Shown: positions 1 through 64,000 of the stretch, piece after piece
How positions within the stretch are numbered: the first letter of the stretch is position 1
How the letters are laid out: each line of letters begins with the position of its first letter
Assembly: GCA_050747885.1 (NCBI GenBank)
Contig: JBOGJO010000034.1
Span: forward strand, 69 to 64,068
Length of the DNA stretch: 64,000 nucleotides
Direction of reading: 5' to 3'
DNA from: Thermoanaerobaculia bacterium
GTDB taxonomy: Bacteria; Acidobacteriota; Thermoanaerobaculia; UBA5066; DATFVB01
Position numbers and translations under genes: made by a program
The notes under the pieces: generated by a model
The model's database searches: none
What the model saw: the letters and a program-made list of their open reading frames with translations, nothing else
What the model was told of the DNA's origin: nothing

Positions 1-141
1 CAGCAGGAGACCCAGCCCGCTGACGGTCGTGCCCAGCGCGGGCTGGAAATTCTCGATCCGGATGGCGTCGCTTCCGGCCGCAAACCCGGCCGTCGAAAGG
101 CCCGCCGCCAGCAGGGCAAAACCCGCCAGATTCCTGTTCAT
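1..141 (-). CDS. Partial CDS (N-terminus only): secreted or periplasmic protein with signal peptide, continuing beyond the window start
   Basis: The minus-strand ATG at 141 is preceded by a GGAGGAGG Shine-Dalgarno sequence. Translation MNRNLAGFALLAAGLSTAGFAAGSDAIRIENFQP is a typical signal peptide. The ORF runs off the window edge. Confidence 0.4.
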   Translation of the reverse strand, partial: MNRNLAGFALLAAGLSTAGFAAGSDAIRIENFQPALGTTVSGLGLLL

Positions 142-273
142 GGAACCTCCTCCTCGTGTGTTCTGCCCTGGAATTATCCGCCCGGGGGCGGGTCTTTTCA
201 AATTCTTCTCGGAGTCTCCCGCCCCGGGGCCGTCTGGTATGCCGTCCCGACGGGGAGTAAAGTCTGTGCCGTC

Positions 274-480
274 ATGACTTCAAAATCCCTCTTCCAGCCA
301 ATCCTTCTCGTTTCCGTCGGGTTGCTCGGGATCACCCTCGTGCCCTTCGTGCTGCGAGTGTCCCACTCCGCGCTGCTCTCCAACGACTTCGTTCGGGGCC
401 TCTGGTACGGGCTCTGCCTCGGTCTCGAGATCGTGGGGATCTATCGCCTGGGCAAGGCCAGAAACACGCCTTCGTCCTGA
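274..480 (+). CDS. Small hypothetical membrane protein (2 predicted TM helices)
   Basis: 68-aa ORF with two hydrophobic stretches and GC3-rich codons, lying between two minus-strand genes. No homology recognised. Confidence 0.3.
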   Translation: MTSKSLFQPILLVSVGLLGITLVPFVLRVSHSALLSNDFVRGLWYGLCLGLEIVGIYRLGKARNTPSS

Positions 481-506
481 CCCTTCGTTTCGGCCGGCGG
501 AAATCG

Positions 507-1037
507 TTAAGGCTTCAGGTAGCGGTCGCGCAGGATCCCTTCGTGGTGACGGACGTGCCCCACCATGATGGAGGCGAGCGCCCGAACCGTGAAGGGGTTT
601 CCGCTCGCCGTGCCGGTGCGGCGCCAGGCCTCCGGATCGAGCGTCTCGAAGAAGAGGATGTGGTCCTGGCGGAGGCGCTCGAACTCGCTCGTGAGATGGG
701 CCAACCCGACTCCGGTCGGAGAAGTCCTCATGAAGTCGTCCTGTTCGAAGCCCGGAAGCTCCGTCGCGGCGGCGCGGGCGAACCAGAAGGCTCGAAAAGC
801 GAAAACCCGCTCTGAATCGACGATGTGCCTGAGGACCTGCTCCACGGTCCACTTTTCCGGCGCGTACCGGTGCCCGGTTTTCGACTCGGCGATCGAACGC
901 AGGAAAGAAAGAGTCGGGGAGAGTTGCGTCTCGAGCGCCAGAACGAGATCGGTCTCGGGCACGAGGGACGAGTACTTGTCGTAGTAGGGCGCGTACTCGC
1001 TCGAGATCGGGCGGCCGGAGACGACGGTTCCCTTCAT
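507..1037 (-). CDS. DinB/YfiT-like (DinB_2 superfamily) metal-dependent hydrolase or transferase family protein
   Basis: 176 aa. Four-helix-bundle family signature with conserved His residues (…VLRHIVDSERVF…, …MVGHVRHHEGIL…). Length is typical for the family. Confidence 0.75.
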   Translation of the reverse strand: MKGTVVSGRPISSEYAPYYDKYSSLVPETDLVLALETQLSPTLSFLRSIAESKTGHRYAPEKWTVEQVLRHIVDSERVFAFRAFWFARAAATELPGFEQDDFMRTSPTGVGLAHLTSEFERLRQDHILFFETLDPEAWRRTGTASGNPFTVRALASIMVGHVRHHEGILRDRYLKP

Positions 1038-1188
1038 GGATTCACTTCGCTTTCTCGCCGTTTTGTGAACGATCGGCGGGAGACGGATCCTTCGACCCTT
1101 CTTCGAGGGTCGAGCGTTCGTTCGGTCGTCGTGGTCACTGGCGCGAATTGTACCGAGAACGGCGCGGCCGGCTGTCGGAAACTTGCTC

Positions 1189-3222
1189 TCAAGGCAGGGG
1201 CGTCACGCCGACGGAGCGGTCGAGCTCGGCCGGATCGAATCGCACGCCGTTCTTGACGACCATCATGACCCGCCGGATGTCTCCGATATGCGAGGTCGGA
1301 TCGCCGTCAACAAGGATGAAATCGGCGAGCTTCCCGGCGTGCACCCAACCCAGCTCTCCATTCCTTCCCATCACCGTGGCGGCTCCGAGGGTCGCGAGCT
1401 GGAGGACCTTCGGGGCGGGAATTCCCGCTTCGACGTAGAGCTCCAGTTCGCGGTCGAGAGTAAAGCCCGGCATGCCGTCCGTGCCGGCCACAACTGTGAC
1501 TCCGGCGCGGTAAAGTTCGCCGACCATGCGGAGGAGCGCTCGGAACGAGTCGGCGTACAGCTTCTCTTTCCCCGCCGCCATCGGGAGACCGCTGTTGAGC
1601 AGAGACCTTCGAACCTGCGCGGGCAGCCGGGCGGCGACCGGCTCCAGGCTCGCCGCGACCGACGTGGGGCGTCCCAGGAACATGTCTTCGAAGACGGCGA
1701 CCGTCGGGTCGCAGACGATGTCGTGCGTTTTGAGCAATGAGAGGAAAGACCGGAATTTCTCGGACGAGAAATCAAAACTCGCGGCGTGTTCGGCGACTTC
1801 CGTGAACCGCGCGGGCGTGCGCGTGTCCTTCACTGTGTCGAAGAGAAAATTCAGAAACAGAAAATTCACGTGCTGGATCTCGTCGGCGCCATCCCGGACG
1901 AATTGTTCGGCCGTCATGAACGCCGGCACGTGTCCACTGACACGCAGACCCTTCGCGTGGGCCATCCGGGCGATTGCGGGAACCAGCTCCGGTTTGACCG
2001 AACTGTAGATCTTGATCTGCACGTAGCCGAGCTTCGCGTAGTTGTCGATGGCTTTGCGGGCTTCCTCTTCCGAGTCGGCGAAGACTTTCGTCGGGCCGGT
2101 GTACGGGCCGCGGCCGTCGAGGAGGCCCGCCATCAGAATTCGGGGGCCGACGGATTCCCCGGTATCGAACTTGCGCCGCAGCGCGAGGAGACGGTCCGAA
2201 TCGTTGGCGAGGTCGCGCACGGAGGTCACGCCGGAGGCCAAGTGGAGCACGCCGTCGGCGTCCCCGCCGAGGTGCACGTGCATGTCCCAGAGACCCGGGA
2301 GAAGAGTCTTTCCGCGGGCATCGACGACCTCGGCGCCCGGCGGCACCGGGACGTCGTTGGACGGGCCTGCCGCCTGGATGTGCTCTCCCGCGACGAGAAC
2401 CGTCCAATCATGCCGGACAAGGGCCGTTTCGGAGTCGAAGAGCTCGGCGTGCGTCACGGCGAGGATTCCGGCCGGCCTGTGGGCGAGCGTCTTTTCCCGC
2501 GCCGCCGTTTCGGCCGCAGCGTCGGCGTCCTGCGCCTTCAACAGGTCGGGAACGGCCTTCTCCCAGCCTTTCTGGATCACCGTCATCCATCCGCTCGCCA
2601 GCGCGAAGAACTCCCGGTCCCCGTCGAGCCAGACGGGAGTCGGAGTGAAATCGAGGCCGGAGATGAAATATTCCACGACGGTTCGCTTCCGGCCGCCCGC
2701 CTCGACGGCGAGCTCTCGGCCTTTTCGGATGGAGGCTTCGCCGTCCGGGAGAAGCGCGAGCTTTTCGCCGCGCGCCCGGAGCAGCGCGCGCGCGAGGAAC
2801 CCGATCTCCTGTGGCGCGCCGTTCAAGCTCAGGTAGAACGCCTTGGGATCGGCGGGCTTCTCTCCGCTCTCGGACGCGCTTTTCCAGCGGGCCCTGCCGG
2901 CGGAAATGCCGAATTTTTCGTCCACGGGAACCTTCAGATAATTGACTCCCGAGATCCCGACTCCGGTCGGGATGCCGGACTCGTCGAGACGGAGACGGGA
3001 CGTCAGCTTCGGGCCGCGGCCCCGATCGTTGAATTCGAATTCGATCGTCCACTGGCCGCCAGGCAACGAGGTTGCGGTCTCGGTTCCGGCCGGCTGTTCC
3101 ATCATCAGAACGGAGTACTCGGTCTTGCGGGAAGCCGCCTGGACCGGGGAAACCAAGGCCGAGAGGACGACAACCGCGAAAATGGCGGCCGCCACGGAAA
3201 TTCTTGCCGGCAGGGTTTTCAT
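1189..3222 (-). CDS. Secreted amidohydrolase-family metal-dependent hydrolase (N-terminal uncharacterised domain plus amidohydrolase domain)
   Basis: 677 aa. N-terminal signal peptide MKTLPARISVAAAIFAVVVLSALVSPVQA. Amidohydrolase motifs (…LLPGLWDMHVHLGG…, …GTDG…). Confidence 0.85.
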   Translation of the reverse strand: MKTLPARISVAAAIFAVVVLSALVSPVQAASRKTEYSVLMMEQPAGTETATSLPGGQWTIEFEFNDRGRGPKLTSRLRLDESGIPTGVGISGVNYLKVPVDEKFGISAGRARWKSASESGEKPADPKAFYLSLNGAPQEIGFLARALLRARGEKLALLPDGEASIRKGRELAVEAGGRKRTVVEYFISGLDFTPTPVWLDGDREFFALASGWMTVIQKGWEKAVPDLLKAQDADAAAETAAREKTLAHRPAGILAVTHAELFDSETALVRHDWTVLVAGEHIQAAGPSNDVPVPPGAEVVDARGKTLLPGLWDMHVHLGGDADGVLHLASGVTSVRDLANDSDRLLALRRKFDTGESVGPRILMAGLLDGRGPYTGPTKVFADSEEEARKAIDNYAKLGYVQIKIYSSVKPELVPAIARMAHAKGLRVSGHVPAFMTAEQFVRDGADEIQHVNFLFLNFLFDTVKDTRTPARFTEVAEHAASFDFSSEKFRSFLSLLKTHDIVCDPTVAVFEDMFLGRPTSVAASLEPVAARLPAQVRRSLLNSGLPMAAGKEKLYADSFRALLRMVGELYRAGVTVVAGTDGMPGFTLDRELELYVEAGIPAPKVLQLATLGAATVMGRNGELGWVHAGKLADFILVDGDPTSHIGDIRRVMMVVKNGVRFDPAELDRSVGVTPLP

Positions 3223-3318
3223 GAAATCACCTCGCTTTGATTGACGGCGAAGAATACACCGAGCGGGCCGCGATTCGGAACGCCCGGCGATCGCTCCGCC
3301 GAGCTCGTCGCCCGAAAG

Positions 3319-5609
3319 TCATCGCTGAAAAGCATACGAGAGCTTCAGAAAAATCGATCGTGAGCTGGGTCGGAGTCTTCCGAACGCGTCCCCTTCGCGC
3401 TCGTCGCCGTAGCCCAGGAACGCCACGGTCTGCCAGTTCCAGCGATACGCGAGGAGCGCCGAACCGCTGAAGCTCGATTGCTCCGGCGCCACGGCCGGGA
3501 TGTAGAGAGCGGGGTCCCGCCGGGCCGAGAAATACTGCCCGATCGCCCGCGCAAAGCATTTCGAGGAGAAGTTGTACGTCGCCTTGAGCCGGGCGATCTC
3601 GGCGGTGAAAAGACGGCGGCGGGCGCCGCCGGAATCGACGTCGAGCCACTGTCGGTCGCCGTTGAAATCGAGCTGCAGGCGCGCCGTCGGCTTGACGGTT
3701 GCGGTAAGGCTCAACTCTCCGCCGCGTCCGGGCCGCGCGTTGACGGAGTCGGGACTGTCACCCAGGAAGCCGGACAGAGAGATCCGGGAAAAAACGCGGC
3801 CAGGATCGATGGACAGGCCGTACACGGTGAGCTGCAAATTGGAATCGACGACGGTTTCCCGGATCCGATCTTTCTCCCGGACCGTCAGATCGATCTCGCC
3901 GCCGAGATTTCGGATCCCGCTCGGGGCGGCGTAGAAGCCGCATTGCCTCTGAACCAGGGCTCCGCCGGGTCGAGAGAAGTAGTCGCAATAGATTCCGCCC
4001 TGAAGCTGGGAGAGGGCCCCCAGGTCGTAAACGTTGCGCGCCGCGACGACCTTCTCATGGCGGATCCCCACCTGAGGGATGAAGCCGTCGTCGGCGCGAA
4101 AACCGTCGCCGAGATCCTCGTGAAGCACCTGAAAGTGCCATTGAGGGTCATTGTGGGACCACCGCAGCGAGAGCGCCCGGGAGAAGAATTGCCGACCGAC
4201 CCAACCGGAGAAGAGGTCGGGTCGGTCGGGGGTTCGGGTGTCGCTCACGAGGAACTGACCCGTGAGCGTGTCATGCGCGCCGCCGCGCCACTGAGAGTCG
4301 GCGCCAAAGACGCGGTTGTGCCCGCCGCCCGCGGCCGGGGAGTTTTCCCGATCCGTGAAGAGCAGGCCCGCGAACGACGTTCCGAGGTCTTTCCTGAGCC
4401 TTCCGACGGCCGCGATCGAAGAGCCGTCCTGCGGCGCAGAGGCCGATTCGGTGGGACCCGGAATGACGACGGTTCCGCCGCCCCTGTCCTGGGCCACGAG
4501 CAGGGTGTACGACGAATCGTCCCATCGCCCCGTCGCGCGGGCCCCCCACCGCGGCGACGTGATCGTGCGAGTGGAAATCGCCGAGAACGGTGTTTGAAGG
4601 AGATCGACGCCCTCCAGAAAGAAAGGGCGCTTTTCCGGAAAGGTCAGCGCGAACCGGTTGTTGACCGAGATCTGGCCGACGTCGGATTCGACCTGGGAGA
4701 AATCCGGGTTGATCGTGGCGTCGAGGGCCGTGGCTGCCGACGGCGTCCATTTGAGGTCGATTCCCCCGTTGCCTCGGATCGGGCGGTTGCGAAGAATCCC
4801 GCCCGCGGCGTTCGCGGGAAGGGAGTTTTCAGAAAGCGTCGCATAGGGCGCCGCCACGAAGTGGCCTCCCTTCGGAAGGTCGAGGAGACCCGTCAGCGAC
4901 GTCGAACGGCACACGAGGCAATTCGAGTTGCGAGGGATCGCGGCACTGGAGAATGTGTGGCGAAAATTTCTCGGATAGTTTCTTTGAATCAAGACACCCC
5001 AATCCTTTGCGGAGTCGCCGGAGTACCGCAGTGAGGAAAAAGGGATTCGGACCTCCGCCTGCCAGCCCGTGGAGCTGATGCGGGCGTCGGAATCGAAGAA
5101 GAAATCCGGCGTGAGGTCCTCGCTCAAACTGGCGTCGGCGAACACGCCGTCGGTCTGCTGCCCCCGGGGGTTGACGCGGAATTCCATGGCGGATCGCCGT
5201 CCTCCCCGAGTGTCGAGGAATACCGTCACGCTGTCGTCGCTCGTCGAGATGTTGTCCCGATCGACACGTGGAGCGCGAATCCTCCACGGCTCCGGGTCCG
5301 AGCAGAGGAAGCCGAGATAGAGGTATTGCCGGTTGTAGGCGAGGATGACGACGGTCGAGACAGTCGGAGGATGTTGTCGCCGGGAGAGGTCTCGGCGAAC
5401 GCTTCGATTCGGGCAGCTCCGTTCCAACCGGGGTCCGAGAGGTCGCCGTCGATCCGGATCGGTCCGGCAGCGCGGTGGATTTCGACCGCCGGGCCGCCGG
5501 GCAGCGGGGCGCCCGACAGCAACGCTGTCAGCAGCCAGAGAAATCCGGCGAGCAGGGCCTTCAGGGGAGCGCCTCTGCCGCGAGACTCCCCGAGGCCCCC
5601 CCTTCCCAC
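3319..5609 (-). CDS. CBM9/DOMON-like plus DUF5916-type secreted protein, with an apparent frameshift near 5350-5376 (possible pseudogene or assembly indel)
   Basis: The N-terminal part (frame of ORF 5226..5609) has a signal peptide and the IDGDLSDPGWNGAARIEAF motif. The rest (ORF 3319..5427, other frame) continues with …ILAYNRQYLYLGFLCSDPEPWRIRAPRVDRDNISTSDDSVTVFLD…, characteristic of this family. The two frames overlap between 5226 and 5427. Confidence 0.55.
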
Positions 5610-6796
5610 CGCGCCCCGATCCGGAAGCTCAGCGCGGTCCAGAGGACGCCAATCGGAATCGCGAACGCGACGGTCTGCGCCAGCGAGACTCCCCGGCCGT
5701 GCAGCGCCGAAAGAACCCAGGCGCTGGCCGCGTCACTTCCGCGGTAGACGATCGTGTCGAGGACGCTCTTGGCCTTGTAACGGGTCTCCGCGTCGAGGGA
5801 CACGAAAAGGACTTCGCGAGCCGGGCGACCCACGGCGAAATGCAGGGCCCGGTGGACGACCATCAGCGAAACGAGGACGCCGAGACCGGGCGCCGCGAGA
5901 AGGCCGGCAAAGCCGAGCGTCACGGCTCCCGCCACGAAGGCCAATCCTGCGCCGACGCCCCATCGACGCAGCAGAGGGCCGGTGGCGCTGAGTTGGAGGA
6001 AGACGGAGAGACCGTTCACGGCGAGGTCGATCAGGGCGAAGAGACGCGTGCGCTCTCCCGGGGAAGACACGGCTTTGCCGACGATCTCGACCTGGGCGAA
6101 GTACAGGACCGTGGACAGGAAGGACGTGCAGACGACGATTCCGGCGATGCCGCGCAGGAACGGGGATCGCAGGGATCGAGAAATGCCGGAAAGGGCGCGT
6201 CCGCCGATTGGCGATGCGTCGATGCCGGAGAGCAGCGTCCTCGAGATTCCGAAACACAGGAGCAGGAACGAGGCCGCCAGGACCAGAAGGATCGCGGGTC
6301 CTCCGACCCGGGGTGCGAGCCACGCCGTCACGGCGGGTCCGGCGAGCGCTCCCGCACTGCCTCCCGCGGCGACGAACCCGAAATGTCTCTTCGCCTCTTC
6401 ACGGTTGAAAAGGTCCGACATGAGGCTCCAGGAAATCGAGATGGCAAAAAGGCTGAACACGTTGAGCAGGATGAAAAAGGCGGGAACAGCGGCCCGGAGC
6501 GCTGCGGCGCTTCCCGGGAGAGACGCGAAAACGAGGAACGTCGCCGCGAACACGAGATGTGCCGCGGGAAGAAAGCGCCGCCGGGGCAGGCGGCCGGCGA
6601 GCCAGCCGAAGAGGGCGACGCAGAGGCCGATCGCGACGAACGTGCCCGAAAAGAGCCACGGGAGCTTTCCGACGCCCTCCCGAACGCTCATCTCGTCGCG
6701 AAGCGGACGCAAGAGGGAATAGCTTGCCAGAAGAGCGAAGAAATACAGGAACGAGAGCCGGGCTCTTCGGGAGATCGGCCGATCCCGGGGCGCCAT
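5561..6796 (-). CDS. MFS-type membrane transporter; N-terminus resembles nucleotide (Tlc/Npt-like) transporter signature
   Basis: 411 aa with about 10-12 hydrophobic helices. N-terminal FLYFFALLASYSLLRPLRDE resembles the F..F.Y..LR..KD motif of Tlc/Npt-family carriers. The ATG lies 3 nt after the stop of the upstream gene. Confidence 0.55.
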   Translation of the reverse strand: MAPRDRPISRRARLSFLYFFALLASYSLLRPLRDEMSVREGVGKLPWLFSGTFVAIGLCVALFGWLAGRLPRRRFLPAAHLVFAATFLVFASLPGSAAALRAAVPAFFILLNVFSLFAISISWSLMSDLFNREEAKRHFGFVAAGGSAGALAGPAVTAWLAPRVGGPAILLVLAASFLLLCFGISRTLLSGIDASPIGGRALSGISRSLRSPFLRGIAGIVVCTSFLSTVLYFAQVEIVGKAVSSPGERTRLFALIDLAVNGLSVFLQLSATGPLLRRWGVGAGLAFVAGAVTLGFAGLLAAPGLGVLVSLMVVHRALHFAVGRPAREVLFVSLDAETRYKAKSVLDTIVYRGSDAASAWVLSALHGRGVSLAQTVAFAIPIGVLWTALSFRIGARWEGGASGSLAAEALP

Positions 6797-6799
6797 GCT

Positions 6800-7738
6800 T
6801 CAATACCCGCCGACGAGGTCCGCCATCCGCTGGCGGAGCCTTTCGTTCGGGAGCTCTCCCCGGCCGGCTCCGAGGTTGTCCTCCAGGTGCCTCGGATCGT
6901 CCGTCGCGGGGATCACGCAGGTCACGGCGGGGTTTCCCAGTATCCATTTCAGGAAGAACTGGGCCCAGGACCGGGCGTCGACGTCGGCGGCCCAGTCCGG
7001 AAGAGGGCGTTTTCCGACGCGGCGAAACAGCTCTCCTTCCGCAAACGGTCGGTTCGCGATTACGGCGACGCCCCGGTCGGCGGCAAGTGGAAGCAGCCGT
7101 TCCCCGGCCTTCCTTTCCAGCAGCGAATAGTTGATCTGAACGAAGTCGAGCTTTTGGGAACGCAGGACCCGCTCGACCTCTTCGTCAGCGCTTTCGAGGT
7201 AATGAGTGATTCCGACGTATCGGACGCGGCCCTGCGCCTTCCATTCCAACAGCGTCGGAAGCTGGGTGCGAACATCGACCAGGTTGTGAACCTGCATCAG
7301 GTCGATGCGGTCGACACCGAGCGATCGGAAGGACCGCTCCATCTGTTCGATTCCCGCCTGTCTTCCCTCGGTCCAGACTTTGTCGGCGAGGAAGAGGGAC
7401 TTGCGCAGACGGCGCCTCGCGACCATCTCCCCGAGGACCGCTTCGGATCGGCCGTACATCGGGGAGCCGTCGATCAACCCTCCGGGGTTTCGAGCGAAAA
7501 GCGAAAGGACTTCCTCCAGGCGCCCGGTCTGCCGGGCCGACGCGCCGACATCGAAAGTCCGCCAGGTTCCGAGGCCGACGACGGGAAGAAGCTCCCCGGT
7601 GGCGGGTATCGGGCGCGAGCGAGACTTGTCGCGGGAAAGAACGGGTCGCGCGCCGAACAGCCCGCAGGCGGCCAATCCCGCCAGTCCAAGCGCCTCGCGC
7701 CGAGAGAGTCCTTCCCGATCCGCCATCGGGGCGGACAC
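6800..7738 (-). CDS. Aldo/keto reductase family oxidoreductase with possible Tat signal
   Basis: 312 aa. AKR motifs (…LPVVGLGTW…, …IDLMQVHN…). N-terminus SRREALGLAGLAACGLFGA is Tat-like. Confidence 0.85.
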   Translation of the reverse strand: MSAPMADREGLSRREALGLAGLAACGLFGARPVLSRDKSRSRPIPATGELLPVVGLGTWRTFDVGASARQTGRLEEVLSLFARNPGGLIDGSPMYGRSEAVLGEMVARRRLRKSLFLADKVWTEGRQAGIEQMERSFRSLGVDRIDLMQVHNLVDVRTQLPTLLEWKAQGRVRYVGITHYLESADEEVERVLRSQKLDFVQINYSLLERKAGERLLPLAADRGVAVIANRPFAEGELFRRVGKRPLPDWAADVDARSWAQFFLKWILGNPAVTCVIPATDDPRHLEDNLGAGRGELPNERLRQRMADLVGGY

Positions 7739-7815
7739 TAGGACCCGGGCGGCCCGGGCGGGAAGGTTTTGCGTTCAGGCGAGTGAGGGGTCGATGAACC
7801 GGGGATCGGTCGCGA

Positions 7816-8598
7816 TCAGGCGCCGGGCCCCGTCAGCCGGTCGATGGCCGCCCGAAAGGTCCGGGAGAGCCGCAGCTCCGTTCCGTCGCGAAGCAGAACG
7901 GCGTAGTCCCCGTTCTCGAAGGAACGCAGCTCCTGGACCCGATCCACGTTCACGATCGTCGACCGGTGGATGCGCAGGAATTTCCGCGGGCCGAGAGTCT
8001 TTTCGGCGCCCGCCATCGTTTCCCGGACGAGCCAGGCTTTCGTGCCGGCGTGCAGCTTCACGTAGTCGCCCTCGGCCTGCACCCAATCGATTTCGGCGTG
8101 GCGGACCAGGATCATCCTTCCCTTCGATCGGACGACATAGTGGTCCGCCGCGGGTGTCCGGCGTTTTCCCTCCCGGGAGATCATCTCCCCGACCACCGAG
8201 GCCACGCGGCGTCCGATTTCGCCGTCGCGTTCGCGCGCGATGGTCCGAAGGGCGCGGGCCAGCGTCTCCGCGAAGCGCTCCTCGTCGATCGGTTTCAACA
8301 GGTAATCGAGGGCGTGGACTTCGAAGGCGCGAACGGCGTAGCGGTCGAACGCCGTCACGAAGACGACGTGGGGCCGCTCCTCTTCGCCGATCGCGGCCAG
8401 GACGTCGAAACCCGAAAGCCCGGGCATCTGCACGTCGAGAAACAGGAGGTCGGGCCGCAGGCGGCGCACGGAATCGATCGCTTCGCGGCCATTGGCGCAC
8501 GCGGCGACCACCTCGACGCTTCCGGACTTCTCGAGCCGCGAGACGACGCCCCGGCGGCCGAGCGCCTCGTCGTCCACCACGATGGCGCGGTAGGTCAT
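7816..8598 (-). CDS. LytR/AlgR-family response regulator (REC plus LytTR DNA-binding domain)
   Basis: Starts MTYRAIVVDDE…, with the phospho-acceptor context LDVQMPGLSG. The C-terminal LytTR domain includes …FLRIHRSTIVNVDRV…. The ATG at 8598 lies 4 nt after the kinase stop. Confidence 0.85.
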   Translation of the reverse strand: MTYRAIVVDDEALGRRGVVSRLEKSGSVEVVAACANGREAIDSVRRLRPDLLFLDVQMPGLSGFDVLAAIGEEERPHVVFVTAFDRYAVRAFEVHALDYLLKPIDEERFAETLARALRTIARERDGEIGRRVASVVGEMISREGKRRTPAADHYVVRSKGRMILVRHAEIDWVQAEGDYVKLHAGTKAWLVRETMAGAEKTLGPRKFLRIHRSTIVNVDRVQELRSFENGDYAVLLRDGTELRLSRTFRAAIDRLTGPGA

Positions 8599-8602
8599 CC
8601 GC

Positions 8603-9754
8603 TCAGCCCTCCGCCGGAGAGTGCCGCCATGGCAATCGGACGGAAACGGCCATTCCGCCCCGCGCGCTGCGTCCGAGCCGAAGCTCCGCGTCGGAGCCGT
8701 ACAGCTCGAGGAGACGAGTCCGGGTATTCGACAGGCCCACGCCCGCGCGCGGCGGCTCGCCGATCGAGAGTCCCGGCCCGTCGTCCTCGACGTCGAGCAC
8801 GAGACACCCGTCCTGCCGGCGCGCCGCCACCGAGATCGAGCCGCCGGCTTCCCGGACCTGAACACCGTGCCGCACGGCGTTTTCGACGAGTGGCTGCAGG
8901 ATCATCGGGGGAACGAGGGCGTCGCCCGTCCCCGGGTCCATGGCGATTGCGACCTTCAACCTCTCGCCGAATCGGATCTCCTCGATTTCCAGGTACTGGC
9001 GCGCGAAGTCGATTTCTTCCGCGAGGGGGATCTCCTCGCACTCCGGCCTCTCCAGGGTCGCGCGCAAGAAATCGCCGAGGCGGGACAGCATCCGGTTCGC
9101 CTCGGGGCCCCGCGAGTCCGCGACGAGCGTGGAAATCGCGTTCAACGTGTTGAAAAGGAAGTGCGGGTTCAGTTGAAAACGAAGGGCTCGCAAGCGAGCC
9201 GCGTGCGCCAGGGATTCCGCTCTCAAGGCTCGCTCGCGCTGCTCGAGGAGATCGAGATACGCCGGGATGCCGAAATACAGGGCGCTCCACGCGAGAAGAA
9301 GGAAGAAGTAATAAATCGTGTTGAGAAAATCCGGAAAGCTCGCCGCCGCCCGGGCAAGAGAGTCGGGCGCCCTCCGGCCGAAAGCCTCGAGGACGAAGTG
9401 CTGGGCGGCCATCCAAACGCCGGCGCCCGCAAACGACACGGGAATCGCGGAGGCGACGAGCGCGGGAACCGGCAAACCGCGCCGCGCACCGGACCGATAG
9501 GCGAGCCGGAGCCCGAGGGTGACGGCGAAACCGAGAACCGTGAGGCTGGATTTGTTCAACAGGGTATACGCGGTCGTCCATTGGGAGAGCCCGGCCGCGA
9601 CCATGGCCGCTCCGAAAAGGCCCCAGCCGGAGGCCTGGAGGATCCAGAACAGCGAGCGGCGATTCGGGCGTTTCAGTCGGAAGCTCCCCGCGTCATGACG
9701 CGAGGGAAACTGTAGCACGCGTCTTCCGGGGTCCGGCCGTGAGCCCGGGCCCAT
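8603..9754 (-). CDS. LytS-type sensor histidine kinase (multi-TM sensor, His_kinase and HATPase_c domains)
   Basis: Polytopic N-terminal region. H-box …LRFQLNPHFLFNTLNAISTLV… matches Pfam His_kinase (PF06580). C-terminal ATPase motifs (…LVENAVRHG…, …DDGPG…, …GVGLSNT…). An alternative GTG start at 9718 is possible. Confidence 0.8.
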   Translation of the reverse strand: MGPGSRPDPGRRVLQFPSRHDAGSFRLKRPNRRSLFWILQASGWGLFGAAMVAAGLSQWTTAYTLLNKSSLTVLGFAVTLGLRLAYRSGARRGLPVPALVASAIPVSFAGAGVWMAAQHFVLEAFGRRAPDSLARAAASFPDFLNTIYYFFLLLAWSALYFGIPAYLDLLEQRERALRAESLAHAARLRALRFQLNPHFLFNTLNAISTLVADSRGPEANRMLSRLGDFLRATLERPECEEIPLAEEIDFARQYLEIEEIRFGERLKVAIAMDPGTGDALVPPMILQPLVENAVRHGVQVREAGGSISVAARRQDGCLVLDVEDDGPGLSIGEPPRAGVGLSNTRTRLLELYGSDAELRLGRSARGGMAVSVRLPWRHSPAEG

Positions 9755-9870
9755 GAAGCGTCGACGCGCCCGACCGCGCCGACCTTCGCCGCTGAATTGA
9801 AGCGACTCCGGGCAAGATCATGGTAGCGGCCGCACGTTGGGGACGGCTACGCTCGACCTCAGAGGTTGAA

Positions 9871-10452
9871 ATGAAACGGAACTTCTGGCGAGGCGCGGCT
9901 CTTGCCGCGGCAATCATGGGTCTTTCCGCGGCCCGGCTCGCGAGAGCCGGGGCTGCGGGTCTCTGCGAGAGCGATCCCGCGTTTCACCGTCTGGATTTCT
10001 GGGTCGGAGATTGGGATGTCTACGACTCCGGGACCTCGGTCAAAGCCGGTTCGAGCGCCTTGAAGAAGATCCTCAAGGGTTGCGCGATTTCGGTCGACTG
10101 GCTTGAAGCCGACGGGAAAGGTGAAATCCAGGAGTTGTTCTTTTACGAGAAAGCCCGCGACCTGTGGCACCAGGTGTGGATCTCCGATGCCGGGCCGACG
10201 AAAGAAAGGCGCGCCACCGCAGGCGGACCGGCGGGCTCCCTGCGATTCCTCGGCGACGTGCTCATGTTGGACGGGCGTTCGTATCTGGACCGCAGCACGG
10301 TGACGCCGATGCCCGCTGGCGGAGTCCATCAGCTCATCGAGATCTCGAGGGACGGGGGCTCGACGTGGCAAGCGACCTTCGACGCGGTCTACCGGCGGAG
10401 GGTTTCCAGGAGCGTCAGCGGAGAGCCGGGTCCAGGACGCAGCGGACGCTGA
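9871..10452 (+). CDS. Secreted hypothetical protein
   Basis: ATG at 9871 follows a GAGG Shine-Dalgarno sequence. Signal peptide MKRNFWRGAALAAAIMGLSAARLARA. No family recognised. Confidence 0.5.
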   Translation: MKRNFWRGAALAAAIMGLSAARLARAGAAGLCESDPAFHRLDFWVGDWDVYDSGTSVKAGSSALKKILKGCAISVDWLEADGKGEIQELFFYEKARDLWHQVWISDAGPTKERRATAGGPAGSLRFLGDVLMLDGRSYLDRSTVTPMPAGGVHQLIEISRDGGSTWQATFDAVYRRRVSRSVSGEPGPGRSGR

Positions 10453-12037
10453 GCGCGTAGGGTTCTTCGACTTCGCTTCGCCACACGACGGACCGGGCGC
10501 TCGACACGTCGCGATGCCAGGCGACTCCCGGCCGGGGCTCGTCGGCGGTCCAGAGCGCGGCGGCGCGGTCGTCGCCGTTGCCCTCGCGAAAGAGCCCGCG
10601 TGGATTGCGCCAGCCGGAAAGAAGAATGTCGAGTCCGGACTTCCCGCCGGCCTTCAAGGCGTCGCCCACTCGGGGGCCGCGTCCTCTCGTCTGATCGAGC
10701 TCGGCGGGATCCATGCCGAGGAACTTTTCGACGGCCTTCCATTCCGCGTCCGTCGAGAGGTGCGATCCCGCCGGGCAGGCCTCACGGGCAATTCTCCACG
10801 GGTAGAGCCTGCCGAACTGCCCGCAACTCTCGGGCTTGGCGTCGAAGCAGAAAGATCCCTCCGCGGGATAATCCAGGTTTCGTCCGAACCAGGTCATTCC
10901 CGCAATCCGGACGAGCAGATAGGTCTGCCCGTCGCGCGGGTCCGCCAGCGTGGAATCGCCGACGCTCGCATGACCTCTGAGCCAGGCGAGGATCATCGCA
11001 AGAGCGCCTTCGTCGAAGGCTCCCGAGCCCATGAGGTTCATTCCGTCCTGCGGGGACGCGTGCAGGCCAAACACGTGATCCATCCGGGGGCGTTCAACGA
11101 AAAGGGCGAACCCCGGGTGCCGGGCATTGACGATCGCGGCGATGCGCTCGTGATCCTCGCGGCCCATGATGAAGTCATATTCGCCGTGGATCACCAGCAC
11201 CGGCGAGTCCACCCGGGCCCACGCGGCCTCGAGGTCGAGTTTCTGGAGCTGCTGAGAGAAGCGGGCCGGGCGGCCGTACTGTCGGTCCGGGTCGTCGGAG
11301 TACACATCGGCGAGGTCGGGTCGCGCTTTCACGACCGCGCCGGGCGTCATCCCTCGATTGAGGTACAGGTCGTAGAGCTCCTCGACCCTTCGCATGGCGT
11401 CGTTCACGTCGCCGGGAGACCTTCCCGAAAGCATTCTCTGGCGGCGCTCGAATTCCATCATGTGCTCGAACCAGGTCTTCACCCAACCGCCGGACACGAC
11501 GTAGCCGTCCACGGGCGCGCCTTCGGGGATGAGAGGCGCGAAACCGCCGCCGTTGCTCCACCCGAAGATGAAAATCCGGGAAGGGTCGACGTCCGGCCGG
11601 GCCGCGAGTTGCCGGAAGGCCGCCCGGTATCCGGCGAGCTCGGTTTCGAAGTCCGTTTCGCCGCAGATCCCCGCGCTGTCGCCGACGCCCGGTTTGTCGA
11701 CTCGGAAGAACAGCATTTCCGACCGGGACGCCAGCCCTCGGATCATGCTCGCCGTCGAGCCGCGCATTTTCGGCGGAGCCTCGACGGAGTCGCAGCTGAG
11801 CCAGCCGGCGAGAAACAGCGCCGGAAGCCTTCCTTTCGCGGCCGCGGGCTTCGTGACGATCGTCCGAAGGCGCGGCCCGCCTGGCGCCGAGACCGTCCCG
11901 TACTCGACTTGGAGTCCCGGATAGGCCTCGTCCGGAGAGCTCCTGCGCGCCAGTCCGTCGGCCCCGCCCAGGACGGGAACACCGAGGAGGAGAGCCGCAA
12001 GGACGCCGAGCGTCGGTCGCGGGCCCGCGGAAGTCAC
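10415..12037 (-). CDS. Secreted alpha/beta-hydrolase (S9-like, GWSNGG nucleophile elbow) fused to a C-terminal FISUMP domain (Fibrobacter succinogenes major paralogous domain)
   Basis: GTG start at 12037 overlaps the upstream stop (GTGA). Signal peptide …LGVLAALLLGVPVLGGADG. GxSxG motif GWSNGGG. The C-terminal …GRLYPWRIAREACPAGSHLSTDAEWKAVEKFLG… matches the TIGR02145 pattern. Confidence 0.7.
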   Translation of the reverse strand: MTSAGPRPTLGVLAALLLGVPVLGGADGLARRSSPDEAYPGLQVEYGTVSAPGGPRLRTIVTKPAAAKGRLPALFLAGWLSCDSVEAPPKMRGSTASMIRGLASRSEMLFFRVDKPGVGDSAGICGETDFETELAGYRAAFRQLAARPDVDPSRIFIFGWSNGGGFAPLIPEGAPVDGYVVSGGWVKTWFEHMMEFERRQRMLSGRSPGDVNDAMRRVEELYDLYLNRGMTPGAVVKARPDLADVYSDDPDRQYGRPARFSQQLQKLDLEAAWARVDSPVLVIHGEYDFIMGREDHERIAAIVNARHPGFALFVERPRMDHVFGLHASPQDGMNLMGSGAFDEGALAMILAWLRGHASVGDSTLADPRDGQTYLLVRIAGMTWFGRNLDYPAEGSFCFDAKPESCGQFGRLYPWRIAREACPAGSHLSTDAEWKAVEKFLGMDPAELDQTRGRGPRVGDALKAGGKSGLDILLSGWRNPRGLFREGNGDDRAAALWTADEPRPGVAWHRDVSSARSVVWRSEVEEPYALSVRCVLDPALR

Positions 12038-12825
12038 CGCGGCTGCGCCTTCACGGGTGTCGCCGCGGGATCTTTCCACCCGTTGCCCGAGTGCTCCATG
12101 TAGAACGCCTCCTGACGCGCCGTTTCCTCGCCGAGGGTTTTCGCGACGAGGTGAAGCGCGAGATCGATTCCCGAGGTCAACCCTCCGGCGGTATAGACCC
12201 GTTCGCTGCTCTGAACCCACCTCAGGCCGCGCTGGAGCTTGACGTTTGGAAACTGTTTCTCGAAGGCGTTGAAGAAGTCGTGATGGGTGGTCGCGGGATG
12301 GCCGTCGAGCAGCCCCGCTTTGCCCAGCTTGAACGCCCCCGTGCATACCGACATGACCGTCGCGCTTTCGCTGACTTTCTTCAGCCATTCGAGCATCGCC
12401 GGCGATCCCGACTGGGCGCCGACGACGACGATGTCGGGCTTCGGCGCGTCGGCGAAGGTGTGCGCCGGAACGACCTTCAAGCCGCCGGTCATCACGACCG
12501 GATCGGTCCCGTCGGACACGCTGTACAGTCGGAACGACGCGTCCTGAAAGACTTCCCAGGGCCCGGAAAAGTCGATGACGTTCGCATTCGGCGTGATGAC
12601 GAAGGCAACGGTTGGCGGTTGTTTGTCGGTCTCGACGAGGGCCATTCCGCACTGGGGGCAGTTTCCGGGCTTGTCGAAGAGTGCGGTGTGATCCTCCATC
12701 GGACATCTCCACTTCGAGGTCGCCTGGGAGGCGGCTTCGGATCCAGCAGCGCGGCCTTCCCTTGCGAACGTGATGGCGCACAGCGCCAGAACGAGACAGA
12801 TCGCCATTCCGTGGGTGGTTTTCAT
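12034..12825 (-). CDS. Periplasmic DJ-1/PfpI-family protein with an N-terminal HMBD-type heavy-metal-binding motif (CPM..H…CPxCGM)
   Basis: ATG at 12825 follows a GGGAGGAGAG Shine-Dalgarno sequence. Signal peptide MKTTHGMAICLVLALCAITFA. The segment CPMEDHTALFDKPGNCPQCGMALV matches the HMBD motif found in CusB/SilB and P-type ATPases. The DJ-1 catalytic-cysteine context is …VMSVCTGAFKLG…. Confidence 0.8.
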   Translation of the reverse strand: MKTTHGMAICLVLALCAITFAREGRAAGSEAASQATSKWRCPMEDHTALFDKPGNCPQCGMALVETDKQPPTVAFVITPNANVIDFSGPWEVFQDASFRLYSVSDGTDPVVMTGGLKVVPAHTFADAPKPDIVVVGAQSGSPAMLEWLKKVSESATVMSVCTGAFKLGKAGLLDGHPATTHHDFFNAFEKQFPNVKLQRGLRWVQSSERVYTAGGLTSGIDLALHLVAKTLGEETARQEAFYMEHSGNGWKDPAATPVKAQPR

Positions 12826-12896
12826 AGCTCTCCTCCCTTTCTTCTGAGGTCCGGAAGAAAGAGTAGGGGATTGCCGAAAAGGCTTCGAGTACCCGA

Positions 12897-13757
12897 TTAG
12901 CCTTTTGGAACTTCCCGAACCTCGCCGGCTGCGCCCCGTGCGATTCTGCGGAATTCCTTGGGGCTCATTCCCGTGAGACGACGGAAGACGCGGCTCATGT
13001 GGCTCTGGTCGGCAAAACCGGCTTGTGACGCCGCGTCGGCAAGGGTGACTTCTTCGGAGGAGATCGCCCTCCGGATCGCCTCGACCCGCCGCCAACGGAG
13101 CTCCTCGCCGACGCTTCGGCCATAGTGACGGCGAAAGGAGCGCGCGAGATGAACGGGGTGAACGCCCGCGGCGGCGGCGAGCCAGTCAAGCCGGAGCGGC
13201 CGGGAGCTCTCTTCCCGAATTTGTTCGGCGACTCTCCGAAGCCACGCCGGCGGTCCACCTTCGACCGGGAGGCGAACGAACGTTCCCAGAAGTTGAAATG
13301 CGAGCCCTTCGAGAACGAAGTCTCCGGCCGCGTCCGTCGCGCGGATCTCGAGGCCCATCGCGGCGACGATCCGGGCAACTTCGCTCTCCGGACCCGACAG
13401 GCGCGGCGCGGCGCGGCGCAGCCCCGCGAGATCATTGGCCGTGCCGTCCTCGAGCTCGACGCAGAGGAATCGGGCGCCGGCCGAGCCGATTTCATCCCCA
13501 TGCCGGTAGCTCGCGGGGTGAAAGCGGACTCCGCCGACGGGATAGGTGGTGTCGCCGGCGCCATCCTGCTCCCGGTACGACCCTGTCGTCAGCCGGGAGA
13601 AATAGGCCGGGCCGTGCGGGTGGGGCCCGTTCTTCGAGGGACGGCGGTGCCGGAGCTCGGTGAAGACGAATCCGGGCACGCGGCGGCGACGGACGACCTC
13701 ACCGAGGAATCCGGAAGCGGCTGGTCGGGGCTCAGGGGGCGCGGACATGGTGAACAA
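12897..13757 (-). CDS. AraC-family transcriptional regulator
   Basis: C-terminal HTH_18 region (…ADAASQAGFADQSHMSRVFRRLTGMSPKEFRR…). The likely true start is the ATG at 13748 (MSAPPEP…). Confidence 0.8.
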   Translation of the reverse strand: MFTMSAPPEPRPAASGFLGEVVRRRRVPGFVFTELRHRRPSKNGPHPHGPAYFSRLTTGSYREQDGAGDTTYPVGGVRFHPASYRHGDEIGSAGARFLCVELEDGTANDLAGLRRAAPRLSGPESEVARIVAAMGLEIRATDAAGDFVLEGLAFQLLGTFVRLPVEGGPPAWLRRVAEQIREESSRPLRLDWLAAAAGVHPVHLARSFRRHYGRSVGEELRWRRVEAIRRAISSEEVTLADAASQAGFADQSHMSRVFRRLTGMSPKEFRRIARGAAGEVREVPKG

Positions 13758-13802
13758 TTCGCTTTCGAAGGATTGTACGCACGGGGGCGAAAAGAGTTGC
13801 GT

Positions 13803-14843
13803 TCAGGCGCCGAGCGGCCAGCGCGAACGCGCGTTGACCGAGAGAAAATCCTTCGCCCCTTCCCGGCGAAATCGGAGCAGCCCCGCAAACGCGATCATCG
13901 CCGCGTTGTCACCCGTGAGCGACCGGTCGGGAAGGAACGCCTCCATTCCTCTCTCCCCGGCCCATCCGGCGGATCTCTCCCTAAGCTCCGTGTTCGCCGC
14001 GACCCCTCCCGAGAGTGCCAGCCGATCCATGCCCTCGCGGACGCGGACCGTTTCCAACCGGTCGAGAAGCTGGTCCACGATCGAACGCTGAAAGCCGGCG
14101 AGCAGGCCGGCCAGTTCCTCGCCAACGTCCCCCTCGGCGATTTCGCCGGAAATCCCTCTCGCCTCGAGCTCGCGAATCAGCTGGGTTTTGAGGCCGGAAA
14201 ACGTGAAGTTCAGGGAACCGTCGTTGAACCTTCCGATCTTGAACCGGGGGCCCTTGCCGCCGGCGCGGCGCGCGATCCGGTCGATCACCGGCCCGCCCGG
14301 ATAGCCGAGGCCGGCGCGGCGCGCGACTTTGTCGAAGACCTCGCCGGGCGCGTCGTCCCCCGCGCGGGCGAGGGCGACGACTCTTTCCCGCTCGACCCGA
14401 ACGAGCTCGGAGTGGCCTCCCGACACGACGAGGCCGTGAAACGGGAAATCGATTCCTCGGGCGGCCGACCCATCGGCGAACAAGAACGGCGAGTAGAGAT
14501 GCCCTTCCAGGTGAGAGACCGGTTGGAACGGAATGCCCTGGGCCAGCGCGAGCGCTTTTCCGGCGGAAAGGCCCACCAGCAGGGCGCCGATCAGCCCCGG
14601 ACCCGCCGTCGCCGCGACGAGGTCGATGTCGCCCAGCGACGCGCCGGATTCCAAAAGCGCCTCGTCGAAGACGGAGGAGATGTTCTCCAGGTGATGGCGC
14701 GAGGCGATCTCCGGCACGACGCCGCCGTAGCGCGCGTGCATCTTCATCTGCGACGAGACCACGTTGGAGAGGATTCGGCCCTCGCCGTCGATCACCGCCA
14801 CGGACGTCTCGTCGCACGAGGTCTCGATCCCGAGAATTCTCAT
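13803..14843 (-). CDS. tsaD: tRNA N6-adenosine threonylcarbamoyltransferase TsaD (Kae1/Gcp)
   Basis: Starts MRILGIETSCDETSVAVIDGEG…. Conserved HLEGH, GGVxxN-like and SGGV motifs. The start overlaps the upstream stop (ATGA). Confidence 0.9.
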   Translation of the reverse strand: MRILGIETSCDETSVAVIDGEGRILSNVVSSQMKMHARYGGVVPEIASRHHLENISSVFDEALLESGASLGDIDLVAATAGPGLIGALLVGLSAGKALALAQGIPFQPVSHLEGHLYSPFLFADGSAARGIDFPFHGLVVSGGHSELVRVERERVVALARAGDDAPGEVFDKVARRAGLGYPGGPVIDRIARRAGGKGPRFKIGRFNDGSLNFTFSGLKTQLIRELEARGISGEIAEGDVGEELAGLLAGFQRSIVDQLLDRLETVRVREGMDRLALSGGVAANTELRERSAGWAGERGMEAFLPDRSLTGDNAAMIAFAGLLRFRREGAKDFLSVNARSRWPLGA

Positions 14844-15475
14844 TCCGTAGATTCTCTCCCGAGGGGAGCTCGAGGGGATGGGTTCCCTCGGTTCCTCGCG
14901 CTCCGATGGCGCAGGTAATATCGGCGTGCCTTTGCCCGGCTTCCGCACTCCCGCATTTCGCACCAGCGGCGGTTTTTCCGGCGGCTTCGGTCGACGAAGA
15001 GCCAGCCGCATTCGGGGTCCGCGCACTCGCGCAGAAGGCTCAGGTCGGCAGACTCCAGCAGACGGGCTGCCGACCACACCACGGCGGCCAGGATCGGGTC
15101 GAGATCACCGGCGGAGCCCGAAAAGTCCCACCGGAAGGTTCCCTTTCCGCGCGCGAGCCGGACGCCGCTCAGAGCGCGGCGCAGGAACTCGTTCAAGGCG
15201 GCGAGGTCCTCCGGCGCCGGCGCATGCCAGCGGGACAGCGGGGAGAGGATTCGGTGCAGGGTCGCCCGGAGAGCGACGGCGTCTTTGAGGATCCTCGGGG
15301 ACGCCTTTTGCGGGGGGGAGTCGGCCATGAGCCCCGCCCCCGCCCCCCATTCGAGGATATCCTCGCGCGAGCCCAATCGGTCGTCGTAAGGTCCCGTGGA
15401 TCGCCAGGCGGCGGTGTTGTTGAAGTCGAGGCATCGCTCTCCTCCAACCCATTCGAAACGGGGCGTCTTCGCCAT
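14840..15475 (-). CDS. ABATE-domain protein with C-terminal CGNR zinc finger (putative stress-responsive regulator)
   Basis: The C-terminus …CADPECGWLFVDRSRRKNRRWCEMRECGSRAKARRYY matches zf-CGNR. The N-terminus …CLDFNNTAAW… is ABATE-like. Confidence 0.8.
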   Translation of the reverse strand: MAKTPRFEWVGGERCLDFNNTAAWRSTGPYDDRLGSREDILEWGAGAGLMADSPPQKASPRILKDAVALRATLHRILSPLSRWHAPAPEDLAALNEFLRRALSGVRLARGKGTFRWDFSGSAGDLDPILAAVVWSAARLLESADLSLLRECADPECGWLFVDRSRRKNRRWCEMRECGSRAKARRYYLRHRSARNRGNPSPRAPLGRESTE

Positions 15476-15579
15476 GGTAGAAATTATAACCTGTATATCG
15501 TATTTGACAAGTGAGAGAGGTCGTGTTTGAATATCACTGGTAAATGTAATTTTACAGGTTGAAGAAAGAGAAGGAACGA

Positions 15580-15999
15580 GTGTTTTACTTTTCGTTTTTC
15601 CTCGTTGTCGGGGGAAACATCCTGTATCACCTTTCCCAGAAATCGATTCCCAGGGGCCTGAATCCCGCTTTTTCGGTCACCGTCAGTTACATCGCCGCCC
15701 TCGCGTTGTCGGCCGCGCTCTACCCGCTTCTGTCGGACCAGCCGTTCCGCGAGTCGGCGCGCCGCCTCAACTGGGCGAGTGTCGGAGTGGGGGTCTCGGC
15801 CGTCGCCATCGAGTTTGGGTTCCTGCTCGTGTACCGCACGGGATGGAAGCTGAGCGTGGCCTCCCCGATGGCGAGCGCCACGATTGCCGTCATCCTGATC
15901 CCCCTCGGAATCTGGCTCTACCGGGAGCGGCTCTCTCCGGTCAACTTCCTGGGCCTGTTCCTGTGCCTGGTCGGGCTTTTTCTGGCCGTTCGGCGGTAA
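15580..15999 (+). CDS. Small 4-TM EamA/DMT-like membrane protein
   Basis: The GTG at 15580 follows GAAGGAA; the track ORF begins at TTG 15559. Four hydrophobic helices. Similarity to DMT half-transporters is weak. Confidence 0.5.
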   Translation: MFYFSFFLVVGGNILYHLSQKSIPRGLNPAFSVTVSYIAALALSAALYPLLSDQPFRESARRLNWASVGVGVSAVAIEFGFLLVYRTGWKLSVASPMASATIAVILIPLGIWLYRERLSPVNFLGLFLCLVGLFLAVRR

Positions 16000-16047
16000 A
16001 CCGGGGGAAGTTTCGGCCGGAAAGGTTTGAGGTTACGATTCCCCGCG

Positions 16048-16743
16048 ATGGCCAGACACATCGGCATCGTGGCTTGCAGCGCGGAAGGAGCGGCGCTCTG
16101 CTATCGGACAATCGCGCTCGAGGCTCAGTCCCGGATGGGCGAGCACAACCACCCGAAAATGACCATGAATTCGATTCCGATGGCCGAGCACCTGTTCTTC
16201 ATCGGGGGAAATGACTGGGCCGGCGTCTCCGACCTGCTCCTCGATTCGGCCCGTCGCGTCAAGGCGGCCGGGGCCGATTTCGCGATCTGCCCGGACAACA
16301 CCTGCCACCAGGCTTTTCCGTTTCTCCTGCCCCGCTCGCCCCTTCCGTGGCTCAGCATCGCGGAGGTCGTTGCTGCCCGGGCGGAGAAATCCCGGCTCCG
16401 GAGGCTCGCGATCCTCGGCACCCGCTCCCTCATGGAATCCAACGTCTATCCGGGGGCGCTGGCGGCTCGGGGGATCGGATTCGAGATCCCCGAGGCCACC
16501 GATCGGGCCAAGATCGACAGGATCATCTTCCAGGAGCTCGTCAACGCGATCTTCGCCGAACCCTCGCGGCTCTATTTCAACGAAGTGATGGACGAGCTGA
16601 AGGCGAAGGGCTGCGACGGCGCCGTTCTCGGGTGCACCGAGATTCCGCTCATCGTCCGCCCGGGAGACGCTCCGCTTCCGACTCTCGACTCGACGAGGCT
16701 GCTGGCCCGCGCGGCGATCGCACACGCTCTTTCCGAAAACTGA
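16048..16743 (+). CDS. Aspartate/glutamate racemase-family protein (YgeA-like amino-acid racemase)
   Basis: MARHIGIVACSAEGAALCYRTI…, with the second catalytic region …VLGCTEIPLI…. Collinear with E. coli YgeA. Confidence 0.85.
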   Translation: MARHIGIVACSAEGAALCYRTIALEAQSRMGEHNHPKMTMNSIPMAEHLFFIGGNDWAGVSDLLLDSARRVKAAGADFAICPDNTCHQAFPFLLPRSPLPWLSIAEVVAARAEKSRLRRLAILGTRSLMESNVYPGALAARGIGFEIPEATDRAKIDRIIFQELVNAIFAEPSRLYFNEVMDELKAKGCDGAVLGCTEIPLIVRPGDAPLPTLDSTRLLARAAIAHALSEN

Positions 16744-16767
16744 CGAAACTCCCGGGTGGAGTCCGGC

Positions 16768-17085
16768 TCAGAATTTCGGCGAAGACGGCCCCGGACTTCC
16801 AATGTCTGATCCGGAAAGGCCGAAATGCTCCGCCGCCCATCGGCTCGTGAATTCCAGGTACGCGGCCCGCACGCGGGGACCGTCCCGGATGCCGTGCCCG
16901 GCGCCGTCGAAGATTTTGACCTCGATCCTCTCGCTCCTGGCTGCGCGCAACGCTTGCTGGAACGCGGCGATCGATTCCGGGATCGGCACGAGTATGATTC
17001 CGGTATGCGTCCCGCTCTCTGCTCCCGCCTCGCCCCCTTCGGCACGACGATCTTCGCGGAAATGACACGCCTGGCCAACGAGCAC
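16768..17085 (-). pseudogene. C-terminal remnant of an alpha/beta-hydrolase (S9 or dienelactone-hydrolase-like), truncated by the aminotransferase gene
   Basis: Translation …GIILVPIPESIAAFQQALRAARSERIEVKIFDGAGHGI… is a typical catalytic-His C-terminus of an alpha/beta hydrolase. Only about 80 aa are present. The 5' part would lie where the aminotransferase now is. Confidence 0.35.
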
Positions 17086-18162
17086 GGCGCAATCAACCTG
17101 GCCCAGGGCTTTCCCGACTTCGACGGGCCGGAGTTCGCGAAAGAGGCGGCGATCTCAGCGATTCGCGCGGGGCACGGTCAGTACGCGCGGGTTTCGGGAC
17201 TGCCGGAGCTGCACCGGGCGCTCTCGGAGAAATACCGGAGGGACTACGGCCTCGAATACGCCCCCGACACGGAGATCACCGTGACCTCGGGCGCGACTGA
17301 GGCGATCTTCGCGGCGATTCAGGGAATCTGCGATCCCGGTGACGAGGTCGTTCTGTTCGAGCCGTTCTATGACTCGTATCGGGCGAGCGTCGTGATGGCG
17401 GGCGCGGTCCCGAGAGTCGTGACGCTCCACGTGCCGGGATGGCAATTCGATCCCGCGGATCTCGAGAGAGCCTTCACGTCGAAAACTCGGGCGGTTCTCG
17501 TGAACACCCCTCACAATCCGACGGGCAAGGTGTTTTCGCGGGAGGAGCTCGAGTCGATCGCTCGCCTGTGCCGGGAGCGGGACGTTCTCTGCGTCACCGA
17601 CGAGGTGTACGAGCACCTCGTGTACGAGGGGACTCACGTTCCGATGGCGACGCTTCCGGGCATGAGGGAGAGGACGATCACGATCTCGAGCTTCGGGAAG
17701 ACGTATTCGCTGACGGGGTGGAAGATCGGCTGGGCCGCCGCGCCGCCCGAGCTCTGCGGCGCGGTTCGTGCCGCGCACCAGTTCATCACGTTCGCCACGG
17801 CGACCCCGCTGCAGCATGCCGCCGCGGCCTCGCTTGCCGACCGGCCGGAATACTTTCGGGACTTTCTGGCCTCCTATCTGAGAAAGCGCGATTTTCTCTG
17901 CGGGGTTCTCTCGGACGCGGGGTTCGAGGTCTATCGCCCCGCCGGGACGTATTTCGTCTGCGCCGGTTTCGAGAAGCTCGGATTCGACGACGACGTCGCG
18001 ATCTGCCGGAGCCTGACGGAAAAGACCGGTGTGGCGGCTCTCCCGCCGAGCTCGTTCTACCAGGAGTCCGTCGAAGGGAAAACTTACGTGCGCTGGGCTT
18101 TCTGCAAGCGGGACGAAACGCTGCAAGTGGCGGCGGAAAGGCTGCGAAAGCTTTGCGCGTAG
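17005..18162 (+). CDS. Class I PLP-dependent aminotransferase (methionine or glutamine transaminase, YbdL/KAT-like)
   Basis: …GTTIFAEMTRLANEHGAINLAQGFPDFDGP… and the PLP-lysine region …SFGKTYSLTGWKIGW…. N-terminus positioned by alignment to YbdL. Confidence 0.85.
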   Translation: MRPALCSRLAPFGTTIFAEMTRLANEHGAINLAQGFPDFDGPEFAKEAAISAIRAGHGQYARVSGLPELHRALSEKYRRDYGLEYAPDTEITVTSGATEAIFAAIQGICDPGDEVVLFEPFYDSYRASVVMAGAVPRVVTLHVPGWQFDPADLERAFTSKTRAVLVNTPHNPTGKVFSREELESIARLCRERDVLCVTDEVYEHLVYEGTHVPMATLPGMRERTITISSFGKTYSLTGWKIGWAAAPPELCGAVRAAHQFITFATATPLQHAAAASLADRPEYFRDFLASYLRKRDFLCGVLSDAGFEVYRPAGTYFVCAGFEKLGFDDDVAICRSLTEKTGVAALPPSSFYQESVEGKTYVRWAFCKRDETLQVAAERLRKLCA

Positions 18163-18935
18163 CGCTCGTCCAGTTCGACATTGCGTGGGAGAGCGTGGAG
18201 GAAAACCATCGCCGGGTTTCGGCGAGGCTCGAGGAGGCCGCTGCGGGCGGAGCCCGGCTGGCAATCCTTCCGGAAATGTTCTGCACCGGCTTCTCGATGG
18301 ACGCCGCGCGGATCGCGCAACCGCCGCACGGTCCGACGGAGTCGTTCCTGAAAGGGAGGGCCCGCGACCTCGGCCTCTGGATCATCGGCTCGATTCCCGA
18401 GGCGGCCGAGCCGGCGCCGCGCAACACCGCCCTCCTCGTTTCGCCGGACGGCGACGTCGAACGGTATTCGAAAATCCATCCGTTCTCGTATGCCGGCGAG
18501 CACCGCCACTATGCCCCGGGGGACCGGATCGTCACGGTCGAGATCGGCGGCGTGCGCGTGACTCCGTTCATTTGCTATGACCTCCGCTTTCCGGAGCCGT
18601 TCCGGTTCGCCGCGGCCGACACCGATCTCTTCGTCGTCGTCGCGAACTGGCCCGAATCGCGCGGCTCGCACTGGAGGGTGCTGCTCCGCGCGCGCGCGAT
18701 CGAAAACCTCGCGTACGTCGCGGGCGTCAACCGCGTCGGCGACGGGGGCAAGCTTCACTACGCGGGAGACTCGGCTCTGATCGACCCGCTGGGCCAAACG
18801 GTCGTCGAGGCGGGGGACACGGAGGCCGTGCTCATCGGGGACGTGGAGACCGCGCGCGTGCGCGAAGGGCGCGAGCGTTTTCCGGTCCTCGCCGACGTCC
18901 GGCCGGCGGCCTACCGCCGGTCGAGCGGGCCCTAA
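18153..18935 (+). CDS. Carbon-nitrogen hydrolase (nitrilase superfamily; omega-amidase YafV-like)
   Basis: E-K-C triad context: …LAILPEMFCTGF…, …VTPFICYDLRFPE…. Probable TTG start at 18153 overlapping the aminotransferase stop. A transaminase-amidase pairing is typical. Confidence 0.8.
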   Translation: MRVALVQFDIAWESVEENHRRVSARLEEAAAGGARLAILPEMFCTGFSMDAARIAQPPHGPTESFLKGRARDLGLWIIGSIPEAAEPAPRNTALLVSPDGDVERYSKIHPFSYAGEHRHYAPGDRIVTVEIGGVRVTPFICYDLRFPEPFRFAAADTDLFVVVANWPESRGSHWRVLLRARAIENLAYVAGVNRVGDGGKLHYAGDSALIDPLGQTVVEAGDTEAVLIGDVETARVREGRERFPVLADVRPAAYRRSSGP

Positions 18936-20803
18936 CCTCGGCCGACGACTTCCCTCCGGTCCCCCACCCTTCGCGTCACTTTCTTCTCGTCCAGGTGCTC
19001 GAGAAGCGGGATCGCGATCCGGCGCGTCAGGCCGAACATTTCCTTGAATTCCGGGACGGAGAATGACTTCCGTCCCGAGGCCCGAAGGCGCGCGACGGCA
19101 TTGTCGACAGCCTTCTGAGAAATGTAAAAGCCCCCGGGGAGCTTTGCGAGCCGCCTCTCCCTCGCGAGAAAAGCGATGAGACCCTCCACGATCTTCTGTT
19201 TCGCCCCGAGCGCCTGCACGAGATCGCCCGGAGAAGGCGGCTCCAGCTCCGCCTCGTCGAATCGCAAGGCGATCTTCTCTGCAAGCTTCTGGTCGCCGGC
19301 CGCGAGCGACCCTCCGCCCGGCAGGCGGATTTCCTCTCCGCTCACGACGATCGTCCCCCGGGCCGCGAGCCGTGCGAGCGCCTCTTCCGCGAGTCTCGGA
19401 TCGAAACGGGAGAAGAGCCGCTCGAACACGACGGCGCGGGAAGCGCCCGTCGACCCGGGCCGCGTGCGAAGCTCTTTCTCGACGAGCGCTCGGACCTGGG
19501 CCCCGAGCTCGGCCAGCCGGGTCGCGGGAAGGTAGAAATGGCCGCCGGAGAGCTCGACGAGATCCGGGGACCCGGGGCCCAGACGCTTTCGAACCTCTTC
19601 GGGCCGGGTCCACTCCTGGCGCGAAAGCTCGTCGAGAGAGATCCCTTCGGCGCTGCGATGAATGCGGCGCATCAGCCGTTCTCGCGGTCCTCCCGATTGG
19701 AACACCTCGAGGTCATCCGCCTCGAGTTTGCGGGGCGGATCGGCGTCGAGGATCTCTCCGCCCCCGATGGTCGCCGGGGGGGAAGGGCGCCGGAGCACGA
19801 ATCGATCTCCCACGGCCGCGGCGGCCGGGTGCGCGAGCGTGATGAGGGCCGGGGCGGTTTCCCCCGGCTCGAGAACCTCTCGGTCCCGCAGGCGCACGCG
19901 CGCGCTCATCTCCGATGCGAAATGGTGGAACGTCACGGTTGCGCCGTTCTTCAACCTCGAAGCGTCGGCCAGGAGCTCCAGCCGGACGAGAAGGCGCCGC
20001 GAAGGCCGCAGCGCTCCCGGGCTCGCCACCGTTTGTCCGCGGCGCAGGAGCGTGAGGTCGATTCCGGCGAGGTTGACGCTCGTTCGCTCGCCCGCCTGAG
20101 CGCGCGCAACCTCTCTTCCGTGGACCTCCACCCGACGCACGCGGGCCTCCGTGCCTTCCGGGAGGATCTCGACGCGCTGCTCCGCCGCGACGGTCCCGCT
20201 CACGAGGCTTCCCGTCACCACGGAGCCGAAGCCGGCGATCGAGAACGCCCGGTCGATCGGAAGGCGCAGAGGCTTTTCTTCGCGCTCCTTCTGGCTCGCG
20301 ACCGCGAGATCGAGCACCGCCCTCCGGAGCGCGTCGAGGCCCTCGCCCGAGCGGGCCGAAACGGGAAAAATCGGCGCGGCTTCGAGGAACGAGCCGCCGA
20401 GAAATTCCCGCACCTCGAGACGCACGACCTCGAGCAGCTCGGGCGCCACGCGGTCGGTCTTTGTCAGGGCCACGAGACCGCGGGAAAGACCGAGCAGTCG
20501 CGCAATCGCAAAGTGCTAGCGCGTTTGCGGCTTGATTCCTTCGTCGGCCGCGACGACGAGAAGAAGGGCGTCGAGACCGCCGGCGCCCGCGAGCATGTTC
20601 CGGACGAATCTCTCGTGACCCGGCGCGTCGACGAAGCCGACCCGCGCGTCTCCTTCCTCGAGGTGCGCGAACCCGAGATCGATCGTGATGCCCCGCGCCT
20701 TCTCCTCGGGCAGGCGGTCCGCGTCGATGCCGGTCAGCGCCTCGACGAGAGCGGTCTTCCCGTGGTCGATGTGGCCGGCCGTTCCGATGATGTATCGGCG
20801 CAA
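18932..20803 (-). CDS. selB: Selenocysteine-specific elongation factor SelB, interrupted by one in-frame TAG at 20516-20518
   Basis: N-terminal GTPase [17 protein letters not shown]…DAPGHE…IKPQTR, then TAG, then [10 protein letters not shown]…ALTKTD… in the same frame. C-terminal winged-helix domains. TTG start with a GGAGGG Shine-Dalgarno sequence. Confidence 0.8.
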
Positions 20804-20895
20804 GCGCCCTCCGGGTGCATTTATCTCACGTCCGCCGATCCGTTCGATGAAGGCGGCTTGTGAGGGTCCCTTCGGTGAGATAGCCTTCGAAGGCG

Positions 20896-21339
20896 ATGGA
20901 AATGCTCAAGCGGATCGAAGCCGATCTGAAAACCGCGATGAAGTCGGGCGACAAGCCGCGAGTTTCGACGATCCGGCTGCTGTTGTCCGCGCTCAAGAAC
21001 GAGAAGATTCAGGCTCATCGCGATCTCACTGACGAGGAGGTCGAGGCGGTGATTCGTCGCGGGGCCAAGCAGAGGAAGGACTCGATCGAGCAATACGGTC
21101 GCGGGGGCCGTTCGGACCTGGTCGAGATCGAGACCGCGGAGCTTCGGATCCTGGAGGCCTACCTTCCGCAGGGCCTGACCGACGCGGACCTGGAGAACGC
21201 GGTCAAGACGATCATCTCGGACCGGAGCCTCACGTCGAAGAAGGAAGTCGGCGCCGTGATGAAAGAGCTCATGGTCCGGTACAAAGGCCGTGTGGACGGC
21301 CGAAAAGCTCAGGAAATCGCGCAACGCCTCCTGCCGTGA
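20896..21339 (+). CDS. GatB/YqeY domain-containing protein
   Basis: 147 aa. Typical YqeY sequence (…[17 protein letters not shown]…, …[13 protein letters not shown]…). Confidence 0.85.
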
Positions 21340-21896
21340 AGGCCACGGGAACCGAAACCGAAATCAAGATTCCGGTCGCCGATCCCGAGTCTCTGCGCGC
21401 GAGGCTTCGCGAGTCGAGCGCGGTCGAGACGCGCGGGGTCCATGACGAGGACAACACCCTCTACGACGACACGGACGGGCGGCTCGCTCGAATCGGCGGC
21501 GCGCTGCGGCTCCGCGTCGCGGGGAATCGCGGCGTCCTGACGCTCAAGGGTCGCGCCCGCTTCGAAGGAAATCTGAAAGTTCGCGAAGAGCTGGAGACGG
21601 AAGTCGGCGAGCCCGAAGTTCTCCGGGCGATCCTCGCGAGGCTCGGCTTCGTTCCTCGGTTTCGGTATCAAAAGCGGCGCCAGGAGCTCGAGCTACTCGG
21701 CTGCAACGTCTGTCTCGACGAGACGCCGATCGGATGCTTCGTCGAAGTGGAAGGGGAGGCCGACAGGATCGCCGAGACTCTCGCGCGGCTCGGCTTGAAC
21801 GAGGGCGATGCCGAGAAGGATTCCTATCCCGGCCTGTACGCGAGAGCCCGGCAGCGGGATCCTTCTCTTCCCCCCGACATGCTTTTCTCGCGATGA
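21336..21896 (+). CDS. CYTH-domain protein (class IV adenylyl cyclase / triphosphate tunnel metalloenzyme)
   Basis: N-terminal EIEIK signature TETEIKIPVAD. 186 aa. GTG start overlaps the upstream stop. Confidence 0.8.
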   Translation: MKATGTETEIKIPVADPESLRARLRESSAVETRGVHDEDNTLYDDTDGRLARIGGALRLRVAGNRGVLTLKGRARFEGNLKVREELETEVGEPEVLRAILARLGFVPRFRYQKRRQELELLGCNVCLDETPIGCFVEVEGEADRIAETLARLGLNEGDAEKDSYPGLYARARQRDPSLPPDMLFSR

Positions 21897-22897
21897 GGGC
21901 CATTGTCCTTGCGGCCGGTCTCGGCACCCGGTTCCGGCCGGCGACGGACGGGCGGCCCAAGGCCCTGCTTCCCCACCTCAACGTGTCGCTGATCGACCGC
22001 CGTCTGGCCCGGGTTCGCGGGGCCGGCATTTCGGAAATCGCGGTCAACCTGCACCATGAAGGCCGCCAGATCGTCGAGCACCTGGACGAGCTCGGCGGCG
22101 ACGGCGCGGCACCTCGCTTCTTCTGGGAGGCCGAGATTCTGGGGACGGCCGGAGCGCTCCGGAATGCGGCACGATTCTTCGGCGGCGACGATTTTCTGAT
22201 CTGGAACGTGGACGCGGAGCTCGACGCCGAGATTCGCGTCCTGGAGGACGTACACCGGTCGAGTGGCGCGCCCGCAACTCTTCTGGTCGTCCCGAACCCC
22301 GATCCTTCCCGGTTCACGGCGCTCTTCGCGGACGGGGACCGGCTGGCGGCGATCGGGGGCCCGGGCGCCGAGCCGCTCCTGTTCACCGGGGTGTCGATCC
22401 ACTCGCCCCGGGTTCTCCCGCGGATCGGTCCGGGGTTCCGGTCCCTCGTCGACGATCTCTGGAGGCCGCTCCTCGAGGCGAATGAAACGATCCGAGTCGT
22501 GCGTCACGCCGGGGCTTTCTCGGATCTGGGAACTCCCGGAGACCTGCTCGCCGCTTCGCTTCGCGAGATCGAGCTCCGGGAGGAGTTCGAGCCGCGCGAG
22601 GGTTTCTTCGATCGCCAGAAGAAAGTCCTCGCGGCCGATCCCGCCCCGCCCGGCCTCCTGGAAAGGTGCGTCGTCGGCAGGGCGAGGCTGGACGCCTCCG
22701 CCCGCCTCGACCGGTGCGTCGTATGGGATGGTGCGGACGTGGGTCCGGGCGCGGCGGCCTCGCGCTGCGTTCTCGGGCCGGTCCGCCTCCCGGCCGGCCG
22801 GGAGTTCCGCGATTCTCTTCTCTGGCCCGGTCCCGGCGGAGAAGTCCGGGAAATTCCCTTTCATGGGGCCCACCGGCGGTCGCCGGCGGTGAAGTAG
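21893..22897 (+). CDS. Sugar-phosphate nucleotidyltransferase with C-terminal left-handed beta-helix
   Basis: MRAIVLAAGLGTRFRP…, consistent with an NTP_transferase G-loop. ATGA overlap with the CYTH gene. Confidence 0.75.
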   Translation: MRAIVLAAGLGTRFRPATDGRPKALLPHLNVSLIDRRLARVRGAGISEIAVNLHHEGRQIVEHLDELGGDGAAPRFFWEAEILGTAGALRNAARFFGGDDFLIWNVDAELDAEIRVLEDVHRSSGAPATLLVVPNPDPSRFTALFADGDRLAAIGGPGAEPLLFTGVSIHSPRVLPRIGPGFRSLVDDLWRPLLEANETIRVVRHAGAFSDLGTPGDLLAASLREIELREEFEPREGFFDRQKKVLAADPAPPGLLERCVVGRARLDASARLDRCVVWDGADVGPGAAASRCVLGPVRLPAGREFRDSLLWPGPGGEVREIPFHGAHRRSPAVK

Positions 22898-23442
22898 AGG
22901 ACCCGGATCCGTCCGCTCCGGTTGTCGACCCGCACGACCGCCATGCGGCGTTTTCGGTCCGTCAGGTAAAGGGAGCCGGGAGTGCATTCGCCGAGGGGAG
23001 AAAAAGAGCAGAGGTCGCTGTTGTTGAACCGAACCGGATCCGATGTTTTCGTCAGGGCGCGCGAAGGGTCAGACGGGTCGGGCACTCGGACGTTCTGGAG
23101 AATCCCGATCGTCACGTCGCCGCGGTCCCAGAAAACACTCCGGAGAGGACGGTCGGTCCCTTTGACGATCTCGGCGTTGCGAACCCCGTTTCCGTTTCCG
23201 TCCCGATAGAGGGTCATTCGGAACCCTCCCGCCTCCGCAACGAAGCGCACGGCCGTGTTTCGGCCCGTGCGAACGGCGTCGATCCTGGCGAGGTGAAAGG
23301 CGATCATCGCCTCGTGGCCGGCGCTCCGGATCCTCGATCCCGCCAGGAGCCCGTCGGCCAGGGGAATCGCCAGCAGGCTTCCCGAGAGCAGGATCGAAAA
23401 GACCGCGAGGATCTCGACGAAGGAGTATCCGGACTTTTCCAT
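22861..23442 (-). CDS. GspH/FimT-like pseudopilin (prepilin-type N-terminal methylation domain)
   Basis: The N-terminus MEKSGYSFVEILAVFSILL is a class III signal peptide and methylation motif. Confidence 0.7.
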   Translation of the reverse strand: MEKSGYSFVEILAVFSILLSGSLLAIPLADGLLAGSRIRSAGHEAMIAFHLARIDAVRTGRNTAVRFVAEAGGFRMTLYRDGNGNGVRNAEIVKGTDRPLRSVFWDRGDVTIGILQNVRVPDPSDPSRALTKTSDPVRFNNSDLCSFSPLGECTPGSLYLTDRKRRMAVVRVDNRSGRIRVLYFTAGDRRWAP

Positions 23443-23498
23443 GCGCTTGCCTCCGGGAAAAAGAGGGAGGAAGCCTCTCGGCCTCCTCCCGGAGTTGC

Positions 23499-23903
23499 TC
23501 AGACCGCTTTCGAGGTCTTCGGCCGGGCTTTGCGGATGCCGGTCGACTTGACCTTCGTCGTGAGCGTGGTGGCGCCGGCGATCGAGAGGTGTTCACGCAG
23601 CGACGTGAACAGCTTCTCGCCGACCCCCTTGACTTCCATCACGTCTTCGACGCGCTTGAAGTCGCCGTTGCCCTTCCGGTAGTCGACGATCCTGCGCGCG
23701 ACCTTGATCCCGACGCGGGGAAGAAGGGCGATCTGTTCGGCCGAGGCGGAGTTGAGATTGACCGTTCCGCTCGCGGCCGCCGGCGCCTGGGTGGAACCGG
23801 CCGCTCCCGCTTTCGGCGAAGACTTCTTCGCGCCCGAGGCCGCCGGGGCGGGAAGCGCGAAGCAGAGCAGAAGCAGAGAAAATCCGAGGTTTCGTGGATT
23901 CAT
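23499..23903 (-). CDS. comEA: ComEA-family helix-hairpin-helix DNA-binding protein
   Basis: Signal peptide. C-terminal HhH motif …VNLNSASAEQIALLPRVGIKVARRIVDYRKGNGDFKRVEDVMEVKGVGEKLF…. Confidence 0.8.
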   Translation of the reverse strand: MNPRNLGFSLLLLCFALPAPAASGAKKSSPKAGAAGSTQAPAAASGTVNLNSASAEQIALLPRVGIKVARRIVDYRKGNGDFKRVEDVMEVKGVGEKLFTSLREHLSIAGATTLTTKVKSTGIRKARPKTSKAV

Positions 23904-24237
23904 TTCTTTTTCCTTTCGTGCATGGGTTGACCTGTTTCCGATTTGTCCTCATCAACTTTTCGCGTCGGTCATTCGTTCATCGGCACCTCCGTAAAAATTG
24001 TTCGAGGTGGCGGAGAGCCAGATCCTCGCCATCGACGTTCGCACGCTTAAATCACTTAGAACAAGCTGTTTATGAGTTATCGAGAGGAGTGGAGTCGCTC
24101 CCCGGAGTGTTGATTCTTTTTACACCTGGACGGCAAACCACTGACGATCTTCCCGGAAACCTTGAAGGAACGACGCTGTCAATTTCCTCAACAGCGGAAA
24201 GTCTTCTTGTCGGTCGCCCCTATAATCCGAGCCCGAA

Positions 24238-24870
24238 ATGGCTGAATCGGGAAAAGAAATCGTCGTGGGAGTATCCGGGGCCTCCGGCGCCGGACTCGCG
24301 GTCGGGTTCCTGCGCGTGGCCGCGCGGCGCCCGGAGTTTTCCCGAATTCACCTCGTCGTTTCGCAGTCGGCAATTTCGGTTGCACGGTCGGAGCTCGGAA
24401 ATTCTCAACGCCGCCTCGACGACGAAGCGGACTACCTGAATCTCCTCGAGCTCGGCGGTTCGGAGCGGGCCCGAATCACGCTCCATTCGAACCTCGACCT
24501 CGCCGCCCCGATCTCGTCGGGATCTTTTCCGACGGCGGGGATGGTCGTGATTCCGTGCAGCGCCGGGACTCTCGCCTCGGTCGCGAACGGGACGTCCCGG
24601 GGGCTTCTCCAGCGCGCGGCGGACGTCACGCTCAAGGAGCGGCGGCCTCTCGTGCTCGCATTTCGCGAGAGCCCGTACTCCCGGATCCACATTCGGAACA
24701 TGCTTCACGCCTCGGAAGCCGGCGCGACCATGATGCCGCCCGCTCCCGCCTTCTACATCGAGTCGCAATCGCTCGACCGGCTGATGGAAGCCTATTTCTG
24801 GCGCGTGGCCGGGGTGTTCGGCATCGCGTTGCCGGAGGAATTCGTGTGGAGGGGACCTCGGAAAGGGTAG
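24238..24870 (+). CDS. ubiX: UbiX-family flavin prenyltransferase
   Basis: …IVVGVSGASGA…, …SAGTLASVANGTS…, with typical length. Confidence 0.9.
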   Translation: MAESGKEIVVGVSGASGAGLAVGFLRVAARRPEFSRIHLVVSQSAISVARSELGNSQRRLDDEADYLNLLELGGSERARITLHSNLDLAAPISSGSFPTAGMVVIPCSAGTLASVANGTSRGLLQRAADVTLKERRPLVLAFRESPYSRIHIRNMLHASEAGATMMPPAPAFYIESQSLDRLMEAYFWRVAGVFGIALPEEFVWRGPRKG

Positions 24871-25736
24871 CCCCGCGGGGGCCGATTCGCGAAGCGCTGG
24901 AGTTGGTCAAGTTTCCCCACACGGTCTTCGCGCTTCCGTTCGCGCTGCTTTCCGCGTTCCGGGCCGCGTCGGGCGTCCTTTCGGCGAGGGCCCTCCTGGG
25001 GATTCTCGGCGCGATGGTCGGGGCGAGAACGGCCGCGATGTGCTTCAACCGGATCGTCGATCGCTCGATCGACGCGCGCAACCCCCGCACGGCTTCCCGC
25101 GCGCTTCCGGCGGGAAGGCTGACGGTTTCGTTTGCGGCGGGGCTCTGTGCGGCGGCCCTCGCCCTGTTCTTTTTTTCCGCTTACGAGCTCAACGCGCTCG
25201 CGTTCCGCCTCGCGTTTCCGGCAGCCGGGCTTCTGTTTCTCTACTCGTACACAAAGCGCTTCACGTCGGGGTCGCACCTCGTGCTCGGCCTGTGCCTCGG
25301 GATCGCTCCCCTCGGAGCGTGGATCGCCGTGCGGGGACGGCTCGATCCGGCGCCCGCGGCCCTGGCCGCGGCCGTGGTGTTGTGGACGGCCGGGTTCGAC
25401 GTCCTCTACTCGCTCCAGGACGAGGCGTTCGACCGCAGCGCGGGTCTGCGCTCGATCCCCGCGCTTCTGGGAGCGCGAAAGGCGCTCTGGCTGTCGGCCG
25501 CGTTTCACGCCGCGACGCTCGTTTTTCTGGGCGTCTTCGCGGCCGCCGTGTCGGGGGGAATGGTTTTCTGGACCGGGATCGCTGCTGCGGCCGCGGCGCT
25601 CGCCTATCAGCACGCGATCGTGAAACCGGGTGACCTTTCGAAGCTCGATGCGGCGTTTTTTACGGCCAACGGGTTCCTGTCGCTCGCGGTTGGCCTCGCC
25701 GGAATCGCCGATCTCTGGTTTCCCGTTCACTGGTAA
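24846..25736 (+). CDS. UbiA-family aromatic prenyltransferase (4-hydroxybenzoate polyprenyltransferase or MqnP-like)
   Basis: …KFPHTVFALPFALL…, plus Asp-rich motifs NRIVDRSIDARN and DVLYSLQDEAFD. GTG start overlaps the ubiX end. Confidence 0.85.
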   Translation: MEGTSERVAPRGPIREALELVKFPHTVFALPFALLSAFRAASGVLSARALLGILGAMVGARTAAMCFNRIVDRSIDARNPRTASRALPAGRLTVSFAAGLCAAALALFFFSAYELNALAFRLAFPAAGLLFLYSYTKRFTSGSHLVLGLCLGIAPLGAWIAVRGRLDPAPAALAAAVVLWTAGFDVLYSLQDEAFDRSAGLRSIPALLGARKALWLSAAFHAATLVFLGVFAAAVSGGMVFWTGIAAAAAALAYQHAIVKPGDLSKLDAAFFTANGFLSLAVGLAGIADLWFPVHW

Positions 25737-25749
25737 ACTTGGCCCCGCC

Positions 25750-26406
25750 ATGAACAAATCCGTCGGAGACCTGTCGCTCCACCACATCGCCGTGGACGGT
25801 CCGATCGGGGTCGGCAAGACCTCGCTCGTCGGGCTTCTGGCGAAGCGATTCGAGGGCGTGAAGGTCCTGGAGGACATCGACAATCCGTTTCTTCCCGATT
25901 TCTACAAGAACAAGAAGGGCGCGGCCTTCCAAACGCAGCTGTTTTTCCTGCTGTCGAGGTATCAGCAGCAGAGGGAGATCGCCCAGATCGACCTCTTTTC
26001 CGGTCTCGTCGTTGCCGATTACACGTTTCCCAAGGACAAAATCTTCGCCTGCCTCAACCTGAACGACTCGGAGCTCCTGATCTACGAAAAGCTGTACGGT
26101 CTTCTCGCGGAGAGCGTTCCGAAGCCGGACCTGGTGATCTATCTGCAGGGCTCGCTCGAGACCTGCCTGAAACGGCTCAAGAAAAGGATGATGAACTTCG
26201 AGAAAACGATCTCCGTCGATTACGTCCGGCAGCTGATCGAGGCCTACAATTATTACTTCTACCACTACGAGGAGACCCCGCTGCTCGTGGTCGAGACCAA
26301 CGAGATCGATTTCGTGAACCGGCCGGAGCACTTCGAGGACCTGGTCGCCCAGATTCAGAAAACTCGAAAAGGGGTACAATATTACGTGCCGATCGGATCC
26401 CGATAA
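25750..26406 (+). CDS. Deoxynucleoside kinase (dGK/dAK family)
   Basis: P-loop …VDGPIGVGKTS…, with typical deoxynucleoside-kinase length. Visibly lower GC than its neighbours. Confidence 0.85.
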   Translation: MNKSVGDLSLHHIAVDGPIGVGKTSLVGLLAKRFEGVKVLEDIDNPFLPDFYKNKKGAAFQTQLFFLLSRYQQQREIAQIDLFSGLVVADYTFPKDKIFACLNLNDSELLIYEKLYGLLAESVPKPDLVIYLQGSLETCLKRLKKRMMNFEKTISVDYVRQLIEAYNYYFYHYEETPLLVVETNEIDFVNRPEHFEDLVAQIQKTRKGVQYYVPIGSR

Positions 26407-26488
26407 GCGGGACCGACACGGCGTCGATTAGATCACGAGCCCTGTCCGGCGGCGACCTTCGGGAGCCGACCGGAGGGAAGGAGCGAAC

Positions 26489-27328
26489 GTGAGCGAGAGC
26501 GGAAAGTCCGTTTCCGTCCGGGACATCGCCGAGAAAAAAGGGCACGAACGAATCGTCATGCTGACGGCGTACGACGCGCCGTCGGCAAAGCTTCTCGACG
26601 AGGCGGGGGTCGACGTCCTGCTCGTCGGAGATTCCGTCGAGATGGCGGTTTACGGCGAGTCTTCGACGCTGACGGCGCAGATGGATTCGATGATTCGGCA
26701 CGCGCGGGCCGTCGCGCGGGCCTCCCGGCGCGCCCTCGTCGTGGGGGACATGCCGTTTCTCTCGTATCAGGCGAGCGCGGCGGACGCCGTGCGAAACGCG
26801 GGCCGCTTCCTCGCGGAGGCGGGCGCGGCCGCCGTGAAGGTCGAAGGGGGGCGCCGCGTTCTCCCTTCCGTCGAGGCGATCCTCGCGGCCGACATCCCCG
26901 TGATGGGGCATGTCGGGATGACCCCGCAGTCGTTCCGCAAGTTCGGAGGCTTCAAGGTCCAGGGGAGAAGCCGCGATTCGGCCGACGAGATCCTCGAAGA
27001 CGCCGTCGCCCTGGAAAAGGCGGGCTGCTTTTCCGTCGTGCTCGAATGCGTTCCGGATGCGCTGGCACAGCGCATCACCGCGCAGCTCTCCATCCCGACG
27101 ATCGGGATCGGGGCCGGGCCGCATTGCGACGGTCAGGTGCTGGTGTTCCACGATCTGCTCGGACTCTCGGGCGAATTTCGGCCGAAGTTCGTTCGACGGT
27201 ACGCCGATCTGGGCGAGATCATTCGCGACGCGGCCCGGCGGTTTTCAGAGGACGTCCGTTCGGGGGAATTTCCCTCGGCCGGGGAGACCTTCCTCTCCGA
27301 CGCCCCGGCGCTGCGAAGGGTTCACTGA
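26489..27328 (+). CDS. panB: 3-methyl-2-oxobutanoate hydroxymethyltransferase
   Basis: …VMLTAYD…, …LLVGDS…, …VVGDMPFLSY…. GTG start. Confidence 0.9.
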   Translation: MSESGKSVSVRDIAEKKGHERIVMLTAYDAPSAKLLDEAGVDVLLVGDSVEMAVYGESSTLTAQMDSMIRHARAVARASRRALVVGDMPFLSYQASAADAVRNAGRFLAEAGAAAVKVEGGRRVLPSVEAILAADIPVMGHVGMTPQSFRKFGGFKVQGRSRDSADEILEDAVALEKAGCFSVVLECVPDALAQRITAQLSIPTIGIGAGPHCDGQVLVFHDLLGLSGEFRPKFVRRYADLGEIIRDAARRFSEDVRSGEFPSAGETFLSDAPALRRVH

Positions 27329-27329
27329 A

Positions 27330-28172
27330 TTGAAGGAAGCTCATTGCGTCGCGGACCTCCGCGGCCTGCTCGCGCCCCTGCGCCGGTCGGGCGAGGTCTC
27401 TTTCGTCCCGACGATGGGGGCGCTCCATGAAGGCCACCTTTCCCTCGTGCGCCGGGCGCGCCGGGAAGCGCCGGTGACCGTCGTCTCGATTTTCGTCAAT
27501 CCGATTCAGTTCGGTCCGGGGGAGGATTTCGAGAAATATCCGCGTTCGTACGAGCGCGATCTCGATCTCCTGGCGGGGGAAGGGACCGACGTCGTTTTCG
27601 CTCCGCGGGCGGAGGATCTGTACCCCGAAGGCTTCTCGACGAAGATCTCCGTCTCCGGCGTTTCGGAGCGGCTTGAAGGCGCGGTCCGCCCGGACCACTT
27701 CGCCGGCGTCGCAACCGTCGTCGCGAAGCTGTTCCACGCGGTCGAGCCGGCCTCGGCGGTCTTCGGCCGCAAAGACCTCCAGCAGTGCGCCGTGGTTCGC
27801 CGCATGATCGCGGACCTCGAGATGCCGGTTCGGCTCGTCGTGGCGCCGATCTCGAGGGAAGCCGACGGCCTCGCGCGGTCCTCGCGAAACGCCTACCTCA
27901 CCGGGGAAGAGAGAGCGCGCGCCCCGGAATTTTCCCGGGCGCTGCTCGACGCCGCCGGCGAGATTCGCGCGGGCGAAGATCCCGGGCGGGCGCAGGAGGC
28001 CGCGCGCAGGGCGCTCGGGGAGTCGGGATTCGGCGTCGATTATCTCGAGCTCGTCGATCCGGTTTCGATGGAGCTTCTCTCCCGGAACCGCTCGGGCGCG
28101 GCCCTCGTCTCGGCGGTTCGTCTCGGGAAGGTCCGTCTGCTCGACAACGTTCTCATCGAAGGGGAGCCATGA
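27330..28172 (+). CDS. panC: Pantoate--beta-alanine ligase
   Basis: …FVPTMGALHEGHLSLV…, …SIFVNPIQFG…. TTG start directly after the panB stop. Confidence 0.9.
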   Translation: MKEAHCVADLRGLLAPLRRSGEVSFVPTMGALHEGHLSLVRRARREAPVTVVSIFVNPIQFGPGEDFEKYPRSYERDLDLLAGEGTDVVFAPRAEDLYPEGFSTKISVSGVSERLEGAVRPDHFAGVATVVAKLFHAVEPASAVFGRKDLQQCAVVRRMIADLEMPVRLVVAPISREADGLARSSRNAYLTGEERARAPEFSRALLDAAGEIRAGEDPGRAQEAARRALGESGFGVDYLELVDPVSMELLSRNRSGAALVSAVRLGKVRLLDNVLIEGEP

Positions 28173-28185
28173 AAAAGGGGGAGCC

Positions 28186-28566
28186 ATGAAAAAGGACGTT
28201 CTGCGCGCGAAAATTCACCGGGCCACCGTGACCCAGGCCGAGCCCGACTACGAAGGCTCGATCGGAATCGATTCCGTCCTTCTTCGCGCGGCGCAAATCG
28301 AAGAGTACGACCGGGTCGAAGTTTACGACGTCACGAGCGGCGCCCGCTTCGCGACGTATGCGATCGAAGCTCCGGAGTCTTCCGGCACGATCTCGGTCAA
28401 CGGCGCGGCCGCGCGGCTCGTTGCTCCCGGGGACCTCGTGATCGTCGCCGCCTACGGGAGCGTCGAGGTGGGTGAGCCGAGAACGGCGCCCAGGCTCGTG
28501 TTCGTCGATGCCCGGAACCGCGTGTCGCAGTTGAAGGAGACGGAGCTCCAGGGAGTTTCGGCATGA
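28186..28566 (+). CDS. panD: Aspartate 1-decarboxylase
   Basis: [29 protein letters not shown]… (collinear with E. coli PanD, including the Gly-Ser processing site). Confidence 0.9.
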
Positions 28567-29375
28567 GCCTCGGGGTCGAGGTTTCCGTCGAGGCGGGCGC
28601 CGCGCAAGACGCGCTCGTCCTCGCGGGCAAGACGTTCCATTCCCGCCTGATCGTCGGAACGGGAAAATACGCGACCTTCGATCTGATGAAGGCGGCGCTG
28701 GAAGCCTCGGGTGCGGAAGTCGTCACGGTGGCGGTTCGCAGGGTGAATCTGACGGATCGCACGAAGGAGTCGCTCCTGGATTTTTTGCCTCCTTCGATGA
28801 CGATTCTCCCGAACACGGCGGGGTGCTACACGGCCGACGACGCCGTTCGGGCGGCGCGCCTCGGGCGCGAAGTCGGACTTTCGGACTGGATCAAGCTGGA
28901 AGTCCTCGGCGACGAGCAGACCCTGTATCCGGACAACGAGGAGTTGTTGAAGGCGACTCGAACCCTCGTCAAAGAAGGATTCTCGGTTTTTCCCTACACG
29001 TCCGACGACCCGATCGTTTGCCGGAAGCTCGAGGACGCGGGCGCGGCCGCGGTGATGCCGCTCGGCGCTCCGATCGGCTCGGGACTGGGGATTCAGAACC
29101 CGAACAACCTCGCGATCATTCTGGAGCGCGCGAGCGTACCGGTCGTGGTCGATGCCGGGGTGGGAACGGCTTCCGATGCCTGCGTCGCGATGGAGCTCGG
29201 CGTGGCCGCCGTGCTGATGAACACCGGAATTGCCGGCGCGCGCGACCCGGTCGCGATGGCGCGGGCGATGAAAGACGGCGTCTCGGCAGGCCGCCGGGCG
29301 TTTCTGGCGGGTCGGATCGAGAAGAAGCGATATGCCACCGCTTCGTCTCCGGCTGGTGGGCTCATCGGTAAATAA
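28563..29375 (+). CDS. thiG: Thiazole synthase
   Basis: …[12 protein letters not shown]…, …LPNTAGC…, …[10 protein letters not shown]…. ATGA overlap with panD. Confidence 0.9.
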
Positions 29376-29731
29376 CTCATTCAAGGTCGGTTGCTGTTCC
29401 GGTGGGAGCTCCGGTGTCGTTGCAGGCCCGCAGTTGCGCGCCGCCGCGTTGTCTGGTAGCCTGTCTCATCTCAAATTTTTGACCGAGCCAGAGTTACAGT
29501 TTTGTACCCATCCGCCGATTTCCATTACGCAAGACACCTGATCCACGCGCGAGGCGGAGCAGTTTTCGCGAAAGGGGGTCGGTCGCTTTAGAAATCTCGG
29601 GGCCTGGGATCGCCCCGCCGACACTCGACTCGAGGCGGTCAATCTTCCCCTTCCGGCGCGAGGCGCCGGGCTGAGTTTGATAAAGATAATTTTTTTGGGG
29701 AGTCACATCCCCGGGAGTCACTCGAAAAACT

Positions 29732-30034
29732 ATGAACCAGTTTACGGACAAGAACCTCAACTGCGTCGATTGCGGCGCGACGTTTCTCTTTTCGGCCGAC
29801 GATCAGGAGTTTTACGCCCGCAAGGGTTTCACCAACGAGCCGAAGCGCTGCAAGGTCTGCCGGGACAAGCGCAAGACCGCCGGCGGGGATTCGCGGGAGC
29901 GCACCCTCTACACGGTGACCTGCGATGCCTGCGGCAAGCAGACTCAGGTCCCGTTCAACCCGACCAACGGAAAGCCGGTCTACTGCCGCGACTGCTACCA
30001 GTCGCGCCGCCAGCCGACCTCCCAGGCGTACTGA
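29732..30034 (+). CDS. Zinc-ribbon domain protein (zf-trcl-like; two CxxC…CxxC units)
   Basis: CVDCGATFLFSADDQEFYARKGFTNEPKRCKVCR and CDACGKQTQVPFNPTNGKPVYCRDCY match the 'probable zinc-ribbon' family pattern. Confidence 0.75.
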   Translation: MNQFTDKNLNCVDCGATFLFSADDQEFYARKGFTNEPKRCKVCRDKRKTAGGDSRERTLYTVTCDACGKQTQVPFNPTNGKPVYCRDCYQSRRQPTSQAY

Positions 30035-30054
30035 GGTCCGTCCCGTTCGAAATC

Positions 30055-30084
30055 GGCGGAGGGGCAACCCTCCGCCTTTTTTTT
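30055..30084 (+). terminator. Rho-independent terminator
   Basis: GGCGGAGGGG-caa-CCCTCCGCC hairpin followed by an 8-T run, 21 nt after the stop codon. Confidence 0.7.
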
Positions 30085-30109
30085 CGTGTTACGATTTCGG
30101 CCCGTTTGT

Positions 30110-31039
30110 ATGGCCACCGCGACGACCCTCCTGCGCGCCTGCTCCTCCGTCCTCGAAGCGGTCGGGGTCACGCCGCTCGTCCGTCTCCGGCGATACGCGG
30201 AGGGGCTCGACGTTCGCGCGAAGCTCGAGTACCTGAACCCCGGGGGCAGCGTGAAAGACCGAATCGCCCGATCCATGATCGAGGATGCGGAACGGCGCGG
30301 GCTCCTGAAGCCGGGCGGAACGATCGTCGAGCCGACTTCCGGAAACACGGGCGTCGGGCTCGCCATGATCGCGGCGGCGAAGGGGTACCAGGCGATTCTG
30401 GTCGTTCCCGAGGGCTACGCCCACGGCAAGGTCAAGGTCATGGAGGGGTTGGGCGCCGTGATCGTGCGAACCGAGGAATCCCAGGGTATGCGCGGCGCGA
30501 TCGCGAAAGCGGCCGAAATCGCGGCCTCGCGCGCGGACGCCTTCATGCCCCAGCAATTCGTGAATCCGAGCAATCCCCGGGCGCACTACGAGACCACGGG
30601 CCCGGAAATTTACGAGCAGTGCGAAGGAAAAGTGGACGCTCTCGTGCTGGGCGTGGGCTCGACGGGGACCTTCGTGGGGTGCTCGAGATACCTGCGGGAA
30701 AAAAACCCCAATCTCCTGCGCGTCGCCGTCGAGCCGCAGGGCTCGATCCTGGCGGGCGGCGAGGCCGGGCGGCACGAGGTGGAGGGAATCGGCCTTTCGT
30801 TTTTTCCCGAGATCTTCGATCGGAGCTCCGTCGATGAATCGCTCATGATTTCCGACGACGAAGCCTTCGCCGCCTGTCGCGAGCTCGGCAAAACGGAGGG
30901 GATCCTCGGCGGAGGCTCTTCGGGAGCGGCCGCGGCCGCCGCCCGAAGGATTGCAGCGCGGCTGGGGGCCGCAAAAACGGTCGTGACGCTGTTTCCCGAC
31001 ATGGCGGAGCGCTACCCGGGGCAGGGGATCCTGGCCTGA
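30110..31039 (+). CDS. PLP-dependent cysteine synthase / cystathionine beta-synthase family (MccA/CysK-like)
   Basis: …LNPGGSVKDRIA… (PLP lysine), …EPTSGNTGVGLA…, …GVGSTGT…. Confidence 0.8.
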   Translation: MATATTLLRACSSVLEAVGVTPLVRLRRYAEGLDVRAKLEYLNPGGSVKDRIARSMIEDAERRGLLKPGGTIVEPTSGNTGVGLAMIAAAKGYQAILVVPEGYAHGKVKVMEGLGAVIVRTEESQGMRGAIAKAAEIAASRADAFMPQQFVNPSNPRAHYETTGPEIYEQCEGKVDALVLGVGSTGTFVGCSRYLREKNPNLLRVAVEPQGSILAGGEAGRHEVEGIGLSFFPEIFDRSSVDESLMISDDEAFAACRELGKTEGILGGGSSGAAAAAARRIAARLGAAKTVVTLFPDMAERYPGQGILA

Positions 31040-31050
31040 GGGCCTCGCGA

Positions 31051-32190
31051 ATGGGATTCTCGACCGACGCAATCCATGCCGGCAACGAGCCGGACCCGAC
31101 GACCGGCGCCGTCTCGGTTCCCATCTACCAGACTTCGACCTACGTTCAGCCGGAGCTGGGAAGACACAAGGGATTCGAATACGCCCGGACTCAAAACCCG
31201 ACGCGGAAAGCGCTGGAAGAAAATCTCGCCGTTCTCGAGAAGGGCGCCGCGGCGCGCTGCTTTGCATCCGGAATGGCCGCGATTTCCGCGGTCGCGACGT
31301 TTGCAAAAGCCGGCGACCACGTTCTCGTTTCCGACAACACCTACGGGGGAACGTTCCGCCTGTACACGAAGGTCCTCGCGTCGCAGGGTATTGAATTCAC
31401 GTTCGTCGACACGCGCGACCTCGCGCTGGTCGAGCGAAGCCTCCGGAAGAACACGCGCTACGTCCACCTGGAGACGCCGACCAACCCGATGATGTCGCTT
31501 TGCGACATCCGCCGGATCAGCGCGCTCGCGAAAGAGGCGGGAGCGCTCGTGCTCGTGGACAACACGTTCGCGAGCCCGTATTTCCAACGGCCCCTCGAGC
31601 TTGGCGCGGATCTGGTCGTCCACTCGACGACGAAGTTCCTGAACGGACACTCCGACTCGGTCGGCGGCGCCGTGATTTCGAAGACCCACGAGCTCGACGA
31701 ATGGCTCGGTTTCATTCAAAACTCGGCAGGCGCGATCCTGTCGCCTTTCGATTCCTGGCTCGTGTTGCGGGGAGTCAAGACGCTCGCCGTGCGGATGGAG
31801 CGGCACGAATCCAATGGCCGCGCGATCGCGGCGTTTTTGGACGGCCACCCGAAGGTGAAGAGCGTCTTCTATCCCGGGCTGCCCCAGCACCCGCAGCACG
31901 AGCTCGCGCGGACGCAGATGTCCGGCTTCGGCGCCCTCATTTCCTTCGAGGTCGGGTCCTACGACAACGCGAAAAAAGTGCTCGACGCGGTGAGAATCTG
32001 CTCGCTCGGCGAGAGCCTCGGCGGAGTGGAAACGCTCATTTGCCATCCGGCGACGATGACGCACGCCTCGATTCCCGAAGGGGATCGCCACAAGCTCGGG
32101 ATCACGCCGGGCCTCGTCCGGATTTCCGTCGGGATCGAGGACGAAGAAGACCTCCGAGCGGACCTGGACCGGGCTCTGGCAGCCCTCTAG
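31051..32190 (+). CDS. Cys/Met-metabolism PLP enzyme (cystathionine gamma-lyase/synthase, MccB/MetB-like)
   Basis: …YARTQNPTR…, …HSTTKFLNGHSD… (PLP-lysine motif). The adjacent CBS-like gene suggests reverse transsulfuration. Confidence 0.85.
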   Translation: MGFSTDAIHAGNEPDPTTGAVSVPIYQTSTYVQPELGRHKGFEYARTQNPTRKALEENLAVLEKGAAARCFASGMAAISAVATFAKAGDHVLVSDNTYGGTFRLYTKVLASQGIEFTFVDTRDLALVERSLRKNTRYVHLETPTNPMMSLCDIRRISALAKEAGALVLVDNTFASPYFQRPLELGADLVVHSTTKFLNGHSDSVGGAVISKTHELDEWLGFIQNSAGAILSPFDSWLVLRGVKTLAVRMERHESNGRAIAAFLDGHPKVKSVFYPGLPQHPQHELARTQMSGFGALISFEVGSYDNAKKVLDAVRICSLGESLGGVETLICHPATMTHASIPEGDRHKLGITPGLVRISVGIEDEEDLRADLDRALAAL

Positions 32191-32585
32191 GAGCGTTTCG
32201 CCGGGGCGGCCCGGCGCCGCGCGGAGGCGGGGGACTTTTTCTTTCCTGTCCGGGCCTTCGGTTTTCGGACCATCTCGGCCACCCATTTTCGGAAATGCGG
32301 ATCTCCGTCCCGGATTCCGAAGGACAGGATTTCCGGAAGCTCGTAGGAGTTGATTTCGCGAATCGTTCGTGCGACGGCGGGGTATTCCCGCGCCACCGTC
32401 TTGATGATCAGAAGGAATTCGCCGTCCTCGCAGACTTTTCCCTTCCACCGATAGATCGAGCGGGCCGAGGGAACGAGGTTGACGCACGTCGCGAAGCGGC
32501 GCCTCACGAGCGCTTCACCGATGTCGAGCGCCTGCTCCTCGGTGCCGACGGAGGTCAGCATGACAATGACGTCGTTGGCGGCCAC
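32187..32585 (-). CDS. cutA: Divalent-cation tolerance protein CutA
   Basis: 132 aa CutA1 signature (…VIVMLTSVGTEEQALDIGEALVRRRFATCVNLVP…SIYRWKGKV…). Confidence 0.85.
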   Translation of the reverse strand: MAANDVIVMLTSVGTEEQALDIGEALVRRRFATCVNLVPSARSIYRWKGKVCEDGEFLLIIKTVAREYPAVARTIREINSYELPEILSFGIRDGDPHFRKWVAEMVRKPKARTGKKKSPASARRRAAPAKRS

Positions 32586-32674
32586 ACTTGCACGTTAGAG
32601 AGCGCTGTGAAAAAAGTCAAGGCGGCCCCGCAAGGCTCTGCTACGCTTGCGCTTTCTCGGAAAGGCGCCGCGCG

Positions 32675-33637
32675 ATGAGAATTCTGTCGGGGATCCAGCC
32701 TTCGGGCAAGCTGCACCTGGGAAACTACCTGGGGGCGATTCGCCAGCACCTGGATCTCCAGGAGAAGGGCGACGCGTTCTATTTCATCGCCGACCTCCAT
32801 GCGCTCACGACCGTGAAGGACCCCGGGACCCTGCGCGAAAACGTTCGGGACGTCGCGCTCGACTACCTCGCGCTCGGCCTCGACCTTCGGCGGGCGGCGT
32901 TTTACCGGCAATCGGACATCCACGAGGTCCCGGAGCTGACCTGGCTCCTCACGACGGTGACGCCGATGGGACTTCTCGAGCGCTGCACGTCCTACAAGGA
33001 CAAGATTGCGCGCGGAATCGCTCCGGATCACGGTCTCTTTTCGTACCCCGTGCTCATGGCGGCCGATATCCTGATCGTCGACGCGGATCTGGTTCCCGTC
33101 GGAAAGGACCAGAAACAGCACGTCGAGGTCGCGCGGGACATCGCCGGCAGCTTCAACCATCTGTACGGCGAAGTACTCAAGCTTCCGCAGGAGCGAATCC
33201 TGCCGGACGCCGGCGTCGTTCCCGGAATCGACGGACAGAAAATGAGCAAGTCCTACGGCAACGACATCGGGATCTTTCTGGAAGGAAAAGCGCTCCGAGA
33301 GCGCGTGATGGCGATCGTGACCGACTCGGCCGCGGTCGAAGCTTCGAAAGATCCGGACACGAACAACGTTTTCAACCTTCTGAAATTCTTCGCGTCGGCC
33401 GAGGAAACGCGGGAGTGGCGCGATCGTTTCCTCGCCGGGGGCCTCAAATACGCCGACGTGAAAAAACGATTGATCGCTCTCCTCGACGAGCGGTTCGGGG
33501 CCGCGCGGGAGCGGCGCAAGGAACTCGCGAAACGTCCCGACGAGGTCGAGGACGTCCTGAGGGAGGGCGCTCACAAGGCCCGCGCGATTGCCGCGGCCAC
33601 GCTCGCCCGGTGCCGCAAAGCCTGCGGGATCGAGTAG
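32675..33637 (+). CDS. trpS: Tryptophan--tRNA ligase
   Basis: MRILSGIQPSGKLHLGNYLGAI (HIGH), KMSKS as KMSKSYGN. Confidence 0.9.
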   Translation: MRILSGIQPSGKLHLGNYLGAIRQHLDLQEKGDAFYFIADLHALTTVKDPGTLRENVRDVALDYLALGLDLRRAAFYRQSDIHEVPELTWLLTTVTPMGLLERCTSYKDKIARGIAPDHGLFSYPVLMAADILIVDADLVPVGKDQKQHVEVARDIAGSFNHLYGEVLKLPQERILPDAGVVPGIDGQKMSKSYGNDIGIFLEGKALRERVMAIVTDSAAVEASKDPDTNNVFNLLKFFASAEETREWRDRFLAGGLKYADVKKRLIALLDERFGAARERRKELAKRPDEVEDVLREGAHKARAIAAATLARCRKACGIE

Positions 33638-33787
33638 AACGAGCGACCCGCCCTTCCGCCCGAGCAACGACCCGATCTTCAATTTCCGATTCGAGAATGC
33701 GCCTGCTGGCACGGCCTTTGCGTTGTCATCAGACCGGCGACCCCAATTCACCGAACACGGTTCGGATTCAACGGGAAAGGAGCTTCG

Positions 33788-34153
33788 ATGTCGAAAGTCC
33801 GACCGATTTTGATCGTTGACGATGACCATGACACCCGAGAAGTTCTCGAGGAAATTCTCCGGATGGAGGGGTTTCACATTCTCACGGCGACGAACGGGTT
33901 CGAGGCGATCCAGAGGGCGCTCACGGGCCCGAAGCCGTGCGTGATCGTCCTGGACGAGCGGATGCCTCTCATGAGCGGCCTCGAATTTCTCGGCCATCGG
34001 GAGAAAGATCCGCGGCTGAGGGAGATTCCGGTGGTTTTCACGACGGGAGATTCGCAGGCGCTCCGAGAGTTCTCCGGGCGGGGCGCCGTGGCGTTTCGAA
34101 AGCCCTTCGACATCGACGCCCTGCTCGGTGTCGTCCGGGACCACTGCGCTTAG
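33788..34153 (+). CDS. Single-domain response regulator (CheY-like receiver)
   Basis: …ILIVDDDHDTRE…, …IVLDERMPLMSG…. 121 aa. AAAGGAG Shine-Dalgarno sequence. Confidence 0.8.
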   Translation: MSKVRPILIVDDDHDTREVLEEILRMEGFHILTATNGFEAIQRALTGPKPCVIVLDERMPLMSGLEFLGHREKDPRLREIPVVFTTGDSQALREFSGRGAVAFRKPFDIDALLGVVRDHCA

Positions 34154-34192
34154 ATCCCCTCGCGCACCTCTCGACCCGTCCTCTCGATCTCT

Positions 34193-35275
34193 CTACCTGT
34201 CCTCGGGAAGTCGGAGTTGCGGCTCGGGGCGCGGCGGTTCCTCCGCGTTGTGGAGGCCCACGCCGAGGAGCCGGATCGGCCGCGTCCCCGCGTCGGTCTT
34301 CTCGAGGAGATCCAGGGCGATTGCGGCAAGGGCGTCGGCGGAGCCGGCGGCGCGATCCTCCGTTTTGCTTCGAGTGATGGTTTTGAAGTCCGAATATCGA
34401 ACCTTGATCGTCGCGCACCGGCCGGGAAACGCGCTCCGGACGGCCCGCTCGAAAGTTTGCCGCGCGAGATCCTGAATTTGAGACCGGATCTCCGAGAGAT
34501 CCCGGAGGTCTGAGGCATACGTCGTTTCGCAGCTGACGGACTTGGTTTCGCGGTGCGGGAGGACCTCGCGGTCGTCCTCTCCGCGGGAAAACCGCTTCAA
34601 CGTCTCCGCCTGGGATCCCACCGCGCCCCGGAGAGCGCCGTCGTCGGCCGACCGAACGTCGATCAACCGCGAGATCCCGATCGCCCGGAGCTTGCGCGCC
34701 GTGACGGGACCCACGCCCCAGAGGGCCTCCACGGCGAGCTTCTGGAGAAAGCCCTCGACGCGCGACGGGGCGATCACCGTCAGGCCGTCGGGTTTCTTCC
34801 AGCCGGACGCGATCTTCGCGAGGAACTTGTTGGGCGCCACCCCGGCCGAGGCCGTCAATCCCGTGGCCTCCCGGATTTCGCGTTTGAGCCGCCTTGCGAC
34901 ATCGACGCCGAGGAGAATGCCCCAGTTGTTCCCGGAAACGTCGAGGTACGCTTCGTCGAGGGAGAGCGGCTCGACGAGAGGCGTGGCGGATCGAAAGATC
35001 GCGAACACCTGGCGGGACACTTCGCGATACCGGGAGAAATGCGGCGGCACGACGACGAGATCGGGACATAAACGCACGGCCCGGGACATCGGCATCGCCG
35101 AAAAAACGCCGAACCGCCTCGCCTCGTAACTTGCCGCGGCGACGACTCCGCGGCTCTCGGGCCGGCCTCCGACCGCGAGGGGAAGGCCCGCCAGCGCCGG
35201 ATCGTCCCGCTGCTCGACCGAGGCGTAAAAAGCGTCCATGTCGACGTGGAGGATTCGCCGGACGGGGTCGGGCAT
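34193..35275 (-). CDS. dinB: DNA polymerase IV
   Basis: …[17 protein letters not shown]…, …[10 protein letters not shown]…. Y-family polymerase. 360 aa. Confidence 0.9.
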
Positions 35276-35356
35276 CTGGTCCGGGCCAGCTTACCAAAAC
35301 TTTTCCTCCGCGATTGTCGTATCCTTTCCCCGGTCCAAAATTCAGAAGGAGACATC

Positions 35357-38300
35357 GTGAGAAAGACCCTGTTGCCGTTGGTGTTTTTCGCCGGTTGCGC
35401 CGTCTTGCTGGCCGCGAAGCCGAAAACGAACGCGAAACCGCCGTCCGAATCGTCCTCGAAGATGTCCTCGGAGACCTGGAAGGGCCTCGAGCTGCGCTCG
35501 ATCGGGCCCGGGGTCGCGTCGGGGAGAATTTCCGACATTGCGGTCGATCCCGGGAACACGAGCCGGTACTTCGTGGCCGTTTCATCCGGGGGAGTCTGGA
35601 GAACGGGCAACGACGGGACGAGCTGGACGCCGGTGTTCGACCACGAGGGCTCGTATTCGATCGGCTGCGTCGCCATCGACCCGAAGAACCCGTCGGTCGT
35701 CTGGGTCGGCACGGGAGAGAACAACAGCCAGCGGGCCGTCTACTACGGCGACGGGATCTACCGGTCCGAGGACGGCGGCGGGTCCTGGAAAAACATGGGC
35801 CTGAAAAGCTCGGAGCACATCTCGAAGATCCTCATCGATCCGCGGGATTCGAAAGTCGTGTACGCCGCCTCCCAGGGCCCGCTCTGGTCGGCGGGCGGCG
35901 ACCGGGGCCTCTACAAGACGACGGACTCCGGGAAGACCTGGAAGGCCGTGTTGACGATCTCTGAAAACACCGGCGTGACCGACGTCGTCATGGACCCGAG
36001 GGACCCGGACGTCCTCTACGCGTCGGCGTACCAGCGCCGGCGGCACGTCTGGACGATGATCGACGGCGGGCCGGAGTCGGCGATCTACAAGTCGATCGAT
36101 GCCGGCGCGACATGGACGAAGCTTTCGAGCGGCCTGCCCAAGGAAGACATGGGAAGGATCGGCCTGGCGATTTCGCCGGCCAATCCGGATCTCGTCTACG
36201 CGACCGTCGAGGCGTCCGGCAAGGCGGGCGGGACCTTTCGCTCGGACGACCGGGGAGCCACCTGGGAAAAGAGGGACGGCTATTACGCGATCCCGGCCAT
36301 GGCGTACGCCCGGATCTTCGTCGATCCGAAAAACGCCGAGCGAGTTTACGCGATGGACACGTGGATTCACGTGTCCGAAGACGGTGGAAAGACCTTCCAC
36401 AAGCTTCCCGAGACGAACAAGCATCCCGACAGCCACGTGATGTGGATCGACCCGGACAACACGAACCATCTCCTCGTCGGATGCGACGGGGGCGTGTACG
36501 AAACGCTCGACCGCGCCGCGACGTGGCAGTTCAAGGCGAACCTGCCGGTCACGCAGTTCTACCGCGTGGCGCTCGACAACGCGGCTCCGTTCTACAACGT
36601 CTACGGCGGCACGCAGGACAACTTCAGCCTCGGCGGCCCCTCGCAGACGTTCGGGCTTCAGGGAATCACGAACTCCGACTGGTTCGTGACGTCCACGGGC
36701 GACGGATTCTTCAGCCAGGTCGATCCTGAGGATCCCAACATCATCTATTCGGAGGCCCAGTACGGCTCGATCAACCGCATGGACCGCCGCACGGGCGAGC
36801 AGCTCTTCATCCAACCCGAGCCGGGCAAGGGAGAGTCGCCGCTTCGCTGGAACTGGGATTCGCCGATCTTGATCAGCCCGCACAAGCACACGCGGATTTA
36901 TTTCGCGGCGAACCGCATCTTCCGGAGCGAGGACCGGGGGGACACGTGGGTCCCGATCAGTCCGGACCTCACGCGGCAGATCGATCGCGACAAGCTCAAG
37001 GTCATGGGGAAGATCTGGCCTCCCGACGCGGTCTACAAAGACGGCTCGACGTCCTTCTTCGGCAACATCGTGGCCCTGTCCGAGTCGCCTCTTCAGGAAG
37101 GGCTCCTCTACGCCGGCACCGACGACGGGTTGATTCAGGTCACCGAGGACGGCGGCAAGAATTGGCGCCGGCTCGAAAAGTTTCCGGGCGTTCCCGACAT
37201 GACGTACGTGAGCCGCCTCACGGCGTCCTCCCACGACCGGGGGACCGTCTATGCCGCGTTCGACAACCACAAGATGGGGGACTTTGCGCCGTACCTGCTG
37301 CGAAGCGACGACCGGGGCGCGACGTGGAGATCGATCGCCGGCAACCTCCCCGCGCGGGGCACCGTGTACGCCCTTGCCGAGGACCCGGTCGACCGAGAGC
37401 TCCTCTTCGCGGGGACGGAGTTCGGCCTGTTCTTCACGAAGGACGGAGGCGCGCATTGGGTGCAGCTCAAGGGAGGGCTGCCGACGATCCAGGTGCGGGA
37501 TCTCGCGATTCAAAAGAGGGAAAACGACATGGTCCTGGCGACGTTTGGCCGGGGCTTCTACATCCTCGACGACTACTCGCCGCTTCGCTCGGCGAAGGAC
37601 TCCGATCTCGCGAAAGACGCGGTCATCTTCCCGGTGAAGGCGGCGCGCGTGGCGATGCCGCTGGCGCCGCTCGGGCTGCCGGGAAAAGCCTTCCAGGGCG
37701 ATGCGTTCTACTCGGCGCCGAATCCGCCGTTCGGGGCCGTCTTCACGTACTACCTGAAAGAAGACCTCAAAACGAAGGCGAAGGCGCGCCGCGAAAAAGA
37801 GAAAGAAGCGGAAAAGAAGGGGGAGCCGGAGCCCTATCCCCCGCTGTCCGAATTGCGCGCCGAGGCCCGGGAGGAAGAGCCTTCCGTCATTGTCACGGTC
37901 TCGGACTCGGAAGGAAACGCGGTCCGACGGCTGAAAGCATCGGACGAAGCGGGTGTGCATCGGATCGCGTGGGACCTGCGCTACCCCGCATCGACCCCGA
38001 CCTCTCTCAAGCCGCCCTCGACCGATCCCTTCTCTCCCCCTCCTTTGGGCCCCATGGTCACGCCGGGCCGCTACACCGTCTCGCTGGCCAAGCGTGTGGA
38101 GGGGAAATGGACGCCGATCGGGGAGCCCCGGTCTTTCGACGCCGCGGGCGAGGGTTCGATCCCGGCCTCCGAGCGCGCCGCTCTCTTGAAGTTCGAGCAA
38201 AAGACCGCCCGCCTTCAGCGCGCCGTGCGGGGCGCCGGCGAAGTGGTCGACCAGACGAAAGAACGCCTGACTCTCGTCAAACAGGCGCTTCTCGACACCC

Positions 38301-38647
38301 CCGGAGCATCCCCGGAGCTCGGGGACGAGGCGAGCGCCATTGAAGCGCGTCTTCAGGCCATCGATCTCGAGCTTCGCGGCGACAAGGTCGGCAGGGCCCG
38401 AAATTACCCGACGGCGCCGTCGATCAACGACCGCGTCGAGACGATCGTGGGGACCCAGTGGAACGCGACGTCCGCGCCCACGAAAACGAGCCTGGACGAC
38501 TACTCCATCGCGGCGGATGAATTCGCGGGCGTTCTAGGGAGGCTCTGGACTCTCGTCGAATCCGACTTCAAGAAGCTGGATGACCGGATGGAGTCGGCGG
38601 GCTCGCCCTGGACGCCGGGGCGCTTCCCGGAATGGAAGCCGGAATAG
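35357..38647 (+). CDS. Large secreted BNR/Asp-box (sortilin/VPS10-like beta-propeller) repeat protein
   Basis: GTG at 35357 after AGGAGA. Signal peptide. At least 11 SxDxGxTW-type Asp-box repeats ([39 protein letters not shown], and others). Confidence 0.8.
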
Positions 38648-38886
38648 GGGCTCGCTCGGGCCCGAGGACCCGCCGAAAGACTGTGGGCCTCACCGCCCTG
38701 CTTGCGCTCCGGACGTACCCCGCTTGCGCGCACCGCAAGTGCGGATAGGGTTACGACTTGCGGACCGCGCGCAAGCAGGGCCCCACCGTCCCTCGCCGCC
38801 GTCGTTCGGCCCGCACCGGAGGGGGCCGTAACCTGGAGACGCTCGGGCATTGGCTTTGCATTGCCTCTCGAACGGGGAGGAGCGCT

Positions 38887-39081
38887 ATGGCAATGGTGAA
38901 TCTCGAACCCTCTTTCGAGGACTATACGGGCATGAACGAAGGGGAGATCGTCGAGGGCGGAGTGATCGCCCTGTGCCCCCGCTGCGGACGCCTTGGCCGC
39001 TTCAGCGATCACAGCGGCAAGAAGGTCTACGAGCACCGGCGGACGAGCCCGGAGGAAACGCGCGAGACCTGCGTCCTGTAG
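38887..39081 (+). CDS. Small hypothetical protein (64 aa) with CxxC
   Basis: ATG preceded by a GGGGAGGAG Shine-Dalgarno sequence. Translation MAMVNLEPSFEDYTGMNEGEIVEGGVIALCPRCGRLGRF…. No family recognised. Confidence 0.35.
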   Translation: MAMVNLEPSFEDYTGMNEGEIVEGGVIALCPRCGRLGRFSDHSGKKVYEHRRTSPEETRETCVL

Positions 39082-39120
39082 AAGGACGCGATTCGATAGC
39101 ATGGGAGTGGAGGTGACGAC

Positions 39121-39633
39121 ATGCCTGCGAAAAAGGCGAAAAAGAAGACGAAAAAATCCGCGCCGAAAAGGGCCGCGCGCCGTCCGGTAAAACGCGCGGC
39201 AAAGAAAATACAGGCGAAACGCGCGCCGAAGAAGAAGTCCGGAGCGCTCGGTCTGACCGACGCGTCGCCGTCGTTCACCGTCGACGACCTCGAGAAGAGC
39301 ATGGCCTGGTACCGCGACGTCCTGGGGTTCTCGATCGACGAACGCTGGGAGCGGGACGGAAAGCTCATGGGCGTGTCGCTCCAGGCGGGCGGCGTGACGT
39401 GGATGATCGGCCAGGACGACTGGCAGAAGGGCCGCGACCGCCGGAAGGGCGTTGGATTCCGGATCTACTGCGGCATGAAGGGCGACGTCGACGCGTTCGC
39501 GGCGGCAATCAAGGCGCAGGGCGGCCTGCTCGACACCGAGCCGACTGACCAGCCCTGGGGAAGCCGCGACTTCTCGATCTCGGATCCGGACGGCTTCAAG
39601 ATCACGATCGGAAAAGAAACGCGCAAGCGCTGA
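39121..39633 (+). CDS. VOC (glyoxalase/bleomycin-resistance fold) protein with an N-terminal Lys/Ala-rich histone H1-like tail
   Basis: N-terminal about 45 aa PAKKAKKKTKKSAPKRAARRPVKRAAKKIQAKRAPKKK. Then a VOC domain (…FTVDDLEKSMAWYRDVLGF…, …DPDGFKITI…). Confidence 0.7.
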   Translation: MPAKKAKKKTKKSAPKRAARRPVKRAAKKIQAKRAPKKKSGALGLTDASPSFTVDDLEKSMAWYRDVLGFSIDERWERDGKLMGVSLQAGGVTWMIGQDDWQKGRDRRKGVGFRIYCGMKGDVDAFAAAIKAQGGLLDTEPTDQPWGSRDFSISDPDGFKITIGKETRKR

Positions 39634-39823
39634 CGGTCAATCGCCGTGTGAGTCGCTTCCCCCTCACTCTTCCCTCCCGCGCTAACCGGTCGTCATAAGG
39701 CTGCCCCCAAGGGGAGAGGGTTAAGCGGGTTCGCATTTCCGCCGCTCCCCCTGCGGGAGAGGCCGGCGCGTAGCGGCGGGTGAGGGGTGGTCGCCGGTTC
39801 CGTCATGTAAACTGCGCCACCGG

Positions 39824-39900
39824 GCGCCCGTAGCTCAACTGGATAGAGCATCAGACTTCGGATCTGAGGGTTGGGGGTTCGAATCCCTCCGGGCGCACCA
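39824..39900 (+). tRNA. tRNA-Arg (anticodon TCG)
   Basis: Manual fold: acceptor GCGCCCG/CGGGCGC, D-arm GCTC…GAGC, anticodon stem TCAGA/TCTGA with loop cTTCGga, T-arm GGGGG-TTCGAAT-CCCTC, 3' ACCA. Confidence 0.85.
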
Positions 39901-40155
39901 AATTTCGCTCCACTTCGTTCCGCTTAGGCTTCGCGCGTCCTTCGCTGCGCTCGGACAAATTTGGACGTCTGACCTGGGGGAAGCTTCCCCCATCTGAATC
40001 GAGTTGTCCTTCAGGTCGTCGAGGGAATCCGCGGGGGGCTGGAACGGATGCCGCTCGACTCTGAAGCCTGGCACGCTGCCGAGGGTCGGGCAGGCTTCCT
40101 TGTAAATCGGGTTCCGGTTTCCGCTGCCCGAGGAAGCGGCCGTCGGCGACGTGAC

Positions 40156-40243
40156 GACGATGAAAATTCCCGAGACCCTACGGGAGCAATATTACGGCGA
40201 TGGAAACTCGCTCTTCTTTCGCTGGATTGCGGCGAGGTGACTG
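40156..40243 (+). repeat. 88-bp direct repeat copy A (encodes a 26-aa peptide MKIPETLREQYYGDGNSLFFRWIAAR)
   Basis: 86/88 identical to 48439-48526. Both differences are synonymous third-position changes in the peptide frame. Confidence 0.8.
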
Positions 40244-40251
40244 GTGAGGAA

Positions 40252-40437
40252 CTAAACCCGCATGAGTTGCGGGGGGTTGTCGTAGTGGCGGTCGCGGTCA
40301 TGCAGCACAGAGTTGCTCTGGAGGACGAGCGCGGCGACCCACATGTCGTTGGTCGGAATTGGAGTTCCGGCGACGCGGAGCTGTCGGAAGAGCGACACGA
40401 GGCGTGCGGTTTTCTCTTCGCCGCGGCAGAGATCCAC
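40252..40437 (-). pseudogene. Truncated PIN-domain (VapC-like) toxin remnant
   Basis: Translation …GTPIPTNDMWVAALVLQSNSVLHDRDRHY… matches the VapC C-terminal ND.WIAA…L.T.D motif. Only about 60 aa are present. Confidence 0.4.
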
Positions 40438-40464
40438 GTGGCGGTTCGTGTCGAGTCCTGAGCA

Positions 40465-40935
40465 TCACTTTCGCCCCGTCGGCCTTGAGAGATGGGCGGC
40501 GCAATTGATGAACCCCGGCTCACGAATCGAGCCGCAAATCGGACACAGCCCGGCCTTTCGTCGTTTCGCCACCCGCTGTCTCGCGTAGGCGCGCTCTTGC
40601 TCGCGATGAAAACGGCAAAGCCGAGTTCCCGTCTTCACAGCTTTGCCGCACCTCTCGCAGCGCCCCGCCCTTGCGCGTTGGCGCTTCAGGGCACGGCTGA
40701 AGTCGCGCATTTCCTTGAGATGTCTCTTGCAGCAAACGTGAGGCTTAGAGGCTGGGCGGGCGCACTTGACGCACCGCCCGACTGCCTTCAGCTCTGATGT
40801 TCTGCGGCGCGAATGCTCGGCGCGCATTCTCCGGTGCTCGCCGCAGACCGACAGTCCGCGAAGACGCTTCTTCGTGCAGTGAGAGCACCGGTCAGAAAGC
40901 TTGCGTCGGTGGATCGCTTTGCGTCTGGAGGTCAT
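40465..40935 (-). CDS. Basic protein with four tandem C-x2-C-x9-11-C-x2-H zinc-finger-like repeats
   Basis: Repeats CSHC…CGEH, CVKC…CCKRH, CERCG…CRFH, CPICG…CAAH. Each is followed by an Arg/Lys-rich stretch. Codon usage is atypical for this genome. Confidence 0.6.
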   Translation of the reverse strand: MTSRRKAIHRRKLSDRCSHCTKKRLRGLSVCGEHRRMRAEHSRRRTSELKAVGRCVKCARPASKPHVCCKRHLKEMRDFSRALKRQRARAGRCERCGKAVKTGTRLCRFHREQERAYARQRVAKRRKAGLCPICGSIREPGFINCAAHLSRPTGRK

Positions 40936-40953
40936 GGCCTCTCGCACTCGCCG

Positions 40954-42063
40954 TCATCGCCTCTCTTCTATCGGGGGCGGCGCCAAGGGCTGAACCGGGC
41001 CGGAGATCGATGGTTCCACGTTCTGAGGAGGCGCGATCTCACTTGATCGTTCTGCTTCGGGGCGCAGCTTGCCGAGAAGAGAGGAGAAAGACTTCGCCGT
41101 GTCGTCGGAGCCAGCCGGAAACCTTCCGAGAAAGAACTGGATCTGGCTCTTTGAGGCCGTGGCCGGAATGACCACCACCCGGGCGGTGGCGAAGACTTTC
41201 GATAGACTCGCTCGATAGAGCCTCGCGCGGCCTGCCGCCGGGGAGCGAGCCACCTGGTCCGCAATCGCCAGAAAAGTCTGCCGTTCAGCCCGCGCCGCCT
41301 CGGTGATCTCCTTGTTCCGGCTTTCTGCCTGTCGGACGTCGGTCTCGGCCTGCGCGCGGGCAAGTGAAAGTGCTTGCGACGCTTTTCCCTGAGCCTCGCT
41401 CACCCGCCTTTCTCTCCAGGCGGCCGCGTCGGATACTGCGTTGAAGGCGCCCGCCGCCTCCGCGGGTGGGCTGACCGCCGCGAGGGAGACCTGAAGCAGA
41501 ACGATTCCCGTGCGTGTTTGCTCGGCTGCGGCCTGAGCGGCGCTTCGGACAGCTTCCTGCAGAGCGCTCTTTCCCGTGGTCAGCACTTCGTCGACCGGCA
41601 AAATGCTGATCTCGCGGGCCAGCGCGGCAATTGCGGAATCGAGCAGCACGCCGTTGGGGTCGTATTGCGCAGTACGAAACAGGCCGGCATCCTCGATCCG
41701 GTACTGCAACTGTCCGCTGATCTCGACGAGATTTTCGTCGCCGGTAATGAACTCCAGCGTTTCTGTCTCTCTTCTGTTTAAAGGAAGCGATCGCACCGCC
41801 CCGACCGCTACGACCTCGAATTCCTCCATCAGGGGAATAGCAAAGGTCGCCCCCGGCGACACTCGGCCGTCCACGAGCTTCCCGAGCCTTCGCCGGAGAC
41901 CCCGCTCGTCATTGCGGACCACCCGGATTCCCGAAGCCATGAGAACGAGAAGGGCGAGAAGAAGACTCGCGAGCGCGCCTATGCGTCGGCGCCGATACAG
42001 GGCGGCTGCGGCCGCCCGAATCCTGACGACGTGACGGGGCTGGGTCAATTCGGGTTCGTTCAT
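40954..42063 (-). CDS. SPFH/Band-7 family protein (HflK/HflC-like)
   Basis: N-terminal TM. SPFH core …LEFITGDENLVEISGQLQYRIEDAGLF…. Coiled-coil Ala/Glu-rich C-terminus. Start overlaps the upstream stop (ATGA). Confidence 0.8.
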   Translation of the reverse strand: MNEPELTQPRHVVRIRAAAAALYRRRRIGALASLLLALLVLMASGIRVVRNDERGLRRRLGKLVDGRVSPGATFAIPLMEEFEVVAVGAVRSLPLNRRETETLEFITGDENLVEISGQLQYRIEDAGLFRTAQYDPNGVLLDSAIAALAREISILPVDEVLTTGKSALQEAVRSAAQAAAEQTRTGIVLLQVSLAAVSPPAEAAGAFNAVSDAAAWRERRVSEAQGKASQALSLARAQAETDVRQAESRNKEITEAARAERQTFLAIADQVARSPAAGRARLYRASLSKVFATARVVVIPATASKSQIQFFLGRFPAGSDDTAKSFSSLLGKLRPEAERSSEIAPPQNVEPSISGPVQPLAPPPIEERR

Positions 42064-42956
42064 GGGTGATGGGCGCCCGTTCCCGGCCCCTCATTGAGCA
42101 CCTTCAGCATCGGACTCTTCGAGTCGAGAAAGATTGTGGTCTCGGCTCCGATCGACTTTTCGTACCCGTGCAGGGCTCGAAGAAACTCGTAGAGCCGCGG
42201 GTCGCGCCGATACGCCTCCCCGACGAGGCGCGTGGCTTCGGCCTCGCCCTGCCCCCGAAGAATCTCGGCGTCTCGCGCCGCTTCGGCCAGGAGTGTGCGT
42301 CGCCTCTCGTCGGCCTCGGCTTCGATCTTCTGACCCGCCTCTTCCCCTTCGGAGCGAAGGCGCAAGGCGATCCGGGCTCGCTCAGCGCGCATTCTCGCGA
42401 CGATCGCTTCCCGGTTCTGGCCCGGAAAATGGACCTGTGAAAGCCACGCCGCGTCTGCCTCAACGCCGAGACTCGCCCTCGCGAACGCGTCCACCCTCTG
42501 CCGGACTCGTTCGGTGAGCTCCGCCGTCCGAACGGTGCCCGGCTGGGTGGAGAAGAAAGCCTCCGATGGCATGCGCCCGGCGGCTGATCCGAGGGAGGAG
42601 ATCGCGAGATCGATCAACCGGGCTTCGGCACCGTCGACGTCCCGGACTCGTTGGAGGAAGAGAGCCGGGTCGGAGATTCGCCAGAGCAACGAAAGCTCCA
42701 GCACGAGGTTTTTCTTGTCGGATGTCAGGAACTCCGTCGGCGGAATCCGAAACAGTATCCGGCGGCGATCCAGCCGGAACACCGACCCGATCGGCCTCGG
42801 GAGAATCAGGTGCGGCCCCGGCGCGAGAGGGCCGGAGACGAGGCGCCCGAACCTCGTTGCGAGGGCGACCTCGGTTTCGTCGACAATGACCAGGGAGTCG
42901 AGCGCCAGTGCGACGATCGCCCCGACGAGCAGGAACGCGAGTGTCGTCTTTTTCAT
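42060..42956 (-). CDS. SPFH/Band-7 family protein (HflC-like)
   Basis: MKKTTLAFLLVGAIVALAL… (signal anchor). …FLTSDKKNLVLELSLLWRISDP…. ATGA overlaps at both ends. Confidence 0.8.
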   Translation of the reverse strand: MKKTTLAFLLVGAIVALALDSLVIVDETEVALATRFGRLVSGPLAPGPHLILPRPIGSVFRLDRRRILFRIPPTEFLTSDKKNLVLELSLLWRISDPALFLQRVRDVDGAEARLIDLAISSLGSAAGRMPSEAFFSTQPGTVRTAELTERVRQRVDAFARASLGVEADAAWLSQVHFPGQNREAIVARMRAERARIALRLRSEGEEAGQKIEAEADERRRTLLAEAARDAEILRGQGEAEATRLVGEAYRRDPRLYEFLRALHGYEKSIGAETTIFLDSKSPMLKVLNEGPGTGAHHP

Positions 42957-45247
42957 GGAGGTGCGGGTCCTTTCATGTCGGTCTTGGGGGCAGCCGGCGT
43001 GCCCCAGTCGAAGATTCTCGGCTCGACATTGGCGGGGAGGATGACCTTCGGCCGTCCGTGCAGCGCACGCTCGATCGTGTTCCACCAGAGACGGAGCCGT
43101 GAGGCTGCGAGCCGGCCTGCAGCGGCCGCCGCCTGGAGCTGGAAGGAATGCCCTTCTCCTTCGGCCCGCAGGATCGTCTCCGTGCGATCCGACCGGGCGG
43201 CGGCCAGCTCCGTGGACGCCTGAGCGCGAGCGAGAGGAAGCGCGGAGTCGAGCTTTCCGCGGGCCTCGAAGATCCTGCGTTCTTTCTCCTCTGCGGCGCT
43301 GCCGACATCCCGAAACGCTGCGACCGTCTCTTGCGGTGGATGGAAGTCCAGTATGTTGACCGCGCCAACCGAGAGCGGAATGCCACTGCGGTCAAGCTCT
43401 TCCTGAAGTCGAGCACGCGCGGTTTCTTCGAGCTCTCCCCGCTGCTCTGTCAAGGACGTGTCGATCCCGCGTGTCGCGAGAAGGCTCTTGACGACGCTCA
43501 AGAACGGCGGGCGGACCGCGTCGATACCGTCGCGGGTTCGAAATGCCAGCTGGTACGGGTCCCGTACCCTCAGGTGGAGCGCGGCTTTGATCTCGACCAG
43601 ATTCTGATCGCCTGCCACGAACGATGCTTCTCCGGGCATGTCGTCCGAGCTCGTGTAGATCGAGTGCCAGTATTCAGAAAAGGGATCCCAACGGATTCCC
43701 TGATAATCGGCGACCGGCTTCCCACGGAACCCCACATCGACCTTGAGAAGTTGCTCCGCCGGAACGACCCTGAAGGCGCCCAGCGGCGGCGGCAGCGCCC
43801 AGTGCCATCCCGCGGGGAGCGCGAATGGATTCGCACGGCCGAGAGTCTCTCGAATGGCGACCGAGCCCGGCGGGACACTGACGAATCCTCGCGCCATCCA
43901 TAGCAAGACCGCGACAGCGCCGCCGGCGCCGATCAGACGAACCTTGTTCGCGGTCTCGGCTCTGTGGAGGCCCGACTGAAGACCTCGCCGAGCGGTCTCG
44001 GGAACGAGACCTTGCACGGCTTCACGGATCTCCCGGCGTCCTTGCTGCCATCCCACACGAAGCAGTGACACGAAAAAGACAATTCCAAAAAGGACGCCGA
44101 AGAGAATCTCCCAGCCCGAAACGTTCTCCGTCAACAGCGGCTGGCCGGTATATCCGGGCCCGGTCAATGAGCGGCGCAGCCCATGAAGAATCAGCCCGAA
44201 TGCCAGCGAAATCGAAAAGCACGAAATCAGGAGGGCCCGAATATATTTTCGGCCGAAATGCCGACGCAGGACGAGAAGGCTTGCTGGATTCGTGATGGGC
44301 CCGGTCAGGAAAATCACGAGCGCCGCGGCGGGGAAGAGGCCTTTGGCGACAAGGACGGCCGCCAGCGGGATCGTCCCGGAGGCACACACGTTCAGGGGGA
44401 TGGCGATGAGCGCCGCGAAGACGAACTGGCCGAACAGTCCCCCGGGAATTCGGGACGCAAAATCCTGCGGCAGAAGCGAGGCGAGAAAACCGGATAGCAG
44501 AAACCCGAAGAGGAGCGGCCAGGCTATCGCGTCGAGGAGCTCTCCGAAGCCATAGAGTGAGACTTCTCGAAGGGCTCGGGCCGCCTTCACAAGGAGCGGG
44601 CTCGCGGTCGCCGGCCTCTTATTGGCGCCCGGCGCTTCGCGCTCCACCGCAACGTCCGAAATAGCGACCGGCTGCGGTCGCGCCCGGAAGGCTACCCATT
44701 TGCGGCGAATGAGGTGTAGCCAAAGATTCATGCGCCGCCATCCGCGCGGCAACTTCCGCCGGGAGTCGAGACCCGGCGTCATTGCATCCGCCGTCGCGCT
44801 CGGCGCATCAGGAGGTCCCCAGGCTGCCGAGGCGATAACAAGAACCGCGCCGAGAATCGCCGCGCACAACCCGGCAACGACCCTGGCGATGGCGAAGCCC
44901 CAACCAAAGAGACCCGCTGTGAGAAAGACCGCATCCGGGCTGTCTTCCGGCGTCGAGACCAGGAACGCAGCCACACTCTCGGGCGTGGCGCCCTGCTTTC
45001 TGAGCTCGAGCGCGACCGGGAGAGTGCCGCAGGAGCAGATGGGAAGCGCTACCCCCGTCATGAGCCCGGCTCGAACGGATCGCAAACCTGGCGAGGATAA
45101 GCTTCGCCGAATTCGTCTCCTTCCGCTGACGAACCGGTGGAAGAAACCTGCGACGATGAGGCCGGCAAGCAGGTAGCCGCTGCTTCTCGCGAAAAGTTGA
45201 AGCGAGAGCGAAAGCGTCTGCTCGACGAGGCCCAGAAAGCCGCTCAC
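42953..45247 (-). CDS. Fusion protein: COG0701/DUF318-type permease (ArsP/SO_0444-like, CSCG motif) plus a C-terminal SPFH (HflK-like) domain
   Basis: N-terminal about 330 aa polytopic region with the GVALPICSCGTLPVALEL motif. C-terminal …FVAGDQNLVEIKAALHLRVRDPYQLAF… SPFH domain and coiled coil. Confidence 0.7.
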   Translation of the reverse strand: MSGFLGLVEQTLSLSLQLFARSSGYLLAGLIVAGFFHRFVSGRRRIRRSLSSPGLRSVRAGLMTGVALPICSCGTLPVALELRKQGATPESVAAFLVSTPEDSPDAVFLTAGLFGWGFAIARVVAGLCAAILGAVLVIASAAWGPPDAPSATADAMTPGLDSRRKLPRGWRRMNLWLHLIRRKWVAFRARPQPVAISDVAVEREAPGANKRPATASPLLVKAARALREVSLYGFGELLDAIAWPLLFGFLLSGFLASLLPQDFASRIPGGLFGQFVFAALIAIPLNVCASGTIPLAAVLVAKGLFPAAALVIFLTGPITNPASLLVLRRHFGRKYIRALLISCFSISLAFGLILHGLRRSLTGPGYTGQPLLTENVSGWEILFGVLFGIVFFVSLLRVGWQQGRREIREAVQGLVPETARRGLQSGLHRAETANKVRLIGAGGAVAVLLWMARGFVSVPPGSVAIRETLGRANPFALPAGWHWALPPPLGAFRVVPAEQLLKVDVGFRGKPVADYQGIRWDPFSEYWHSIYTSSDDMPGEASFVAGDQNLVEIKAALHLRVRDPYQLAFRTRDGIDAVRPPFLSVVKSLLATRGIDTSLTEQRGELEETARARLQEELDRSGIPLSVGAVNILDFHPPQETVAAFRDVGSAAEEKERRIFEARGKLDSALPLARAQASTELAAARSDRTETILRAEGEGHSFQLQAAAAAGRLAASRLRLWWNTIERALHGRPKVILPANVEPRIFDWGTPAAPKTDMKGPAPP

Positions 45248-45283
45248 ATCATCTCGGCGTCCGGGGAAGCGTGTCCGTCATCG

Positions 45284-47716
45284 TCAGAACGTGTACTTCA
45301 CTCTCGCCGCCAGCGTCCTCGGCGGAATCACGTGCGTTCCGCCGAAGGTCGAGAGCACGTTGTAGACACCTTTCTTATCGAAGGCGTTGAGTAAGTCGAC
45401 CTGCAACGAGACGGGAACTCCGTAGCGCGTTAGATCGGCCCCGGCAGAGAAATTCCAGATCGTGCGGGGCTTGATCCGGTTTGGATCGAGGTTCGTGTTC
45501 GACGTGAAGTTGATGTATGGGTACGCGAAGGCGTTGTCCGGGTCCTGCAGGATCGTTTGGTCCGCCCCGGTGACGAGCCCGGAATCGTAACGGGCCATCG
45601 CCGCCGCCCAGAACCCGGACGATCCAAAGGCATAGTTCAACCCGCCCTGAATTTGGAGTTTCTCGTCGTGGTCGATGACGAAGGGCCCCCCGTTGACGGC
45701 GTCGAGCGCGCCCGAGTCCAGGAAGAGGCCGCCAGCCAGCGGCGGCACGTAGATGGCGCGCGTGTGGCCGACCGAAAGGTACCCTCGAAAGCCATCGATG
45801 GGAGCCGAGTCCAGGCGCACGTTCCACCCGTGGAGTTTTCCTTGCGAAAACGCCAGCGGAAAGACGATCCCCGTGTTCTGGAACTGGTCCTGGTCACCCG
45901 CAAATTTCGAGTCGCGCCGCCAAAAATCGACATCCAGGCGGACATAGGGGCCGACTTGCTGCTGGAGTCCCAGGTCATACGCGTCCTGCCGCTCCGACGG
46001 GACGAAGAGGAGACCGTCGCCGAGCGCTCTCGACTGCTGCACGTCCGGCGGGGCCAGCGCCGCGGCCTCTTCCGAGGAGGAGAAGAGGATGTTCTCGTAC
46101 TCCGGTGTCTCGAAGATCCGGTTGTACGAGGCTCGAAAGACGGACTTCGTTTGGGAAATGAAGTAGCTCACACCGACTCTCGGCTCGAGCTGGGATTCTT
46201 TCAGTGGAAAGCTATTATGGTCATAGCGCAGTCCGATCTGTGCCGTGAGATTTCCGAGCCGGATCGTGTCCTCCGCGAATCCGGCCAGGTAAGTGACCGT
46301 CTTGGATTGTTCGAACCGGAAGACTGCGCCCCCTCGCGTGAGGTCATAAGGCGCGAGATTGGGATTGTAATCGGGCGACGAGGGATCGTTGAGGTTCGGG
46401 TCGGTGATCCCAAAGGAGAACCGCTCTTGAATGGGATAGCTCTTCAAGATGGCTCCGAACTTGAGCTCGTTCGCGTTGCCCACCTGAATCGAGAGTGTCG
46501 GCTGGACGCCGTAGTTATCGAGCGACCGCTTGGAGCTCGTGATGACCGACGGGTCGTTGGGCGAACCGCGGTACGTGAACCGGTTGTTCCGGGCGAAAAG
46601 CGTCGTGTCGAGCACGGTCGTCGAGCCGAAGACGTGTTGCCATCCGAGGTTCGCGTTCCAGTCGGTCGTCTCGACGGTGTTGTCCGTATCCGCGGCCTGC
46701 TGTGTGAGCGTGTTCGTCACATCCCGATTGGTCCTCCCGATGAGTCCCGAAAGTCGGAAGCTGTCGCCGCCGCCTGGCGTCGTTCTGTCGAGGCGTAGGA
46801 AGGCCCGTTCGGTGTCGCCGTGGTTGTGAAAATTGTCAAAGTTGACGGGATCGAGGAACCGATCGGATTTCGAGCCGTCCACGGACCCGAAGTACCCGAG
46901 GGTATCGGAGCCCCCTCCCACCGAGGCCCCGGCGTCGTAGGTGCCAAACTTCGCGCCGCCCGCGTGGACGTCCCCGTGCGGGCCGCCGGTTCCGAGGCCC
47001 GATTTCGTCGTCAGATTGATGACCGCTGCAATCTTCTCGCCGTATTCGGCCGGCACGTTCCCGTAGATGACCTCCGCGGACTGAAGAATGCCGGGGTCGA
47101 TCGAGTTCGAAAACGTCGTGCCGATCTGGTCCGTGATCGGCTGGCCGTCGACGACGTAGCTCTGCTGGCTGTGCGCGCCCTGAAAGTGGTAGCGCCCGTT
47201 CTCGTCGGCGGAGAAACCGGGCGCCTGGATGACAAGCGCTTCCATGCCGCGCGACGGAGTCGCCGCAGGTGCGTGCTCGATGAACGACTTGTCTATGTCG
47301 ACGTGCGATTGCGACGAATCGGTCTCAAGGACCGCCGCCGGCTTCTCCGCCTCCACCTTCACCGTTGCTGTCACCGATTCGAGAGCGAGGGTCACGGGCT
47401 GATCGATCGGCGCGGTGCTCCGCACGTCGATTGCGAGGTGTTGCGTCGCGAAGCCCTGCACCTCGACGTGGAGTTCGTAGGGGTTGAACGGAACGTTGAA
47501 GAATGAGTATTTCCCGTCCGCTTCCGTTACGGCCTGCGCCTTGAACCCGGTGATGTCGTTGCGAAGGACGAGCGGAACGCCCCCCATCGGTTTCCCGTCG
47601 GGTCCGGTTACCGTCCCGCGAATCGAACCGGCGGCAAGCGCCGCGAGACAGTTGTTCCTACCCAGGACAAGCGAGACGGACAAAGTCAAAATCGATATCA
47701 GGATGCGATTTCTCAC
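45284..47716 (-). CDS. TonB-dependent outer-membrane receptor with N-terminal CarboxypepD_reg-like domain
   Basis: GTG start after GGGAGGAAA. Signal peptide. …GTVTGPDGKPMGGVPLVL…TEADGKYSF… is a CarbopepD_reg fold. Plug and 22-strand-barrel length (810 aa). C-terminal …KYTF. Confidence 0.85.
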   Translation of the reverse strand: MRNRILISILTLSVSLVLGRNNCLAALAAGSIRGTVTGPDGKPMGGVPLVLRNDITGFKAQAVTEADGKYSFFNVPFNPYELHVEVQGFATQHLAIDVRSTAPIDQPVTLALESVTATVKVEAEKPAAVLETDSSQSHVDIDKSFIEHAPAATPSRGMEALVIQAPGFSADENGRYHFQGAHSQQSYVVDGQPITDQIGTTFSNSIDPGILQSAEVIYGNVPAEYGEKIAAVINLTTKSGLGTGGPHGDVHAGGAKFGTYDAGASVGGGSDTLGYFGSVDGSKSDRFLDPVNFDNFHNHGDTERAFLRLDRTTPGGGDSFRLSGLIGRTNRDVTNTLTQQAADTDNTVETTDWNANLGWQHVFGSTTVLDTTLFARNNRFTYRGSPNDPSVITSSKRSLDNYGVQPTLSIQVGNANELKFGAILKSYPIQERFSFGITDPNLNDPSSPDYNPNLAPYDLTRGGAVFRFEQSKTVTYLAGFAEDTIRLGNLTAQIGLRYDHNSFPLKESQLEPRVGVSYFISQTKSVFRASYNRIFETPEYENILFSSSEEAAALAPPDVQQSRALGDGLLFVPSERQDAYDLGLQQQVGPYVRLDVDFWRRDSKFAGDQDQFQNTGIVFPLAFSQGKLHGWNVRLDSAPIDGFRGYLSVGHTRAIYVPPLAGGLFLDSGALDAVNGGPFVIDHDEKLQIQGGLNYAFGSSGFWAAAMARYDSGLVTGADQTILQDPDNAFAYPYINFTSNTNLDPNRIKPRTIWNFSAGADLTRYGVPVSLQVDLLNAFDKKGVYNVLSTFGGTHVIPPRTLAARVKYTF

Positions 47717-47798
47717 GGGTTTCCTCCCTCAAATGTGAACCCCTGCGCGCGCGGCGCAAGCCGCGAGCGATACCGTTGTCTATTCGTTCGACGGGGGA

Positions 47799-48209
47799 TC
47801 AGATGAGGGAGGGAGGACCGCGGGCAAGAGATTCGGAACGGAATCCAGAGAGTTGAGGACGATCCTGGGCGGCGCGAACAGCTTCAACTGTTGCGAGAAA
47901 GATCCGCGCGGGGGGTTGAACTTGAATGCCGGTGAGGTGCTGACGCAGACAGGCGAGGCAGGGTTCGACTTCGACGATCAGGTCCGGGTGCCAGTGGGAA
48001 GCCGTCGGGTTGGCGCAGGAGATCTCGTGAACCTCGCGGACCGTGTTCGAGTCGTCAAAAAGCCATTCCGCCGTCAGCGAGCTTGAGTGATGATGGGTCG
48101 CCGTTGCGACGACCACCTGGGAGAGCAAGACAAGAAGCGTGATCCCAAACCGGAGAGAGGTTCGCGTATTTCGGCAGGCTTCACGCCGGCTCACACGGTT
48201 GGTGGTCAT
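47799..48209 (-). CDS. Small secreted His/Cys-rich protein (possible periplasmic metal-binding protein, DUF2946-like)
   Basis: Start MTTNRVS…. TM/signal segment LRFGITLLVLLSQVVVATA followed by THHHSS and CLACL. Lies directly upstream of the TonB-dependent receptor. Confidence 0.4.
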   Translation of the reverse strand: MTTNRVSRREACRNTRTSLRFGITLLVLLSQVVVATATHHHSSSLTAEWLFDDSNTVREVHEISCANPTASHWHPDLIVEVEPCLACLRQHLTGIQVQPPARIFLATVEAVRAAQDRPQLSGFRSESLARGPPSLI

Positions 48210-48438
48210 TCCACCGGAGGATACCACTCCCGGGACGGCGATTCTCTGTGTCCACATGCGTTTTTGCGTCGTCGCTCTCGATCCGATCAGACCGAGGACC
48301 CAGAATAGGCCTACGACGGCCCGGTCGTGACTTACGGCACGATGATGATGCCGGGGCCCTTGACCACCGAGCAGTTGCTTCCGCCGTTGTCGCAGAGGGA
48401 AGCCGTGTCGTCGTACGGCTTGCCGCTACTCGCGTCCT

Positions 48439-48526
48439 GACGATGAAAATTCCCGAGACCCTGCGGGAGCAATATTACGGCGACGGAAACTCGCTCTTCT
48501 TTCGCTGGATTGCGGCGAGGTGACTG
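48439..48526 (+). repeat. 88-bp direct repeat copy B (same 26-aa peptide ORF)
   Basis: See copy A. Followed 8 nt later by the tRNA 3'-half repeat. Confidence 0.8.
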
Positions 48527-48533
48527 AAAGACG

Positions 48534-48578
48534 TCAGACTTCGGATTTGAGGGTTGGGGGCTCGAATCCCTCCGGGCG
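48534..48578 (+). repeat. Direct repeat of the tRNA-Arg 3' half (att-like remnant)
   Basis: cagacttcggatTtgagggttgggggCtcgaatccctccgggcg matches the tRNA sequence at 43 of 45 positions. Confidence 0.75.
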
Positions 48579-48587
48579 GTTCGCGCC

Positions 48588-49517
48588 TTACGGCTCTTCG
48601 GACTGAGGCGGCTGTCCCCGCGAGGCCGCCAGAAGCGCTTTCGTCAGTGCTTCCGGCTCATCCGCTGCAACGAGAAGACGCGAGAAGGGTCGCTGCCATG
48701 CGGGGAAGAGCCCGTCTCCGCGTACCGGCTCGCGCGTATCGATTTCCACGATGCCGCTGCCCGTGAGCGTCATGAGGAGCGCTCCCCGCGCATACAATTT
48801 CAGCTCTCGCCGGGTGTCGAAGGGCCTGACGACTCGGGCAGTCTTCAGGAGCGCGGGAGAGAACACGACCCGGTTGAGCGCGCCGCGCTGGAGGTCGACG
48901 GACGTCGGCGAAATGCGATGCGGACGGCGCTGCGCCGTCTCGACGAGGCCGAGAATCCAGAATAAGCCGTAGACGTCGAGGGCCGTGATGGCCCGGTGAA
49001 GAAACCAGAGTCGGCGCGGAATGACCGCTGCGAGAAGCAGCACGTCGGCGGGAACCGTGAAGACGAAGAGCACCGGCAGAAATCGGATGTAGGCGTCGCG
49101 GACGTATCCGAACCCTTCCGAGTGTCGCCGGTACGGCGGAAAGAGAATCCGGAAGCCAAGGCCGATCATCACGAATTCCAGCGCGAGCGCTCGCGCGACC
49201 GGCTGCGGAACAAACGCGGACAGGGCTCTCTCGATTCGTCTCTCCGGCAGGTCACCTTTGACAGTTCGGCGACGATAAATCGCCAAACCGCCCCAGACGA
49301 CAAGCGGAATTTCGATCGCCGCGGCCATGGGCGCAAGAGTGCGGCGTGTCGCCCGCCCGGAGAGAAGAACGACGAGCTCGCAGAGAATGACCGCTGGAAG
49401 AATCAGTCGAGTCGCGGGCAAATCGCCACGCGCCGCGCGCACGGCATCGACGAGGACTCGCACGAGGAGCAGGGCCATCAGGATGAAAAGGGCGACGTGC
49501 TCCCAGGAAAGTGTCAC
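48588..49517 (-). CDS. Hypothetical polytopic membrane protein
   Basis: 309 aa with at least 6 hydrophobic helices. No family recognised. Confidence 0.5.
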   Translation of the reverse strand: MTLSWEHVALFILMALLLVRVLVDAVRAARGDLPATRLILPAVILCELVVLLSGRATRRTLAPMAAAIEIPLVVWGGLAIYRRRTVKGDLPERRIERALSAFVPQPVARALALEFVMIGLGFRILFPPYRRHSEGFGYVRDAYIRFLPVLFVFTVPADVLLLAAVIPRRLWFLHRAITALDVYGLFWILGLVETAQRRPHRISPTSVDLQRGALNRVVFSPALLKTARVVRPFDTRRELKLYARGALLMTLTGSGIVEIDTREPVRGDGLFPAWQRPFSRLLVAADEPEALTKALLAASRGQPPQSEEP

Positions 49518-49698
49518 GCCGAAGGTCCTCTCGTCACGTTCACGGCCCGGTGCTAAACCTCTCGCGGGGCAGAGGGCGTCGAGCGAAGGAAGGACGGCTC
49601 ATGCGGACAGGTGAATCGGTGGAGCATGGATCTCGCGGAACGACCGGCGGTCGCCCCGCGCGGCCCCGGCGGTCGCGCGAGACGAGCCTGGCCGTGAG

Positions 49699-50130
49699 TT
49701 ATGGCACGATGATGATTCCGGGATCCTTGACCACCGAGCAGTTGCTTCCGCCTTTGTCGCAAAGTGAAGCCGTGTAGTCGTACAGCTTGCCGCTGCCCGC
49801 GGCACCGGTCGGCAAGCCCGAATTGCACTGCTGGTGAGTCCCGCTGCAGTCCTTGATGTTCTTGAACGCGTCGGGATCGGCGAAAACGATCTTGACGTTG
49901 GGCATGTTCGGGTCGATCGACCTCCACATCACGGTGTTGCCGTTCTGCTTGGATATGTAAGCGAGCTTGCAGCTCACCTGTGCGCCCACGTCGATTTTGT
50001 GATCCTGGGGGTCGGTGTTGCAGGGCGTCTTCCAGTCGGAGGTCTTCGCCGCCGCCATTGCGGACAGCGGGAACGCCGCCAGAGCGGCTGCGAAGACAGC
50101 CGAGCGGAACATCGTGCGATTCGGGTCCAT
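49699..50130 (-). CDS. Small secreted Cys-rich protein (hypothetical)
   Basis: ATG at 50130 with an AAGGAGGAG Shine-Dalgarno sequence. Signal peptide MDPNRTMFRSAVFAAALAAFPLSAMA. 8 Cys. A diverged copy of its 3' end lies at 48331-48433. Confidence 0.6.
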   Translation of the reverse strand: MDPNRTMFRSAVFAAALAAFPLSAMAAAKTSDWKTPCNTDPQDHKIDVGAQVSCKLAYISKQNGNTVMWRSIDPNMPNVKIVFADPDAFKNIKDCSGTHQQCNSGLPTGAAGSGKLYDYTASLCDKGGSNCSVVKDPGIIIVP

Positions 50131-50144
50131 GGCTCCTCCTTTTC

Positions 50145-52796
50145 TCAATGGGGCTCTTCCTTCCCCCTCGTCAGGGCGATCGCGAACCTCTTGTCGGCCC
50201 GGAGGCCGGCAAATTCCGGGTCTTTTTCCACGAGCGCCGGGGGGTATCCTGATTGTACCGCCTTGCCGAGCTCGTCGAAGGCCGCCGGAAGGTCGTGGGC
50301 GATCACGTAAACCACGGAAGCCTGGTAATCGACGTCGGGGTCGCCGCGCCCGGCCTGCGAGGCCCGCCGGATTTCCGCGAGAGCCTCGGTCGGTTTGCCG
50401 GTTTTTGCGAGCGAACTGGCGAGGATCGAGCGGACGAGCCCGTCGCCCGGGTTGCGCTCGAGCTCCTTGCGGCACAGTTCGAGAGCGCGTGAATAGGCCC
50501 GCCGGGAGCCCTCCTGCCGCCCCGGTGTCCAGCGGAGGGCGTCTCCCAGGTTCGACCAGACCCGGTAGAGGTCGGGCGTGAGCTTCGTGGCTTCCTCGAA
50601 AGCGGCCGCCGACTGGGCGTAGTTCCCGAGAAAGAACTCGACGGTCCCGATGTTGGACTGGGCGAAGCCCGTGGGCTGAAGCGCCAGGGAGCGCCGGAAC
50701 GCTGCGAGAGCCTTCTCGAGATCGTTGGCGAGGAAGTACGCCCCGCCGAGGTTGGAGAGGGCCATCGCGTTGTCCGGCGTCAGCTCGGTCACGCGGCGGA
50801 ACGCCGCGGCGGCCTCTTCATATCGGCCCCGGGCGTAGTAGAACCCCGCGAGCTTGCTGTAACCGCCCCAGTACGTGGGCTGGAGATTGAGCGCCTCCCG
50901 GAACGCCTTTTCCGCGTCCGCGTCCCTGCCGGCGGCTCCCAGGGCTCGCGCCAACCCGAGCCTCGCCTCGAAGCTCGTCGGCGACGCGGCGAGCGCCTGT
51001 TGAAACGCCTCGACCGCGCCCGCGGCGCCCCCGGAATGGAGCCGGAGCTCGCCCAGCGTGATGTCCACTTCGATCAGCGACGGCCCCAGCTCGCGCGCGC
51101 GCCGCGCGGCGGTTTCCGCCTTCGAGGTATCTCCGGAATCGTGCGTCAGGTCGAAATGCTCGAGATATGCCCGGGCGAGCGAGGCAAACACGTAAGGCGA
51201 TCGCGGCGCCTCCTGCGACAGGGTTTCCAGGATGGCCGTGGCATTTTCGACCGACTCGCGGGTGTTGTAGTGCTGGAGAAGGCCGACCGCCTTCAAGTAG
51301 CGTTCCTGGTCCGTCCCGGAGGGCAGGCCCGACGCGGCGGAGACCCGTCGAACGGCCGGAATCGATTCCGCTTCGCTCACCTTCGCAACGAGGCGGTCCT
51401 GAAGCTCGAACAGGTCGGACGCGGAGCCGTCGAGCGTGCCGCCCGAGAGCTCCGCTCTCTTGCGCACGTCCCACAGCGAATACGTGATCCGCACCCGATC
51501 CCGGCTTCTCTGCACGGCGCCCTGGAGGAGCTGCGACGCGCCGAGGTCGCGGGCTGCGTTGAGCGGATCCGGCTCCTTCGCGGAAGCGGCAATGACCGCC
51601 GCGGGCGACACGACCTGGAGCCCGGTCGACCCCCCGATGGCCGAAGACACCGTCTCGACGAGGCCCTCGCCGAGAAGTTTTCCGTCCGGCGCGCTCGAGA
51701 GGTCGCGAAACGGCAAAATCGCCAGCAGCCTCGCGGGAGGGATCGCGGAGGCCGTCGGGGGCGCGGGCGAGGAGGCCGGCGGCTCCGCCTTTCGACGCGG
51801 GCGAAGAGTGATCACCAGCGCCGCCCCGGCGACCAGCGCCGCCGCCGCGCCGGCGGCGATCTTCGCGGATTTGGATAAGCGCCGCGGCGCCGGCAGGGGA
51901 ATCACGCTCCGGGACGTCGGACGGCGCGGGTCGATCTCCAGAAGCAGCTCTTCGATCGCGAGGCGCGCGTCGCCGATGTCGCGCAACCGCTGCGCGGGAT
52001 CTTTTTGAAGGCAGCGCGCGAGCATTTCGCGCAGAGCGGGAGGCGTTTCGGGGGGAAGCAAATCCCATTCCGGCTCCGACCGAAGGATCGCGGCAAAAGC
52101 GTCCGGCACGGAGTCTCCCGTGAAGGCGCGACGTCCCGAGAGACACTCGAAAACGATGCACCCGAAGGCCCAGATGTCGGTGCGCTTGTCGATGGCCTTG
52201 CCCCGGGCCTGTTCGGGGCTCATGAATTCGATCGTGCCGAGAATCACGCCGGGGCGAGTTTCGTCGAGGGCCGCCGTTGTTTCGCGGGAGAGGCCGCCCA
52301 CGACTTCCGAACGAAGGCCTCCCGCGATCTTGGCCAGGCCGAGGTCGAGGATCTTCGCGCGGCCGTCGGGCGTGACCATGACGTTGGCGGGCTTGAGATC
52401 GCGGTGAACGATTCCGCGCTCGTGGGCCGCTTCGAGGGCCTCGGCGATCTGGCGGGCGATCCGCAGGGTCTCCCGCATCGACAGCGGGCCGCGGAGATGG
52501 TCGGAGAGAGTCTTTCCCTCGACGAGCTCGAGGATGAGGTATCTCTGATCGCCGGCCTCTTCGGCGCCGTAGATGGCGGCGATGCCGGGATGGTTGACGG
52601 AAGCCAGGAGGCGGGCCTCCCGTTCGAAGCGGGAAATCCGCGACGCGTCGCGGCCGGACGACTCGGGGAGCACCTTGATGGCCACCTCGCGCCCGAGTTT
52701 CGTGTCGATCGCCCGGTAAACCTCGCCCATGCCTCCGGCCCCGAGAAGGTTTCGGATCTCGTAGGAGCCGAGTCGGGTGCCTGGTTCTAGTTCCAC
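50145..52796 (-). CDS. Ser/Thr protein kinase with TM segment and C-terminal TPR repeats
   Basis: …LGAGGMGEVYRA…AIK…, HRDLKPANVMV, DLGLAK. Mid-protein TM. Multiple TPR-like repeats in the C-terminal half. Confidence 0.85.
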   Translation of the reverse strand: MELEPGTRLGSYEIRNLLGAGGMGEVYRAIDTKLGREVAIKVLPESSGRDASRISRFEREARLLASVNHPGIAAIYGAEEAGDQRYLILELVEGKTLSDHLRGPLSMRETLRIARQIAEALEAAHERGIVHRDLKPANVMVTPDGRAKILDLGLAKIAGGLRSEVVGGLSRETTAALDETRPGVILGTIEFMSPEQARGKAIDKRTDIWAFGCIVFECLSGRRAFTGDSVPDAFAAILRSEPEWDLLPPETPPALREMLARCLQKDPAQRLRDIGDARLAIEELLLEIDPRRPTSRSVIPLPAPRRLSKSAKIAAGAAAALVAGAALVITLRPRRKAEPPASSPAPPTASAIPPARLLAILPFRDLSSAPDGKLLGEGLVETVSSAIGGSTGLQVVSPAAVIAASAKEPDPLNAARDLGASQLLQGAVQRSRDRVRITYSLWDVRKRAELSGGTLDGSASDLFELQDRLVAKVSEAESIPAVRRVSAASGLPSGTDQERYLKAVGLLQHYNTRESVENATAILETLSQEAPRSPYVFASLARAYLEHFDLTHDSGDTSKAETAARRARELGPSLIEVDITLGELRLHSGGAAGAVEAFQQALAASPTSFEARLGLARALGAAGRDADAEKAFREALNLQPTYWGGYSKLAGFYYARGRYEEAAAAFRRVTELTPDNAMALSNLGGAYFLANDLEKALAAFRRSLALQPTGFAQSNIGTVEFFLGNYAQSAAAFEEATKLTPDLYRVWSNLGDALRWTPGRQEGSRRAYSRALELCRKELERNPGDGLVRSILASSLAKTGKPTEALAEIRRASQAGRGDPDVDYQASVVYVIAHDLPAAFDELGKAVQSGYPPALVEKDPEFAGLRADKRFAIALTRGKEEPH

Positions 52797-52856
52797 GGAA
52801 TCCTTGGCCGCAATTCTAGCTCGGGCGCACGCGCAGGTCCGCGTTCCCGAAGCAGC

Positions 52857-53570
52857 TCACCAGATCCGGGTGTGGGGGAAAACTCCCCAGCTTGCCAGCC
52901 CCCGGGCGATGAGCAGGAGGCCGAGGAGACCGAACGCGGCCGCCGCAAAACGGCGCAGGCGCAGGAACGCGCCGGCGGCGCGGCCCGAAATCGCGAGGAG
53001 GAGGATGGCGGGAATCGTTCCCGCGCCGAAGACGAGCATCGTGAGCGCGCCCCCGAAGGCCGTCGCGGAGGCCGCGGCGCGGCTGGCGGCGGCGTAGACC
53101 ATGGAGCAGGGCAGGAGCCCCTGGACGACGCCGAGCAGGAGCGCGGCCGCGTAGGGGGGGGCCTGAAACGCCTCGCGGGCGCCGGCTCGCGCCAGCCGAT
53201 CGATGCCGACCGCCGCGATCAGGCGTTCCGGCCCCGGAAGGAGCCCTCCCGTCGAAAGGGCGAAGAGCAGGGCGAAGGACCCGGCCAGGATCGACACGGC
53301 TCCCGCGACACCCGCGCGAACGCTTGCGGCTTCGCCGATTTGTCCCAGCGCCCCGGCGATGGCGCCGATCGCCGTGTACATGGCGATCCGCCCGCCCAGA
53401 AACAGACTCCGAAGGACCGCGCGCGTTCCCGCCCCGCCATGGCCGAGCCGAGCGGAGCAAATCGCGACGTACGGACCGCACATTCCGACGCAGTGGGAGC
53501 TTCCGAGGAGCGAGGCGAGAAAGAGCAGCGACAGGTCTCCCGGGGGAAGGGCGTGGTGGTGCATGGGCAC
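52857..53570 (-). CDS. DsbD_2 / TauE-SafE-like membrane protein with HCxxMCGP motif (cbb3 oxidase-associated)
   Basis: MPMHHHALPP… then …SSHCVGMCGPYVA…. 6 TM. Positioned immediately after ccoS. Confidence 0.6.
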   Translation of the reverse strand: MPMHHHALPPGDLSLLFLASLLGSSHCVGMCGPYVAICSARLGHGGAGTRAVLRSLFLGGRIAMYTAIGAIAGALGQIGEAASVRAGVAGAVSILAGSFALLFALSTGGLLPGPERLIAAVGIDRLARAGAREAFQAPPYAAALLLGVVQGLLPCSMVYAAASRAAASATAFGGALTMLVFGAGTIPAILLLAISGRAAGAFLRLRRFAAAAFGLLGLLLIARGLASWGVFPHTRIW

Positions 53571-53577
53571 CGGGGGT

Positions 53578-53747
53578 CACGTCTTTGCGGGCGGACTCGC
53601 CTCGTCGCCTTTCGGCAGGGAAACGATCTGATACTTGATCTTCTCGACGTCTCGAAACTGTCCCGTTCGGATCGCCCAGAGGAAGACGCACCACGCCGCC
53701 AGTCCCATCAGGAACGCCATCAGGAAGAGATACAGGGTGATGTCCAT
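53578..53747 (-). CDS. ccoS: cbb3-type cytochrome oxidase maturation protein CcoS
   Basis: Manually translated 56 aa: MDITLYLFLMAFLMGLAAWCVFLWAIRTGQFRDVEKIKYQIV…. CcoS-like (W.VK.GQ(F/Y)DD). Not in the ORF track (too short). TAG-G-ATG coupling to ccoO. Confidence 0.65.
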
Positions 53748-53748
53748 C

Positions 53749-55479
53749 CTAAGGCGCTCCGGCCGACGACGGGCCGGGGAAACCGGCGGTCGTGGGCACC
53801 GGCGGCGGGCTCGGGGACCGCGCGAGGGAGAGGGCGTAGTAAACGAGGGCCCAGCGCCTTTCCTCGGCGACCGCGTTCTTTTCGAGGTCGCTCATCTTCG
53901 AGAGAACGTCGGAGGTGGGAAGTGTTGCGACGTAGGTCTGGATCTCCTGGATCTCCGGATCCGAAAATGCCGGCTTTCCGCCGATGAGCTGCCGGTAAGG
54001 ACCCATGTCGGTGTAGGCCTCTTTCGGATACAGGATCGAGTCGTAGAAAGAAGGCATCGGGGTGCCGTTGAGCCCCGTGTTGAAGGTCCGGTACACGTCC
54101 TGCGGAGAGTTGCCGAACTTGAAGTTTCCAGTCGTGAAGTCGAAAGGACGAATCGGGACTTCCCAATCGTCGGCGAGGGCGGCGGCCGACGGTCCGTCCC
54201 CCTTGCCGGTCATTCCGTGGCAGCTCCAGCATTGGAGAACCCGGAAGACCATTCGGCCTTCGTTCAGCACGGCGGCCGGCGCTTCTTTGGGAGACGGGTA
54301 CGGCGGCACCGGAATCGTGATCGACGGGGGCACGGGCTCGGTTTTGAAGCGGTCCGAGAACGTCTTCACGTAATCGACCAGGTCCCAGCGGTCCTGCTCC
54401 GGCAGGAAATGTCCGTCCTGCATGTTGCCCCAGGCCGGCATGATCTGGCCCTTCCGGACGCCCCGGGTGATCGTGCGGAAGATGTCCTCGTCGCGGGGAA
54501 GCGCCCCCGACGGCGTCGTACGGCTCTTGAACACGCCGAAGGTGAAGTTTCGAGGTTGGGGGTTGAGAAAATGGTACGCGTCGTTGAAGTTCGTGGAGGA
54601 GTTTGCATCGGCGGTGAGCCGCCCGTTTCCGTAAGCCCCGTGGCACCCGACGCACTTCTTTTCGAAGATCGCCTTTCCGCGCGACACGCGCAGGTCGAGG
54701 GCCTCGGTCGGAGTCGGCCGCGAGTTCGTCGGCCACGGCTCCCAGATCCGCCAGTCGCCGATCGCGGTGCCGATCTTCTGAAGATACGCTTCGACGGCGA
54801 TCATCTCGCCCGTCGGGCGCGGCCCGTAGTCGTGCATGTCGATGATGCCGTCGCCCCGGGTTCCGTCTGCGTTGAGCGGCCAGACATCGAGGTCTTTCCA
54901 GTTCGGGGGGAGCTCGTCCGGAGTTACGCTTCCGTCGCCGTTCTTGTCGAGCTCGGTCTTGGTCACCCGGCCGTCGTGGTTCTTGTCGTTCTTCGCGATG
55001 AATTCGCGGACCACTTTGTCACGGGCCGGATCGTCCGCGTAGAGCCATTGAAACGACGGCATGATCGATTCGGGCTCGACGGCGCGGGGGTTCCAGTGGT
55101 GCGCGTAATGCCATTCGTCGGACCGGCGATTGCCCTCGCGCGAGAGCTCGGGGCCGATGCGCCTCGTGCCGAACATCTGGGGAAGGTCGTATGCGATTTC
55201 ACCGGCCTGAGAGACGGGTCCCCACTTGTCGGTGTCGCGGTTGACCGGCCGGATGTACTGAGAGTGGCAGTACCAGCAGCCCTCACGGATGTAAACCTTC
55301 CGGCCCGACTCCTCGAGAGCCGTCCGGTGGGGCGAAGGAATCGTGGTTCCCTCGATGGTGCGGACGATGCCGGGGCGGGTCGTTTTCTTCTCGAGCCACG
55401 GCAGGACGCCCTGGCTGGTCATCGCGAGCGCGTAGAACCCGACGGCGGCGATGAGGATGATCGGCTCGATGCGTTTCAT
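53749..55479 (-). CDS. ccoO: Fusion of the cbb3 oxidase mono-heme subunit CcoO with a diheme cytochrome c (CcoP-like), with two internal EF-hand-like Ca-binding loops
   Basis: CcoO part …CWYCHSQYIRP…MPSF…. Linker DKNHDGRVTKTE and DKNGDGSVTPDE. Two further heme motifs CVGCHGAYGNG and CWSCHGMTGKG. Paralogous to the protein at 57064-57825. Confidence 0.8.
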   Translation of the reverse strand: MKRIEPIILIAAVGFYALAMTSQGVLPWLEKKTTRPGIVRTIEGTTIPSPHRTALEESGRKVYIREGCWYCHSQYIRPVNRDTDKWGPVSQAGEIAYDLPQMFGTRRIGPELSREGNRRSDEWHYAHHWNPRAVEPESIMPSFQWLYADDPARDKVVREFIAKNDKNHDGRVTKTELDKNGDGSVTPDELPPNWKDLDVWPLNADGTRGDGIIDMHDYGPRPTGEMIAVEAYLQKIGTAIGDWRIWEPWPTNSRPTPTEALDLRVSRGKAIFEKKCVGCHGAYGNGRLTADANSSTNFNDAYHFLNPQPRNFTFGVFKSRTTPSGALPRDEDIFRTITRGVRKGQIMPAWGNMQDGHFLPEQDRWDLVDYVKTFSDRFKTEPVPPSITIPVPPYPSPKEAPAAVLNEGRMVFRVLQCWSCHGMTGKGDGPSAAALADDWEVPIRPFDFTTGNFKFGNSPQDVYRTFNTGLNGTPMPSFYDSILYPKEAYTDMGPYRQLIGGKPAFSDPEIQEIQTYVATLPTSDVLSKMSDLEKNAVAEERRWALVYYALSLARSPSPPPVPTTAGFPGPSSAGAP

Positions 55480-55482
55480 GGC

Positions 55483-56886
55483 TCAGCTCCACTGCGGTTC
55501 GGGCGCGGCGGCGGCCGAACGGGACAACGCCGGCCCGGAAACGGCGGTCTTGTAGAAGTTCCACATCCCGAGGATCGCGCCGATGTCCATCGTCACCCCC
55601 GCGAGCGTTCGTGTGAACCAGTACGGCTTCATGGCGACCATGGAGTCCACGAAATCCGCGCCGGTCTGGAGCATCTCGCCCTGCATCAGTCCTTGCAGGG
55701 TGAGAACTCCCGCCATCACGGAAAAGCCGCCGATGGTGAGCCAGTAGTGCCATTGAGCGAGCTTTCGGGAATAGAGCTCCCGGCCGGACAACCTCGGGAT
55801 CACGTAATAAAGGCCCGCCGTGATCCAGAGAATGAACGTGCCGAACACCGTGAGGTGGGAGTGCGCGATGACGAAGTCGGTGAAATGCGTCAGCCGCTGA
55901 ACTTCCCGAAGCGCCTCGGTGGAGCCCTGGAAGCAGCCGAGCAGGTAAAAGAGCGCGCCGACGATCAGGAATTTAGCCGTGTACGATTCCTGGAACCGCT
56001 TCCAGTTTCCGACCATCGTTCCGTAGAAATTCTGGATCACCGTCCAGACCGGAATGATGAGCATCATGGAAGCGACGATCGCGATCGTCTGGGTCCAGTA
56101 CGGGATCGGGCTGTAGATGTAATGGTGGGTCCCGACGAAAGGGTAGAAGAACGCGAGCGACCAGAATCCGATGAGCGAGAGGCGGTGGCTGTACAGCGGC
56201 TGACGCGCGGCAAGCGGAAGAAAATAGTAGATCACCGCGAGTCCGGCCGGAGTGATCCAGAGCCCCACGACGTAGTGGATGTAGAGACCGTGCATCGCGG
56301 CGTTGTTCACGCCCGCGAAGTGGAACGGCAGCAGGAAATGCCCGAACGCGTAATTGAACGTCGTCCAGACGAAGGCGGCCGTGAGGTACCAGAGGGTCAC
56401 GTAGATCAGTTTTTCCTTCCGGTGGATGATCGTCATGATGATCTGGATCGTGATCAGCAGGAAAACGAGCTCGACGAGGATGTTGGCCCAGGTGGGAAAT
56501 TCGCCCGCTTCGATTCCAAGGTTCGAGCCGAGCGGCAGTGAAATCAGAGCCGCCGTAAAGCCCAAATTCCAGACCCAGAAGATCGCTCGGCTCCAGTTTT
56601 CCTTGTACATCCTCACGCCGCACAGGCGCGGAACCATGTAATACGTCAGGCCGAAGATCGTCGTCGTGAACGCCCCGAAAACGACGCCCATGACGTGGAC
56701 CGGCCGGAGCCGGCCCCACGTCAGCCAGGAAATGCCCCCGAGGAAGTCATAGAAGTTGAACTTGATCGAGAGGATGACGCCGATCGTGGGCGCGAAGACG
56801 AGCCAGAAAGCGCCCGACAGGAGGAACTGGAGAACGACCGTCCGATCGACGAGGTCGTCCGCTGGACGTTCCGCGATGCTGCTCAT
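55483..56886 (-). CDS. ccoN: cbb3-type cytochrome c oxidase subunit I
   Basis: 467 aa. 12 TM. Heme-copper oxidase His ligands (…FVIAHSHLTVFG…, …VGTHHYIY…). AGAGGAGGA Shine-Dalgarno sequence. Confidence 0.9.
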   Translation of the reverse strand: MSSIAERPADDLVDRTVVLQFLLSGAFWLVFAPTIGVILSIKFNFYDFLGGISWLTWGRLRPVHVMGVVFGAFTTTIFGLTYYMVPRLCGVRMYKENWSRAIFWVWNLGFTAALISLPLGSNLGIEAGEFPTWANILVELVFLLITIQIIMTIIHRKEKLIYVTLWYLTAAFVWTTFNYAFGHFLLPFHFAGVNNAAMHGLYIHYVVGLWITPAGLAVIYYFLPLAARQPLYSHRLSLIGFWSLAFFYPFVGTHHYIYSPIPYWTQTIAIVASMMLIIPVWTVIQNFYGTMVGNWKRFQESYTAKFLIVGALFYLLGCFQGSTEALREVQRLTHFTDFVIAHSHLTVFGTFILWITAGLYYVIPRLSGRELYSRKLAQWHYWLTIGGFSVMAGVLTLQGLMQGEMLQTGADFVDSMVAMKPYWFTRTLAGVTMDIGAILGMWNFYKTAVSGPALSRSAAAAPEPQWS

Positions 56887-56898
56887 GCCGATCCTCCT

Positions 56899-57054
56899 CT
56901 AGGGTCGCCAGAATCGAATCAGGTAGTAGACCATCCAGAACCCCAGGGCCGTGAACACGGCGATCAACCATCCCGGGATGATGCCGTGGCGCTCTTCGAT
57001 CCCCGTGAATTCGTAACGGTTGATTTCGTCGGGGCCGTGCTTTTCGGTGTCCAT
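56899..57054 (-). CDS. Small single-TM protein (CcoQ/FixQ-like cbb3 subunit)
   Basis: Manually translated 51 aa: MDTEKHGPDEINRYEFTGIEERHGIIPGWLIAVFTALGFWMVYYLIRFWRP. Lies immediately upstream of ccoN. Confidence 0.5.
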   Translation of the reverse strand: MDTEKHGPDEINRYEFTGIEERHGIIPGWLIAVFTALGFWMVYYLIRFWRP

Positions 57055-57063
57055 GCCGGACTC

Positions 57064-57825
57064 CTAGGGGCCCTGTTCCGGCGTCCGCCGCGGGCCCGGC
57101 GGGCCGAGGCTCAGGACGTAGTGCGCAAGGTCCCAGGCTTCATCCTTGTTGATCGAGTCGGCGTACGACGGCATCGGAGTGCCCGACAGGCCGGTGATGA
57201 AGACGCGGTAGATGTCGGCCGCGGTGTCGCCGCACTTGATGTGTCCCTCGGTGAGGTTGTAGGGCACGATCGGATTGCCCCAATCGTCCTTGAGCTCGTG
57301 GGCGGACGGACCGTCGCCCTGCCCCTTGTCGCCATGGCACTGGACGCACTGATACTTCACAAACAGCGCGCGGCCGCGTTGGATGGACTCGGGATTGTCG
57401 GCGGGCTCGGCAGGAATCGTGATCGAGGGCTGCGGTTTTTCCTTCGTCCACCGATCGGAAAACGTCTTGATGTAGGAGATCACGTCCATGCGCGCGCGGT
57501 GGCCGATGGCGAACCACGTGGGCATGGCCGTGCCGTAGAGGCCGCCTTTGAGCGTCTTTTCGAGGTCCGCGTCGGTCGGCAGCGAGCCCGAGGGAGTCGA
57601 GCGCCATTTGAACGTTCCCTCCCGGTAGTCGCGCGGTTTCGGCGTGATCCACTCGGCGTACTCGCCCTGGCCGTTGCCCGCGTCGCCGTGGCAGGACAGG
57701 CAGTAGCGCTCGTAGACGAGTTTTCCGCGGGCAGGGCTTCCGGGCTCCTCCGCCCGGAGGGCGAGAGCCCCCGTCAGAAGGGCCCCGATCCCCAGAACAG
57801 CGATTCTTTGAACGAAGCGGTTCAT
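57064..57825 (-). CDS. Periplasmic diheme c-type cytochrome (Cyc1/CcoP-like)
   Basis: Signal peptide. CLSCHGDAGNG and CVQCHGDKGQG. GAGGAGG Shine-Dalgarno sequence. Confidence 0.8.
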   Translation of the reverse strand: MNRFVQRIAVLGIGALLTGALALRAEEPGSPARGKLVYERYCLSCHGDAGNGQGEYAEWITPKPRDYREGTFKWRSTPSGSLPTDADLEKTLKGGLYGTAMPTWFAIGHRARMDVISYIKTFSDRWTKEKPQPSITIPAEPADNPESIQRGRALFVKYQCVQCHGDKGQGDGPSAHELKDDWGNPIVPYNLTEGHIKCGDTAADIYRVFITGLSGTPMPSYADSINKDEAWDLAHYVLSLGPPGPRRTPEQGP

Positions 57826-57835
57826 CGGTACCTCC

Positions 57836-59158
57836 TCAGAAAGCGAAGTCGATGCCGAAAAAGACGGTATTGGCTCGAATGTCCGATCCGTCGGACGCGA
57901 TCTTCTTCATCCGATTCGTCTGGTATTCGGCGTGGAGAGCGTATTCGGCCCGGTTGTTGTAATTGAACGTGTACTTGATTCCCCCGGTCAACTGATCCTG
58001 ATCGTTGACGTCCTTCGCGGTGCCCGGGATCGGCTGATTGGAGTTGCGGATGAGATCGTACCGGCCGAAAAGCCCCCAGTGGAGCAGGTCGGCGGAAGGC
58101 ACCCAGACCGCTTCGAGGAAACCTCCATTCCACGATCCCGCGCGAGTCGCCTCGCCGCCGTAGAGGTCGCGCGCGTCGCTGCCGTGGGCGTAAACGAGGG
58201 AGAAGTGGAGCGGGGTCGCGGCCGGGCCCAACCAGATCTGGGCCTCCGCGCCGTATCGGGACGTCGTCTTGAGATTTCCACCTTCGCCCGGGATCGGATC
58301 GCCTCCCGAGGTGAAGGCGGTCGTGGGGTAGTTGGCCCACGCGCCGAAGGCTCCGACTTCGAACTCCGAGACGGCCGTCGAGTCCGTCTGCCAGTATTTC
58401 TGGACGTGGCCGTAGAACGACGCCGAATCGAACGCGTTTCGCGTGCCGCTGGAGTCGTTCGCATTGAAAATATCGAAGTTGTAGCGCGTCATCGAGCCGC
58501 GATCATGGCCCGTGAATTCGATGCCGCGCTGGTTGGAGCCCATGTCGAAGGCCGCCGCGGCGTTCGAGTCGGCGGCCGGATGGTACCCGTAGATGAGGTA
58601 GCCGTTGGTGAGGTTGATCGACCGGTGCGCCGAGGCCGGAAGGTCCACTTCATGCTTCCCGACCCGAACGTTGAACCAGTCGGATTTGAAAAGAAACCTC
58701 GTGAGGTAAACCCAGTACGACTCGAGGGTCACCGAACCGTCCGAGGCGAATCCGGTCGGAACGACGAGGAACGAGACGTTGTTCGTGAGGGTTCCCGCCG
58801 TCAGCAGATCCATGGCGCCGTCGGCCACCCCTCCGGTCTTGAAGTTTTTCTTCCCCTGGTCGGTGTCCTGATTCGAGACGGTGTCGTACTCGTAGTGGGG
58901 AGTGATTCGGATGGCGACCGGCCAGTAGCCCGGCGGGGTCGTCGTGGGATCGTCCTTTCCGAGCCGGAGCTGGTAGCCGTTGTCGCGATACGCCCGGCCG
59001 AAATCGTTCAGGACGGGCCACGACTCATGGCAGCTCGTGCAGCGAAGGCCCGTCTTGCGTGCGAACGCCGGGATCGCGGCCGCTGGCCGCGCGCAGGAGA
59101 AGACCAGAGCGATGCCCAGCACCGCCGCTGGCAGGGCGCGAACCGGAAAACGTAACAT
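57836..59158 (-). CDS. Cyc2-like outer-membrane fused monoheme cytochrome c-porin
   Basis: ATG at 59158 after GAGGAGGUG. Signal peptide MLRFPVRALPAAVLGIALVFSCARPAAA. A single CxxCH near the N-terminus (KTGLRCTSCHESWPVLNDFG). About 400-aa amphipathic beta-rich region ending …FGIDFAF (C-terminal Phe). Confidence 0.65.
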   Translation of the reverse strand: MLRFPVRALPAAVLGIALVFSCARPAAAIPAFARKTGLRCTSCHESWPVLNDFGRAYRDNGYQLRLGKDDPTTTPPGYWPVAIRITPHYEYDTVSNQDTDQGKKNFKTGGVADGAMDLLTAGTLTNNVSFLVVPTGFASDGSVTLESYWVYLTRFLFKSDWFNVRVGKHEVDLPASAHRSINLTNGYLIYGYHPAADSNAAAAFDMGSNQRGIEFTGHDRGSMTRYNFDIFNANDSSGTRNAFDSASFYGHVQKYWQTDSTAVSEFEVGAFGAWANYPTTAFTSGGDPIPGEGGNLKTTSRYGAEAQIWLGPAATPLHFSLVYAHGSDARDLYGGEATRAGSWNGGFLEAVWVPSADLLHWGLFGRYDLIRNSNQPIPGTAKDVNDQDQLTGGIKYTFNYNNRAEYALHAEYQTNRMKKIASDGSDIRANTVFFGIDFAF

Positions 59159-59182
59159 CGGGCACCTCCTCAAAAACGCGTG

Positions 59183-59938
59183 TTATTTCGCGGTCAGGTG
59201 AAAGTCCAGCGTCGCGGTTTTCCCCGCGACGACCGTCACCGGCGTCGTTTTTTCTCCAGCGGCCTCGTGCCAGGCGACCAGCGCGTAGGTTCCGGGCGGC
59301 ACGTCGTCGATCTCGAATTTTCCCTCGGCGTCGGTCGTCGCGAAATACGGGTGATCGAATTCCAGGATCCACGAGCGCATCCACTCGTGGACGTCGCACT
59401 TGACCCGCAGGATGGTGGCCTGGGGCGGGAGGGGCTTGACGACCGAGAACCCTTTGAAGGGAAGCGCCACGTTGTAGAGCGTCGCGTTCGTGGCGGCGAT
59501 CTGCGGGTGAGTGTTGTGGAGGATGGGATCGTCCGAGACGACCTTGAGCTGCTGGCCCACGCAGGCGCCCTGGACGCGCGGGCGAAACATGCAGTGCTCG
59601 TTGGTCAACGTGATCGGACTCGTGGGTTTCGCCTTCCCCTTCGAAATGTCCTTGATGTAGACCTCGACGTTGGCGAGACCTCCCGACTTTCCGACGTCGT
59701 AGAGGGGGTTGACGATCGTCTTCCCGCAGTAATCCTGGTTTTTCGTCGTCTTGATGGGGGCGATGGCCGGAGCGGGTCCGCTCAATTTCACGACGCCGCT
59801 GATCTTTCCACCGTTGGCCACCGTTTCGACCTGGTACGGGGCCGCGAGGGCCATGGGGACTGCTGCCAGAATGACAACAATTCCAGCGAGGCACGATTTC
59901 AGGACGCGCGAAACCGAGGATTTGCGGGCGGTTTTCAT
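59183..59938 (-). CDS. Secreted cupredoxin-like (type-1 copper) protein
   Basis: Signal or anchor sequence. Ligand pattern …HNTH… then C-D-V-H-E-W-M (C-x2-H-x2-M). AGGAGA Shine-Dalgarno sequence. First gene after the promoter. Confidence 0.6.
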   Translation of the reverse strand: MKTARKSSVSRVLKSCLAGIVVILAAVPMALAAPYQVETVANGGKISGVVKLSGPAPAIAPIKTTKNQDYCGKTIVNPLYDVGKSGGLANVEVYIKDISKGKAKPTSPITLTNEHCMFRPRVQGACVGQQLKVVSDDPILHNTHPQIAATNATLYNVALPFKGFSVVKPLPPQATILRVKCDVHEWMRSWILEFDHPYFATTDAEGKFEIDDVPPGTYALVAWHEAAGEKTTPVTVVAGKTATLDFHLTAK

Positions 59939-59962
59939 TAAAATCTCCTAAAGAATAAATTA

Positions 59963-59991
59963 AAAATACGGCTCCCCGGAAAGAGTGTCAA
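59963..59991 (-). promoter_or_regulatory. Sigma70-like promoter for the cupredoxin-cyc2-cbb3 operon
   Basis: On the minus strand: TTGACA, a 17-nt spacer, then TATTTT, about 30 nt upstream of the cupredoxin ATG in an AT-rich stretch. Confidence 0.4.
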
Positions 59992-60018
59992 GCGAAAAAA
60001 TGAGTTCGCGGCCGGAAT

Positions 60019-60252
60019 CTACACAGGCCGGGGAGGCTCGGGGAGACGCCCGGTCGTGAGCGCGAGGTGCCCCAGGAGCTCGAACGCGAGAACCGCGCCC
60101 GTCAGCAGGTCCACCCCGCGGGCGAGCGAGGGCGGCAAGCTCTGCCAGAGCCCCAGCGAGTCGAGAAGCAGGTATGCCGCCGCGAAAAGGAAGATCCAGA
60201 CGAAGCCGAGGAGCATGCCGCGACCGAGCCAGTTCACTTTTGTCATAGTCAT
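60019..60252 (-). CDS. Small hypothetical membrane protein (2 TM)
   Basis: MTMTKVNWLGRGMLLGFVWIFLFAAAYLLL…. No homology recognised. Confidence 0.35.
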   Translation of the reverse strand: MTMTKVNWLGRGMLLGFVWIFLFAAAYLLLDSLGLWQSLPPSLARGVDLLTGAVLAFELLGHLALTTGRLPEPPRPV

Positions 60253-60311
60253 CGAAGTATGAAGCCGAAAGTTCGGCGCGTCAATCGCCCGCGCCGCCGT
60301 ATACTCGCGGG

Positions 60312-60803
60312 ATGCCCGGTCTCGCAAGGCTGACGATCGAAACGGTTTTCACCGCATATGTCGTTCCGGCACTGCTGACGCCAGTTGTCTGGCTGGGAAC
60401 GATCGCTTCTCGCAAGCTGCATCCGGTCGGGGCGTCGCCGGAAGCGCGGATCGCCAGGATCGAGCGCGCCTATGTTGCCCTCGGAGCGCTCTTGCTCGCG
60501 CTCGGGCTCGCGGCATGGGCGGGCGTTCCGGTCGAGCGGGGGGGGCGGGCAATGACTTACGCCGCGTGGGCGATGTACGTGGCGCTCAACCTGCTGTTCG
60601 CCGGGCTGGTCGGCGCGATGGCGACGGGCTATCCGAAACTTCCCGAAGGGCGCCGCCGAGATCGGCTTTTCGTTCGCTTTCTCGTGGAGACGGCTTTTCA
60701 GCCGATCGTGACCGCGGGGACCTTCCTGCTTCTCTACCGCCTGCTTCGCGTCGTCTTCCACCGTACGATCCCGGTCCTGGGCGCCGTGCAGGAGGGGATC
60801 TGA
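60312..60803 (+). CDS. Hypothetical membrane protein
   Basis: 163 aa with 4 hydrophobic helices. Divergent from the small minus-strand gene. Confidence 0.45.
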   Translation: MPGLARLTIETVFTAYVVPALLTPVVWLGTIASRKLHPVGASPEARIARIERAYVALGALLLALGLAAWAGVPVERGGRAMTYAAWAMYVALNLLFAGLVGAMATGYPKLPEGRRRDRLFVRFLVETAFQPIVTAGTFLLLYRLLRVVFHRTIPVLGAVQEGI

Positions 60804-60806
60804 CGG

Positions 60807-62852
60807 TCAGAGCCTGATCGAGCGAAGTCGCGAGGAGTTTGCGACCACCAGGAGGCTGGAGGCGACCATCGCCGCCGCGGCCACGATGGGGGCGAGTCGT
60901 CCGGCGGCTGCGAGACCCAGACCCGCGACGTTGTAGAAGAACGCCCAGAAAAGGTTCTGTCGGATCGTCCGCAGCGTGCGCCGCGCCAGTCGCAGGAGGC
61001 GCGGAATGGTCCGGAGATCGTTTCCGAGGACCGTGACCGAGGCATGTTCCCGGGCGAGATCCGCGGCGTTCCCGAAAGCCACGCCCACGTCCGCGGCGTC
61101 GAGCGCAGCGGCGTCGTTCACGCCGTCGCCGACCATCGCCACGACTCCCCCGGTGGCGGCGCGGCGCAATCCAATGGAGGCGACTTTGCCGGCCGGCGAA
61201 AGCTCCGCCTCCGCGCCGGCAATCCCGAGATCGCGGGAAATCGTCGCGACGACGGCCTTCCGGTCCCCGGACAGCATTGCAACCTCGATTCCGTCTGACG
61301 CCAGGCTCGACAGGGCCTCCCGCGCTTCGGGCCGGATCGTGTCTTCGAGAACGGCGCTTCCCGCAAAACGGCCGTCGAGCGCGCAGAGCAACTCGATCCC
61401 GTCGGGAGGCTCCGGGACGGGAATCGCGATTCCCCGATCGCGCAGAAGGCGCCGGGATCCCACCAGGACAAGGGTTCCGTCCACGCGGCCTTCGGCCCCG
61501 CCGCCCGCGATCGACCGGATCTCCTGCGCCCGGGGAACCTCGAGACGCCGCCGGGCGGCCTCGATCTCGACGGCGGAGGCGAGGGGATGAACGATTCCGG
61601 CTTCGATCGCCGCGGCCGCGCCGAGCGCCGCATCCTCCAGAGTGGATCGGGCAATCGCCGGGCGCCCCGCGGTCAGCGTGCCGGTCTTGTCGAAAATCAC
61701 CGTCCGAACTCTCGCCAGGGCCTCGAGAGCCTGGCCGCTGCGGACGATCACGCCCTGCGCGGCCGCCTGGGACAGGGCGATCGTCGTCGCCAGCGGCGTC
61801 GCGAGCCCGAGCGCGCAGGGGCAGGCGACGACGAGCACCGAGAGCGCCGCCAGGAAACCCGATCGCCAGTCGCGCCCCAGAATCCCCCAGCCGAGAAGAC
61901 TCGCGGCGGACAACGCGAAGACGAGAGGGACAAACGCCGAAGCGACCCGGTCGGCGAGGATGGCGATCGGGGCCCGCCGGGCCCGAGCCTCGAGAGCCAG
62001 CCGGTGAACCCGGCTGGCCAGAGTTTCGGTCACGCCGGAGGATCGAATCTCGAGCGCCCCGTCGAGCGCCGTCGAGCCCGAGAACACCCTGTCGCCGGCG
62101 CCCACGCGTCTCGGGACCGACTCGCCGCTGAGCGCGGACTCTTCGACGTCGGAGGAGCCGTCGCGCACGACGCCGTCGACGGGGATCTTCTCGCCCGCTC
62201 GAACCAGGACGATGTCGCCCGCGGACAGAGCGCCGACGGGAACCTCGACGGAATCGAATCCCTTCCGGACGCGCGCCGCGCCAACGGTGCCGTCGACGAC
62301 GTCGCGCAGCGCCGCCGTGGCGCGCTCCCGCGCCCGGGCGTCGAGGTAACCGCCGAGCGTGACAAGCACGAGAATCATCGTGGCCGAGTCGTAGTACGTG
62401 CCGAATCTTCCCGAAATCGTCGAGATCGCGGAGGCCCCGATCGCGGCGAGGCTGCCGCCGGAAATCAGGAGGTTCACGCCGATGGTTCCGCGGCGCGCCG
62501 CGGCGAGCGCGGAGGCGAGCATCGGCGCTCCGAGGAGGAGATAAACCGCCGTGGACAGGCCGAGCATGATCCAGGACGTCGTGTGGAGGATCGGGAGGCC
62601 AAGAGCTCGGTAGGAGCCCACATAGAGGAGAGACTGGAACAGCATGACGTTTCCCGCGAGAATCGCCGACAGGGCGAGCTTCGCGAGATACCAGCCGCTC
62701 TCGCCGCCGGCCTCCCCGACGAGGTGGAAGACCGTTCGGCAGCCGGCGCAGCAAAACGCGCGCCCTTCGTCCCGAACCGCGCGGGACGGCAGGGGAAGCT
62801 CGCAATGCGCACAGAGGTCCGTCGCCAGCGGCGGGTTTTGCGTGTAGGGCAT
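60807..62852 (-). CDS. ccoI: Copper-translocating P1B-type ATPase (CcoI/FixI-like)
   Basis: ATG at 62852 (MPYTQNPPLATDLCAHCELP…FCCAGC, a FixI-type N-terminal metal site). CPC, DKTGTLT, GDGVNDAPAL. The track ORF extends further 5' as an antisense artefact. Confidence 0.85.
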   Translation of the reverse strand: MPYTQNPPLATDLCAHCELPLPSRAVRDEGRAFCCAGCRTVFHLVGEAGGESGWYLAKLALSAILAGNVMLFQSLLYVGSYRALGLPILHTTSWIMLGLSTAVYLLLGAPMLASALAAARRGTIGVNLLISGGSLAAIGASAISTISGRFGTYYDSATMILVLVTLGGYLDARARERATAALRDVVDGTVGAARVRKGFDSVEVPVGALSAGDIVLVRAGEKIPVDGVVRDGSSDVEESALSGESVPRRVGAGDRVFSGSTALDGALEIRSSGVTETLASRVHRLALEARARRAPIAILADRVASAFVPLVFALSAASLLGWGILGRDWRSGFLAALSVLVVACPCALGLATPLATTIALSQAAAQGVIVRSGQALEALARVRTVIFDKTGTLTAGRPAIARSTLEDAALGAAAAIEAGIVHPLASAVEIEAARRRLEVPRAQEIRSIAGGGAEGRVDGTLVLVGSRRLLRDRGIAIPVPEPPDGIELLCALDGRFAGSAVLEDTIRPEAREALSSLASDGIEVAMLSGDRKAVVATISRDLGIAGAEAELSPAGKVASIGLRRAATGGVVAMVGDGVNDAAALDAADVGVAFGNAADLAREHASVTVLGNDLRTIPRLLRLARRTLRTIRQNLFWAFFYNVAGLGLAAAGRLAPIVAAAAMVASSLLVVANSSRLRSIRL

Positions 62853-62924
62853 CCCGATCGCGATGATACTTCGCCGAGCCTGGAGGCCCGGCCGCCGGGC
62901 CGTGGAGAAGATAGAATCTCTCCC

Positions 62925-63947
62925 GTGATCGTTCCCGACGCGCTCGGTCGCCCTCTCCGAAACCTGCGCGTTTCGGTCACCGACCGCTGCAACCTGCGCT
63001 GCCAGTACTGCATGCCGGAGCGCGAGTACGCATGGCTCCCGCGAAAGGACATCCTCGATTTCGAAGAGGTGGCCAGCCTCGTCGATGCGTTCACGGATCT
63101 CGGGGTCGAGAATGTGCGTTTGACCGGAGGAGAACCGCTCGTGAGGCGCGATCTCGCGGCGCTCGTTCGGCTGCTTTCCGGAAGGCCCGCGATCCGGGAC
63201 CTCGCGATGACGACCAACGGCGTGCTGCTCTCCGAGAGCGCCGCGGCGCTGCGCGCCGCGGGCCTGAGGCGCCTCACGGTGAGTCTCGACACGCTCCGCC
63301 CGGAGCGGTTCCGCGAGATCACGCGCTTCGACGACCATGCCCGGGTGCTCGCCGGGATCGACGCCGCCTGCCGAGCCGGGTTCGAATCGGTCAAGATCGA
63401 CGCGGTCGTGATCCGCGGCGTCAACGACGATGAGCTCGCGGCGCTGCTCGAATACGGCAAGACGTCGGGCGCGGAAGTTCGCTTCATCGAATACATGGAC
63501 GTGGGCGGAGCGACGCGCTGGTCGCGGGAGAACGTCGTCTCGAGGGCGGAGATGCTCGGCACGCTGGCGCGCCGCTTCGGGCCGATCGAGCCTCTCTCCG
63601 AAAGGTCCTCGGCGCCGGCCGAGCGCTTTCGCCTTGCCGACGGAACGGTTTTCGGGATCATCGCGTCCACGACGGCGCCGTTTTGCCGCTCCTGCGACCG
63701 CAGTCGCCTGACCGCGGACGGTGTCTGGTACCTGTGTCTCTATGCTTCCCGCGGGGCCGATTTGCGGGGGCCGCTGAGGGCCGGGGCGTCGCGCGAGGAG
63801 CTCAAGGCCCTGATCGAATCGACGTGGCGCGTTCGGGCGGATCGGGGCGCCGAGGAGCGGCTCGGCGTGCGGAACCGCTCCCCGCTCGTTCGGATCGGCT
63901 CGCTCCGGCAGGATCCGCACCTCGAGATGCACACGAGGGGAGGCTGA
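62925..63947 (+). CDS. moaA: GTP 3',8-cyclase (radical SAM)
   Basis: …LRVSVTDRCNLRCQYCMP…, with a C-terminal CxxC…C cluster (…TAPFCRSCDRSRL…). GTG start at 62925. Confidence 0.9.
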   Translation: MIVPDALGRPLRNLRVSVTDRCNLRCQYCMPEREYAWLPRKDILDFEEVASLVDAFTDLGVENVRLTGGEPLVRRDLAALVRLLSGRPAIRDLAMTTNGVLLSESAAALRAAGLRRLTVSLDTLRPERFREITRFDDHARVLAGIDAACRAGFESVKIDAVVIRGVNDDELAALLEYGKTSGAEVRFIEYMDVGGATRWSRENVVSRAEMLGTLARRFGPIEPLSERSSAPAERFRLADGTVFGIIASTTAPFCRSCDRSRLTADGVWYLCLYASRGADLRGPLRAGASREELKALIESTWRVRADRGAEERLGVRNRSPLVRIGSLRQDPHLEMHTRGG

Positions 63948-63948
63948 G

Positions 63949-64000
63949 ATGTCGAATCCCGAATCGGCGAGTCCCGAGTCCGCGAGTCCCGAGTCCCGAG
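63949..64000 (+). CDS. Partial CDS (start only), Ser/Pro/Glu-repeat N-terminus
   Basis: ATG lies 1 nt after the moaA stop (MSNPESASPESASPES…). Runs off the window. Confidence 0.3.
   Translation, partial: MSNPESASPESASPESR

Follow-up and report, generated by a model that had tools for sequence, protein, structure and literature searches.

A selB gene interrupted by a single in-frame amber codon in a Thermoanaerobaculia contig

The gene for the selenocysteine-specific elongation factor, selB, is interrupted by one in-frame TAG codon in a 64,611 bp contig of a Thermoanaerobaculia metagenome-assembled genome (MAG), from an uncultured acidobacterium of soil type. In the 64,000 nt stretch of this contig that we analysed (termed the window), selB occupies positions 18932 to 20803 of the minus strand as a conceptual frame of approximately 622-623 codons with a single interruption. 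By descent the gene is selB; as written, its product is truncated, and the frame is not open for a single polypeptide. We consider it fairly probable that the TAG is a genuine, very recent null allele of selB in the organism. The case is either an ordinary knockout of very recent origin or a sequencing error, and it offers no new reading of the genetic code.

Structure of the interrupted gene

An earlier note on this DNA, made from the sequence alone, had recognised the interrupted gene as selB, and profile searches agree. The joined translation, with X at the stop, scores 339.8 bits (E 3e-101) against the NCBIfam model TIGR00475 (selB), whose curated equivalog cut-off is 242.25 bits, and the match runs from end to end (residues 5-617 on model positions 2-577 of 581). 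On the same translation, EF-Tu models stay far under their own cut-offs. Furthermore, the Pfam domains follow one another across the stop in the canonical order: GTP_EFTU (PF00009, residues 4-166), GTP_EFTU_D2 (PF03144, 193-259), Beta-barrel_SelB (PF25461, 278-358), wing 2 (PF09106, 448-494, slightly under its own cut-off) and SelB-wing_3 (PF09107, 579-617). In its full-length collinear match, its domain order, its G1-G5 motifs and its C-terminal winged-helix SECIS-binding domain, the conceptual translation resembles known bacterial SelB (TIGR00475; 5lzb, 4zu9). It is unlike these proteins in that a TAG takes the place of the invariant Glu of QTREH and closes the frame.

Two intact orthologues of 622 amino acids are 83% (P0001) and 81% (P0003) identical to the joined SelB, the next two intact proteins are 75% and 72% identical, and all four have QTREH at the site. 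Gene order is kept with the intact Thermoanaerobaculia orthologues, with yqeY and CYTH genes upstream of selB and CN-hydrolase and aminotransferase genes downstream, and one locus (termed L002) is fully syntenic with the window.

The stop lies at positions 20516 to 20518 (CTA on the plus strand) and is codon 96 of the gene. Direct reading of the minus strand gives CCG CAA ACG CGC TAG CAC TTT GCG ATT (P Q T R stop H F A I), which bears out the single in-frame amber codon that the note had placed here. In alignments with solved structures, the stop stands opposite a Glu: that of QTREH in E. coli SelB (5lzb; ...DDGVMAQTREHLAIL...), about Glu94 in the chain numbering of that entry by a count made from the alignment, and that of PQTIEH in Aquifex SelB (4zu9). 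The note had drawn the same correspondence with the E. coli protein, and this part stands, but the letters that it quoted (IKPQTREHLAIL) were slightly misremembered.

The amber codon divides the gene into open reading frames (ORFs) of 95 and 513 amino acids, the sizes given previously, and the starts that define them (TTG at 20803 and GTG at 20473) are seen in the sequence. The N-terminal ORF (20516 to 20803, minus strand) begins with TTG and, as read from its translation, carries motifs G1 (GHIDHGKT), G2 (RGITID) and G3 (DAPGH) only. Beyond the stop the frame stays open for the remaining 527 codons until a terminal TAG at 18932-18934 (18932 to 20515, minus strand). This portion carries G4 (TKTD), G5 (SAR), domains II and III and the winged-helix SECIS-binding domains, and all of the tRNA-binding domains of SelB lie 3′ of the stop. 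The 513 amino acid ORF (18932 to 20473, minus strand) appears both in a mechanical ORF list and in the NCBI deposit, and starts at an internal GTG that corresponds to Val110 of SelB. The sequence holds no GGAGG-like site 5′ of this GTG, and the ORF is probably an annotation by-product that yields no real product. In the NCBI deposit the two pieces are adjacent, separate proteins, MGH9440990.1 ('GTP-binding protein', the 95 amino acid piece) and MGH9440989.1 ('SelB C-terminal domain-containing protein', the 513 amino acid piece), with no pseudogene entry.

Translation of the gene would begin at a GGAGG (20812-20808) followed by a 4 nt spacer and TTG (20803-20801), a start region (20801 to 20812, minus strand) assigned from the sequence and from comparison with relatives. 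The GGAGG sits inside an insertion of approximately 30 nt (window 20801-20840, minus strand) that is absent from L002 and from a second close relative (termed L001). Both of these loci have ATG, not TTG, at the aligned start codon, and neither has an obvious Shine-Dalgarno sequence. From its sequence, the start region of the window's selB looks functional.

To survey continuity across stop codons, every stop of the window was extended in frame and the extensions were scored for coding potential. There are 11 same-frame neighbour pairs with coding potential on either side of the stop, and selB alone among them is a collinear pair from one family; the remaining 10 are neighbouring genes from different families or involve a separate small ORF. 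The continuation of one family across the selB stop is not due to chance. The same scan of the window yielded no hidden selenoprotein gene and no further read-through candidate.

The site in related genomes and selection on selB

The sample of relatives comprises 82 selB loci, 80 of them from Genome Taxonomy Database (GTDB) species genomes among the SelB-alignment matches listed; these 80 are at most 54% identical, and the source MAG and its genus are not among them. Among the matches listed, all 82 related loci have Glu at position 96 (tblastn with P0001 as query, window added), and none has an internal stop in selB, compared with one stop in the window. This comparison with the selB of relatives, which the earlier note had suggested, leaves the TAG unique to the window sequence and supports the note's description of a conserved Glu changed from GAG to TAG. 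The codon at the site is GAG in L001 and GAA in L002, and among 68 loci matched by a motif scan (matches listed) there are 55 GAG and 13 GAA. Since L001 has GAG and GAG is the commonest codon at the site, a single G-to-T change is the most parsimonious origin of the TAG. Glu is also found in all 11 of the closest database proteins, and the proteins that cluster with the N-terminal fragment at 90% identity have QTREH there. Relative to its intact orthologues, therefore, the window's selB bears a disabling lesion of the kind that marks a pseudogene.

The TAG at codon 96 is known from one metagenome-assembled contig. A degenerate pattern, DEG..PQTR-[TAA/TAG/TGA/TGG]-HF, gave no match in 241 million metagenome records; as controls, the stop pattern recovers the window and its Glu version recovers 6 fetched loci, so that the pattern samples part of the family. 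An exact 27-mer search that left the variable base as N had no match in metagenome_contigs, and look-ups of two exact proteins, the 513 amino acid ORF and the YqeY next to it, led to no recorded contig. The cluster of the 513 amino acid ORF has a single member, and the closest intact protein reaches no more than 83% identity. No second, independent sequence of the source population was found in any collection searched, and the TAG is thus unreplicated.

Apart from this codon, selB shows the signature of a gene under constraint. Nei-Gojobori dN/dS values are 0.121 for the window versus L001 and 0.145 for the window versus L002, compared with 0.135 between L001 and L002, both of which are intact. 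Lineage-specific changes are likewise distributed in similar proportions, with 50 amino-acid and 96 synonymous changes in the window, 30 and 79 in L001, and 39 and 73 in L002. At the 98 columns with a conservation of 95% or more in the 82 SelB sequences (matches listed), the window deviates by the stop and by a V-to-A change (DAPGH for DVPGH) that is common to the whole clade. Relaxed selection and secondary lesions, a second mark of pseudogenes, are accordingly not observed in the window's selB. Judged from these comparisons, the lesion is too young for its age to be measured, and selB, if it is a pseudogene, would be a brand new one.

A different break was seen in a syntenic relative (termed L083; positions 2933-4755 of ENA ERZ28533575 NODE_34054), whose SelB is 75% identical to that of the window. 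A 52 nt frame-shifting deletion in the G domain removes approximately residues 41-57. The contig has a k-mer coverage of 0.76, and its ABATE/zf-CGNR gene is also internally deleted. The break is probably an artefact of poor assembly, and a decaying genome could be the alternative. Recurrent loss of selB in the clade was considered and set aside; L083 was not counted because its contig is of very low coverage and carries this second internally deleted gene.

Origin of the amber codon

On our preferred reading, that of a recent null allele, a single G-to-T transversion on the coding strand of selB (GAG to TAG) would have given rise to a premature amber codon, at residue 96 in a protein of approximately 622. 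The change would have been instantaneous on an evolutionary scale, with the rest of the gene unaltered since. Translation would then end after G1-G3 and release a 95 amino acid fragment that lacks guanine-binding motifs G4 and G5, the domains that bind tRNA and the winged helices that bind the SECIS element, and an allele with this truncation would therefore be null for SelB. In carrier cells the decoding of UGA as selenocysteine would fail: Sec-tRNA would no longer be delivered to UGA/SECIS sites, and formate dehydrogenase and other selenoproteins would be cut short. Loss of Sec decoding is a conditionally dispensable phenotype in E. coli. Such a fresh loss-of-function allele might have reached fixation in the population that was sampled, or only predominate there, and would represent the first step of the sporadic loss of the Sec trait in bacteria, a well-documented process. 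On this reading we infer that the organism truly carries the base, as opposed to a consensus error, and that the product is non-functional.

The three options that had been put forward earlier were recent pseudogenisation, an artefact of assembly or polymorphism, and a suppressed or read-through stop; the first, as a very recent null allele, and the second are kept here, whereas the third proves unlikely. An artefact would mean that the true gene has GAG and is intact, and that the TAG arose by a sequencing, polishing or consensus error, or was a minority allele of a mixed population picked by the assembler. We hold this to be possible but doubtful. Except for one base, selB is indistinguishable from a functional gene (ω 0.12-0.145, no extra damage at conserved columns, an intact start), and an otherwise healthy gene with a good Shine-Dalgarno sequence and ω of approximately 0.13 is also what an artefact is expected to look like. 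The lack of a second sequence with the TAG in the collections searched points the same way, as does the nature of the change, since G-to-T is a known class of oxidative-damage artefact. Against an error stands the quality of the surrounding sequence. Besides selB, the block in common with L002 (approximately 14.0-27.8 kb) has 15 genes, all of which align from end to end with no stop; Pfam domains in the rest of the window have their full length; and selB is the only visibly broken gene among approximately 59, so that no other error-like lesion is seen in 64 kb. For a free-living bacterium, one pseudogene in about 59 genes is an ordinary proportion, and on rough priors a consensus substitution that makes a stop would be rarer in 64 kb than a genuine pseudogene among this number of genes.

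A decoded amber codon would give the gene another history, in which some or all ribosomes make full-length SelB by near-cognate read-through of UAG-C, by a suppressor tRNA encoded elsewhere or by insertion of pyrrolysine, perhaps tuning the level of SelB. As in programmed recoding (UGA-Sec with SECIS, UAG-Pyl or read-through), an in-frame stop is found here in an otherwise intact, conserved gene. In addition, the 3′ neighbour of the TAG is C, which makes a comparatively weak termination context in E. coli; the gene is fully intact 3′ of the stop; and SelB is needed in small amounts only. Unlike programmed recoding sites, however, the stop is not a conserved feature of the family (none of the 82 relatives among the matches listed and no metagenome match has it), the residue that it replaces is an invariant Glu, and the window offers neither an outstanding downstream structure nor dedicated machinery. 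For the 100 nt that run from the TAG onwards, the folding energy is -40.0 kcal/mol versus a shuffle mean of -37.2 (z = -0.88), and the equivalent stretches of L001 (z = +0.20) and L002 (z = +0.41) also do no better than their shuffles. Rfam and RNA folding revealed no recoding element in the window. ARAGORN and Rfam together found a single RNA gene there, a tRNA-Arg(TCG), with no tRNA-Sec and no suppressor tRNA, and Pfam scans of the window found no pyl-type gene, SelA, SelD or formate dehydrogenase. Searches by tblastn with E. coli SelA and SelD (approximate query sequences) likewise had no match in the window but matched four loci that served as positive controls, L050, L062, L078 and L044. 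Because selB is not adjacent to tRNA-Sec in 21 Thermoanaerobaculia/Acidobacteriota relatives, the absence of Sec genes from the window is uninformative about the genome. About a quarter of the predicted genes of the window end in TAG, which runs contrary to an efficient suppressor. Given the absence of the stop from the 82 relatives, the lack of a stimulatory structure and this heavy use of TAG as terminator, a programmed or suppressed stop is unlikely, and we regard decoding in any of these forms as very improbable. Slighter still is the chance of a narrower version, in which the amber codon is real and partly decoded by a suppressing tRNA or through a leaky UAG-C, so that the factor for UGA recoding is itself throttled by UAG read-through. 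If true, partial decoding would turn down selenoprotein synthesis in this lineage without its loss.

Two more radical proposals are that TAG has been reassigned to sense, or that the two ORFs form a functional split SelB of two polypeptides. The presence of two separate proteins and no pseudogene in the NCBI deposit would fit a split, but the break separates G3 from G4 within the G domain; translation of the second piece would need the internal GTG that lacks a Shine-Dalgarno sequence; and no relative among the 82 matches listed is split at this site. Reassignment conflicts with the use of TAG as a normal stop in the window. The 59 genes of the codon-usage gene map end in TGA (33), TAG (16) and TAA (10), and about 15 predicted genes besides selB thus terminate with TAG. 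The NTP-transferase and UbiX genes end in TAG at the same points as their L002 orthologues, which also use TAG, and the aminotransferase gene, which the earlier note had cited as an example of a genuine TAG stop, ends with TAG at 18160-18162, four codons past the end of its alignment with the L002 orthologue. Moreover, nowhere else in the window does one family cross a TAG. Global reassignment, already judged improbable in that note, is rejected on stop-codon usage and orthologous gene ends, and the reassignment reading is effectively refuted; neither it nor a split protein retains more than a vanishing probability.

Disrupted selenocysteine genes and other features of the window

Disruption of Sec genes in single lineages has already been described, and the selB of the window is one more, very early instance. 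One Yersinia selB can be read only with a frameshift at poly(G)10 (PMC1780047). In the M. ulcerans clade, Mycobacterium liflandii and M. pseudoshottsii have selA and selB as pseudogenes (PMC13449736). As in these cases, a gene of the Sec pathway is disabled in one lineage and intact in close relatives. The present lesion differs in being a single nonsense substitution, with no frameshift or IS-linked decay, in a gene that shows no measurable relaxation of selection and that is represented by one metagenome-assembled contig only. Such cases fit the sporadic distribution of SelB among bacteria (PMC1780047). If the base is real, the MAG would capture the Sec trait at the moment of its loss, with one hit in selB and nothing else decayed, and would add a small data point to what is known of how bacteria sporadically gain and lose the use of Sec. 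The importance of the case extends little beyond annotation: MGH9440990.1 and MGH9440989.1 should be a single selB pseudogene, or a single intact gene if the base is an error, and selenoprotein predictions for the source genome call for caution until the reads are checked.

Several other features of the window were recorded. An Asp/Glu/hydantoin racemase gene (16048-16743, plus strand) lies between the EamA and aminotransferase genes, which are directly adjacent in L002 and L083; either it was inserted in this lineage specifically or the relatives have lost it. An unpredicted 51 amino acid ORF (56899-57054, minus strand), which encodes one hydrophobic helix (MDTEKHGPDEINRYEFTGIEERHGIIPGWLIAVFTALGFWMVYYLIRFWRP), is flanked by a gene for a dihaem cytochrome c and by ccoN. 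This ORF is in frame with the TAG of the upstream gene, has its own ATG and, by its sequence, looks like a small accessory subunit of the cbb3 oxidase.

Beside the sole tRNA gene of the window (Arg-TCG, 39824-39900) there is approximately 1.1 kb of poorly coding DNA (39634-40953). It includes a Cys-rich ORF of 160 amino acids with no Pfam match (40465-40947, minus strand) and an ORF of 61 amino acids (40252-40437, minus strand) whose likeness to the C-terminal end of a PIN/VapC toxin was judged by eye only; the region may be the remnant of an integrated element. Three consecutive SPFH/Band_7 genes follow (40954-45061, minus strand). The first of these (42953-45061) is fused to an ArsP_1-type permease, and its Pfam match starts at profile position 58 at residue 2, so that either the start is miscalled or the 5′ end is truncated. 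Finally, a stretch of 904 nt without a convincing gene (47684-48587) separates a CarboxypepD_reg-domain protein of outer-membrane type from a 309 amino acid membrane ORF with no Pfam match, and contains a 152 amino acid ORF (47799-48257, minus strand) that also has no Pfam match.

Follow-up and report, generated by a model that had tools for sequence, protein, structure and literature searches.

A probable degenerate, recombinase-less islet at a tRNA-Arg(TCG) gene in a Thermoanaerobaculia bacterium

Relation to described tRNA-linked elements

Decayed remnants of ICEs and IMEs have been described in streptococci as CIMEs (cis-mobilizable elements), which by definition keep functional attL and attR sites (PMC5704250). 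In Pyrococcus yayanosii, PYG1 lies between a complete and a partial copy of tRNA-Gln, with repeats of 44 bp (PMC9897764). In this study, we analyzed a 64-kb stretch of a contig from a Thermoanaerobaculia bacterium, hereafter called the window, in which the interval 39.9-48.6 kb appears, with a probability that we put at about 0.6, to be a degenerate recombinase-less islet at tRNA-Arg(TCG), that is, a composite scar and not a functioning element (Table 1). It is most likely a common kind of genomic scar and not a new mechanism. Similar to CIMEs, the islet sits between att-derived direct repeats where its target gene ends, shows signs of accretion or multi-event structure, and has no integration or transfer genes. 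Unlike CIMEs, its distal site has two mismatches and stops 5 nt before the tRNA does, its genome has no known cognate integrase, and any mobilization of it would be hypothetical. The islet resembles the tRNA-Asn islands of Klebsiella (PMC4891358) and PYG1 (PMC9897764) in having an intact tRNA gene at one end, a partial 3' direct copy at the other, and accessory cargo of atypical composition between them. The islet itself has neither an integrase nor a complete distal copy, and its cargo is an operon also found outside islands. The Klebsiella tRNA-Asn islands are said to carry integrases.

Table 1. Features of the interval and its borders (window coordinates)
Feature	Position	Strand	Description	Evidence
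tRNA-Arg(TCG)	39824..39900	+	intact; attL-like role; CCA encoded	ARAGORN; Rfam RF00005, 71.5 bits
Repeat A	39851..39895	+	tRNA positions 27-71	repeat search; BLAST E = 6e-14 within the window
Spacer x	39901..40155	.	255 nt, unique, non-coding	six-frame translation; self-BLAST
Repeat B	40156..40243	+	88 bp	self-comparison
VapC/PIN toxin pseudogene	40252..40464	-	C-terminal half only; N-terminal ~65 residues gone	
Zinc-finger repeat protein	40465..40947	-	160 aa, basic	direct reading; remote homologs
HflK-like SPFH protein	40954..42063	-	369 aa	PF01145 E = 1e-15; TIGR01933 E = 1e-37
HflC-like SPFH protein	42060..42956	-	298 aa	PF01145 E = 3e-23; hflC models E ~1e-35
Fusion protein	42953..45247	-	764 aa; N-terminal ArsP_1/SO_0444-family Cu/Zn-transporter-like permease, C-terminal HflK-like SPFH	
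TonB-dependent receptor (TBDR)	45284..47716	-	810 aa; N-terminal CarboxypepD_reg	PF13620, Plug
His/Cys-rich protein	47799..48257	-	152 aa, small, membrane-anchored; first gene of the operon; start uncertain	
Repeat C	48315..48434	-	gene fragment: last 31 codons and ~15 nt of 3' UTR	
Repeat B'	48439..48526	+	86/88 identical to B (98%)	self-comparison
Repeat A'	48534..48578	+	truncated attR-like copy; tRNA positions 27-71, 43/45	
309-aa membrane protein	48588..49517	-	first gene beyond A'	no Pfam match
Repeat C'	49681..49801	-	3' end of the intact secreted-protein gene (49699-50130)	

The tRNA gene, its distal copy and the other repeats

ARAGORN and Rfam both detected a single tRNA-Arg(TCG) gene, and the interval begins at position 39901, directly 3' of it. 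The sequence-only reading had claimed that the 3' half of this tRNA is repeated in the same orientation at the far end of the interval, and a repeat search and BLAST bore this out: A and A' are direct repeats that begin with the anticodon stem and take in all but the last base of the acceptor 3' strand, and the anticodon-loop core is identical in both. A' starts exactly at tRNA position T27, where the anticodon stem begins, and ends 5 nt before the tRNA 3' end, with GTTCG in place of CACCA; this early stop had been overlooked, as had the 88-bp and 121-bp repeat pairs described below. Since the 30 nt upstream of A' are unlike the tRNA 5' half, A' is a fragment and not a second tRNA gene, and ARAGORN and Rfam found no tRNA at 48.5 kb, where no 5' half or cloverleaf is recognizable.

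Two further pairs of repeats and two gene fragments lie toward the ends of the interval. Six-frame translation gave no convincing ORF in spacer x, whose sole self-BLAST match is an 18-nt perfect palindrome at 39975-39992. The spacer is followed by repeat B, and the operon is flanked more tightly by B and B' than by the tRNA repeats. B almost exactly encloses a 26-codon ORF on the + strand (MKIPETLREQYYGDGNSLFFRWIAAR), in the frame of which B and B' differ by two synonymous changes only; on the - strand B contains a terminator-like hairpin. Neither B nor its ORF matched any Pfam, NCBIfam or Rfam entry. We rejected B as a structured RNA (z = -0.5, no Rfam match), and its peptide both as an AbrB/VapB antitoxin and as an integrase remnant, neither of which Pfam or NCBIfam supported; blastp did not confirm the tblastn match to one integrase (E ~1-3). 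The vapC fragment matched NCBIfam NF047959 weakly (E = 7e-4, profile positions 66-118 of 125) and the VapC of PDB 6nkl at E = 0.21, with Pfam silent. At the opposite end, repeat C is a paralog fragment of the secreted-protein gene 49699-50130, with a translation ending in SLCDNGGSNCSVVKGPGIIIVP and a stop codon, and C and C' form the 121-bp repeat (88% identical). The two extra repeat pairs and the two gene fragments show a multi-event patchwork; from the outside inwards the interval is nested as A, B, gene fragments and operon, and it is not the cargo of one element.

The interval had been called integrase-less, and this was confirmed: tblastn with eight integrases from tRNA-Arg loci found nothing at E <= 0.01 in the 64-kb window, and Pfam found neither PF00589 nor another integrase domain in the genes scanned (about 26.5-64 kb). 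Moreover, Pfam and NCBIfam revealed no structural, replication, conjugation, integration or transfer genes in the interval, its intact genes being annotated with transport, SPFH and zinc-finger domains only. The interval DNA matched no phages or plasmids, and the tRNA-Arg 3' half is absent from IMG/VR. The idea that the cargo has homologs on plasmids or phages failed, as the search returned only generic HflK and TBDR matches at <30% identity. Ordinary core genes make up the flanks, with panBD, thiG, TrpRS and dinB to the left and cbb3 oxidase to the right, and the stop codon of the 309-aa gene starts 10 nt past the last base of A'.

The composition of the interval is atypical in some measures only. 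Its GC content is 63.0% compared to 65.3-65.8% in the flanks, the lowest among the 8.6-kb windows sampled, and its GC3 is 0.72 compared to 0.81 in the other genes (Mann-Whitney p = 3e-4), whereas its tetranucleotide deviation is unremarkable (z <= 1.7). With regard to the codons that the sequence-only reading had listed as rare elsewhere in the window, AGA is indeed enriched in the island (2.3-fold, p = 0.005), as is TTT (p = 0.02), while AAT is borderline (p = 0.07) and CAT shows no enrichment (p = 0.6). In other hosts (L086 and L216), too, GC3 is low relative to the neighbors in the fusion, HflK-like and zinc-finger genes, and composition is therefore no proof of foreignness; the dip may lie in the nature of these genes.

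Origin of the interval

The same tRNA-Arg(TCG) 3' half is present at the 120 JGI metagenome loci that we used for comparison. At 16 of them, a tyrosine integrase encoded on the opposite strand adjoins the 3' end of the tRNA (PF00589 E = 5e-25 for the representative tested, from L094); at six of the 120, partial-tRNA direct repeats bound islets of 1-6.7 kb. The islets in L094, L128, L109, L134, L117, L172 and L191 use the same target tRNA as the window, and several lack an integrase: L109 has a frameshifted integrase and a repeat 6.0 kb away, and integrase-less islets are found in L172 (6.7 kb), L191 (3.8 kb), L134 (2.1 kb) and L117 (1.0 kb), a range of sizes that we regard as overlapping with the 8.7 kb of the window. 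Beyond the tRNA, these islets share no sequence or gene content with the window. The T27 left boundary of A' is the same as that of the att duplications in L134 and L117 (2/6), for which the empty site is seen in L091 and similar contigs, where the tRNA is directly followed by the same 281-aa gene. The tRNA tail (CACCA) is kept by all six canonical partial copies and is missing from A'. No empty or occupied relative of the window's own site was found through two flanking genes, whose nearest homologs found are 55-64% identical and non-syntenic: the 309-aa protein on the right has three homologs (55-59%), all in other contexts, and the BNR/sortilin protein on the left has a best match of 64% among GTDB genomes, with no synteny and no tRNA-Arg nearby.

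Under the islet reading, a tyrosine-recombinase element would have integrated at the anticodon-loop/3' half of the tRNA and brought a new 3' half with it; the gene would have stayed intact, and the old 3' half would have been displaced to the far end, surviving as A'. The integrase and nearly all element genes would then have been lost, as the fragments suggest, leaving half of vapC, the 88-bp repeat near both ends and the 31-codon secreted-protein fragment as probable leftovers of mobile elements. A further rearrangement would have taken the last 5 nt of the displaced copy and anything beyond; this extra, unobserved step must be assumed because A' is without the tail, unlike the canonical copies. 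The operon may have arrived separately from the tRNA-repeat element. With no integrase in 64 kb, the islet would now be fixed. As A' has no tail, excision would not restore the tRNA: recombination between A and A' would yield a tRNA gene without its acceptor 3' end, and a clean removal of the operon would be possible only via RecA-type recombination between the 88-bp repeats. The earlier proposal of a decayed integrative element is partly supported. In its favor are the T27 boundary, the integrases at 16/120 loci, the islets at this site with a frameshifted integrase or none, the fragments at both ends and the lowest GC; the missing tail of A', the nested patchwork, the presence of the operon at unrelated loci and the ambiguous composition complicate it.

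It is conceivable, though in our view unlikely, that the operon was never the cargo of an integrase element. The tRNA repeat would then be the scar of an old element that was deleted almost in full, leaving the tRNA, the 255-nt spacer, B, 7 nt and A', into which the 8.3-kb segment 40244-48438, with the vapC fragment, the operon and the secreted-protein fragment, would have been inserted later, Campbell-type homologous recombination of circular or donor DNA sharing B having duplicated B. A single crossover at B is expected to leave different flanks, and B does stand between x and the vapC fragment whereas B' stands between C and the 7 nt before A'; the two copies are 98% identical direct repeats with sharp boundaries, but neither JGI metagenomes nor IMG/VR gave a match to B, no donor or circular form was seen, and accretion plus deletion within a tandem array could give the same structure. 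The mismatch counts (2/88 vs 2/45) do not prove that, of the two pairs, B is younger than A. The small scars of 1-2 kb that are seen at this tRNA in L117 and L134, both without an integrase, would fit the first of the two layers, and the second would fit an operon that is self-contained and moves between contexts.

We consider it improbable that A' is what is left of a second, tandem tRNA-Arg(TCG) gene that lost both of its ends through unrelated rearrangements, with the intervening DNA native and no integration at all. Full tandem copies of this tRNA do lie 0.8-7.6 kb apart in L095, L191 and L172, but A' retains no trace of a 5' half, and its 5' breakpoint falls exactly at T27, the boundary of the genuine att duplications in L134 and L117; a breakpoint would coincide with either of the two att boundaries seen here with a chance of roughly 2 in 77. 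The absence of the 3' tail that a canonical attR keeps favors a truncated gene, and the low GC3 may belong to the operon itself, but the interval has the lowest GC in the window, and at both of its ends there are clusters of repeats and gene fragments, the toxin half-gene among them.

A contig mis-joined across the 88-bp or 45-bp repeats, with an island not contiguous in any real genome, is barely credible even though the source is a MAG contig and short-k Logan contigs break at repeat edges, since three junctions (glyoxalase to tRNA 5' half; operon-vapC fragment-B; 309-aa gene-A'-7 nt-B') are independently reproduced by Logan contigs from SRR27067715, these contigs end exactly k-1 = 30 nt into B, which is what a true two-copy repeat should give (L211 covers the stretch from the 309-aa gene to A' and breaks off exactly 30 nt inside B'), the B copies differ at two positions, and the repeat is spanned by assemblers with k > 88. 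The break of contig L001 at base 39850 was considered as an excised form and rejected; the tRNA 5' half is common to other tRNA-Arg genes, which is simpler.

The operon, its other loci and its likely role

The only intact genes inside the interval are six co-directional genes of one operon, in the order His/Cys protein, TBDR, fusion of an SO_0444-like permease with HflK, HflC-like protein, HflK-like protein and C3H zinc-finger repeat protein. The gene list of the sequence-only reading largely stands (zinc-finger array, TBDR, His/Cys protein, two stand-alone SPFH genes and, weakly, the VapC/PIN fragment), but what it took for a third SPFH gene is an SPFH domain fused to an ArsP_1/SO_0444-like permease that had gone unnoticed. 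The fusion protein matches PF03773 (E = 3e-35), PF01145 (E = 8e-16) and NF033936 (E = 3e-63), and this architecture is rare, as 11 proteins in the search had both domains, the window's own included. The His/Cys-rich protein has no Pfam match; its homologs (46-47% identical) precede the TBDR in L086 and L216. TBDR orthologs are 80-87% identical in L086, L212-215 and L216. Orthologs of the HflC-like protein, the start of which was set from a Logan gene call (L002) and these orthologs, are 74-79% identical, and those of the HflK-like protein in L086 and L087 are 65-72% identical. The 160-aa protein consists of four 38-aa repeats of the form C-x2-C-x10-C-x2-H (WRC-like C3H zinc fingers) and has 267 remote homologs, with PF08879 in relatives; homologs come after the TBDR ortholog in L212-215 and L216. 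It is a probable regulator of the operon.

The operon or its sub-units are present at unrelated, integrase-free loci in other Acidobacteriota (L086, L087, L208, L209 and L212-216). Some are tRNA-proximal: tRNA-Asn is 14 nt away in L212-215, and tRNA-Glu and tRNA-Lys stand on either side in L216. The 397-aa gene beside tRNA-Glu in L216 was rejected as an integrase, its product being a beta-propeller-like protein. The 87% identity of the TBDR to that of L086 was also rejected as a sign of recent transfer, because the identity of this receptor is 80-87% throughout the four genomes compared to 46-65% for its neighbors, which indicates a conserved protein. It seems highly doubtful that the metal operon is a recombinase-free cassette relocating between tRNA-proximal sites in Acidobacteriota via short flanking repeats, in which case its movement would depend on integrases acting in trans, as with CIMEs, or on RecA crossover at the 88-bp repeats; the synonymous nature of the two differences between the ORFs of B and B' hints, on this reading, at selection on the repeat itself. 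Sub-units of the operon adjoin metal transporters in other Acidobacteriota, and its most likely role is therefore metal uptake or homeostasis of the Zn/Cu type.

In soil genomes of the Acidobacteriota type, the tRNA-Arg(TCG) gene is a hot spot of integration at which all stages of decay are visible, from an intact integrase through a frameshifted one to integrase-less islets. The window represents a late stage: an adaptive operon is all that survives, and the tRNA would be disrupted by excision. The overall significance of the islet is modest, and the cargo is more interesting than the scar: a rare and uncharacterized module of TBDR, permease-HflK fusion, HflC/HflK and C3H protein which, recurring beside metal transporters, could be a new metal-homeostasis system.

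Nested repeats around the operon

The sequence-only reading had described a 45-bp duplication of the tRNA 3' half, and both its coordinates and its description proved right (Table). Copy A runs from the base that opens the anticodon stem (tRNA position 27) to the last base but one of the acceptor 3' strand (position 71), within the only tRNA gene that ARAGORN and Rfam find in the 64-kb window. The distal copy A' is a fragment rather than a second, divergent tRNA gene, since the 30 nt compared upstream bear no likeness to the tRNA 5' half and neither ARAGORN nor Rfam calls a tRNA there. Identity stops abruptly 5 nt short of the tRNA 3' end, A' being followed by GTTCG where the tRNA has CACCA. 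This missing tail and the repeat pairs B and C had been overlooked, and they alter the picture.

The left edge is made up of the tRNA (with A), a 255-nt spacer, B, the C-terminal half of a vapC gene and then six intact genes; the right edge consists of a C fragment, B', 7 nt, A' and a 309-aa membrane-protein gene, the stop codon of which begins 10 nt past the end of A'. The arrangement is nested, with the operon innermost, the two gene fragments around it, then the B pair and, outermost, the A pair. The secreted-protein gene at 49699-50130 is intact; the C fragment stems from a paralog of it and keeps the last 31 codons and about 15 nt of 3' UTR. B encloses almost exactly a 26-codon plus-strand ORF (MKIPETLREQYYGDGNSLFFRWIAAR), with the ATG 4 nt inside the repeat and the stop codon ending 3 nt before its end, and both differences between B and B' are synonymous third-position changes in this frame. 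No homolog, Rfam match or RNA structure signal was detected for the ORF or for B, and B has no match in JGI metagenomes or IMG/VR.

Ordinary core genes lie on both sides: panB, panD, thiG, cysteine/cystathionine enzymes, TrpRS, dinB, a BNR protein and a glyoxalase on the left; a Ser/Thr kinase, a cbb3 oxidase cluster and a P-type ATPase on the right. The nearest homologs of the BNR protein (64% identical) and of the 309-aa protein (55-59%) are without synteny to the window. A 100-aa protein with two treble-clef zinc-finger domains (PF13451 and PF23477; 29732-30034, plus strand), amid cysteine and thiamine biosynthesis genes, is unrelated to the islet.

Features of the tRNA-Arg islet and comparison sites
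Feature	Position	Strand	Remarks
tRNA-Arg(TCG)	39824-39900	+	ARAGORN; Rfam RF00005, 71.5 bits
Repeat A / A'	39851-39895 / 48534-48578		direct; 43/45 identities; within-window BLAST E = 6e-14
Repeat B / B'	40156-40243 / 48439-48526		88 bp, 86/88 identities
Repeat C / C'	48315-48434 / 49681-49801		121 bp, 88% identity
160-aa basic protein	40465-40947	-	four exact 38-aa-period repeats of C-x2-C-x10-C-x2-H
HflK-like protein	40954-42063	-
HflC-like protein	42060-42956	-
764-aa fusion	42953-45247	-	ArsP_1 / SO_0444-family Cu/Zn-transporter-like permease + HflK-like SPFH domain; NF033936, E = 3e-63
TonB-dependent receptor (TBDR)	45284-47716	-	with CarboxypepD_reg domain
His/Cys-rich small membrane protein	47799-48257	-
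tRNA-adjoining site, L213	1153-1242
tRNA-adjoining site, L084	2939-3030
tRNA-adjoining sites, L216	5477-5551 and 15291-15366

Gene content and composition

A single minus-strand operon comprises all the intact genes between the repeats. Its permease-HflK fusion, followed by the HflC-like and HflK-like genes, is a rare conserved trio, uncharacterised as far as the searched libraries show, and at several of the loci inspected its neighbours include metal transporters; 11 proteins with both permease and SPFH domains were returned, the window's own included. For the 160-aa zinc-finger protein a word-indexed search gave no match; an exhaustive HMMER search recovered 267 remote homologs, several with WRC-type C3H fingers. 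The protein belongs to a sparse bacterial family of multi-repeat C3H (WRC-like) zinc-finger proteins in which the repeat number varies. Homologs directly 3' of the orthologous TBDR in two other genomes (L212-L215; L216 10001-10624) suggest that this protein is a dedicated regulator.

The operon is not island-specific. Contig L086 carries the His/Cys, TBDR, fusion, HflC and HflK genes amid czcCBA, a P-type ATPase, ZIP, NicO and an ECF sigma pair; the trio stands beside a ZnuBC-like ABC transporter and an rve_3 fragment in L087, and is found also in L208 and L209/210; L216 has the His/Cys, TBDR and zinc-finger genes, and L212-215 the TBDR and zinc-finger genes, 14 nt from the 3' end of a tRNA-Asn. 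No integrase was found at these loci. From its parts and these neighbours, the operon probably serves metal uptake or homeostasis. The TBDR is 80-87% identical across all four genomes, and we rejected this as a sign of recent transfer: its operon neighbours are only 46-65% identical in the same genomes, which argues for conservation of the protein itself. The receptor/zinc-finger unit adjoins different tRNA genes (Arg, Asn, Glu/Lys) in three genomes. In L084 an Nramp transporter occupies the same tRNA-Asn 3' flank instead, so this flank is likewise variable.

The absence of an integrase was borne out by Pfam (the interval and the scanned genes, about 26.5-64 kb) and by tblastn with eight integrases from tRNA-Arg loci (no match at E <= 0.01 across the 64 kb). 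The PIN fragment is weakly supported by NCBIfam VapC (E = 7e-4, profile positions 66-118 of 125) and a PDB VapC (E = 0.21), but Pfam gave no match.

The interval has 63.0% GC against about 65.5%, the lowest among the 8.6-kb windows sampled, and its genes have a lower GC3 than other genes (0.72 vs 0.81; Mann-Whitney p = 3e-4), while its tetranucleotide deviation is unremarkable (z <= 1.7). Of the codons proposed as characteristic, AGA (p = 0.005) and TTT (p = 0.02) are enriched in the interval genes and AAT is borderline, but CAT is not enriched. In L086 and L216 the GC3 of the fusion, HflK-like and zinc-finger genes falls equally short of that of their neighbours, so that the dip either belongs to these genes by nature or marks the module as foreign wherever it occurs; compositional evidence on foreign origin is ambiguous. 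The top tetranucleotide outlier of the window, more deviant than the candidate island, is the cbb3-type cytochrome oxidase cluster at 54000-60000 (z about 3), where first-position GC is unusually low (0.53-0.62) and GC3 very high (0.83-0.85).

tRNA-Arg(TCG) as an integration site

Scanning JGI metagenomes with the exact tRNA 3' half yielded at least 120 loci, nearly all of the matches listed being complete tRNA-Arg(TCG) genes, and none of those listed shares a gene with the window. Among them, 16 of 120 have a tyrosine-integrase homolog on the other strand, directly downstream of the tRNA, seven of these full-length; the one tested as their representative, from L094, has a PF00589 match (E = 5e-25), and that of L109 is frameshifted and split over three frames. 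Six of the listed loci (L117, L134, L129, L191, L109 and L172) carry a direct partial copy of the tRNA 3' end 1.0-6.7 kb downstream, and in L117, L134, L191 and L172 the 41-50-bp tRNA repeats bound integrase-less islets of 1.0-6.7 kb. In about ten of the listed contigs the sequence breaks off no more than 30 nt from the tRNA. A conserved 281-aa membrane gene follows the partial copy in L134 and L117 and the tRNA itself in L091 and about ten contigs, indicating that this one site exists both empty and occupied. This tRNA gene is an integration hot spot. It is well documented that tRNA fragments are a by-product of element integration (PMC9897764), and CIMEs are elements without an integrase that have kept their att sites (PMC5704250).

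Origin of the islet

We favor, at a probability of about 0.6, a decayed tyrosine-recombinase element at tRNA-Arg(TCG) with the operon as its only intact content. The strongest argument is that the identity block of A' begins at T27, as in L134 and L117 (C32 in L191, L172 and L109), which points to site-specific recombination rather than random truncation. The element would have entered the anticodon-loop/3' half of the tRNA, leaving the 45-bp duplication, after which the integrase and almost all element genes would have decayed away; what survives of mobile origin would be the halved vapC gene together with the C fragment and both B copies. An extra rearrangement at the right edge, clipping A', must be assumed, because the tail (CGCCA or CACCA) that the integration model requires is kept in 6/6 canonical partial copies and absent from A'. 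Recombination between A and A' would leave the tRNA gene without its CCA, with T as the discriminator base and G at position 72; clean removal of the operon would be possible only by RecA crossover between the B copies, and the islet would now be fixed. The decayed element first proposed is partly supported, by the T27 boundary and the gene fragments; a simple single-element history is strained by the lost tail, the nesting of B and the occurrence of the operon elsewhere.

It is possible, though we lean against it, that homologous recombination at B brought the operon into a small scar of older date. The two B copies lie closer around the operon than A and A' do, and B and B' have different sequence on either side. 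A single homologous crossover would leave this pattern, and so would accretion followed by deletion. The operon may have arrived in a second event. A truncated tandem tRNA-Arg copy with native DNA between the copies is improbable given the T27 start shared with L134 and L117. Mis-assembly of the source, a 64.6-kb NCBI MAG contig annotated as Thermoanaerobaculia, is highly unlikely, as independent Logan contigs of run SRR27067715 reproduce three junctions: glyoxalase to tRNA 5' half (L001), operon/vapC fragment/B (L002) and 309-aa gene/A'/7 nt/B' (L211), the latter two ending exactly 30 nt into B, as expected of a k = 31 graph at a true two-copy repeat.

Taken as a decayed element, the interval is an ordinary late-stage tRNA-linked genomic islet of a type already known, of mild interest for its cargo and its nested repeats.

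Follow-up and report, generated by a model that had tools for sequence, protein, structure and literature searches.

A pair of 88-bp repeats in a Thermoanaerobaculia genome as probable 3'-terminal remnants of a membrane glycosyltransferase gene on both sides of an inserted operon

In E. coli K-12, the 3' end of a protein-coding gene is present as direct repeats on both sides of the e14 element, and also of phage 21, in the icd/icdC arrangement, as presented in the part of PMC13626634 that cites Hill et al. 1989 (PMC210168). A similar geometry is found in a stretch of 64,000 nucleotides from a Thermoanaerobaculia bacterium (GCA_050747885.1 JBOGJO010000034.1:69-64068), hereafter called the window, in which an inserted block lies between direct repeats of a protein-coding gene's 3' end, with one copy joined to the gene, the other being a stand-alone C-terminal pseudogene fragment, and the differences between copies being mostly silent as in icd/icdC. 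However, unlike icd/icdC, neither an integrase nor any element-type gene is found here, the gene body has been lost by deletion in the meantime, and the insert terminates with an ordinary gene that is truncated, its cargo being a chromosomal-type operon. Due to these differences, site-specific recombination can be regarded as a candidate only at this locus. The second group of described systems to which the locus can be compared is the tRNA-associated genomic islands, which it resembles in having an intact tRNA at one of its ends, with the 3' part of this tRNA directly repeated at the opposite end (43/45), in the variable gene content between tRNA and repeat, in a slightly lower GC content and in a toxin-antitoxin remnant. 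It differs from such islands in that no tyrosine or serine integrase gene is present inside the island, the repeat stops before the terminal CACCA of the tRNA, and the glycosyltransferase remnant by the tRNA is syntenic with the cluster of a relative and not obviously foreign. Duplicated gene-tail scars of this type are as such ordinary.

The repeat pair and the gene family of its parent

The two plus-strand copies of the repeat, each of 88 bp, are located at 40156-40243 (copy A) and 48439-48526 (copy B). The sequence-only reading had described them as 86/88 identical, as starting 4 nt before an in-frame ATG and ending 3 nt past a TGA, and as encoding one identical peptide with only synonymous mismatches. 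All these features were confirmed, with a self-blastn match of the copies at an E of about 1e-38, the peptide MKIPETLREQYYGDGNSLFFRWIAAR encoded from ATG to TGA in both, and the two mismatches (40180 A/G and 40201 T/C) each placed at a third codon position. No third copy was found within 64 kb by self-blastn. Their described neighbours were likewise recovered, since 8 nt separate copy A from the stop codon of a minus-strand VapC remnant, and, 7 nt downstream of copy B, the 3' half of tRNA-Arg is present again in a copy of 45 nt. Contigs with 100% identity to the window are present in a second assembly made from short reads (Logan, SRR27067715), and two of them, L006 and L004, end at 40214 and 48497, respectively, i.e., at the same offset, 58, inside each copy. 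Breaks at a shared offset are to be expected if the repeat truly has two copies whose right flanks differ, and it is on the right flanks of the copies that this support bears. The repeat ends 3 nt past the TGA because the flank following the stop codon is different in 5/5 contexts (copies A and B and the relatives L002, L003 and L090). The probability that two random substitutions both prove silent is 0.05-0.10, and the finding of only synonymous differences hence has small statistical weight and is within chance.

In related Acidobacteriota, the 88-mer sequence constitutes the last 26 codons of a membrane protein of 470-520 aa. When 185,579 genomes were searched with the codon-degenerate motif YYGDGNxLFFRW, one Acidobacteriota MAG was obtained, and there the sequence ends a long membrane-protein gene. 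The homologs P0001-P0016 (370-527 aa) have the C-terminal motif in common, and the fragments of the window align at their extreme C-terminus. The parent family comprises at least 2,573 clusters at 50% identity, with most alignments reaching the last residues and the tail motif kept in many metagenomic members. Comparison with the conserved C-terminal tail of this family, QYYGDGNSLFFRWIA, indicates that the 26-aa "peptide" corresponds to this tail, with its "start" Met as an internal residue. It is highly probable that the 88-mers represent leftover, non-functional 3'-terminal fragments of one large membrane glycosyltransferase gene.

The parent protein has the features of a polytopic membrane protein and of the GT-C fold, and no Pfam or NCBIfam model recognises it. 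Its sequence identity to the GT-C fold glycosyltransferases AftA, ALG12, ArnT and PglB/AglB is only 8-13%, and as compared to these enzymes the C-terminal tail QYxGxxxSFFxRYLA is a feature of the parent family. The presence of GT2 and UDP-galactopyranose mutase genes in the neighbourhood supports the predicted lipid-linked-donor transferase activity, and the parent is considered to be a putative polytopic glycosyltransferase of roughly 470-520 aa, encoded by the last gene of a glycan-synthesis cluster. As a by-product, a large glycosyltransferase-like family that is unannotated in current domain databases has thus been recognised.

Organization of the interrupted locus

The left landmark of the variable region is an intact tRNA-Arg with anticodon TCG (39824..39900, plus strand; ARAGORN; Rfam tRNA 71.5 bits), which matches the tRNA-Arg of the syntenic relative L002 at 100% identity, and whose 3' half of 45 nt from the anticodon stem to the acceptor stem (39851..39895, plus strand) is repeated at 48534-48578 with 96% identity (blastn). 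It is followed by a spacer of 205 nt (39901..40105) containing an 18-nt palindrome at 39975-39992 (self-blast), without a match to L002, L003 or L090 and with an ORF that has no Pfam or PHROG match. Next is remnant A (40106..40240, plus strand), which includes copy A, comprises the last 44 codons and the stop of the GT-C-fold glycosyltransferase gene and is directly preceded by an in-frame TAA at 40103-40105. Using tblastn, the L001 protein aligned to 40112-40231 of the window (72.5% identity, E 1e-14), with the remaining body of the gene not being present in the window, and blastn revealed 75-80% identity of remnant A to L002, L003 and L090. Homology of copy A to the gene of the relative extends 45 nt, or 15 codons, further upstream of the ATG. 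Convergent with remnant A is a C-terminal remnant of the PIN toxin VapC (40252..40437, minus strand, 61 aa; NCBIfam TA_toxin_VapC, E 7e-4), which covers only profile positions 66-118 of 125 and is truncated at the N-terminus, hence falling short of a complete PIN domain, and a terminator-like hairpin is located at 40257-40273.

The block between the repeat copies (40244..48438, 8,195 bp) has a GC content of 63.2% vs 65.3-65.8% in the flanks, and synteny with L002 shows it to be an insertion relative to the relatives. Most of it is occupied by a cargo operon on the minus strand (40954..48257; Pfam), which encodes two SPFH/Band-7 proteins, an ArsP-permease/SPFH fusion, a TonB-dependent-receptor-like protein of 810 aa and a 152-aa protein. 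Its orthologs in L007 and L009 (79-86% aa) lie elsewhere, in a metal-homeostasis neighbourhood. The gene order in L002 is glyoxalase, the identical tRNA-Arg, an 8-kb glycan cluster (GT2, GLF and others), the glycosyltransferase gene under consideration, a kinase and MoaA. Of a glycan cluster of this type, the window retains the last 135 nt only. The glycosyltransferase gene is intact in L002 and the block is absent there, with the operon ortholog on another contig, L009, of the same assembly accession.

At the right end of the block, a 3'-terminal fragment (48315..48434, minus strand; 34 codons, stop and 17 nt) lacking its 5' part derives from a paralog of a small secreted protein gene, whose full-length member (49699..50130, minus strand, 143 aa, signal-peptide-like N-terminus) represents the source family, the identity to 49681-49801 being 87.6% (blastn). 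This secreted-protein pair exhibits a share of silently changed codons similar to that of the 88-mers (4/34 vs 2/26), together with 6 nonsynonymous codons. A novel joint at 48435..48438, where both homologies end, connects the 5'-truncated secreted-protein fragment on the minus strand to the 5'-truncated glycosyltransferase tail on the plus strand, i.e., copy B, which contains the last 27 codons of the same glycosyltransferase gene as well as its stop, and no gene body adjoins it. The adjoining tRNA-Arg 3'-half copy (48534..48578, plus strand, 43/45 identical) takes up the greater part of the 64 nt that separate the stop of the glycosyltransferase gene from that of a convergent gene. It reads ...GGGCG|GTTCG and not ...GGGCGCACCA at its end, lacks the terminal CACCA and hence does not reach the native tRNA 3' end. 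It is called as a tRNA neither by ARAGORN nor by Rfam and is probably an old att-type scar. The convergent gene forming the right flank of copy B (48588..49517, minus strand) encodes a 309-aa membrane protein, as judged from its ORF and composition, and the exact product was also called on the Logan contig L004.

Origin of the duplicated tail

In this arrangement, copy A is the gene end in situ, the gene body having been deleted together with the remainder of the cluster, and copy B is a bare tail with the truncated paralog fragment on its left and the tRNA-Arg 3'-half scar on its right. The best reading is an insertion into the 3' end of the gene followed by deletions, leaving gene-fragment scars, and taken jointly the view that gene fragments and not micro-ORFs flank an insertion is held with high confidence. 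The specific recombination route is proposed more tentatively, with somewhat less than an even chance of being correct. DNA of a diverged haplotype, or an excised circle, carrying a glycosyltransferase 3' end of its own and, behind it, the VapC/operon block would have recombined into the 3' end of the resident gene by Campbell-type or homology-facilitated illegitimate recombination. One illegitimate joint, that at 48435-48438, would suffice, and duplication of the tail on both sides of the insert would be the automatic result, with later deletions removing the gene body and trimming other genes. The silent-only differences would fit an origin while both tails still resided in functional genes, or chance. 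Under the gene-fragment model, the position of the left boundary beside the Met codon is a coincidence, with a likelihood of roughly 5-10%. No donor haplotype with the order glycosyltransferase gene, VapBC and operon was seen, and an older event, distinct from the single-joint route, is needed to explain the tRNA-half copy next to copy B. Since no close relative with an intact, uninterrupted version of the locus was found, the order of events was deduced from a relative ~80% identical in DNA. The locus illustrates how, in an uncultured lineage of Acidobacteriota, the DNA downstream of a tRNA gene has been rebuilt, with the loss of a glycan-synthesis cluster, the gain of a metal-associated operon, and toxin-antitoxin and tRNA scars left behind.

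The sequence-only reading had also raised, as secondary possibilities, that the pair stems from a recent duplication or that a nested element has the copies as its terminal repeats, and these survive, as the copies bracket an 8.2-kb block that is inserted relative to the syntenic relative. One rival explanation is a decayed integrative element that inserted site-specifically into the glycosyltransferase 3' end and brought its own replacement 3' end, with the 88-mers as attL and attR and copy B as the displaced original tail. This would reproduce the icd/icdC pattern (PMC13626634), with the 3'-end direct repeat at both insert ends, one copy continuous with more of the gene, the other reduced to a bare C-terminal fragment at the opposite insert end, silent differences between the copies, a toxin-antitoxin remnant in the insert and absence of the insert from L002, in which the gene is intact. 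However, it is considered unlikely, since no integrase, excisionase, transposase or any other recombinase domain, hence no integrase next to a presumed att site, is encoded in sizeable ORFs of 34-64 kb, the cargo is a conserved chromosomal operon and not a set of element-type genes, and phage and plasmid collections gave no match. Moreover, the truncated ordinary gene at the right end of the insert directly abuts copy B, and this explanation hence requires a minimum of one additional deletion that extends exactly into the repeat. By analogy with e14 in icd, the 88-mers might more specifically be attachment sites of an unrecognised Thermoanaerobaculia integrative element that targets the 3' end of GT-C genes, brings a replacement tail and mobilises the TonB-like/SPFH operon, with its recombinase lost or located outside the contig, and this version is given a slightly lower likelihood still.

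No more probable than the decayed element is a history in which two related islands integrated one behind the other at tRNA-Arg, with a full-length glycosyltransferase gene beside attR at the end of each, and independent deletions took most of each gene together with the middle att site, leaving two tails. It would account for the intact tRNA-Arg and its 45-nt, 96% identical 3'-half copy 8.7 kb away, right after copy B, and silent-only divergence fits two once-functional genes. A 17-nt tRNA 3'-end repeat after a VapBC pair in L002 further suggests an integration hotspot at this tRNA. However, more events are needed, namely two integrations and at least four deletions, one of which must end within the 7 nt between the stop of copy A and the lost att site and two of which must have left no more than the last 50 codons each. 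Besides the absence of an integrase, it speaks against this history that a displaced native tRNA end should carry the terminal CACCA, which is missing from the tRNA-half copy.

The principal proposal of the sequence-only reading, a stand-alone 26-aa protein under purifying selection in the form of a micro-ORF cassette, leader or toxin peptide, would have fallen if the 88-mer were the tail of a longer gene elsewhere, and it is refuted by its being the 3' end of a long conserved gene in related Acidobacteriota. That the ORF is nevertheless a genuine small protein, including an exapted tail peptide, with two copies under selection, is very improbable. Like bacterial small proteins and type I toxin or leader micro-ORFs, it is a short 26-codon ATG-to-stop ORF that is hydrophobic or aromatic in its C-terminal half and occurs twice in the vicinity of toxin-antitoxin debris. 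In favour of a small protein, both ORFs are intact, their products are identical, the only two differences are silent and the repeat boundaries hug the ORF. Unlike such micro-ORFs, it demonstrably forms the end of a large protein in other genomes, as the sole genome match and every protein homolog have the sequence at the C-terminus of proteins of 370-527 aa, with no stand-alone homolog among them, and the homology of copy A runs on upstream of the ATG. Neither a Shine-Dalgarno-like sequence in the 15 nt before either ATG nor a promoter-like site near the copies (scanned for the sigma-70-type consensus only) was observed, an antisense RNA partner is likewise lacking, the region has no family match in Pfam, NCBIfam or PHROG, and two silent changes arise by chance 5-10% of the time. 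Caution is hence warranted, as an ATG/TGA-bounded ORF in two copies with silent-only differences can be debris of a large gene, and one comparison with a relative suffices to distinguish such debris from a micro-ORF.

Least probable of all is duplication of the 88-mer for a non-coding function, as a structured RNA, convergent-transcription terminator or protein-binding arm site, for although each copy lies between convergent gene ends and contains a weak terminator-like hairpin on the minus strand, this hairpin (5-bp stem, 8-nt loop) is at the level of consensus noise, fold energies are like those of shuffles (z -0.96 to +0.55), Rfam gives no match and the conservation in relatives tracks the reading frame of the protein tail.

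The 88-bp repeats as glycosyltransferase gene tails

Two 88-bp direct repeats, copy A (40156-40243) and copy B (48439-48526), lie exactly as placed by a sequence-only reading of this DNA, with 86 of the 88 positions identical, and each carries an ATG-to-TGA frame encoding MKIPETLREQYYGDGNSLFFRWIAAR, the mismatches at 40180 and 40201 being third-position and both silent. With E about 1e-38 when the window is blasted against itself, the match is far above chance, and no third copy was found in the window at the DNA or the peptide level. Contigs of the Logan short-read assembly of SRR27067715 match the window at 100% identity, and two of them, L006 (window 40214-43185) and L004 (window 48497-51467), end at the same offset, 58, within each copy and have different right flanks, hence the repeat was not created by one assembler's error.

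The same reading had proposed a stand-alone 26-aa micro-ORF under purifying selection. This proposal was overturned, since elsewhere the 88-mer ends a long gene, an outcome which the reading itself had named as refuting. A codon-degenerate DNA pattern for YYGDGNxLFFRW, run on 185,579 genomes, gave one match, in an Acidobacteriota MAG, comprising the last codons of a long polytopic membrane-protein gene that ends ...STMHIPQALRQQYYGDGNSLFFRWIAPP followed by the stop codon. Homologs of this GT-C-fold membrane glycosyltransferase are 370-527 aa long, the closest C-termini being ...PRMGIPQTLREQYYGDPTSLFFRWLAPP and ...PAMGIEQKLREQYYGDGQSVFFRWIALP, and QYxGxxxSFFxRYLA is kept in more distant ones. 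A codon-degenerate pattern of the same kind found no match in the JGI metagenome collection, and a profile-based scan of that collection retrieved distant relatives only (28-36% identical), which are informative on the tail motif and not on the history of the locus. Because the peptide forms the C-terminus of long homologs, the methionine taken as its start is an internal residue.

Each of the two 88-mers is the tail of a gene. Copy A remains joined to the surviving part of the glycosyltransferase gene, as similarity to the relative's gene extends 15 codons 5' of the ATG (FRFPLPEEAAVGDVTT-MKIPE...), up to 40112, with an in-frame TAA at 40103-40105 upstream of this homology, while copy B comprises the last 27 codons only; the rest of the gene is absent from the window. 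The sequence following the stop differs in all five contexts compared (copies A and B, the syntenic relative's locus L002, and the glycosyltransferase loci L003 and, in another relative, L090), so the repeat stops 3 nt beyond the TGA simply because the gene ends there. Judging from its fold and gene context, the parent protein would transfer sugar from a lipid-linked donor; the relative's cluster closed by its gene includes a GT2 transferase and UDP-galactopyranose mutase. In L090, the full-length glycosyltransferase gene is preceded, at a distance of 24 nt, by an IS-type transposase (rve domain, 429-1361).

Synteny and the block between the copies

A region of 21 kb around the glycosyltransferase gene in L002 is syntenic with the window. 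The common left flank (window 38244-39900) comprises the end of a BNR/sortilin-like gene, a 252-aa gene, a glyoxalase and tRNA-Arg(TCG), the last being 100% identical between the two. In the middle, VapBC in L002 is followed by a 17-nt repeat matching the 3' end of the tRNA and then by the 8-kb cluster of which the glycosyltransferase gene is the last member. All that the window has here is a 205-nt spacer plus the 3'-terminal 135 nt of this gene. On the right, the L002 kinase and MoaA correspond to window 52068-52817 and 62910-63980, respectively. This synteny places copy A on the tRNA side and copy B on the kinase side and identifies the 8,195 bp between them (40244-48438) as extra; this block is an insertion. 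The L002 stretch at 2862-3759, with VapBC between tRNA-Arg and the 17-nt repeat (E 0.018), resembles a very small island, about 800 bp long, sited at this tRNA.

The block contains a VapC C-terminal remnant (NCBIfam E 7e-4), which is unrelated to the VapC beside the tRNA in L002, and a minus-strand 160-aa Cys-rich ORF (40465-40947) with repeated CxxC-like spacing. A search of 5.8 billion proteins yielded no homolog of this ORF, and it is perhaps not a gene at all, as the Logan gene caller picked opposite-strand ORFs in this interval, which may hence be non-coding debris. The remainder is an operon (40954-48257) encoding two SPFH proteins, an ArsP-permease/SPFH fusion, a TonB-dependent-receptor-like protein and a 152-aa protein; exact-product look-ups of the 152-aa and 160-aa ORFs gave no match. 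Orthologs of this operon occur in two relatives with 79-86% aa identity (L007 9534-17202; L009 9497-12898, from the same assembly accession as L002), within a conserved metal-homeostasis neighbourhood of RibF, CzcCBA, a P-type ATPase, ZIP and an ECF sigma factor. Their location elsewhere, together with GC and GC3 slightly below those of the flanks, marks the block as a relocated or acquired segment. The TonB-like/ArsP-SPFH/SPFH operon thus stands beside CzcCBA, ZIP and the ECF sigma factor in the two relatives and beside tRNA-Arg debris in the window; in L009 the receptor is present and the three SPFH genes are absent. A plasmid or phage origin is unsupported, with nothing similar in the plasmid or phage collection searched.

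The right-end patchwork and a proposed route

Copy B lies within a patchwork. A fragment of a paralogous secreted-protein gene (48315-48434, minus strand), comprising its last 34 codons without the 5' part, has 87.6% DNA identity to the full-length gene at 49699-50130 (minus strand), whose small Cys-containing product ends ...CSVVKxPGIIIVP and has no family annotation. The coding part of this truncated paralog (48332-48434, minus strand) lies 1.3 kb from the full-length gene, and 6 of 34 compared codons differ in amino acid. A four-nt joint (48435-48438) then fuses two divergently oriented, 5'-truncated genes, the left edge of copy B being the truncation point of the fragment, so that a single joint explains both repeat families. 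A mechanical 91-aa ORF (48248-48523, plus strand) reads through into copy B in the same frame; it has no family match, and the portion before copy B is simply the antisense of the fragment.

Seven nt past copy B lies a 45-nt copy of the tRNA-Arg 3' half (48534-48578; 43/45 identical), followed after ten nt by the stop of a convergent 309-aa membrane-protein gene, and this copy occupies nearly all of the 64-nt gap between the two convergent stops. Since the terminal CACCA is missing, it does not represent a native tRNA end that was displaced intact, and it may be either the relic of an old att site or a hairpin terminator.

The route requiring the fewest events, put forward tentatively, has the resident locus recombining with DNA of a diverged haplotype or an excised circle. 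The incoming DNA would have brought a glycosyltransferase 3' end of its own, followed by the VapC/operon block and then part of a secreted-protein gene; pairing by homology in the gene tail plus one illegitimate joint would leave the tail duplicated on either side of the insert. Deletions at a later stage would have taken away the cluster and all but 135 nt of the gene, as well as the VapC N-terminus, and a separate, probably older, att-type event would be needed for the tRNA-half copy. Such a route could presumably be Campbell-type or homology-facilitated illegitimate recombination. Silently changed codons make up similar shares of the tail pair (2/26) and the secreted-protein pair (4/34), and amino-acid changes are confined to the latter (six codons), which fits pairs of like age whose constraint differed while still functional.

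Alternative routes and known systems

In their arrangement the 88-mers match both gene-3'-end duplications at the edges of insertions, as at icd/icdC, and decayed tRNA-linked islands. Site-specific insertion of a decayed e14-like element into the glycosyltransferase 3' end, with the 88-mers as attL/attR, is an unlikely origin, as there is no recombinase in 34-64 kb and it would take one more deletion that stops precisely at the repeat. Tandem tRNA-Arg islands, each carrying a full glycosyltransferase gene, are likewise improbable, since more events and some tight coincidences are required. The window departs from both classes in having no integrase found, and from the island class also in a repeat that stops short of the tRNA end. 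The units starting at the 88-mers have only their ends in common, since the VapCs are unrelated, as are the 152-aa and 309-aa proteins. Simple tandem duplication from tRNA core to 88-mer was rejected, because core and 88-mer stand in the opposite order in the region of copy B and the 7 nt that precede the copied core are unlike the tRNA. An unrecognised integrative element targeting the 3' end of the glycosyltransferase gene is quite doubtful.

A genuine 26-aa protein is very improbable, as stand-alone homologs are lacking, neither copy has a Shine-Dalgarno sequence, a scan for the sigma-70-type consensus gave no promoter-like site, homology extends beyond the ATG, and two silent changes would arise by chance with p about 0.05-0.10. 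A binding site, or a structured RNA, which was rejected, is unsupported and can hardly be entertained. The 88-mers are scars, for which the evidence shows no function, and the finding is an ordinary one.

A second large indel between the window and L002 genomes is the kinase-MoaA interval (window 52800-62900), about 10 kb vs about 1.2 kb in L002, which in the window encodes a cbb3-type cytochrome oxidase (FixN/FixO-like), cytochromes c and a P-type ATPase.

Follow-up and report, generated by a model that had tools for sequence, protein, structure and literature searches.

Organization of the locus

The window (the whole 64-kb stretch of DNA that was analysed) carries on its minus strand a gene for a small, strongly basic protein built on four predicted zinc-finger (ZnF) units, located between a VapC fragment and a permease/SPFH block (Table 1). 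The ZnF ORF runs from an ATG start to a stop codon at 40465-40467 and encodes 156 aa, referred to here as the window protein; an alternative in-frame GTG start is present at 40947. At the N-terminus, the two nearest homologues read MSRK and LSRR, in agreement with the ATG start and the MTSRRK that it gives in the window protein. The ORF is a real, functional gene, and a spurious ORF of a GC-rich genome was ruled out by the homologues, the dN/dS values and the confident predicted fold. Neither start variant of the protein was found among recorded sequences; judged by gene content, the genome may be of acidobacterial type.

Table 1. Features of the locus, with positions in the window and residues (aa) of the window protein
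Feature	Position	Strand	Details
tRNA-Arg (TCG)	39824..39900	+	3' end faces 3' end of ZnF gene
VapC remnant	40252..40460	-	NCBIfam VapC, E=0.0011, profile positions 69-118 of 125
ZnF array gene	40465..40935	-	homologues; dN/dS 0.17-0.29 versus P0001 and P0002; AlphaFold2 pLDDT 96.5
Unit 4 (aa 129-156)	40468..40551	-	predicted ligands C131, C134, C145, H148; motif 40492-40545; short helix, then C-terminus
Unit 3 (aa 91-128)	40552..40665	-	predicted ligands C93, C96, C107, H110; motif 40606-40659; helix aa 108-127
Unit 2 (aa 53-90)	40666..40779	-	predicted ligands C55, C58, C69, H72; motif 40720-40773; helix aa 70-89
Unit 1 (aa 15-52)	40780..40893	-	predicted ligands C17, C20, C31, H34; motif 40834-40887; helix aa 32-51
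Permease/SPFH block	40951..45283	-	SO_0444-type Cu/Zn permease fused to SPFH, HflC-like and HflK-like genes
TonB-dependent-receptor-like outer-membrane protein gene	45284..47716	-	CarboxypepD_reg + Plug
Small 152-aa protein	47799..48257	-	HHH and His-Cys motifs; first gene of three-gene cassette
tRNA-Arg 3'-half direct repeat, 45 nt	48534..48578	+	43/45 identical to 39851-39895; candidate distal attachment site

The direct repeat of the tRNA-Arg 3' half is a candidate distal attachment site, which would delimit an island of 8.7 kb. Codon usage of the ZnF gene was found to be atypical, as the first-pass annotation had claimed: when its codons are scored by the preferences of 14 genes from the flanks, the fit is 0.088, compared with 0.33-0.53 for those genes themselves. 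Scores across the ZnF, SPFH-block and small-protein genes range from 0.07 to 0.26, and the TonB-like gene scores 0.36; the GC3 of the ZnF gene is 0.71, against 0.78-0.85. The repeat and the codon usage thus favour the earlier description of the gene as island-borne, whereas inspection of the ORFs between 39900 and 48578 and of their Pfam matches detected no integrase or recombinase, and the overall GC of the gene (0.636) is the same as that of its flanks.

The ZnF gene is the last member of a cassette with the conserved order small His/Cys protein, TonB-like gene, ZnF gene, and synteny of the latter two was observed in three genomes. In both nearest relatives, an orthologue of the TonB-like gene lies directly upstream of the ZnF gene. 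The TonB-like protein of the window is 84% identical to that of L013-L016, where the ZnF gene follows 40 nt downstream, and 81% identical to that of L020, where the distance is 44 nt. The small protein has no Pfam match; a homologue with 43% identity occupies the same position in L020. Only in the window are the TonB-like and ZnF genes parted by the permease/SPFH block, which is absent in the relatives; the 9-mer CGATGACGG occurs at both of its junctions, and the ZnF gene begins 6-18 nt after the HflK-like gene. Because both nearest homologues directly follow the TonB-like orthologue, the Cu/Zn-permease/SPFH block looks, from the sequences compared, like a later insertion.

Downstream, in frame directly past the ZnF stop, lies the C-terminal half of a VapC frame lacking a start codon. 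This fragment is a remnant, and the ZnF protein is tied neither to VapC nor to the SPFH block. Co-occurrence with SPFH operons or VapBC loci in other genomes had been put forward for inspection; neither is found beside the two nearest homologues, both of which are preceded by the TonB-like orthologue. A functional tie of the ZnF protein to the SPFH/permease operon was considered and is ruled out by this synteny, and both adjacencies are best regarded as accidents of insertion and decay. A sigma-70 promoter scan returned no sites, and no candidate operator for the window protein was identified. At the P0001 locus, a tRNA-Asn gene lies 14 nt downstream.

A four-unit array within a family of 38-residue repeats

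Four motifs are found in the window protein, namely CSHCTKKRLRGLSVCGEH, CVKCARPASKPHVCCKRH, CERCGKAVKTGTRLCRFH and CPICGSIREPGFINCAAH, each of which reads exactly C-x2-C-x10-C-x2-H, with starts at minus-strand positions 40887, 40773, 40659 and 40545 and hence a spacing of 38, 38 and 38 residues. The four repeats first noticed are thus present, although the spacing of x9-11 given for them was slightly loose, being x10 in every case. A six-frame translation of the 64-kb window contains the motif four times, always inside the ZnF ORF, and 200,000 shuffles of the window protein never produced as many as three copies. All 16 ligand positions are intact, providing four CCCH sets with a single predicted metal site per unit. 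The composition of the protein (34 Arg, 15 Lys, 2 Asp, 8 Glu, 13 Cys and 8 His) is strongly basic, with Arg and Lys together accounting for 31% of residues. Unit 2 contains an additional Cys at position 68 and is the most conserved unit among the three orthologues; unit 4 is kept in P0002 and degenerate in P0001.

AlphaFold2 modelled the window protein with a pLDDT of 96.5 and a pTM of 0.74. In every unit of the model, a hairpin bridge is followed by a helix that starts directly past the third Cys; these helices are 20 residues long in units 1-3 (Table 1) and short (146-149) in unit 4. Of the Arg/Lys-rich, helix-like stretches described earlier for every unit, the first three are thus predicted as long helices, and only a short helix is predicted in the last unit. 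Conserved Arg or Lys residues at unit positions 25, 29, 32 and 35/36 fall on a single helix face, forming a basic stripe. In the prediction, each unit pairs a hairpin knuckle with a helix whose start holds the third and fourth ligands, which is compatible with the original characterization of the units as treble-clef-like. Sequence searches of solved structures gave no PDB match, either with the window protein or with a profile of 137 units.

An exhaustive phmmer search of 1.84 billion representatives retrieved 268 relatives at E<=1e-3, 13 of them at E<=1e-10. The best matches were P0001 (5.7e-31), P0002 (2.4e-28), P0003 (1.2e-20) and P0004 (4.2e-15), and the two nearest homologues share 55% and 46% identity with the window protein. 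From 139 units, a family consensus of G-L-C-x2-C-x2-P-A-x2-G-x3-C-x2-[H/C] followed by a basic helix was derived, with a modal period of 38 residues. With its significant similarity to other arrays and its three periods of 38, the window protein belongs to this large, uncharacterised array family, most of whose members reside in phage-like or mobile-element surroundings. In an unbiased MAFFT alignment of 150 homologues, C17, C20, C31, C55, C58, C69, C93, C96 and C107 are at least 90% invariant, so that the Cys positions are conserved as the initial proposal required, and the fourth ligand across the family is His in 71% and Cys in 28%. Array length varies from three to nine or more units per member, and even orthologues differ: P0001 has three units and a degenerate one, the window protein four, and P0002 up to six. 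In IMG/VR, the strict consensus unit was present on 78 contigs, a count that overstates diversity because approximately 66 of them carry one identical 170-aa protein.

Scans of the window protein against Pfam, NCBIfam, PHROGs and PADLOC yielded nothing significant, and the absence of any common bacterial regulator family among the Pfam and NCBIfam matches is as first reported. Similarly, tblastn against GenBank phages and PLSDB plasmids gave nothing significant with the window protein or P0013, and cultured phages were matched by P0009 through its HNH domain only. A word-indexed homologue search proved too insensitive, returning no match for the window protein and only itself for P0001; with a two-unit profile, two short proteins were recovered.

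The ZnF gene is under purifying selection. Its dN/dS is 0.17 and 0.29 versus P0001 and P0002, in genomes that have diverged to a dS of approximately 1 or more, and its dN exceeds that of the adjacent gene approximately threefold.

Fusion partners and relation to the WRC domain

Many family members are joined to DNA-acting domains. Pfam matches among the 150 best relatives include HNH (16), HNH_4 (8), HNH_5 (6) and Endonuclease_7 (1), as well as Sigma70_r4 (5) and RNA_pol_A_CTD (1), with HNH nuclease domains present in at least 16 of these proteins. Strings of modules fused to nucleases were observed in L004, L005, L011, P0004, P0008 and P0009. For example, L005 consists of one unit and an endonuclease VII domain (6.6e-21), L011 combines HNH_3 with two units, and L004, which adjoins phage structural-looking genes, carries units followed by a C-terminal tail that reads as HNH-like. 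Judged from sequence, these fusions to HNH, endonuclease VII and sigma-70 region 4, together with a kinship to the plant WRC domain, favour the nucleic-acid binding that had been suggested for the window protein.

The Pfam WRC model (PF08879) is matched by 66 of the 150 best relatives at E<=0.01 (best 6.2e-16). P0009 scores 58.3 bits, and P0001, with 29.1 bits, lies just above the gathering threshold of 28.6 bits; the window protein itself remains below this threshold and has no match to WRC at E<=0.01 or at E<=1. The generic Cys-rich models zf-C3Hc3H (PF13891, annotated as a potential DNA-binding domain), DZR (PF12773) and DZR_2 (PF18912) catch consecutive unit pairs and match 7, 45 and 46 of the 150 homologues, respectively, and the window protein reaches 12.2 bits with DZR (E=0.21), below the threshold of 27.3 bits. 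These zf-C3Hc3H and DZR models describe two-site modules without a conserved long basic helix or a 38-residue periodicity, and no function is attached to them. The repeat does have known relatives: the unit is related to WRC, zf-C3Hc3H and DZR, and the nearest homologue, P0001, narrowly passes the WRC threshold.

WRC domains, found in plant GRF, JMJ24/28 and HRT-type proteins, follow the pattern C-x7-W-R-C-x10-C-x2-H and fold into a β-hairpin, a loop and a short helix around a CCCH site that binds one zinc ion with nM affinity, the metal being required for folding (bioRxiv 10.1101/2025.01.03.631214). The domain covers approximately 7 bp of dsDNA, which it contacts through the G-R ahead of its first Cys and through the R-C within the WRC motif (bioRxiv 10.1101/2025.01.03.631214). 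The window units share the CCCH ligands, and all four have the identical C-x10-C-x2-H spacing. Further likenesses are the Gly-Arg before the first Cys and the basic residue before the second (units 2 and 3) and the basic segment after the His. The predicted secondary structure, a bridge pair and then a helix starting past the third Cys, would be compatible with a hairpin, loop and helix arranged around the metal as in WRC. Unlike in WRC, however, the first two Cys residues are separated by x2 rather than x9, and the conserved Trp is absent; with so short a spacing, the window unit would form a knuckle where WRC has a long hairpin. In addition, the predicted helix comprises 20 residues and is strongly basic, whereas that of WRC is short, and the units are arranged head to tail with a 38-residue period, whereas GRFs mostly contain a single WRC. 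The settings differ as well, with WRC occurring in plants and the arrays in bacteria, phages or mobile elements. On sequence comparison, the unit appears to be related to the plant WRC finger but to have a shorter hairpin. In the literature searched, WRC is described as a plant-specific DNA-binding finger without structural relatives; the ZnF gene points to a sizeable family of tandem WRC-like arrays in bacteria and in phage-like and mobile-element regions, with repeated fusions to nucleases of the homing type.

Eukaryotic C2H2 arrays offer an analogy only: they also use one zinc per unit of approximately 30-40 residues, a hairpin followed by a helix, and tandem strings of variable length. They differ from the window protein in ligand set and spacing (C-x2-4-C-x12-H-x3-5-H instead of CCCH), show no similarity to it in sequence and have a much shorter helix.

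Proposed function and alternative explanations

Taken as a whole, the data make it probable that the window protein is a DNA-binding zinc-finger array, presumably regulatory, built on four 38-residue units. Each unit would most likely fold around one structural Zn2+, held by the C-x2-C hairpin knuckle and by C-x2-H at the first helix turn. Most probably, the array would lie along dsDNA and touch it through the basic stripes of its helices and through the G-[R/L]-C hairpins. As no catalytic domain is present, the window protein would serve on DNA as a regulator or in an architectural role. The likeliest target is the three-gene cassette that the ZnF gene ends, carried on the putative tRNA-flanked island; gene order in three related genomes suggests this regulatory link to the TonB-like cassette. 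A hypothetical protein would thereby be assigned a probable function, namely DNA-binding control of an island-borne TonB-receptor cassette.

A protein of this kind could instead bind structured RNA, such as phage or host transcripts or rRNA, in the manner of an RNA-binding or ribonucleoprotein-type factor. The CCCH fingers characterised so far mostly act on RNA (bioRxiv 10.1101/2025.01.03.631214), the very high Arg content suits RNA, and 2 of the 150 homologues weakly match the RNase P Rpr2 zinc ribbon. The top BFVD structural neighbours, named 'putative ribonucleoprotein', 'NMD3 family' and 'Nin one binding protein', point the same way, although these names are automatic, unverified labels on generic zinc ribbons. 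Nevertheless, the recurrent fusion partners (HNH, endonuclease VII, sigma-70 region 4 and RNAP alpha CTD) act on DNA or promoters, the sole characterised relative, WRC, binds dsDNA, and no Rfam RNA other than tRNA is found nearby, which renders an RNA-binding role unlikely. Similarly unlikely is that the gene represents the decaying leftover of a mobile-element protein, for example a phage moron or the module with which a since-lost homing nuclease found its target, without a current function in the host. The atypical codon usage, the tRNA-flanked island with its adjoining VapC remnant, the variable unit number among P0001, the window and P0002, and the raised dN would all fit such decay; all 16 ligand positions are nonetheless intact, dN/dS is low (0.17-0.29), gene order has been kept in three genomes at a dS of approximately 1 or more, and the fold is confidently predicted.

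We consider it quite improbable that the window protein serves as a metal buffer, chaperone or sensor alongside the Cu/Zn permease-SPFH and TonB-like genes. Such a role would account for the 13 Cys and 8 His among 156 aa, for the position of the gene 6-18 nt past a block headed by a Cu/Zn efflux permease, and for the HHH and Cys motifs of the upstream small protein. Yet the adjacency to the block is recent, since the block is missing beside both nearest homologues, and the family resides mostly in phage-like gene runs or in fusions to nucleases. Moreover, WRC-type CCCH sites are structural sites of nM affinity rather than exchange sites, and the fixed ligand spacing within a repeated fold is unlike that of metallothionein-type clusters. 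An unconventional antitoxin paired with the downstream VapC is more remote still and is largely refuted by synteny. Overlapping stop and start codons are typical of toxin-antitoxin pairs, and the VapC-like frame does follow the ZnF stop directly, with an ATG that overlaps the TGA in another frame (TGATG). However, VapC is here a weak C-terminal fragment (E=1e-3) lacking a start codon, P0001 and P0002 both lack a neighbouring PIN gene, and the PADLOC scan gave no match; thus, an intact cognate VapC in conserved downstream pairing, as expected for a VapB-type gene, is seen neither in the window nor at these two loci.

Beyond the favoured DNA-binding array, a broader reading is conceivable, albeit doubtful: the units might constitute a modular DNA-reading repeat, each covering a fixed number of base pairs, deployed by phage homing nucleases as arrays for long target sites and taken up by bacteria as stand-alone regulators, with the WRC finger of plants as a single-unit offshoot of this prokaryotic and viral family. 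If the arrays do read DNA unit by unit, they would represent a new natural modular scaffold for DNA recognition, account for target finding by a class of phage nucleases, and provide an evolutionary source for the plant WRC domain. Phage homing endonucleases of the HNH and GIY-YIG types bind DNA in a modular manner through NUMOD-type modules and zinc fingers. The ZnF family resembles them in stringing small modules together and, among relatives of the window protein, in fusing these to HNH or endonuclease VII; unlike these enzymes, the window protein carries no nuclease domain, and its unit is distinct from the NUMOD helix-turn-helix.

Units of the array and their conservation

The zinc-finger gene encodes a protein with four tandem motifs (CSHCTKKRLRGLSVCGEH, CVKCARPASKPHVCCKRH, CERCGKAVKTGTRLCRFH and CPICGSIREPGFINCAAH), all of them exactly C-x2-C-x10-C-x2-H, with all four CCCH sets intact and motif starts spaced exactly 38 residues apart. 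The first-pass annotation had described four tandem Cys/His repeats in a basic protein, which is borne out (34 Arg and 15 Lys, with 2 Asp, 8 Glu, 13 Cys and 8 His); its pattern also stands, except that the middle spacing is constantly 10 rather than 9–11. In the six-frame translation of the whole window, the motif matched four times, always inside this ORF; shuffling the protein 200,000 times never gave three or more copies. Of the two possible starts, the ATG is preferred over the GTG on sequence comparison, because the N-terminus it yields, MTSRRK, agrees with MSRK and LSRR of the nearest homologues.

Run exhaustively against 1.84 billion cluster representatives, phmmer with the window protein as query recovered 268 homologues at E ≤ 1e-3, 13 of them at E ≤ 1e-10, headed by P0001 (173 aa, 55% identity, E 5.7e-31) and P0002 (207 aa, E 2.4e-28). 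In these homologues the same unit forms arrays of 1–9 motif matches per protein, most often spaced 38 residues apart. Across 139 units the consensus is G-L-C-x2-C-x2-P-A-x2-G-x3-C-x2-[H 71% / C 28%]-L; the helix segment that comes next has conserved Arg/Lys at unit positions 25, 29, 32 and 35/36, on one helical face. Because these units were chosen by regular expression, their Cys conservation is circular; a MAFFT alignment of 150 full-length homologues served as an independent check. There, nine Cys of the window protein (C17, C20, C31, C55, C58, C69, C93, C96 and C107) are at least 90% invariant.

The AlphaFold2 model, built from a 150-sequence alignment, has a mean pLDDT of 96.5 and a pTM of 0.74. 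Every modelled unit has a two-residue bridge pair around CxxC; units 1–3 continue into a 20-residue helix right after the third Cys (32–51, 70–89 and 108–127), and unit 4 has a short helix only (146–149). This predicted knuckle-plus-helix arrangement agrees with the treble-clef-like units proposed earlier. The array that holds the four CCCH sets is strictly periodic, is conserved and has a confident model.

Comparison with the two nearest homologues gave dN/dS values of 0.17 and 0.29, which are rough because dS is saturated, and which place the gene under purifying selection. The neighbouring TonB-like gene gave 0.11, and the zinc-finger protein evolves roughly three times as fast as this neighbour.

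Relation to the plant WRC finger

A Pfam scan of the 150 homologues (E ≤ 0.01) matched WRC (PF08879), the plant GRF DNA-binding CCCH finger, in 66 (best E 6.2e-16), followed by DZR_2 (46), DZR (45), HNH (16), HNH_4 (8), zf-C3Hc3H (7), HNH_5 (6), Sigma70_r4 (5), Endonuclease_7 (1) and RNA_pol_A_CTD (1). The homologue P0009 scored 58 bits against WRC, and P0001 scored 29.1, slightly over the 28.6 cut-off; precomputed database annotation already assigns PF08879 to P0001 and P0151. The matches start at the second Cys and span profile positions 15–41 of 43. The window protein itself had no significant match in Pfam, NCBIfam, PHROGs, PADLOC or PDB sequences, and by Pfam criteria is not a WRC member.

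Plant WRC, with the pattern C-x7-WRC-x10-C-x2-H, binds one Zn with nM affinity, folds in a zinc-dependent manner into a β-hairpin, loop and short helix, and has no homologue of known structure (bioRxiv 10.1101/2025.01.03.631214). Its footprint covers about 7 bp of double-stranded DNA, and the interface includes the G-R preceding the first Cys, the motif's K-W-R-C and an Arg after the His; bacteria and phages go unmentioned in that study (bioRxiv 10.1101/2025.01.03.631214). The window unit shares with WRC the ligand set, the C-x10-C-x2-H spacing, the basic tail and, in units 2 and 3, the G-R before the first Cys. However, it has a CxxC knuckle where WRC has C-x9-C, lacks the Trp, carries a long rather than a short helix, this one basic, and occurs in tandem. 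With its features in part common and in part different, the unit is best taken as a distinct prokaryotic/viral relative that probably works like WRC. Some members already carry a PF08879 tag in databases, so the kind of zinc finger is not new. In the searchable literature, which calls WRC plant-specific, WRC-like arrays from bacteria or phages are not described; what is undescribed is the tandem 38-residue array form, its association with mobile elements and nucleases, and the way it is linked to a TonB-like receptor on the chromosome.

A conserved cassette beside a tRNA gene

Features of the zinc-finger locus (codon-usage fit is to the window's flanking genes)
Feature	Coordinates	Strand	Codon-usage fit	Remarks
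Small 152-aa protein	48257-47799	-	0.085	HHHSSS run and Cys/His motifs; no Pfam match
TonB-dependent-receptor-like gene	47716-45284	-	0.36	CarboxypepD_reg/Plug
SO_0444-type Cu/Zn efflux permease fused to SPFH domain	45247-42953	-	0.18	single 764-aa ORF; ArsP_1, NF033936 at 214 bits; C-terminal SPFH/HflK domain; HflC-like and HflK-like genes follow separately
HflC-like gene	43085-42060	-	0.26	
HflK-like gene	42063-40954	-	0.069	
9-mer CGATGACGG	40951-40959; 45275-45283	-		both block junctions; only two copies in window
Zinc-finger gene	40935-40465	-	0.088	156 aa; second possible start, in-frame GTG at 40947
VapC (PIN) C-terminal remnant	40460-40252	-		in frame directly after zinc-finger stop codon; only profile positions 69-118 of 125 recognisable
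Terminator-like hairpin	40257-40273			within VapC remnant span
tRNA-Arg(TCG)	39824-39900	+		
Direct repeat, 45 nt of tRNA-Arg 3' half	39851-39895; 48534-48578			43/45 identical
88-nt repeat	40156-40243; 48439-48526			98% identical; both carry 26-codon ORF MKIPETLREQYYGDGNSLFFRWIAAR; second copy stops 8 nt short of tRNA fragment
116-nt repeat	48319-48434; 49686-49801			88% identical
Glyoxalase/bleomycin-resistance-fold protein	39121-39633	+		Lys/Ala-rich N-terminal tail of ~45 residues, resembles histone H1

The linkage of the zinc-finger gene to the TonB-like receptor gene is conserved. P0001, found on six independent contigs, is encoded 40 nt downstream of a TonB-like orthologue (84% amino acid and 79% nucleotide identity) that ends at the same codon. 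P0002, on a 46-kb forest-soil contig, follows an orthologue (81% identical) at 44 nt; a homologue of the small protein (43% identity; L020 7051-7440) precedes that TonB-like gene, and the remaining flanks are unrelated to the window. The conserved unit is therefore a three-gene cassette of small His/Cys protein, TonB-like receptor and zinc-finger array. These short distances also indicate that the 4.3-kb permease/SPFH block between the TonB-like and zinc-finger genes is present in the window alone. The 9-mer at its junctions may be a target-site duplication or microhomology; about 3% of randomly drawn pairs of 61-nt windows have a 9-mer in common. Judged from synteny, the SPFH genes appear to have become adjacent through a recent insertion, the VapC piece is debris, and neither speaks for a functional tie to the zinc-finger gene. 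The first-pass annotation had suggested looking for co-occurrence with SPFH operons or VapBC loci in other genomes, which the two nearest homologues do not show.

The same annotation had called the gene island-borne and foreign in codon usage. Codon usage is indeed atypical: the zinc-finger, HflK-like, small-protein, permease and HflC-like genes all fit poorly compared with the flanking genes (0.33–0.53), the TonB-like gene being borderline. The island call is upheld in part: the tRNA-Arg repeats bound 8.7 kb holding the entire cassette, and in the genome of P0001 the cassette abuts a different tRNA in the same geometry, but no integrase was found inside the repeat-bounded segment and its overall GC is unremarkable. 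Our reading is that the island is old and has no integrase, or else that tRNA-targeting elements carried the segment as cargo. At the P0001 loci (L013, L014, L016 and L017), tRNA-Asn(GTT) lies on the opposite strand 14 nt past the gene end (e.g., L014 1168-1242), the tail-to-tail arrangement of the zinc-finger gene and tRNA-Arg in the window. The 88-nt and 116-nt repeats may be remnants of successive integrations.

Mobile-DNA setting and probable role

Related loci from metagenomes and IMG/VR (among the latter L012) are mostly phage-like, and the family is associated with mobile-element nucleases. One unit is fused to endonuclease VII (6.6e-21) on a phage contig of 36% GC (L005); elsewhere, units bear what the sequence suggests is an HNH-like C-terminal tail, with phage structural-looking genes alongside (L004), HNH_3 precedes two units close to PAPS reductase (L011), or an array adjoins PAPS reductase (L003). 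P0016 and P0020 are stand-alone arrays among runs of short, overlapping, unannotated ORFs. Distant relatives occur in two alphaproteobacterial metagenome-assembled genomes, one adjoining an integrase fragment, a Fic protein and an XRE regulator. Mobile DNA is thus the usual setting of the module, which is repeatedly joined to DNA-cutting or promoter-binding domains.

This setting, together with the fused domains, is the main argument for DNA binding, and we lean towards the window protein being a DNA-binding zinc-finger array. RNA binding, the mode of most CCCH fingers, seems rather unlikely. That the protein is a relic devoid of function is likewise improbable, as the dN/dS values and synteny speak against it. 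Metal handling together with the Cu/Zn permease is contradicted by both synteny and family context and appears quite improbable, and a role as antitoxin to VapC, which synteny also contradicts, is scarcely credible.

As a DNA-binding array, the protein would, on the precedent of WRC, hold a single structural Zn2+ in each unit, and would lie along double-stranded DNA through its G-[R/L]-C hairpins and basic helix face. Since it has no catalytic domain, its role would be regulatory or architectural. The likeliest target would be the cassette that ends in the zinc-finger gene; if the protein does bind DNA, regulation of this adjacent TonB-like cassette is a tentative suggestion.

A strict back-translated consensus unit matched 78 IMG/VR contigs, and every match lies in frame inside an array. 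About 66 of these contigs (among L026-L103) encode one identical 170-aa three-unit protein from a single abundant lineage. Its contigs have ~41% GC and come mostly from one sample series, and its carrier is an abundant phage lineage with a stand-alone array.
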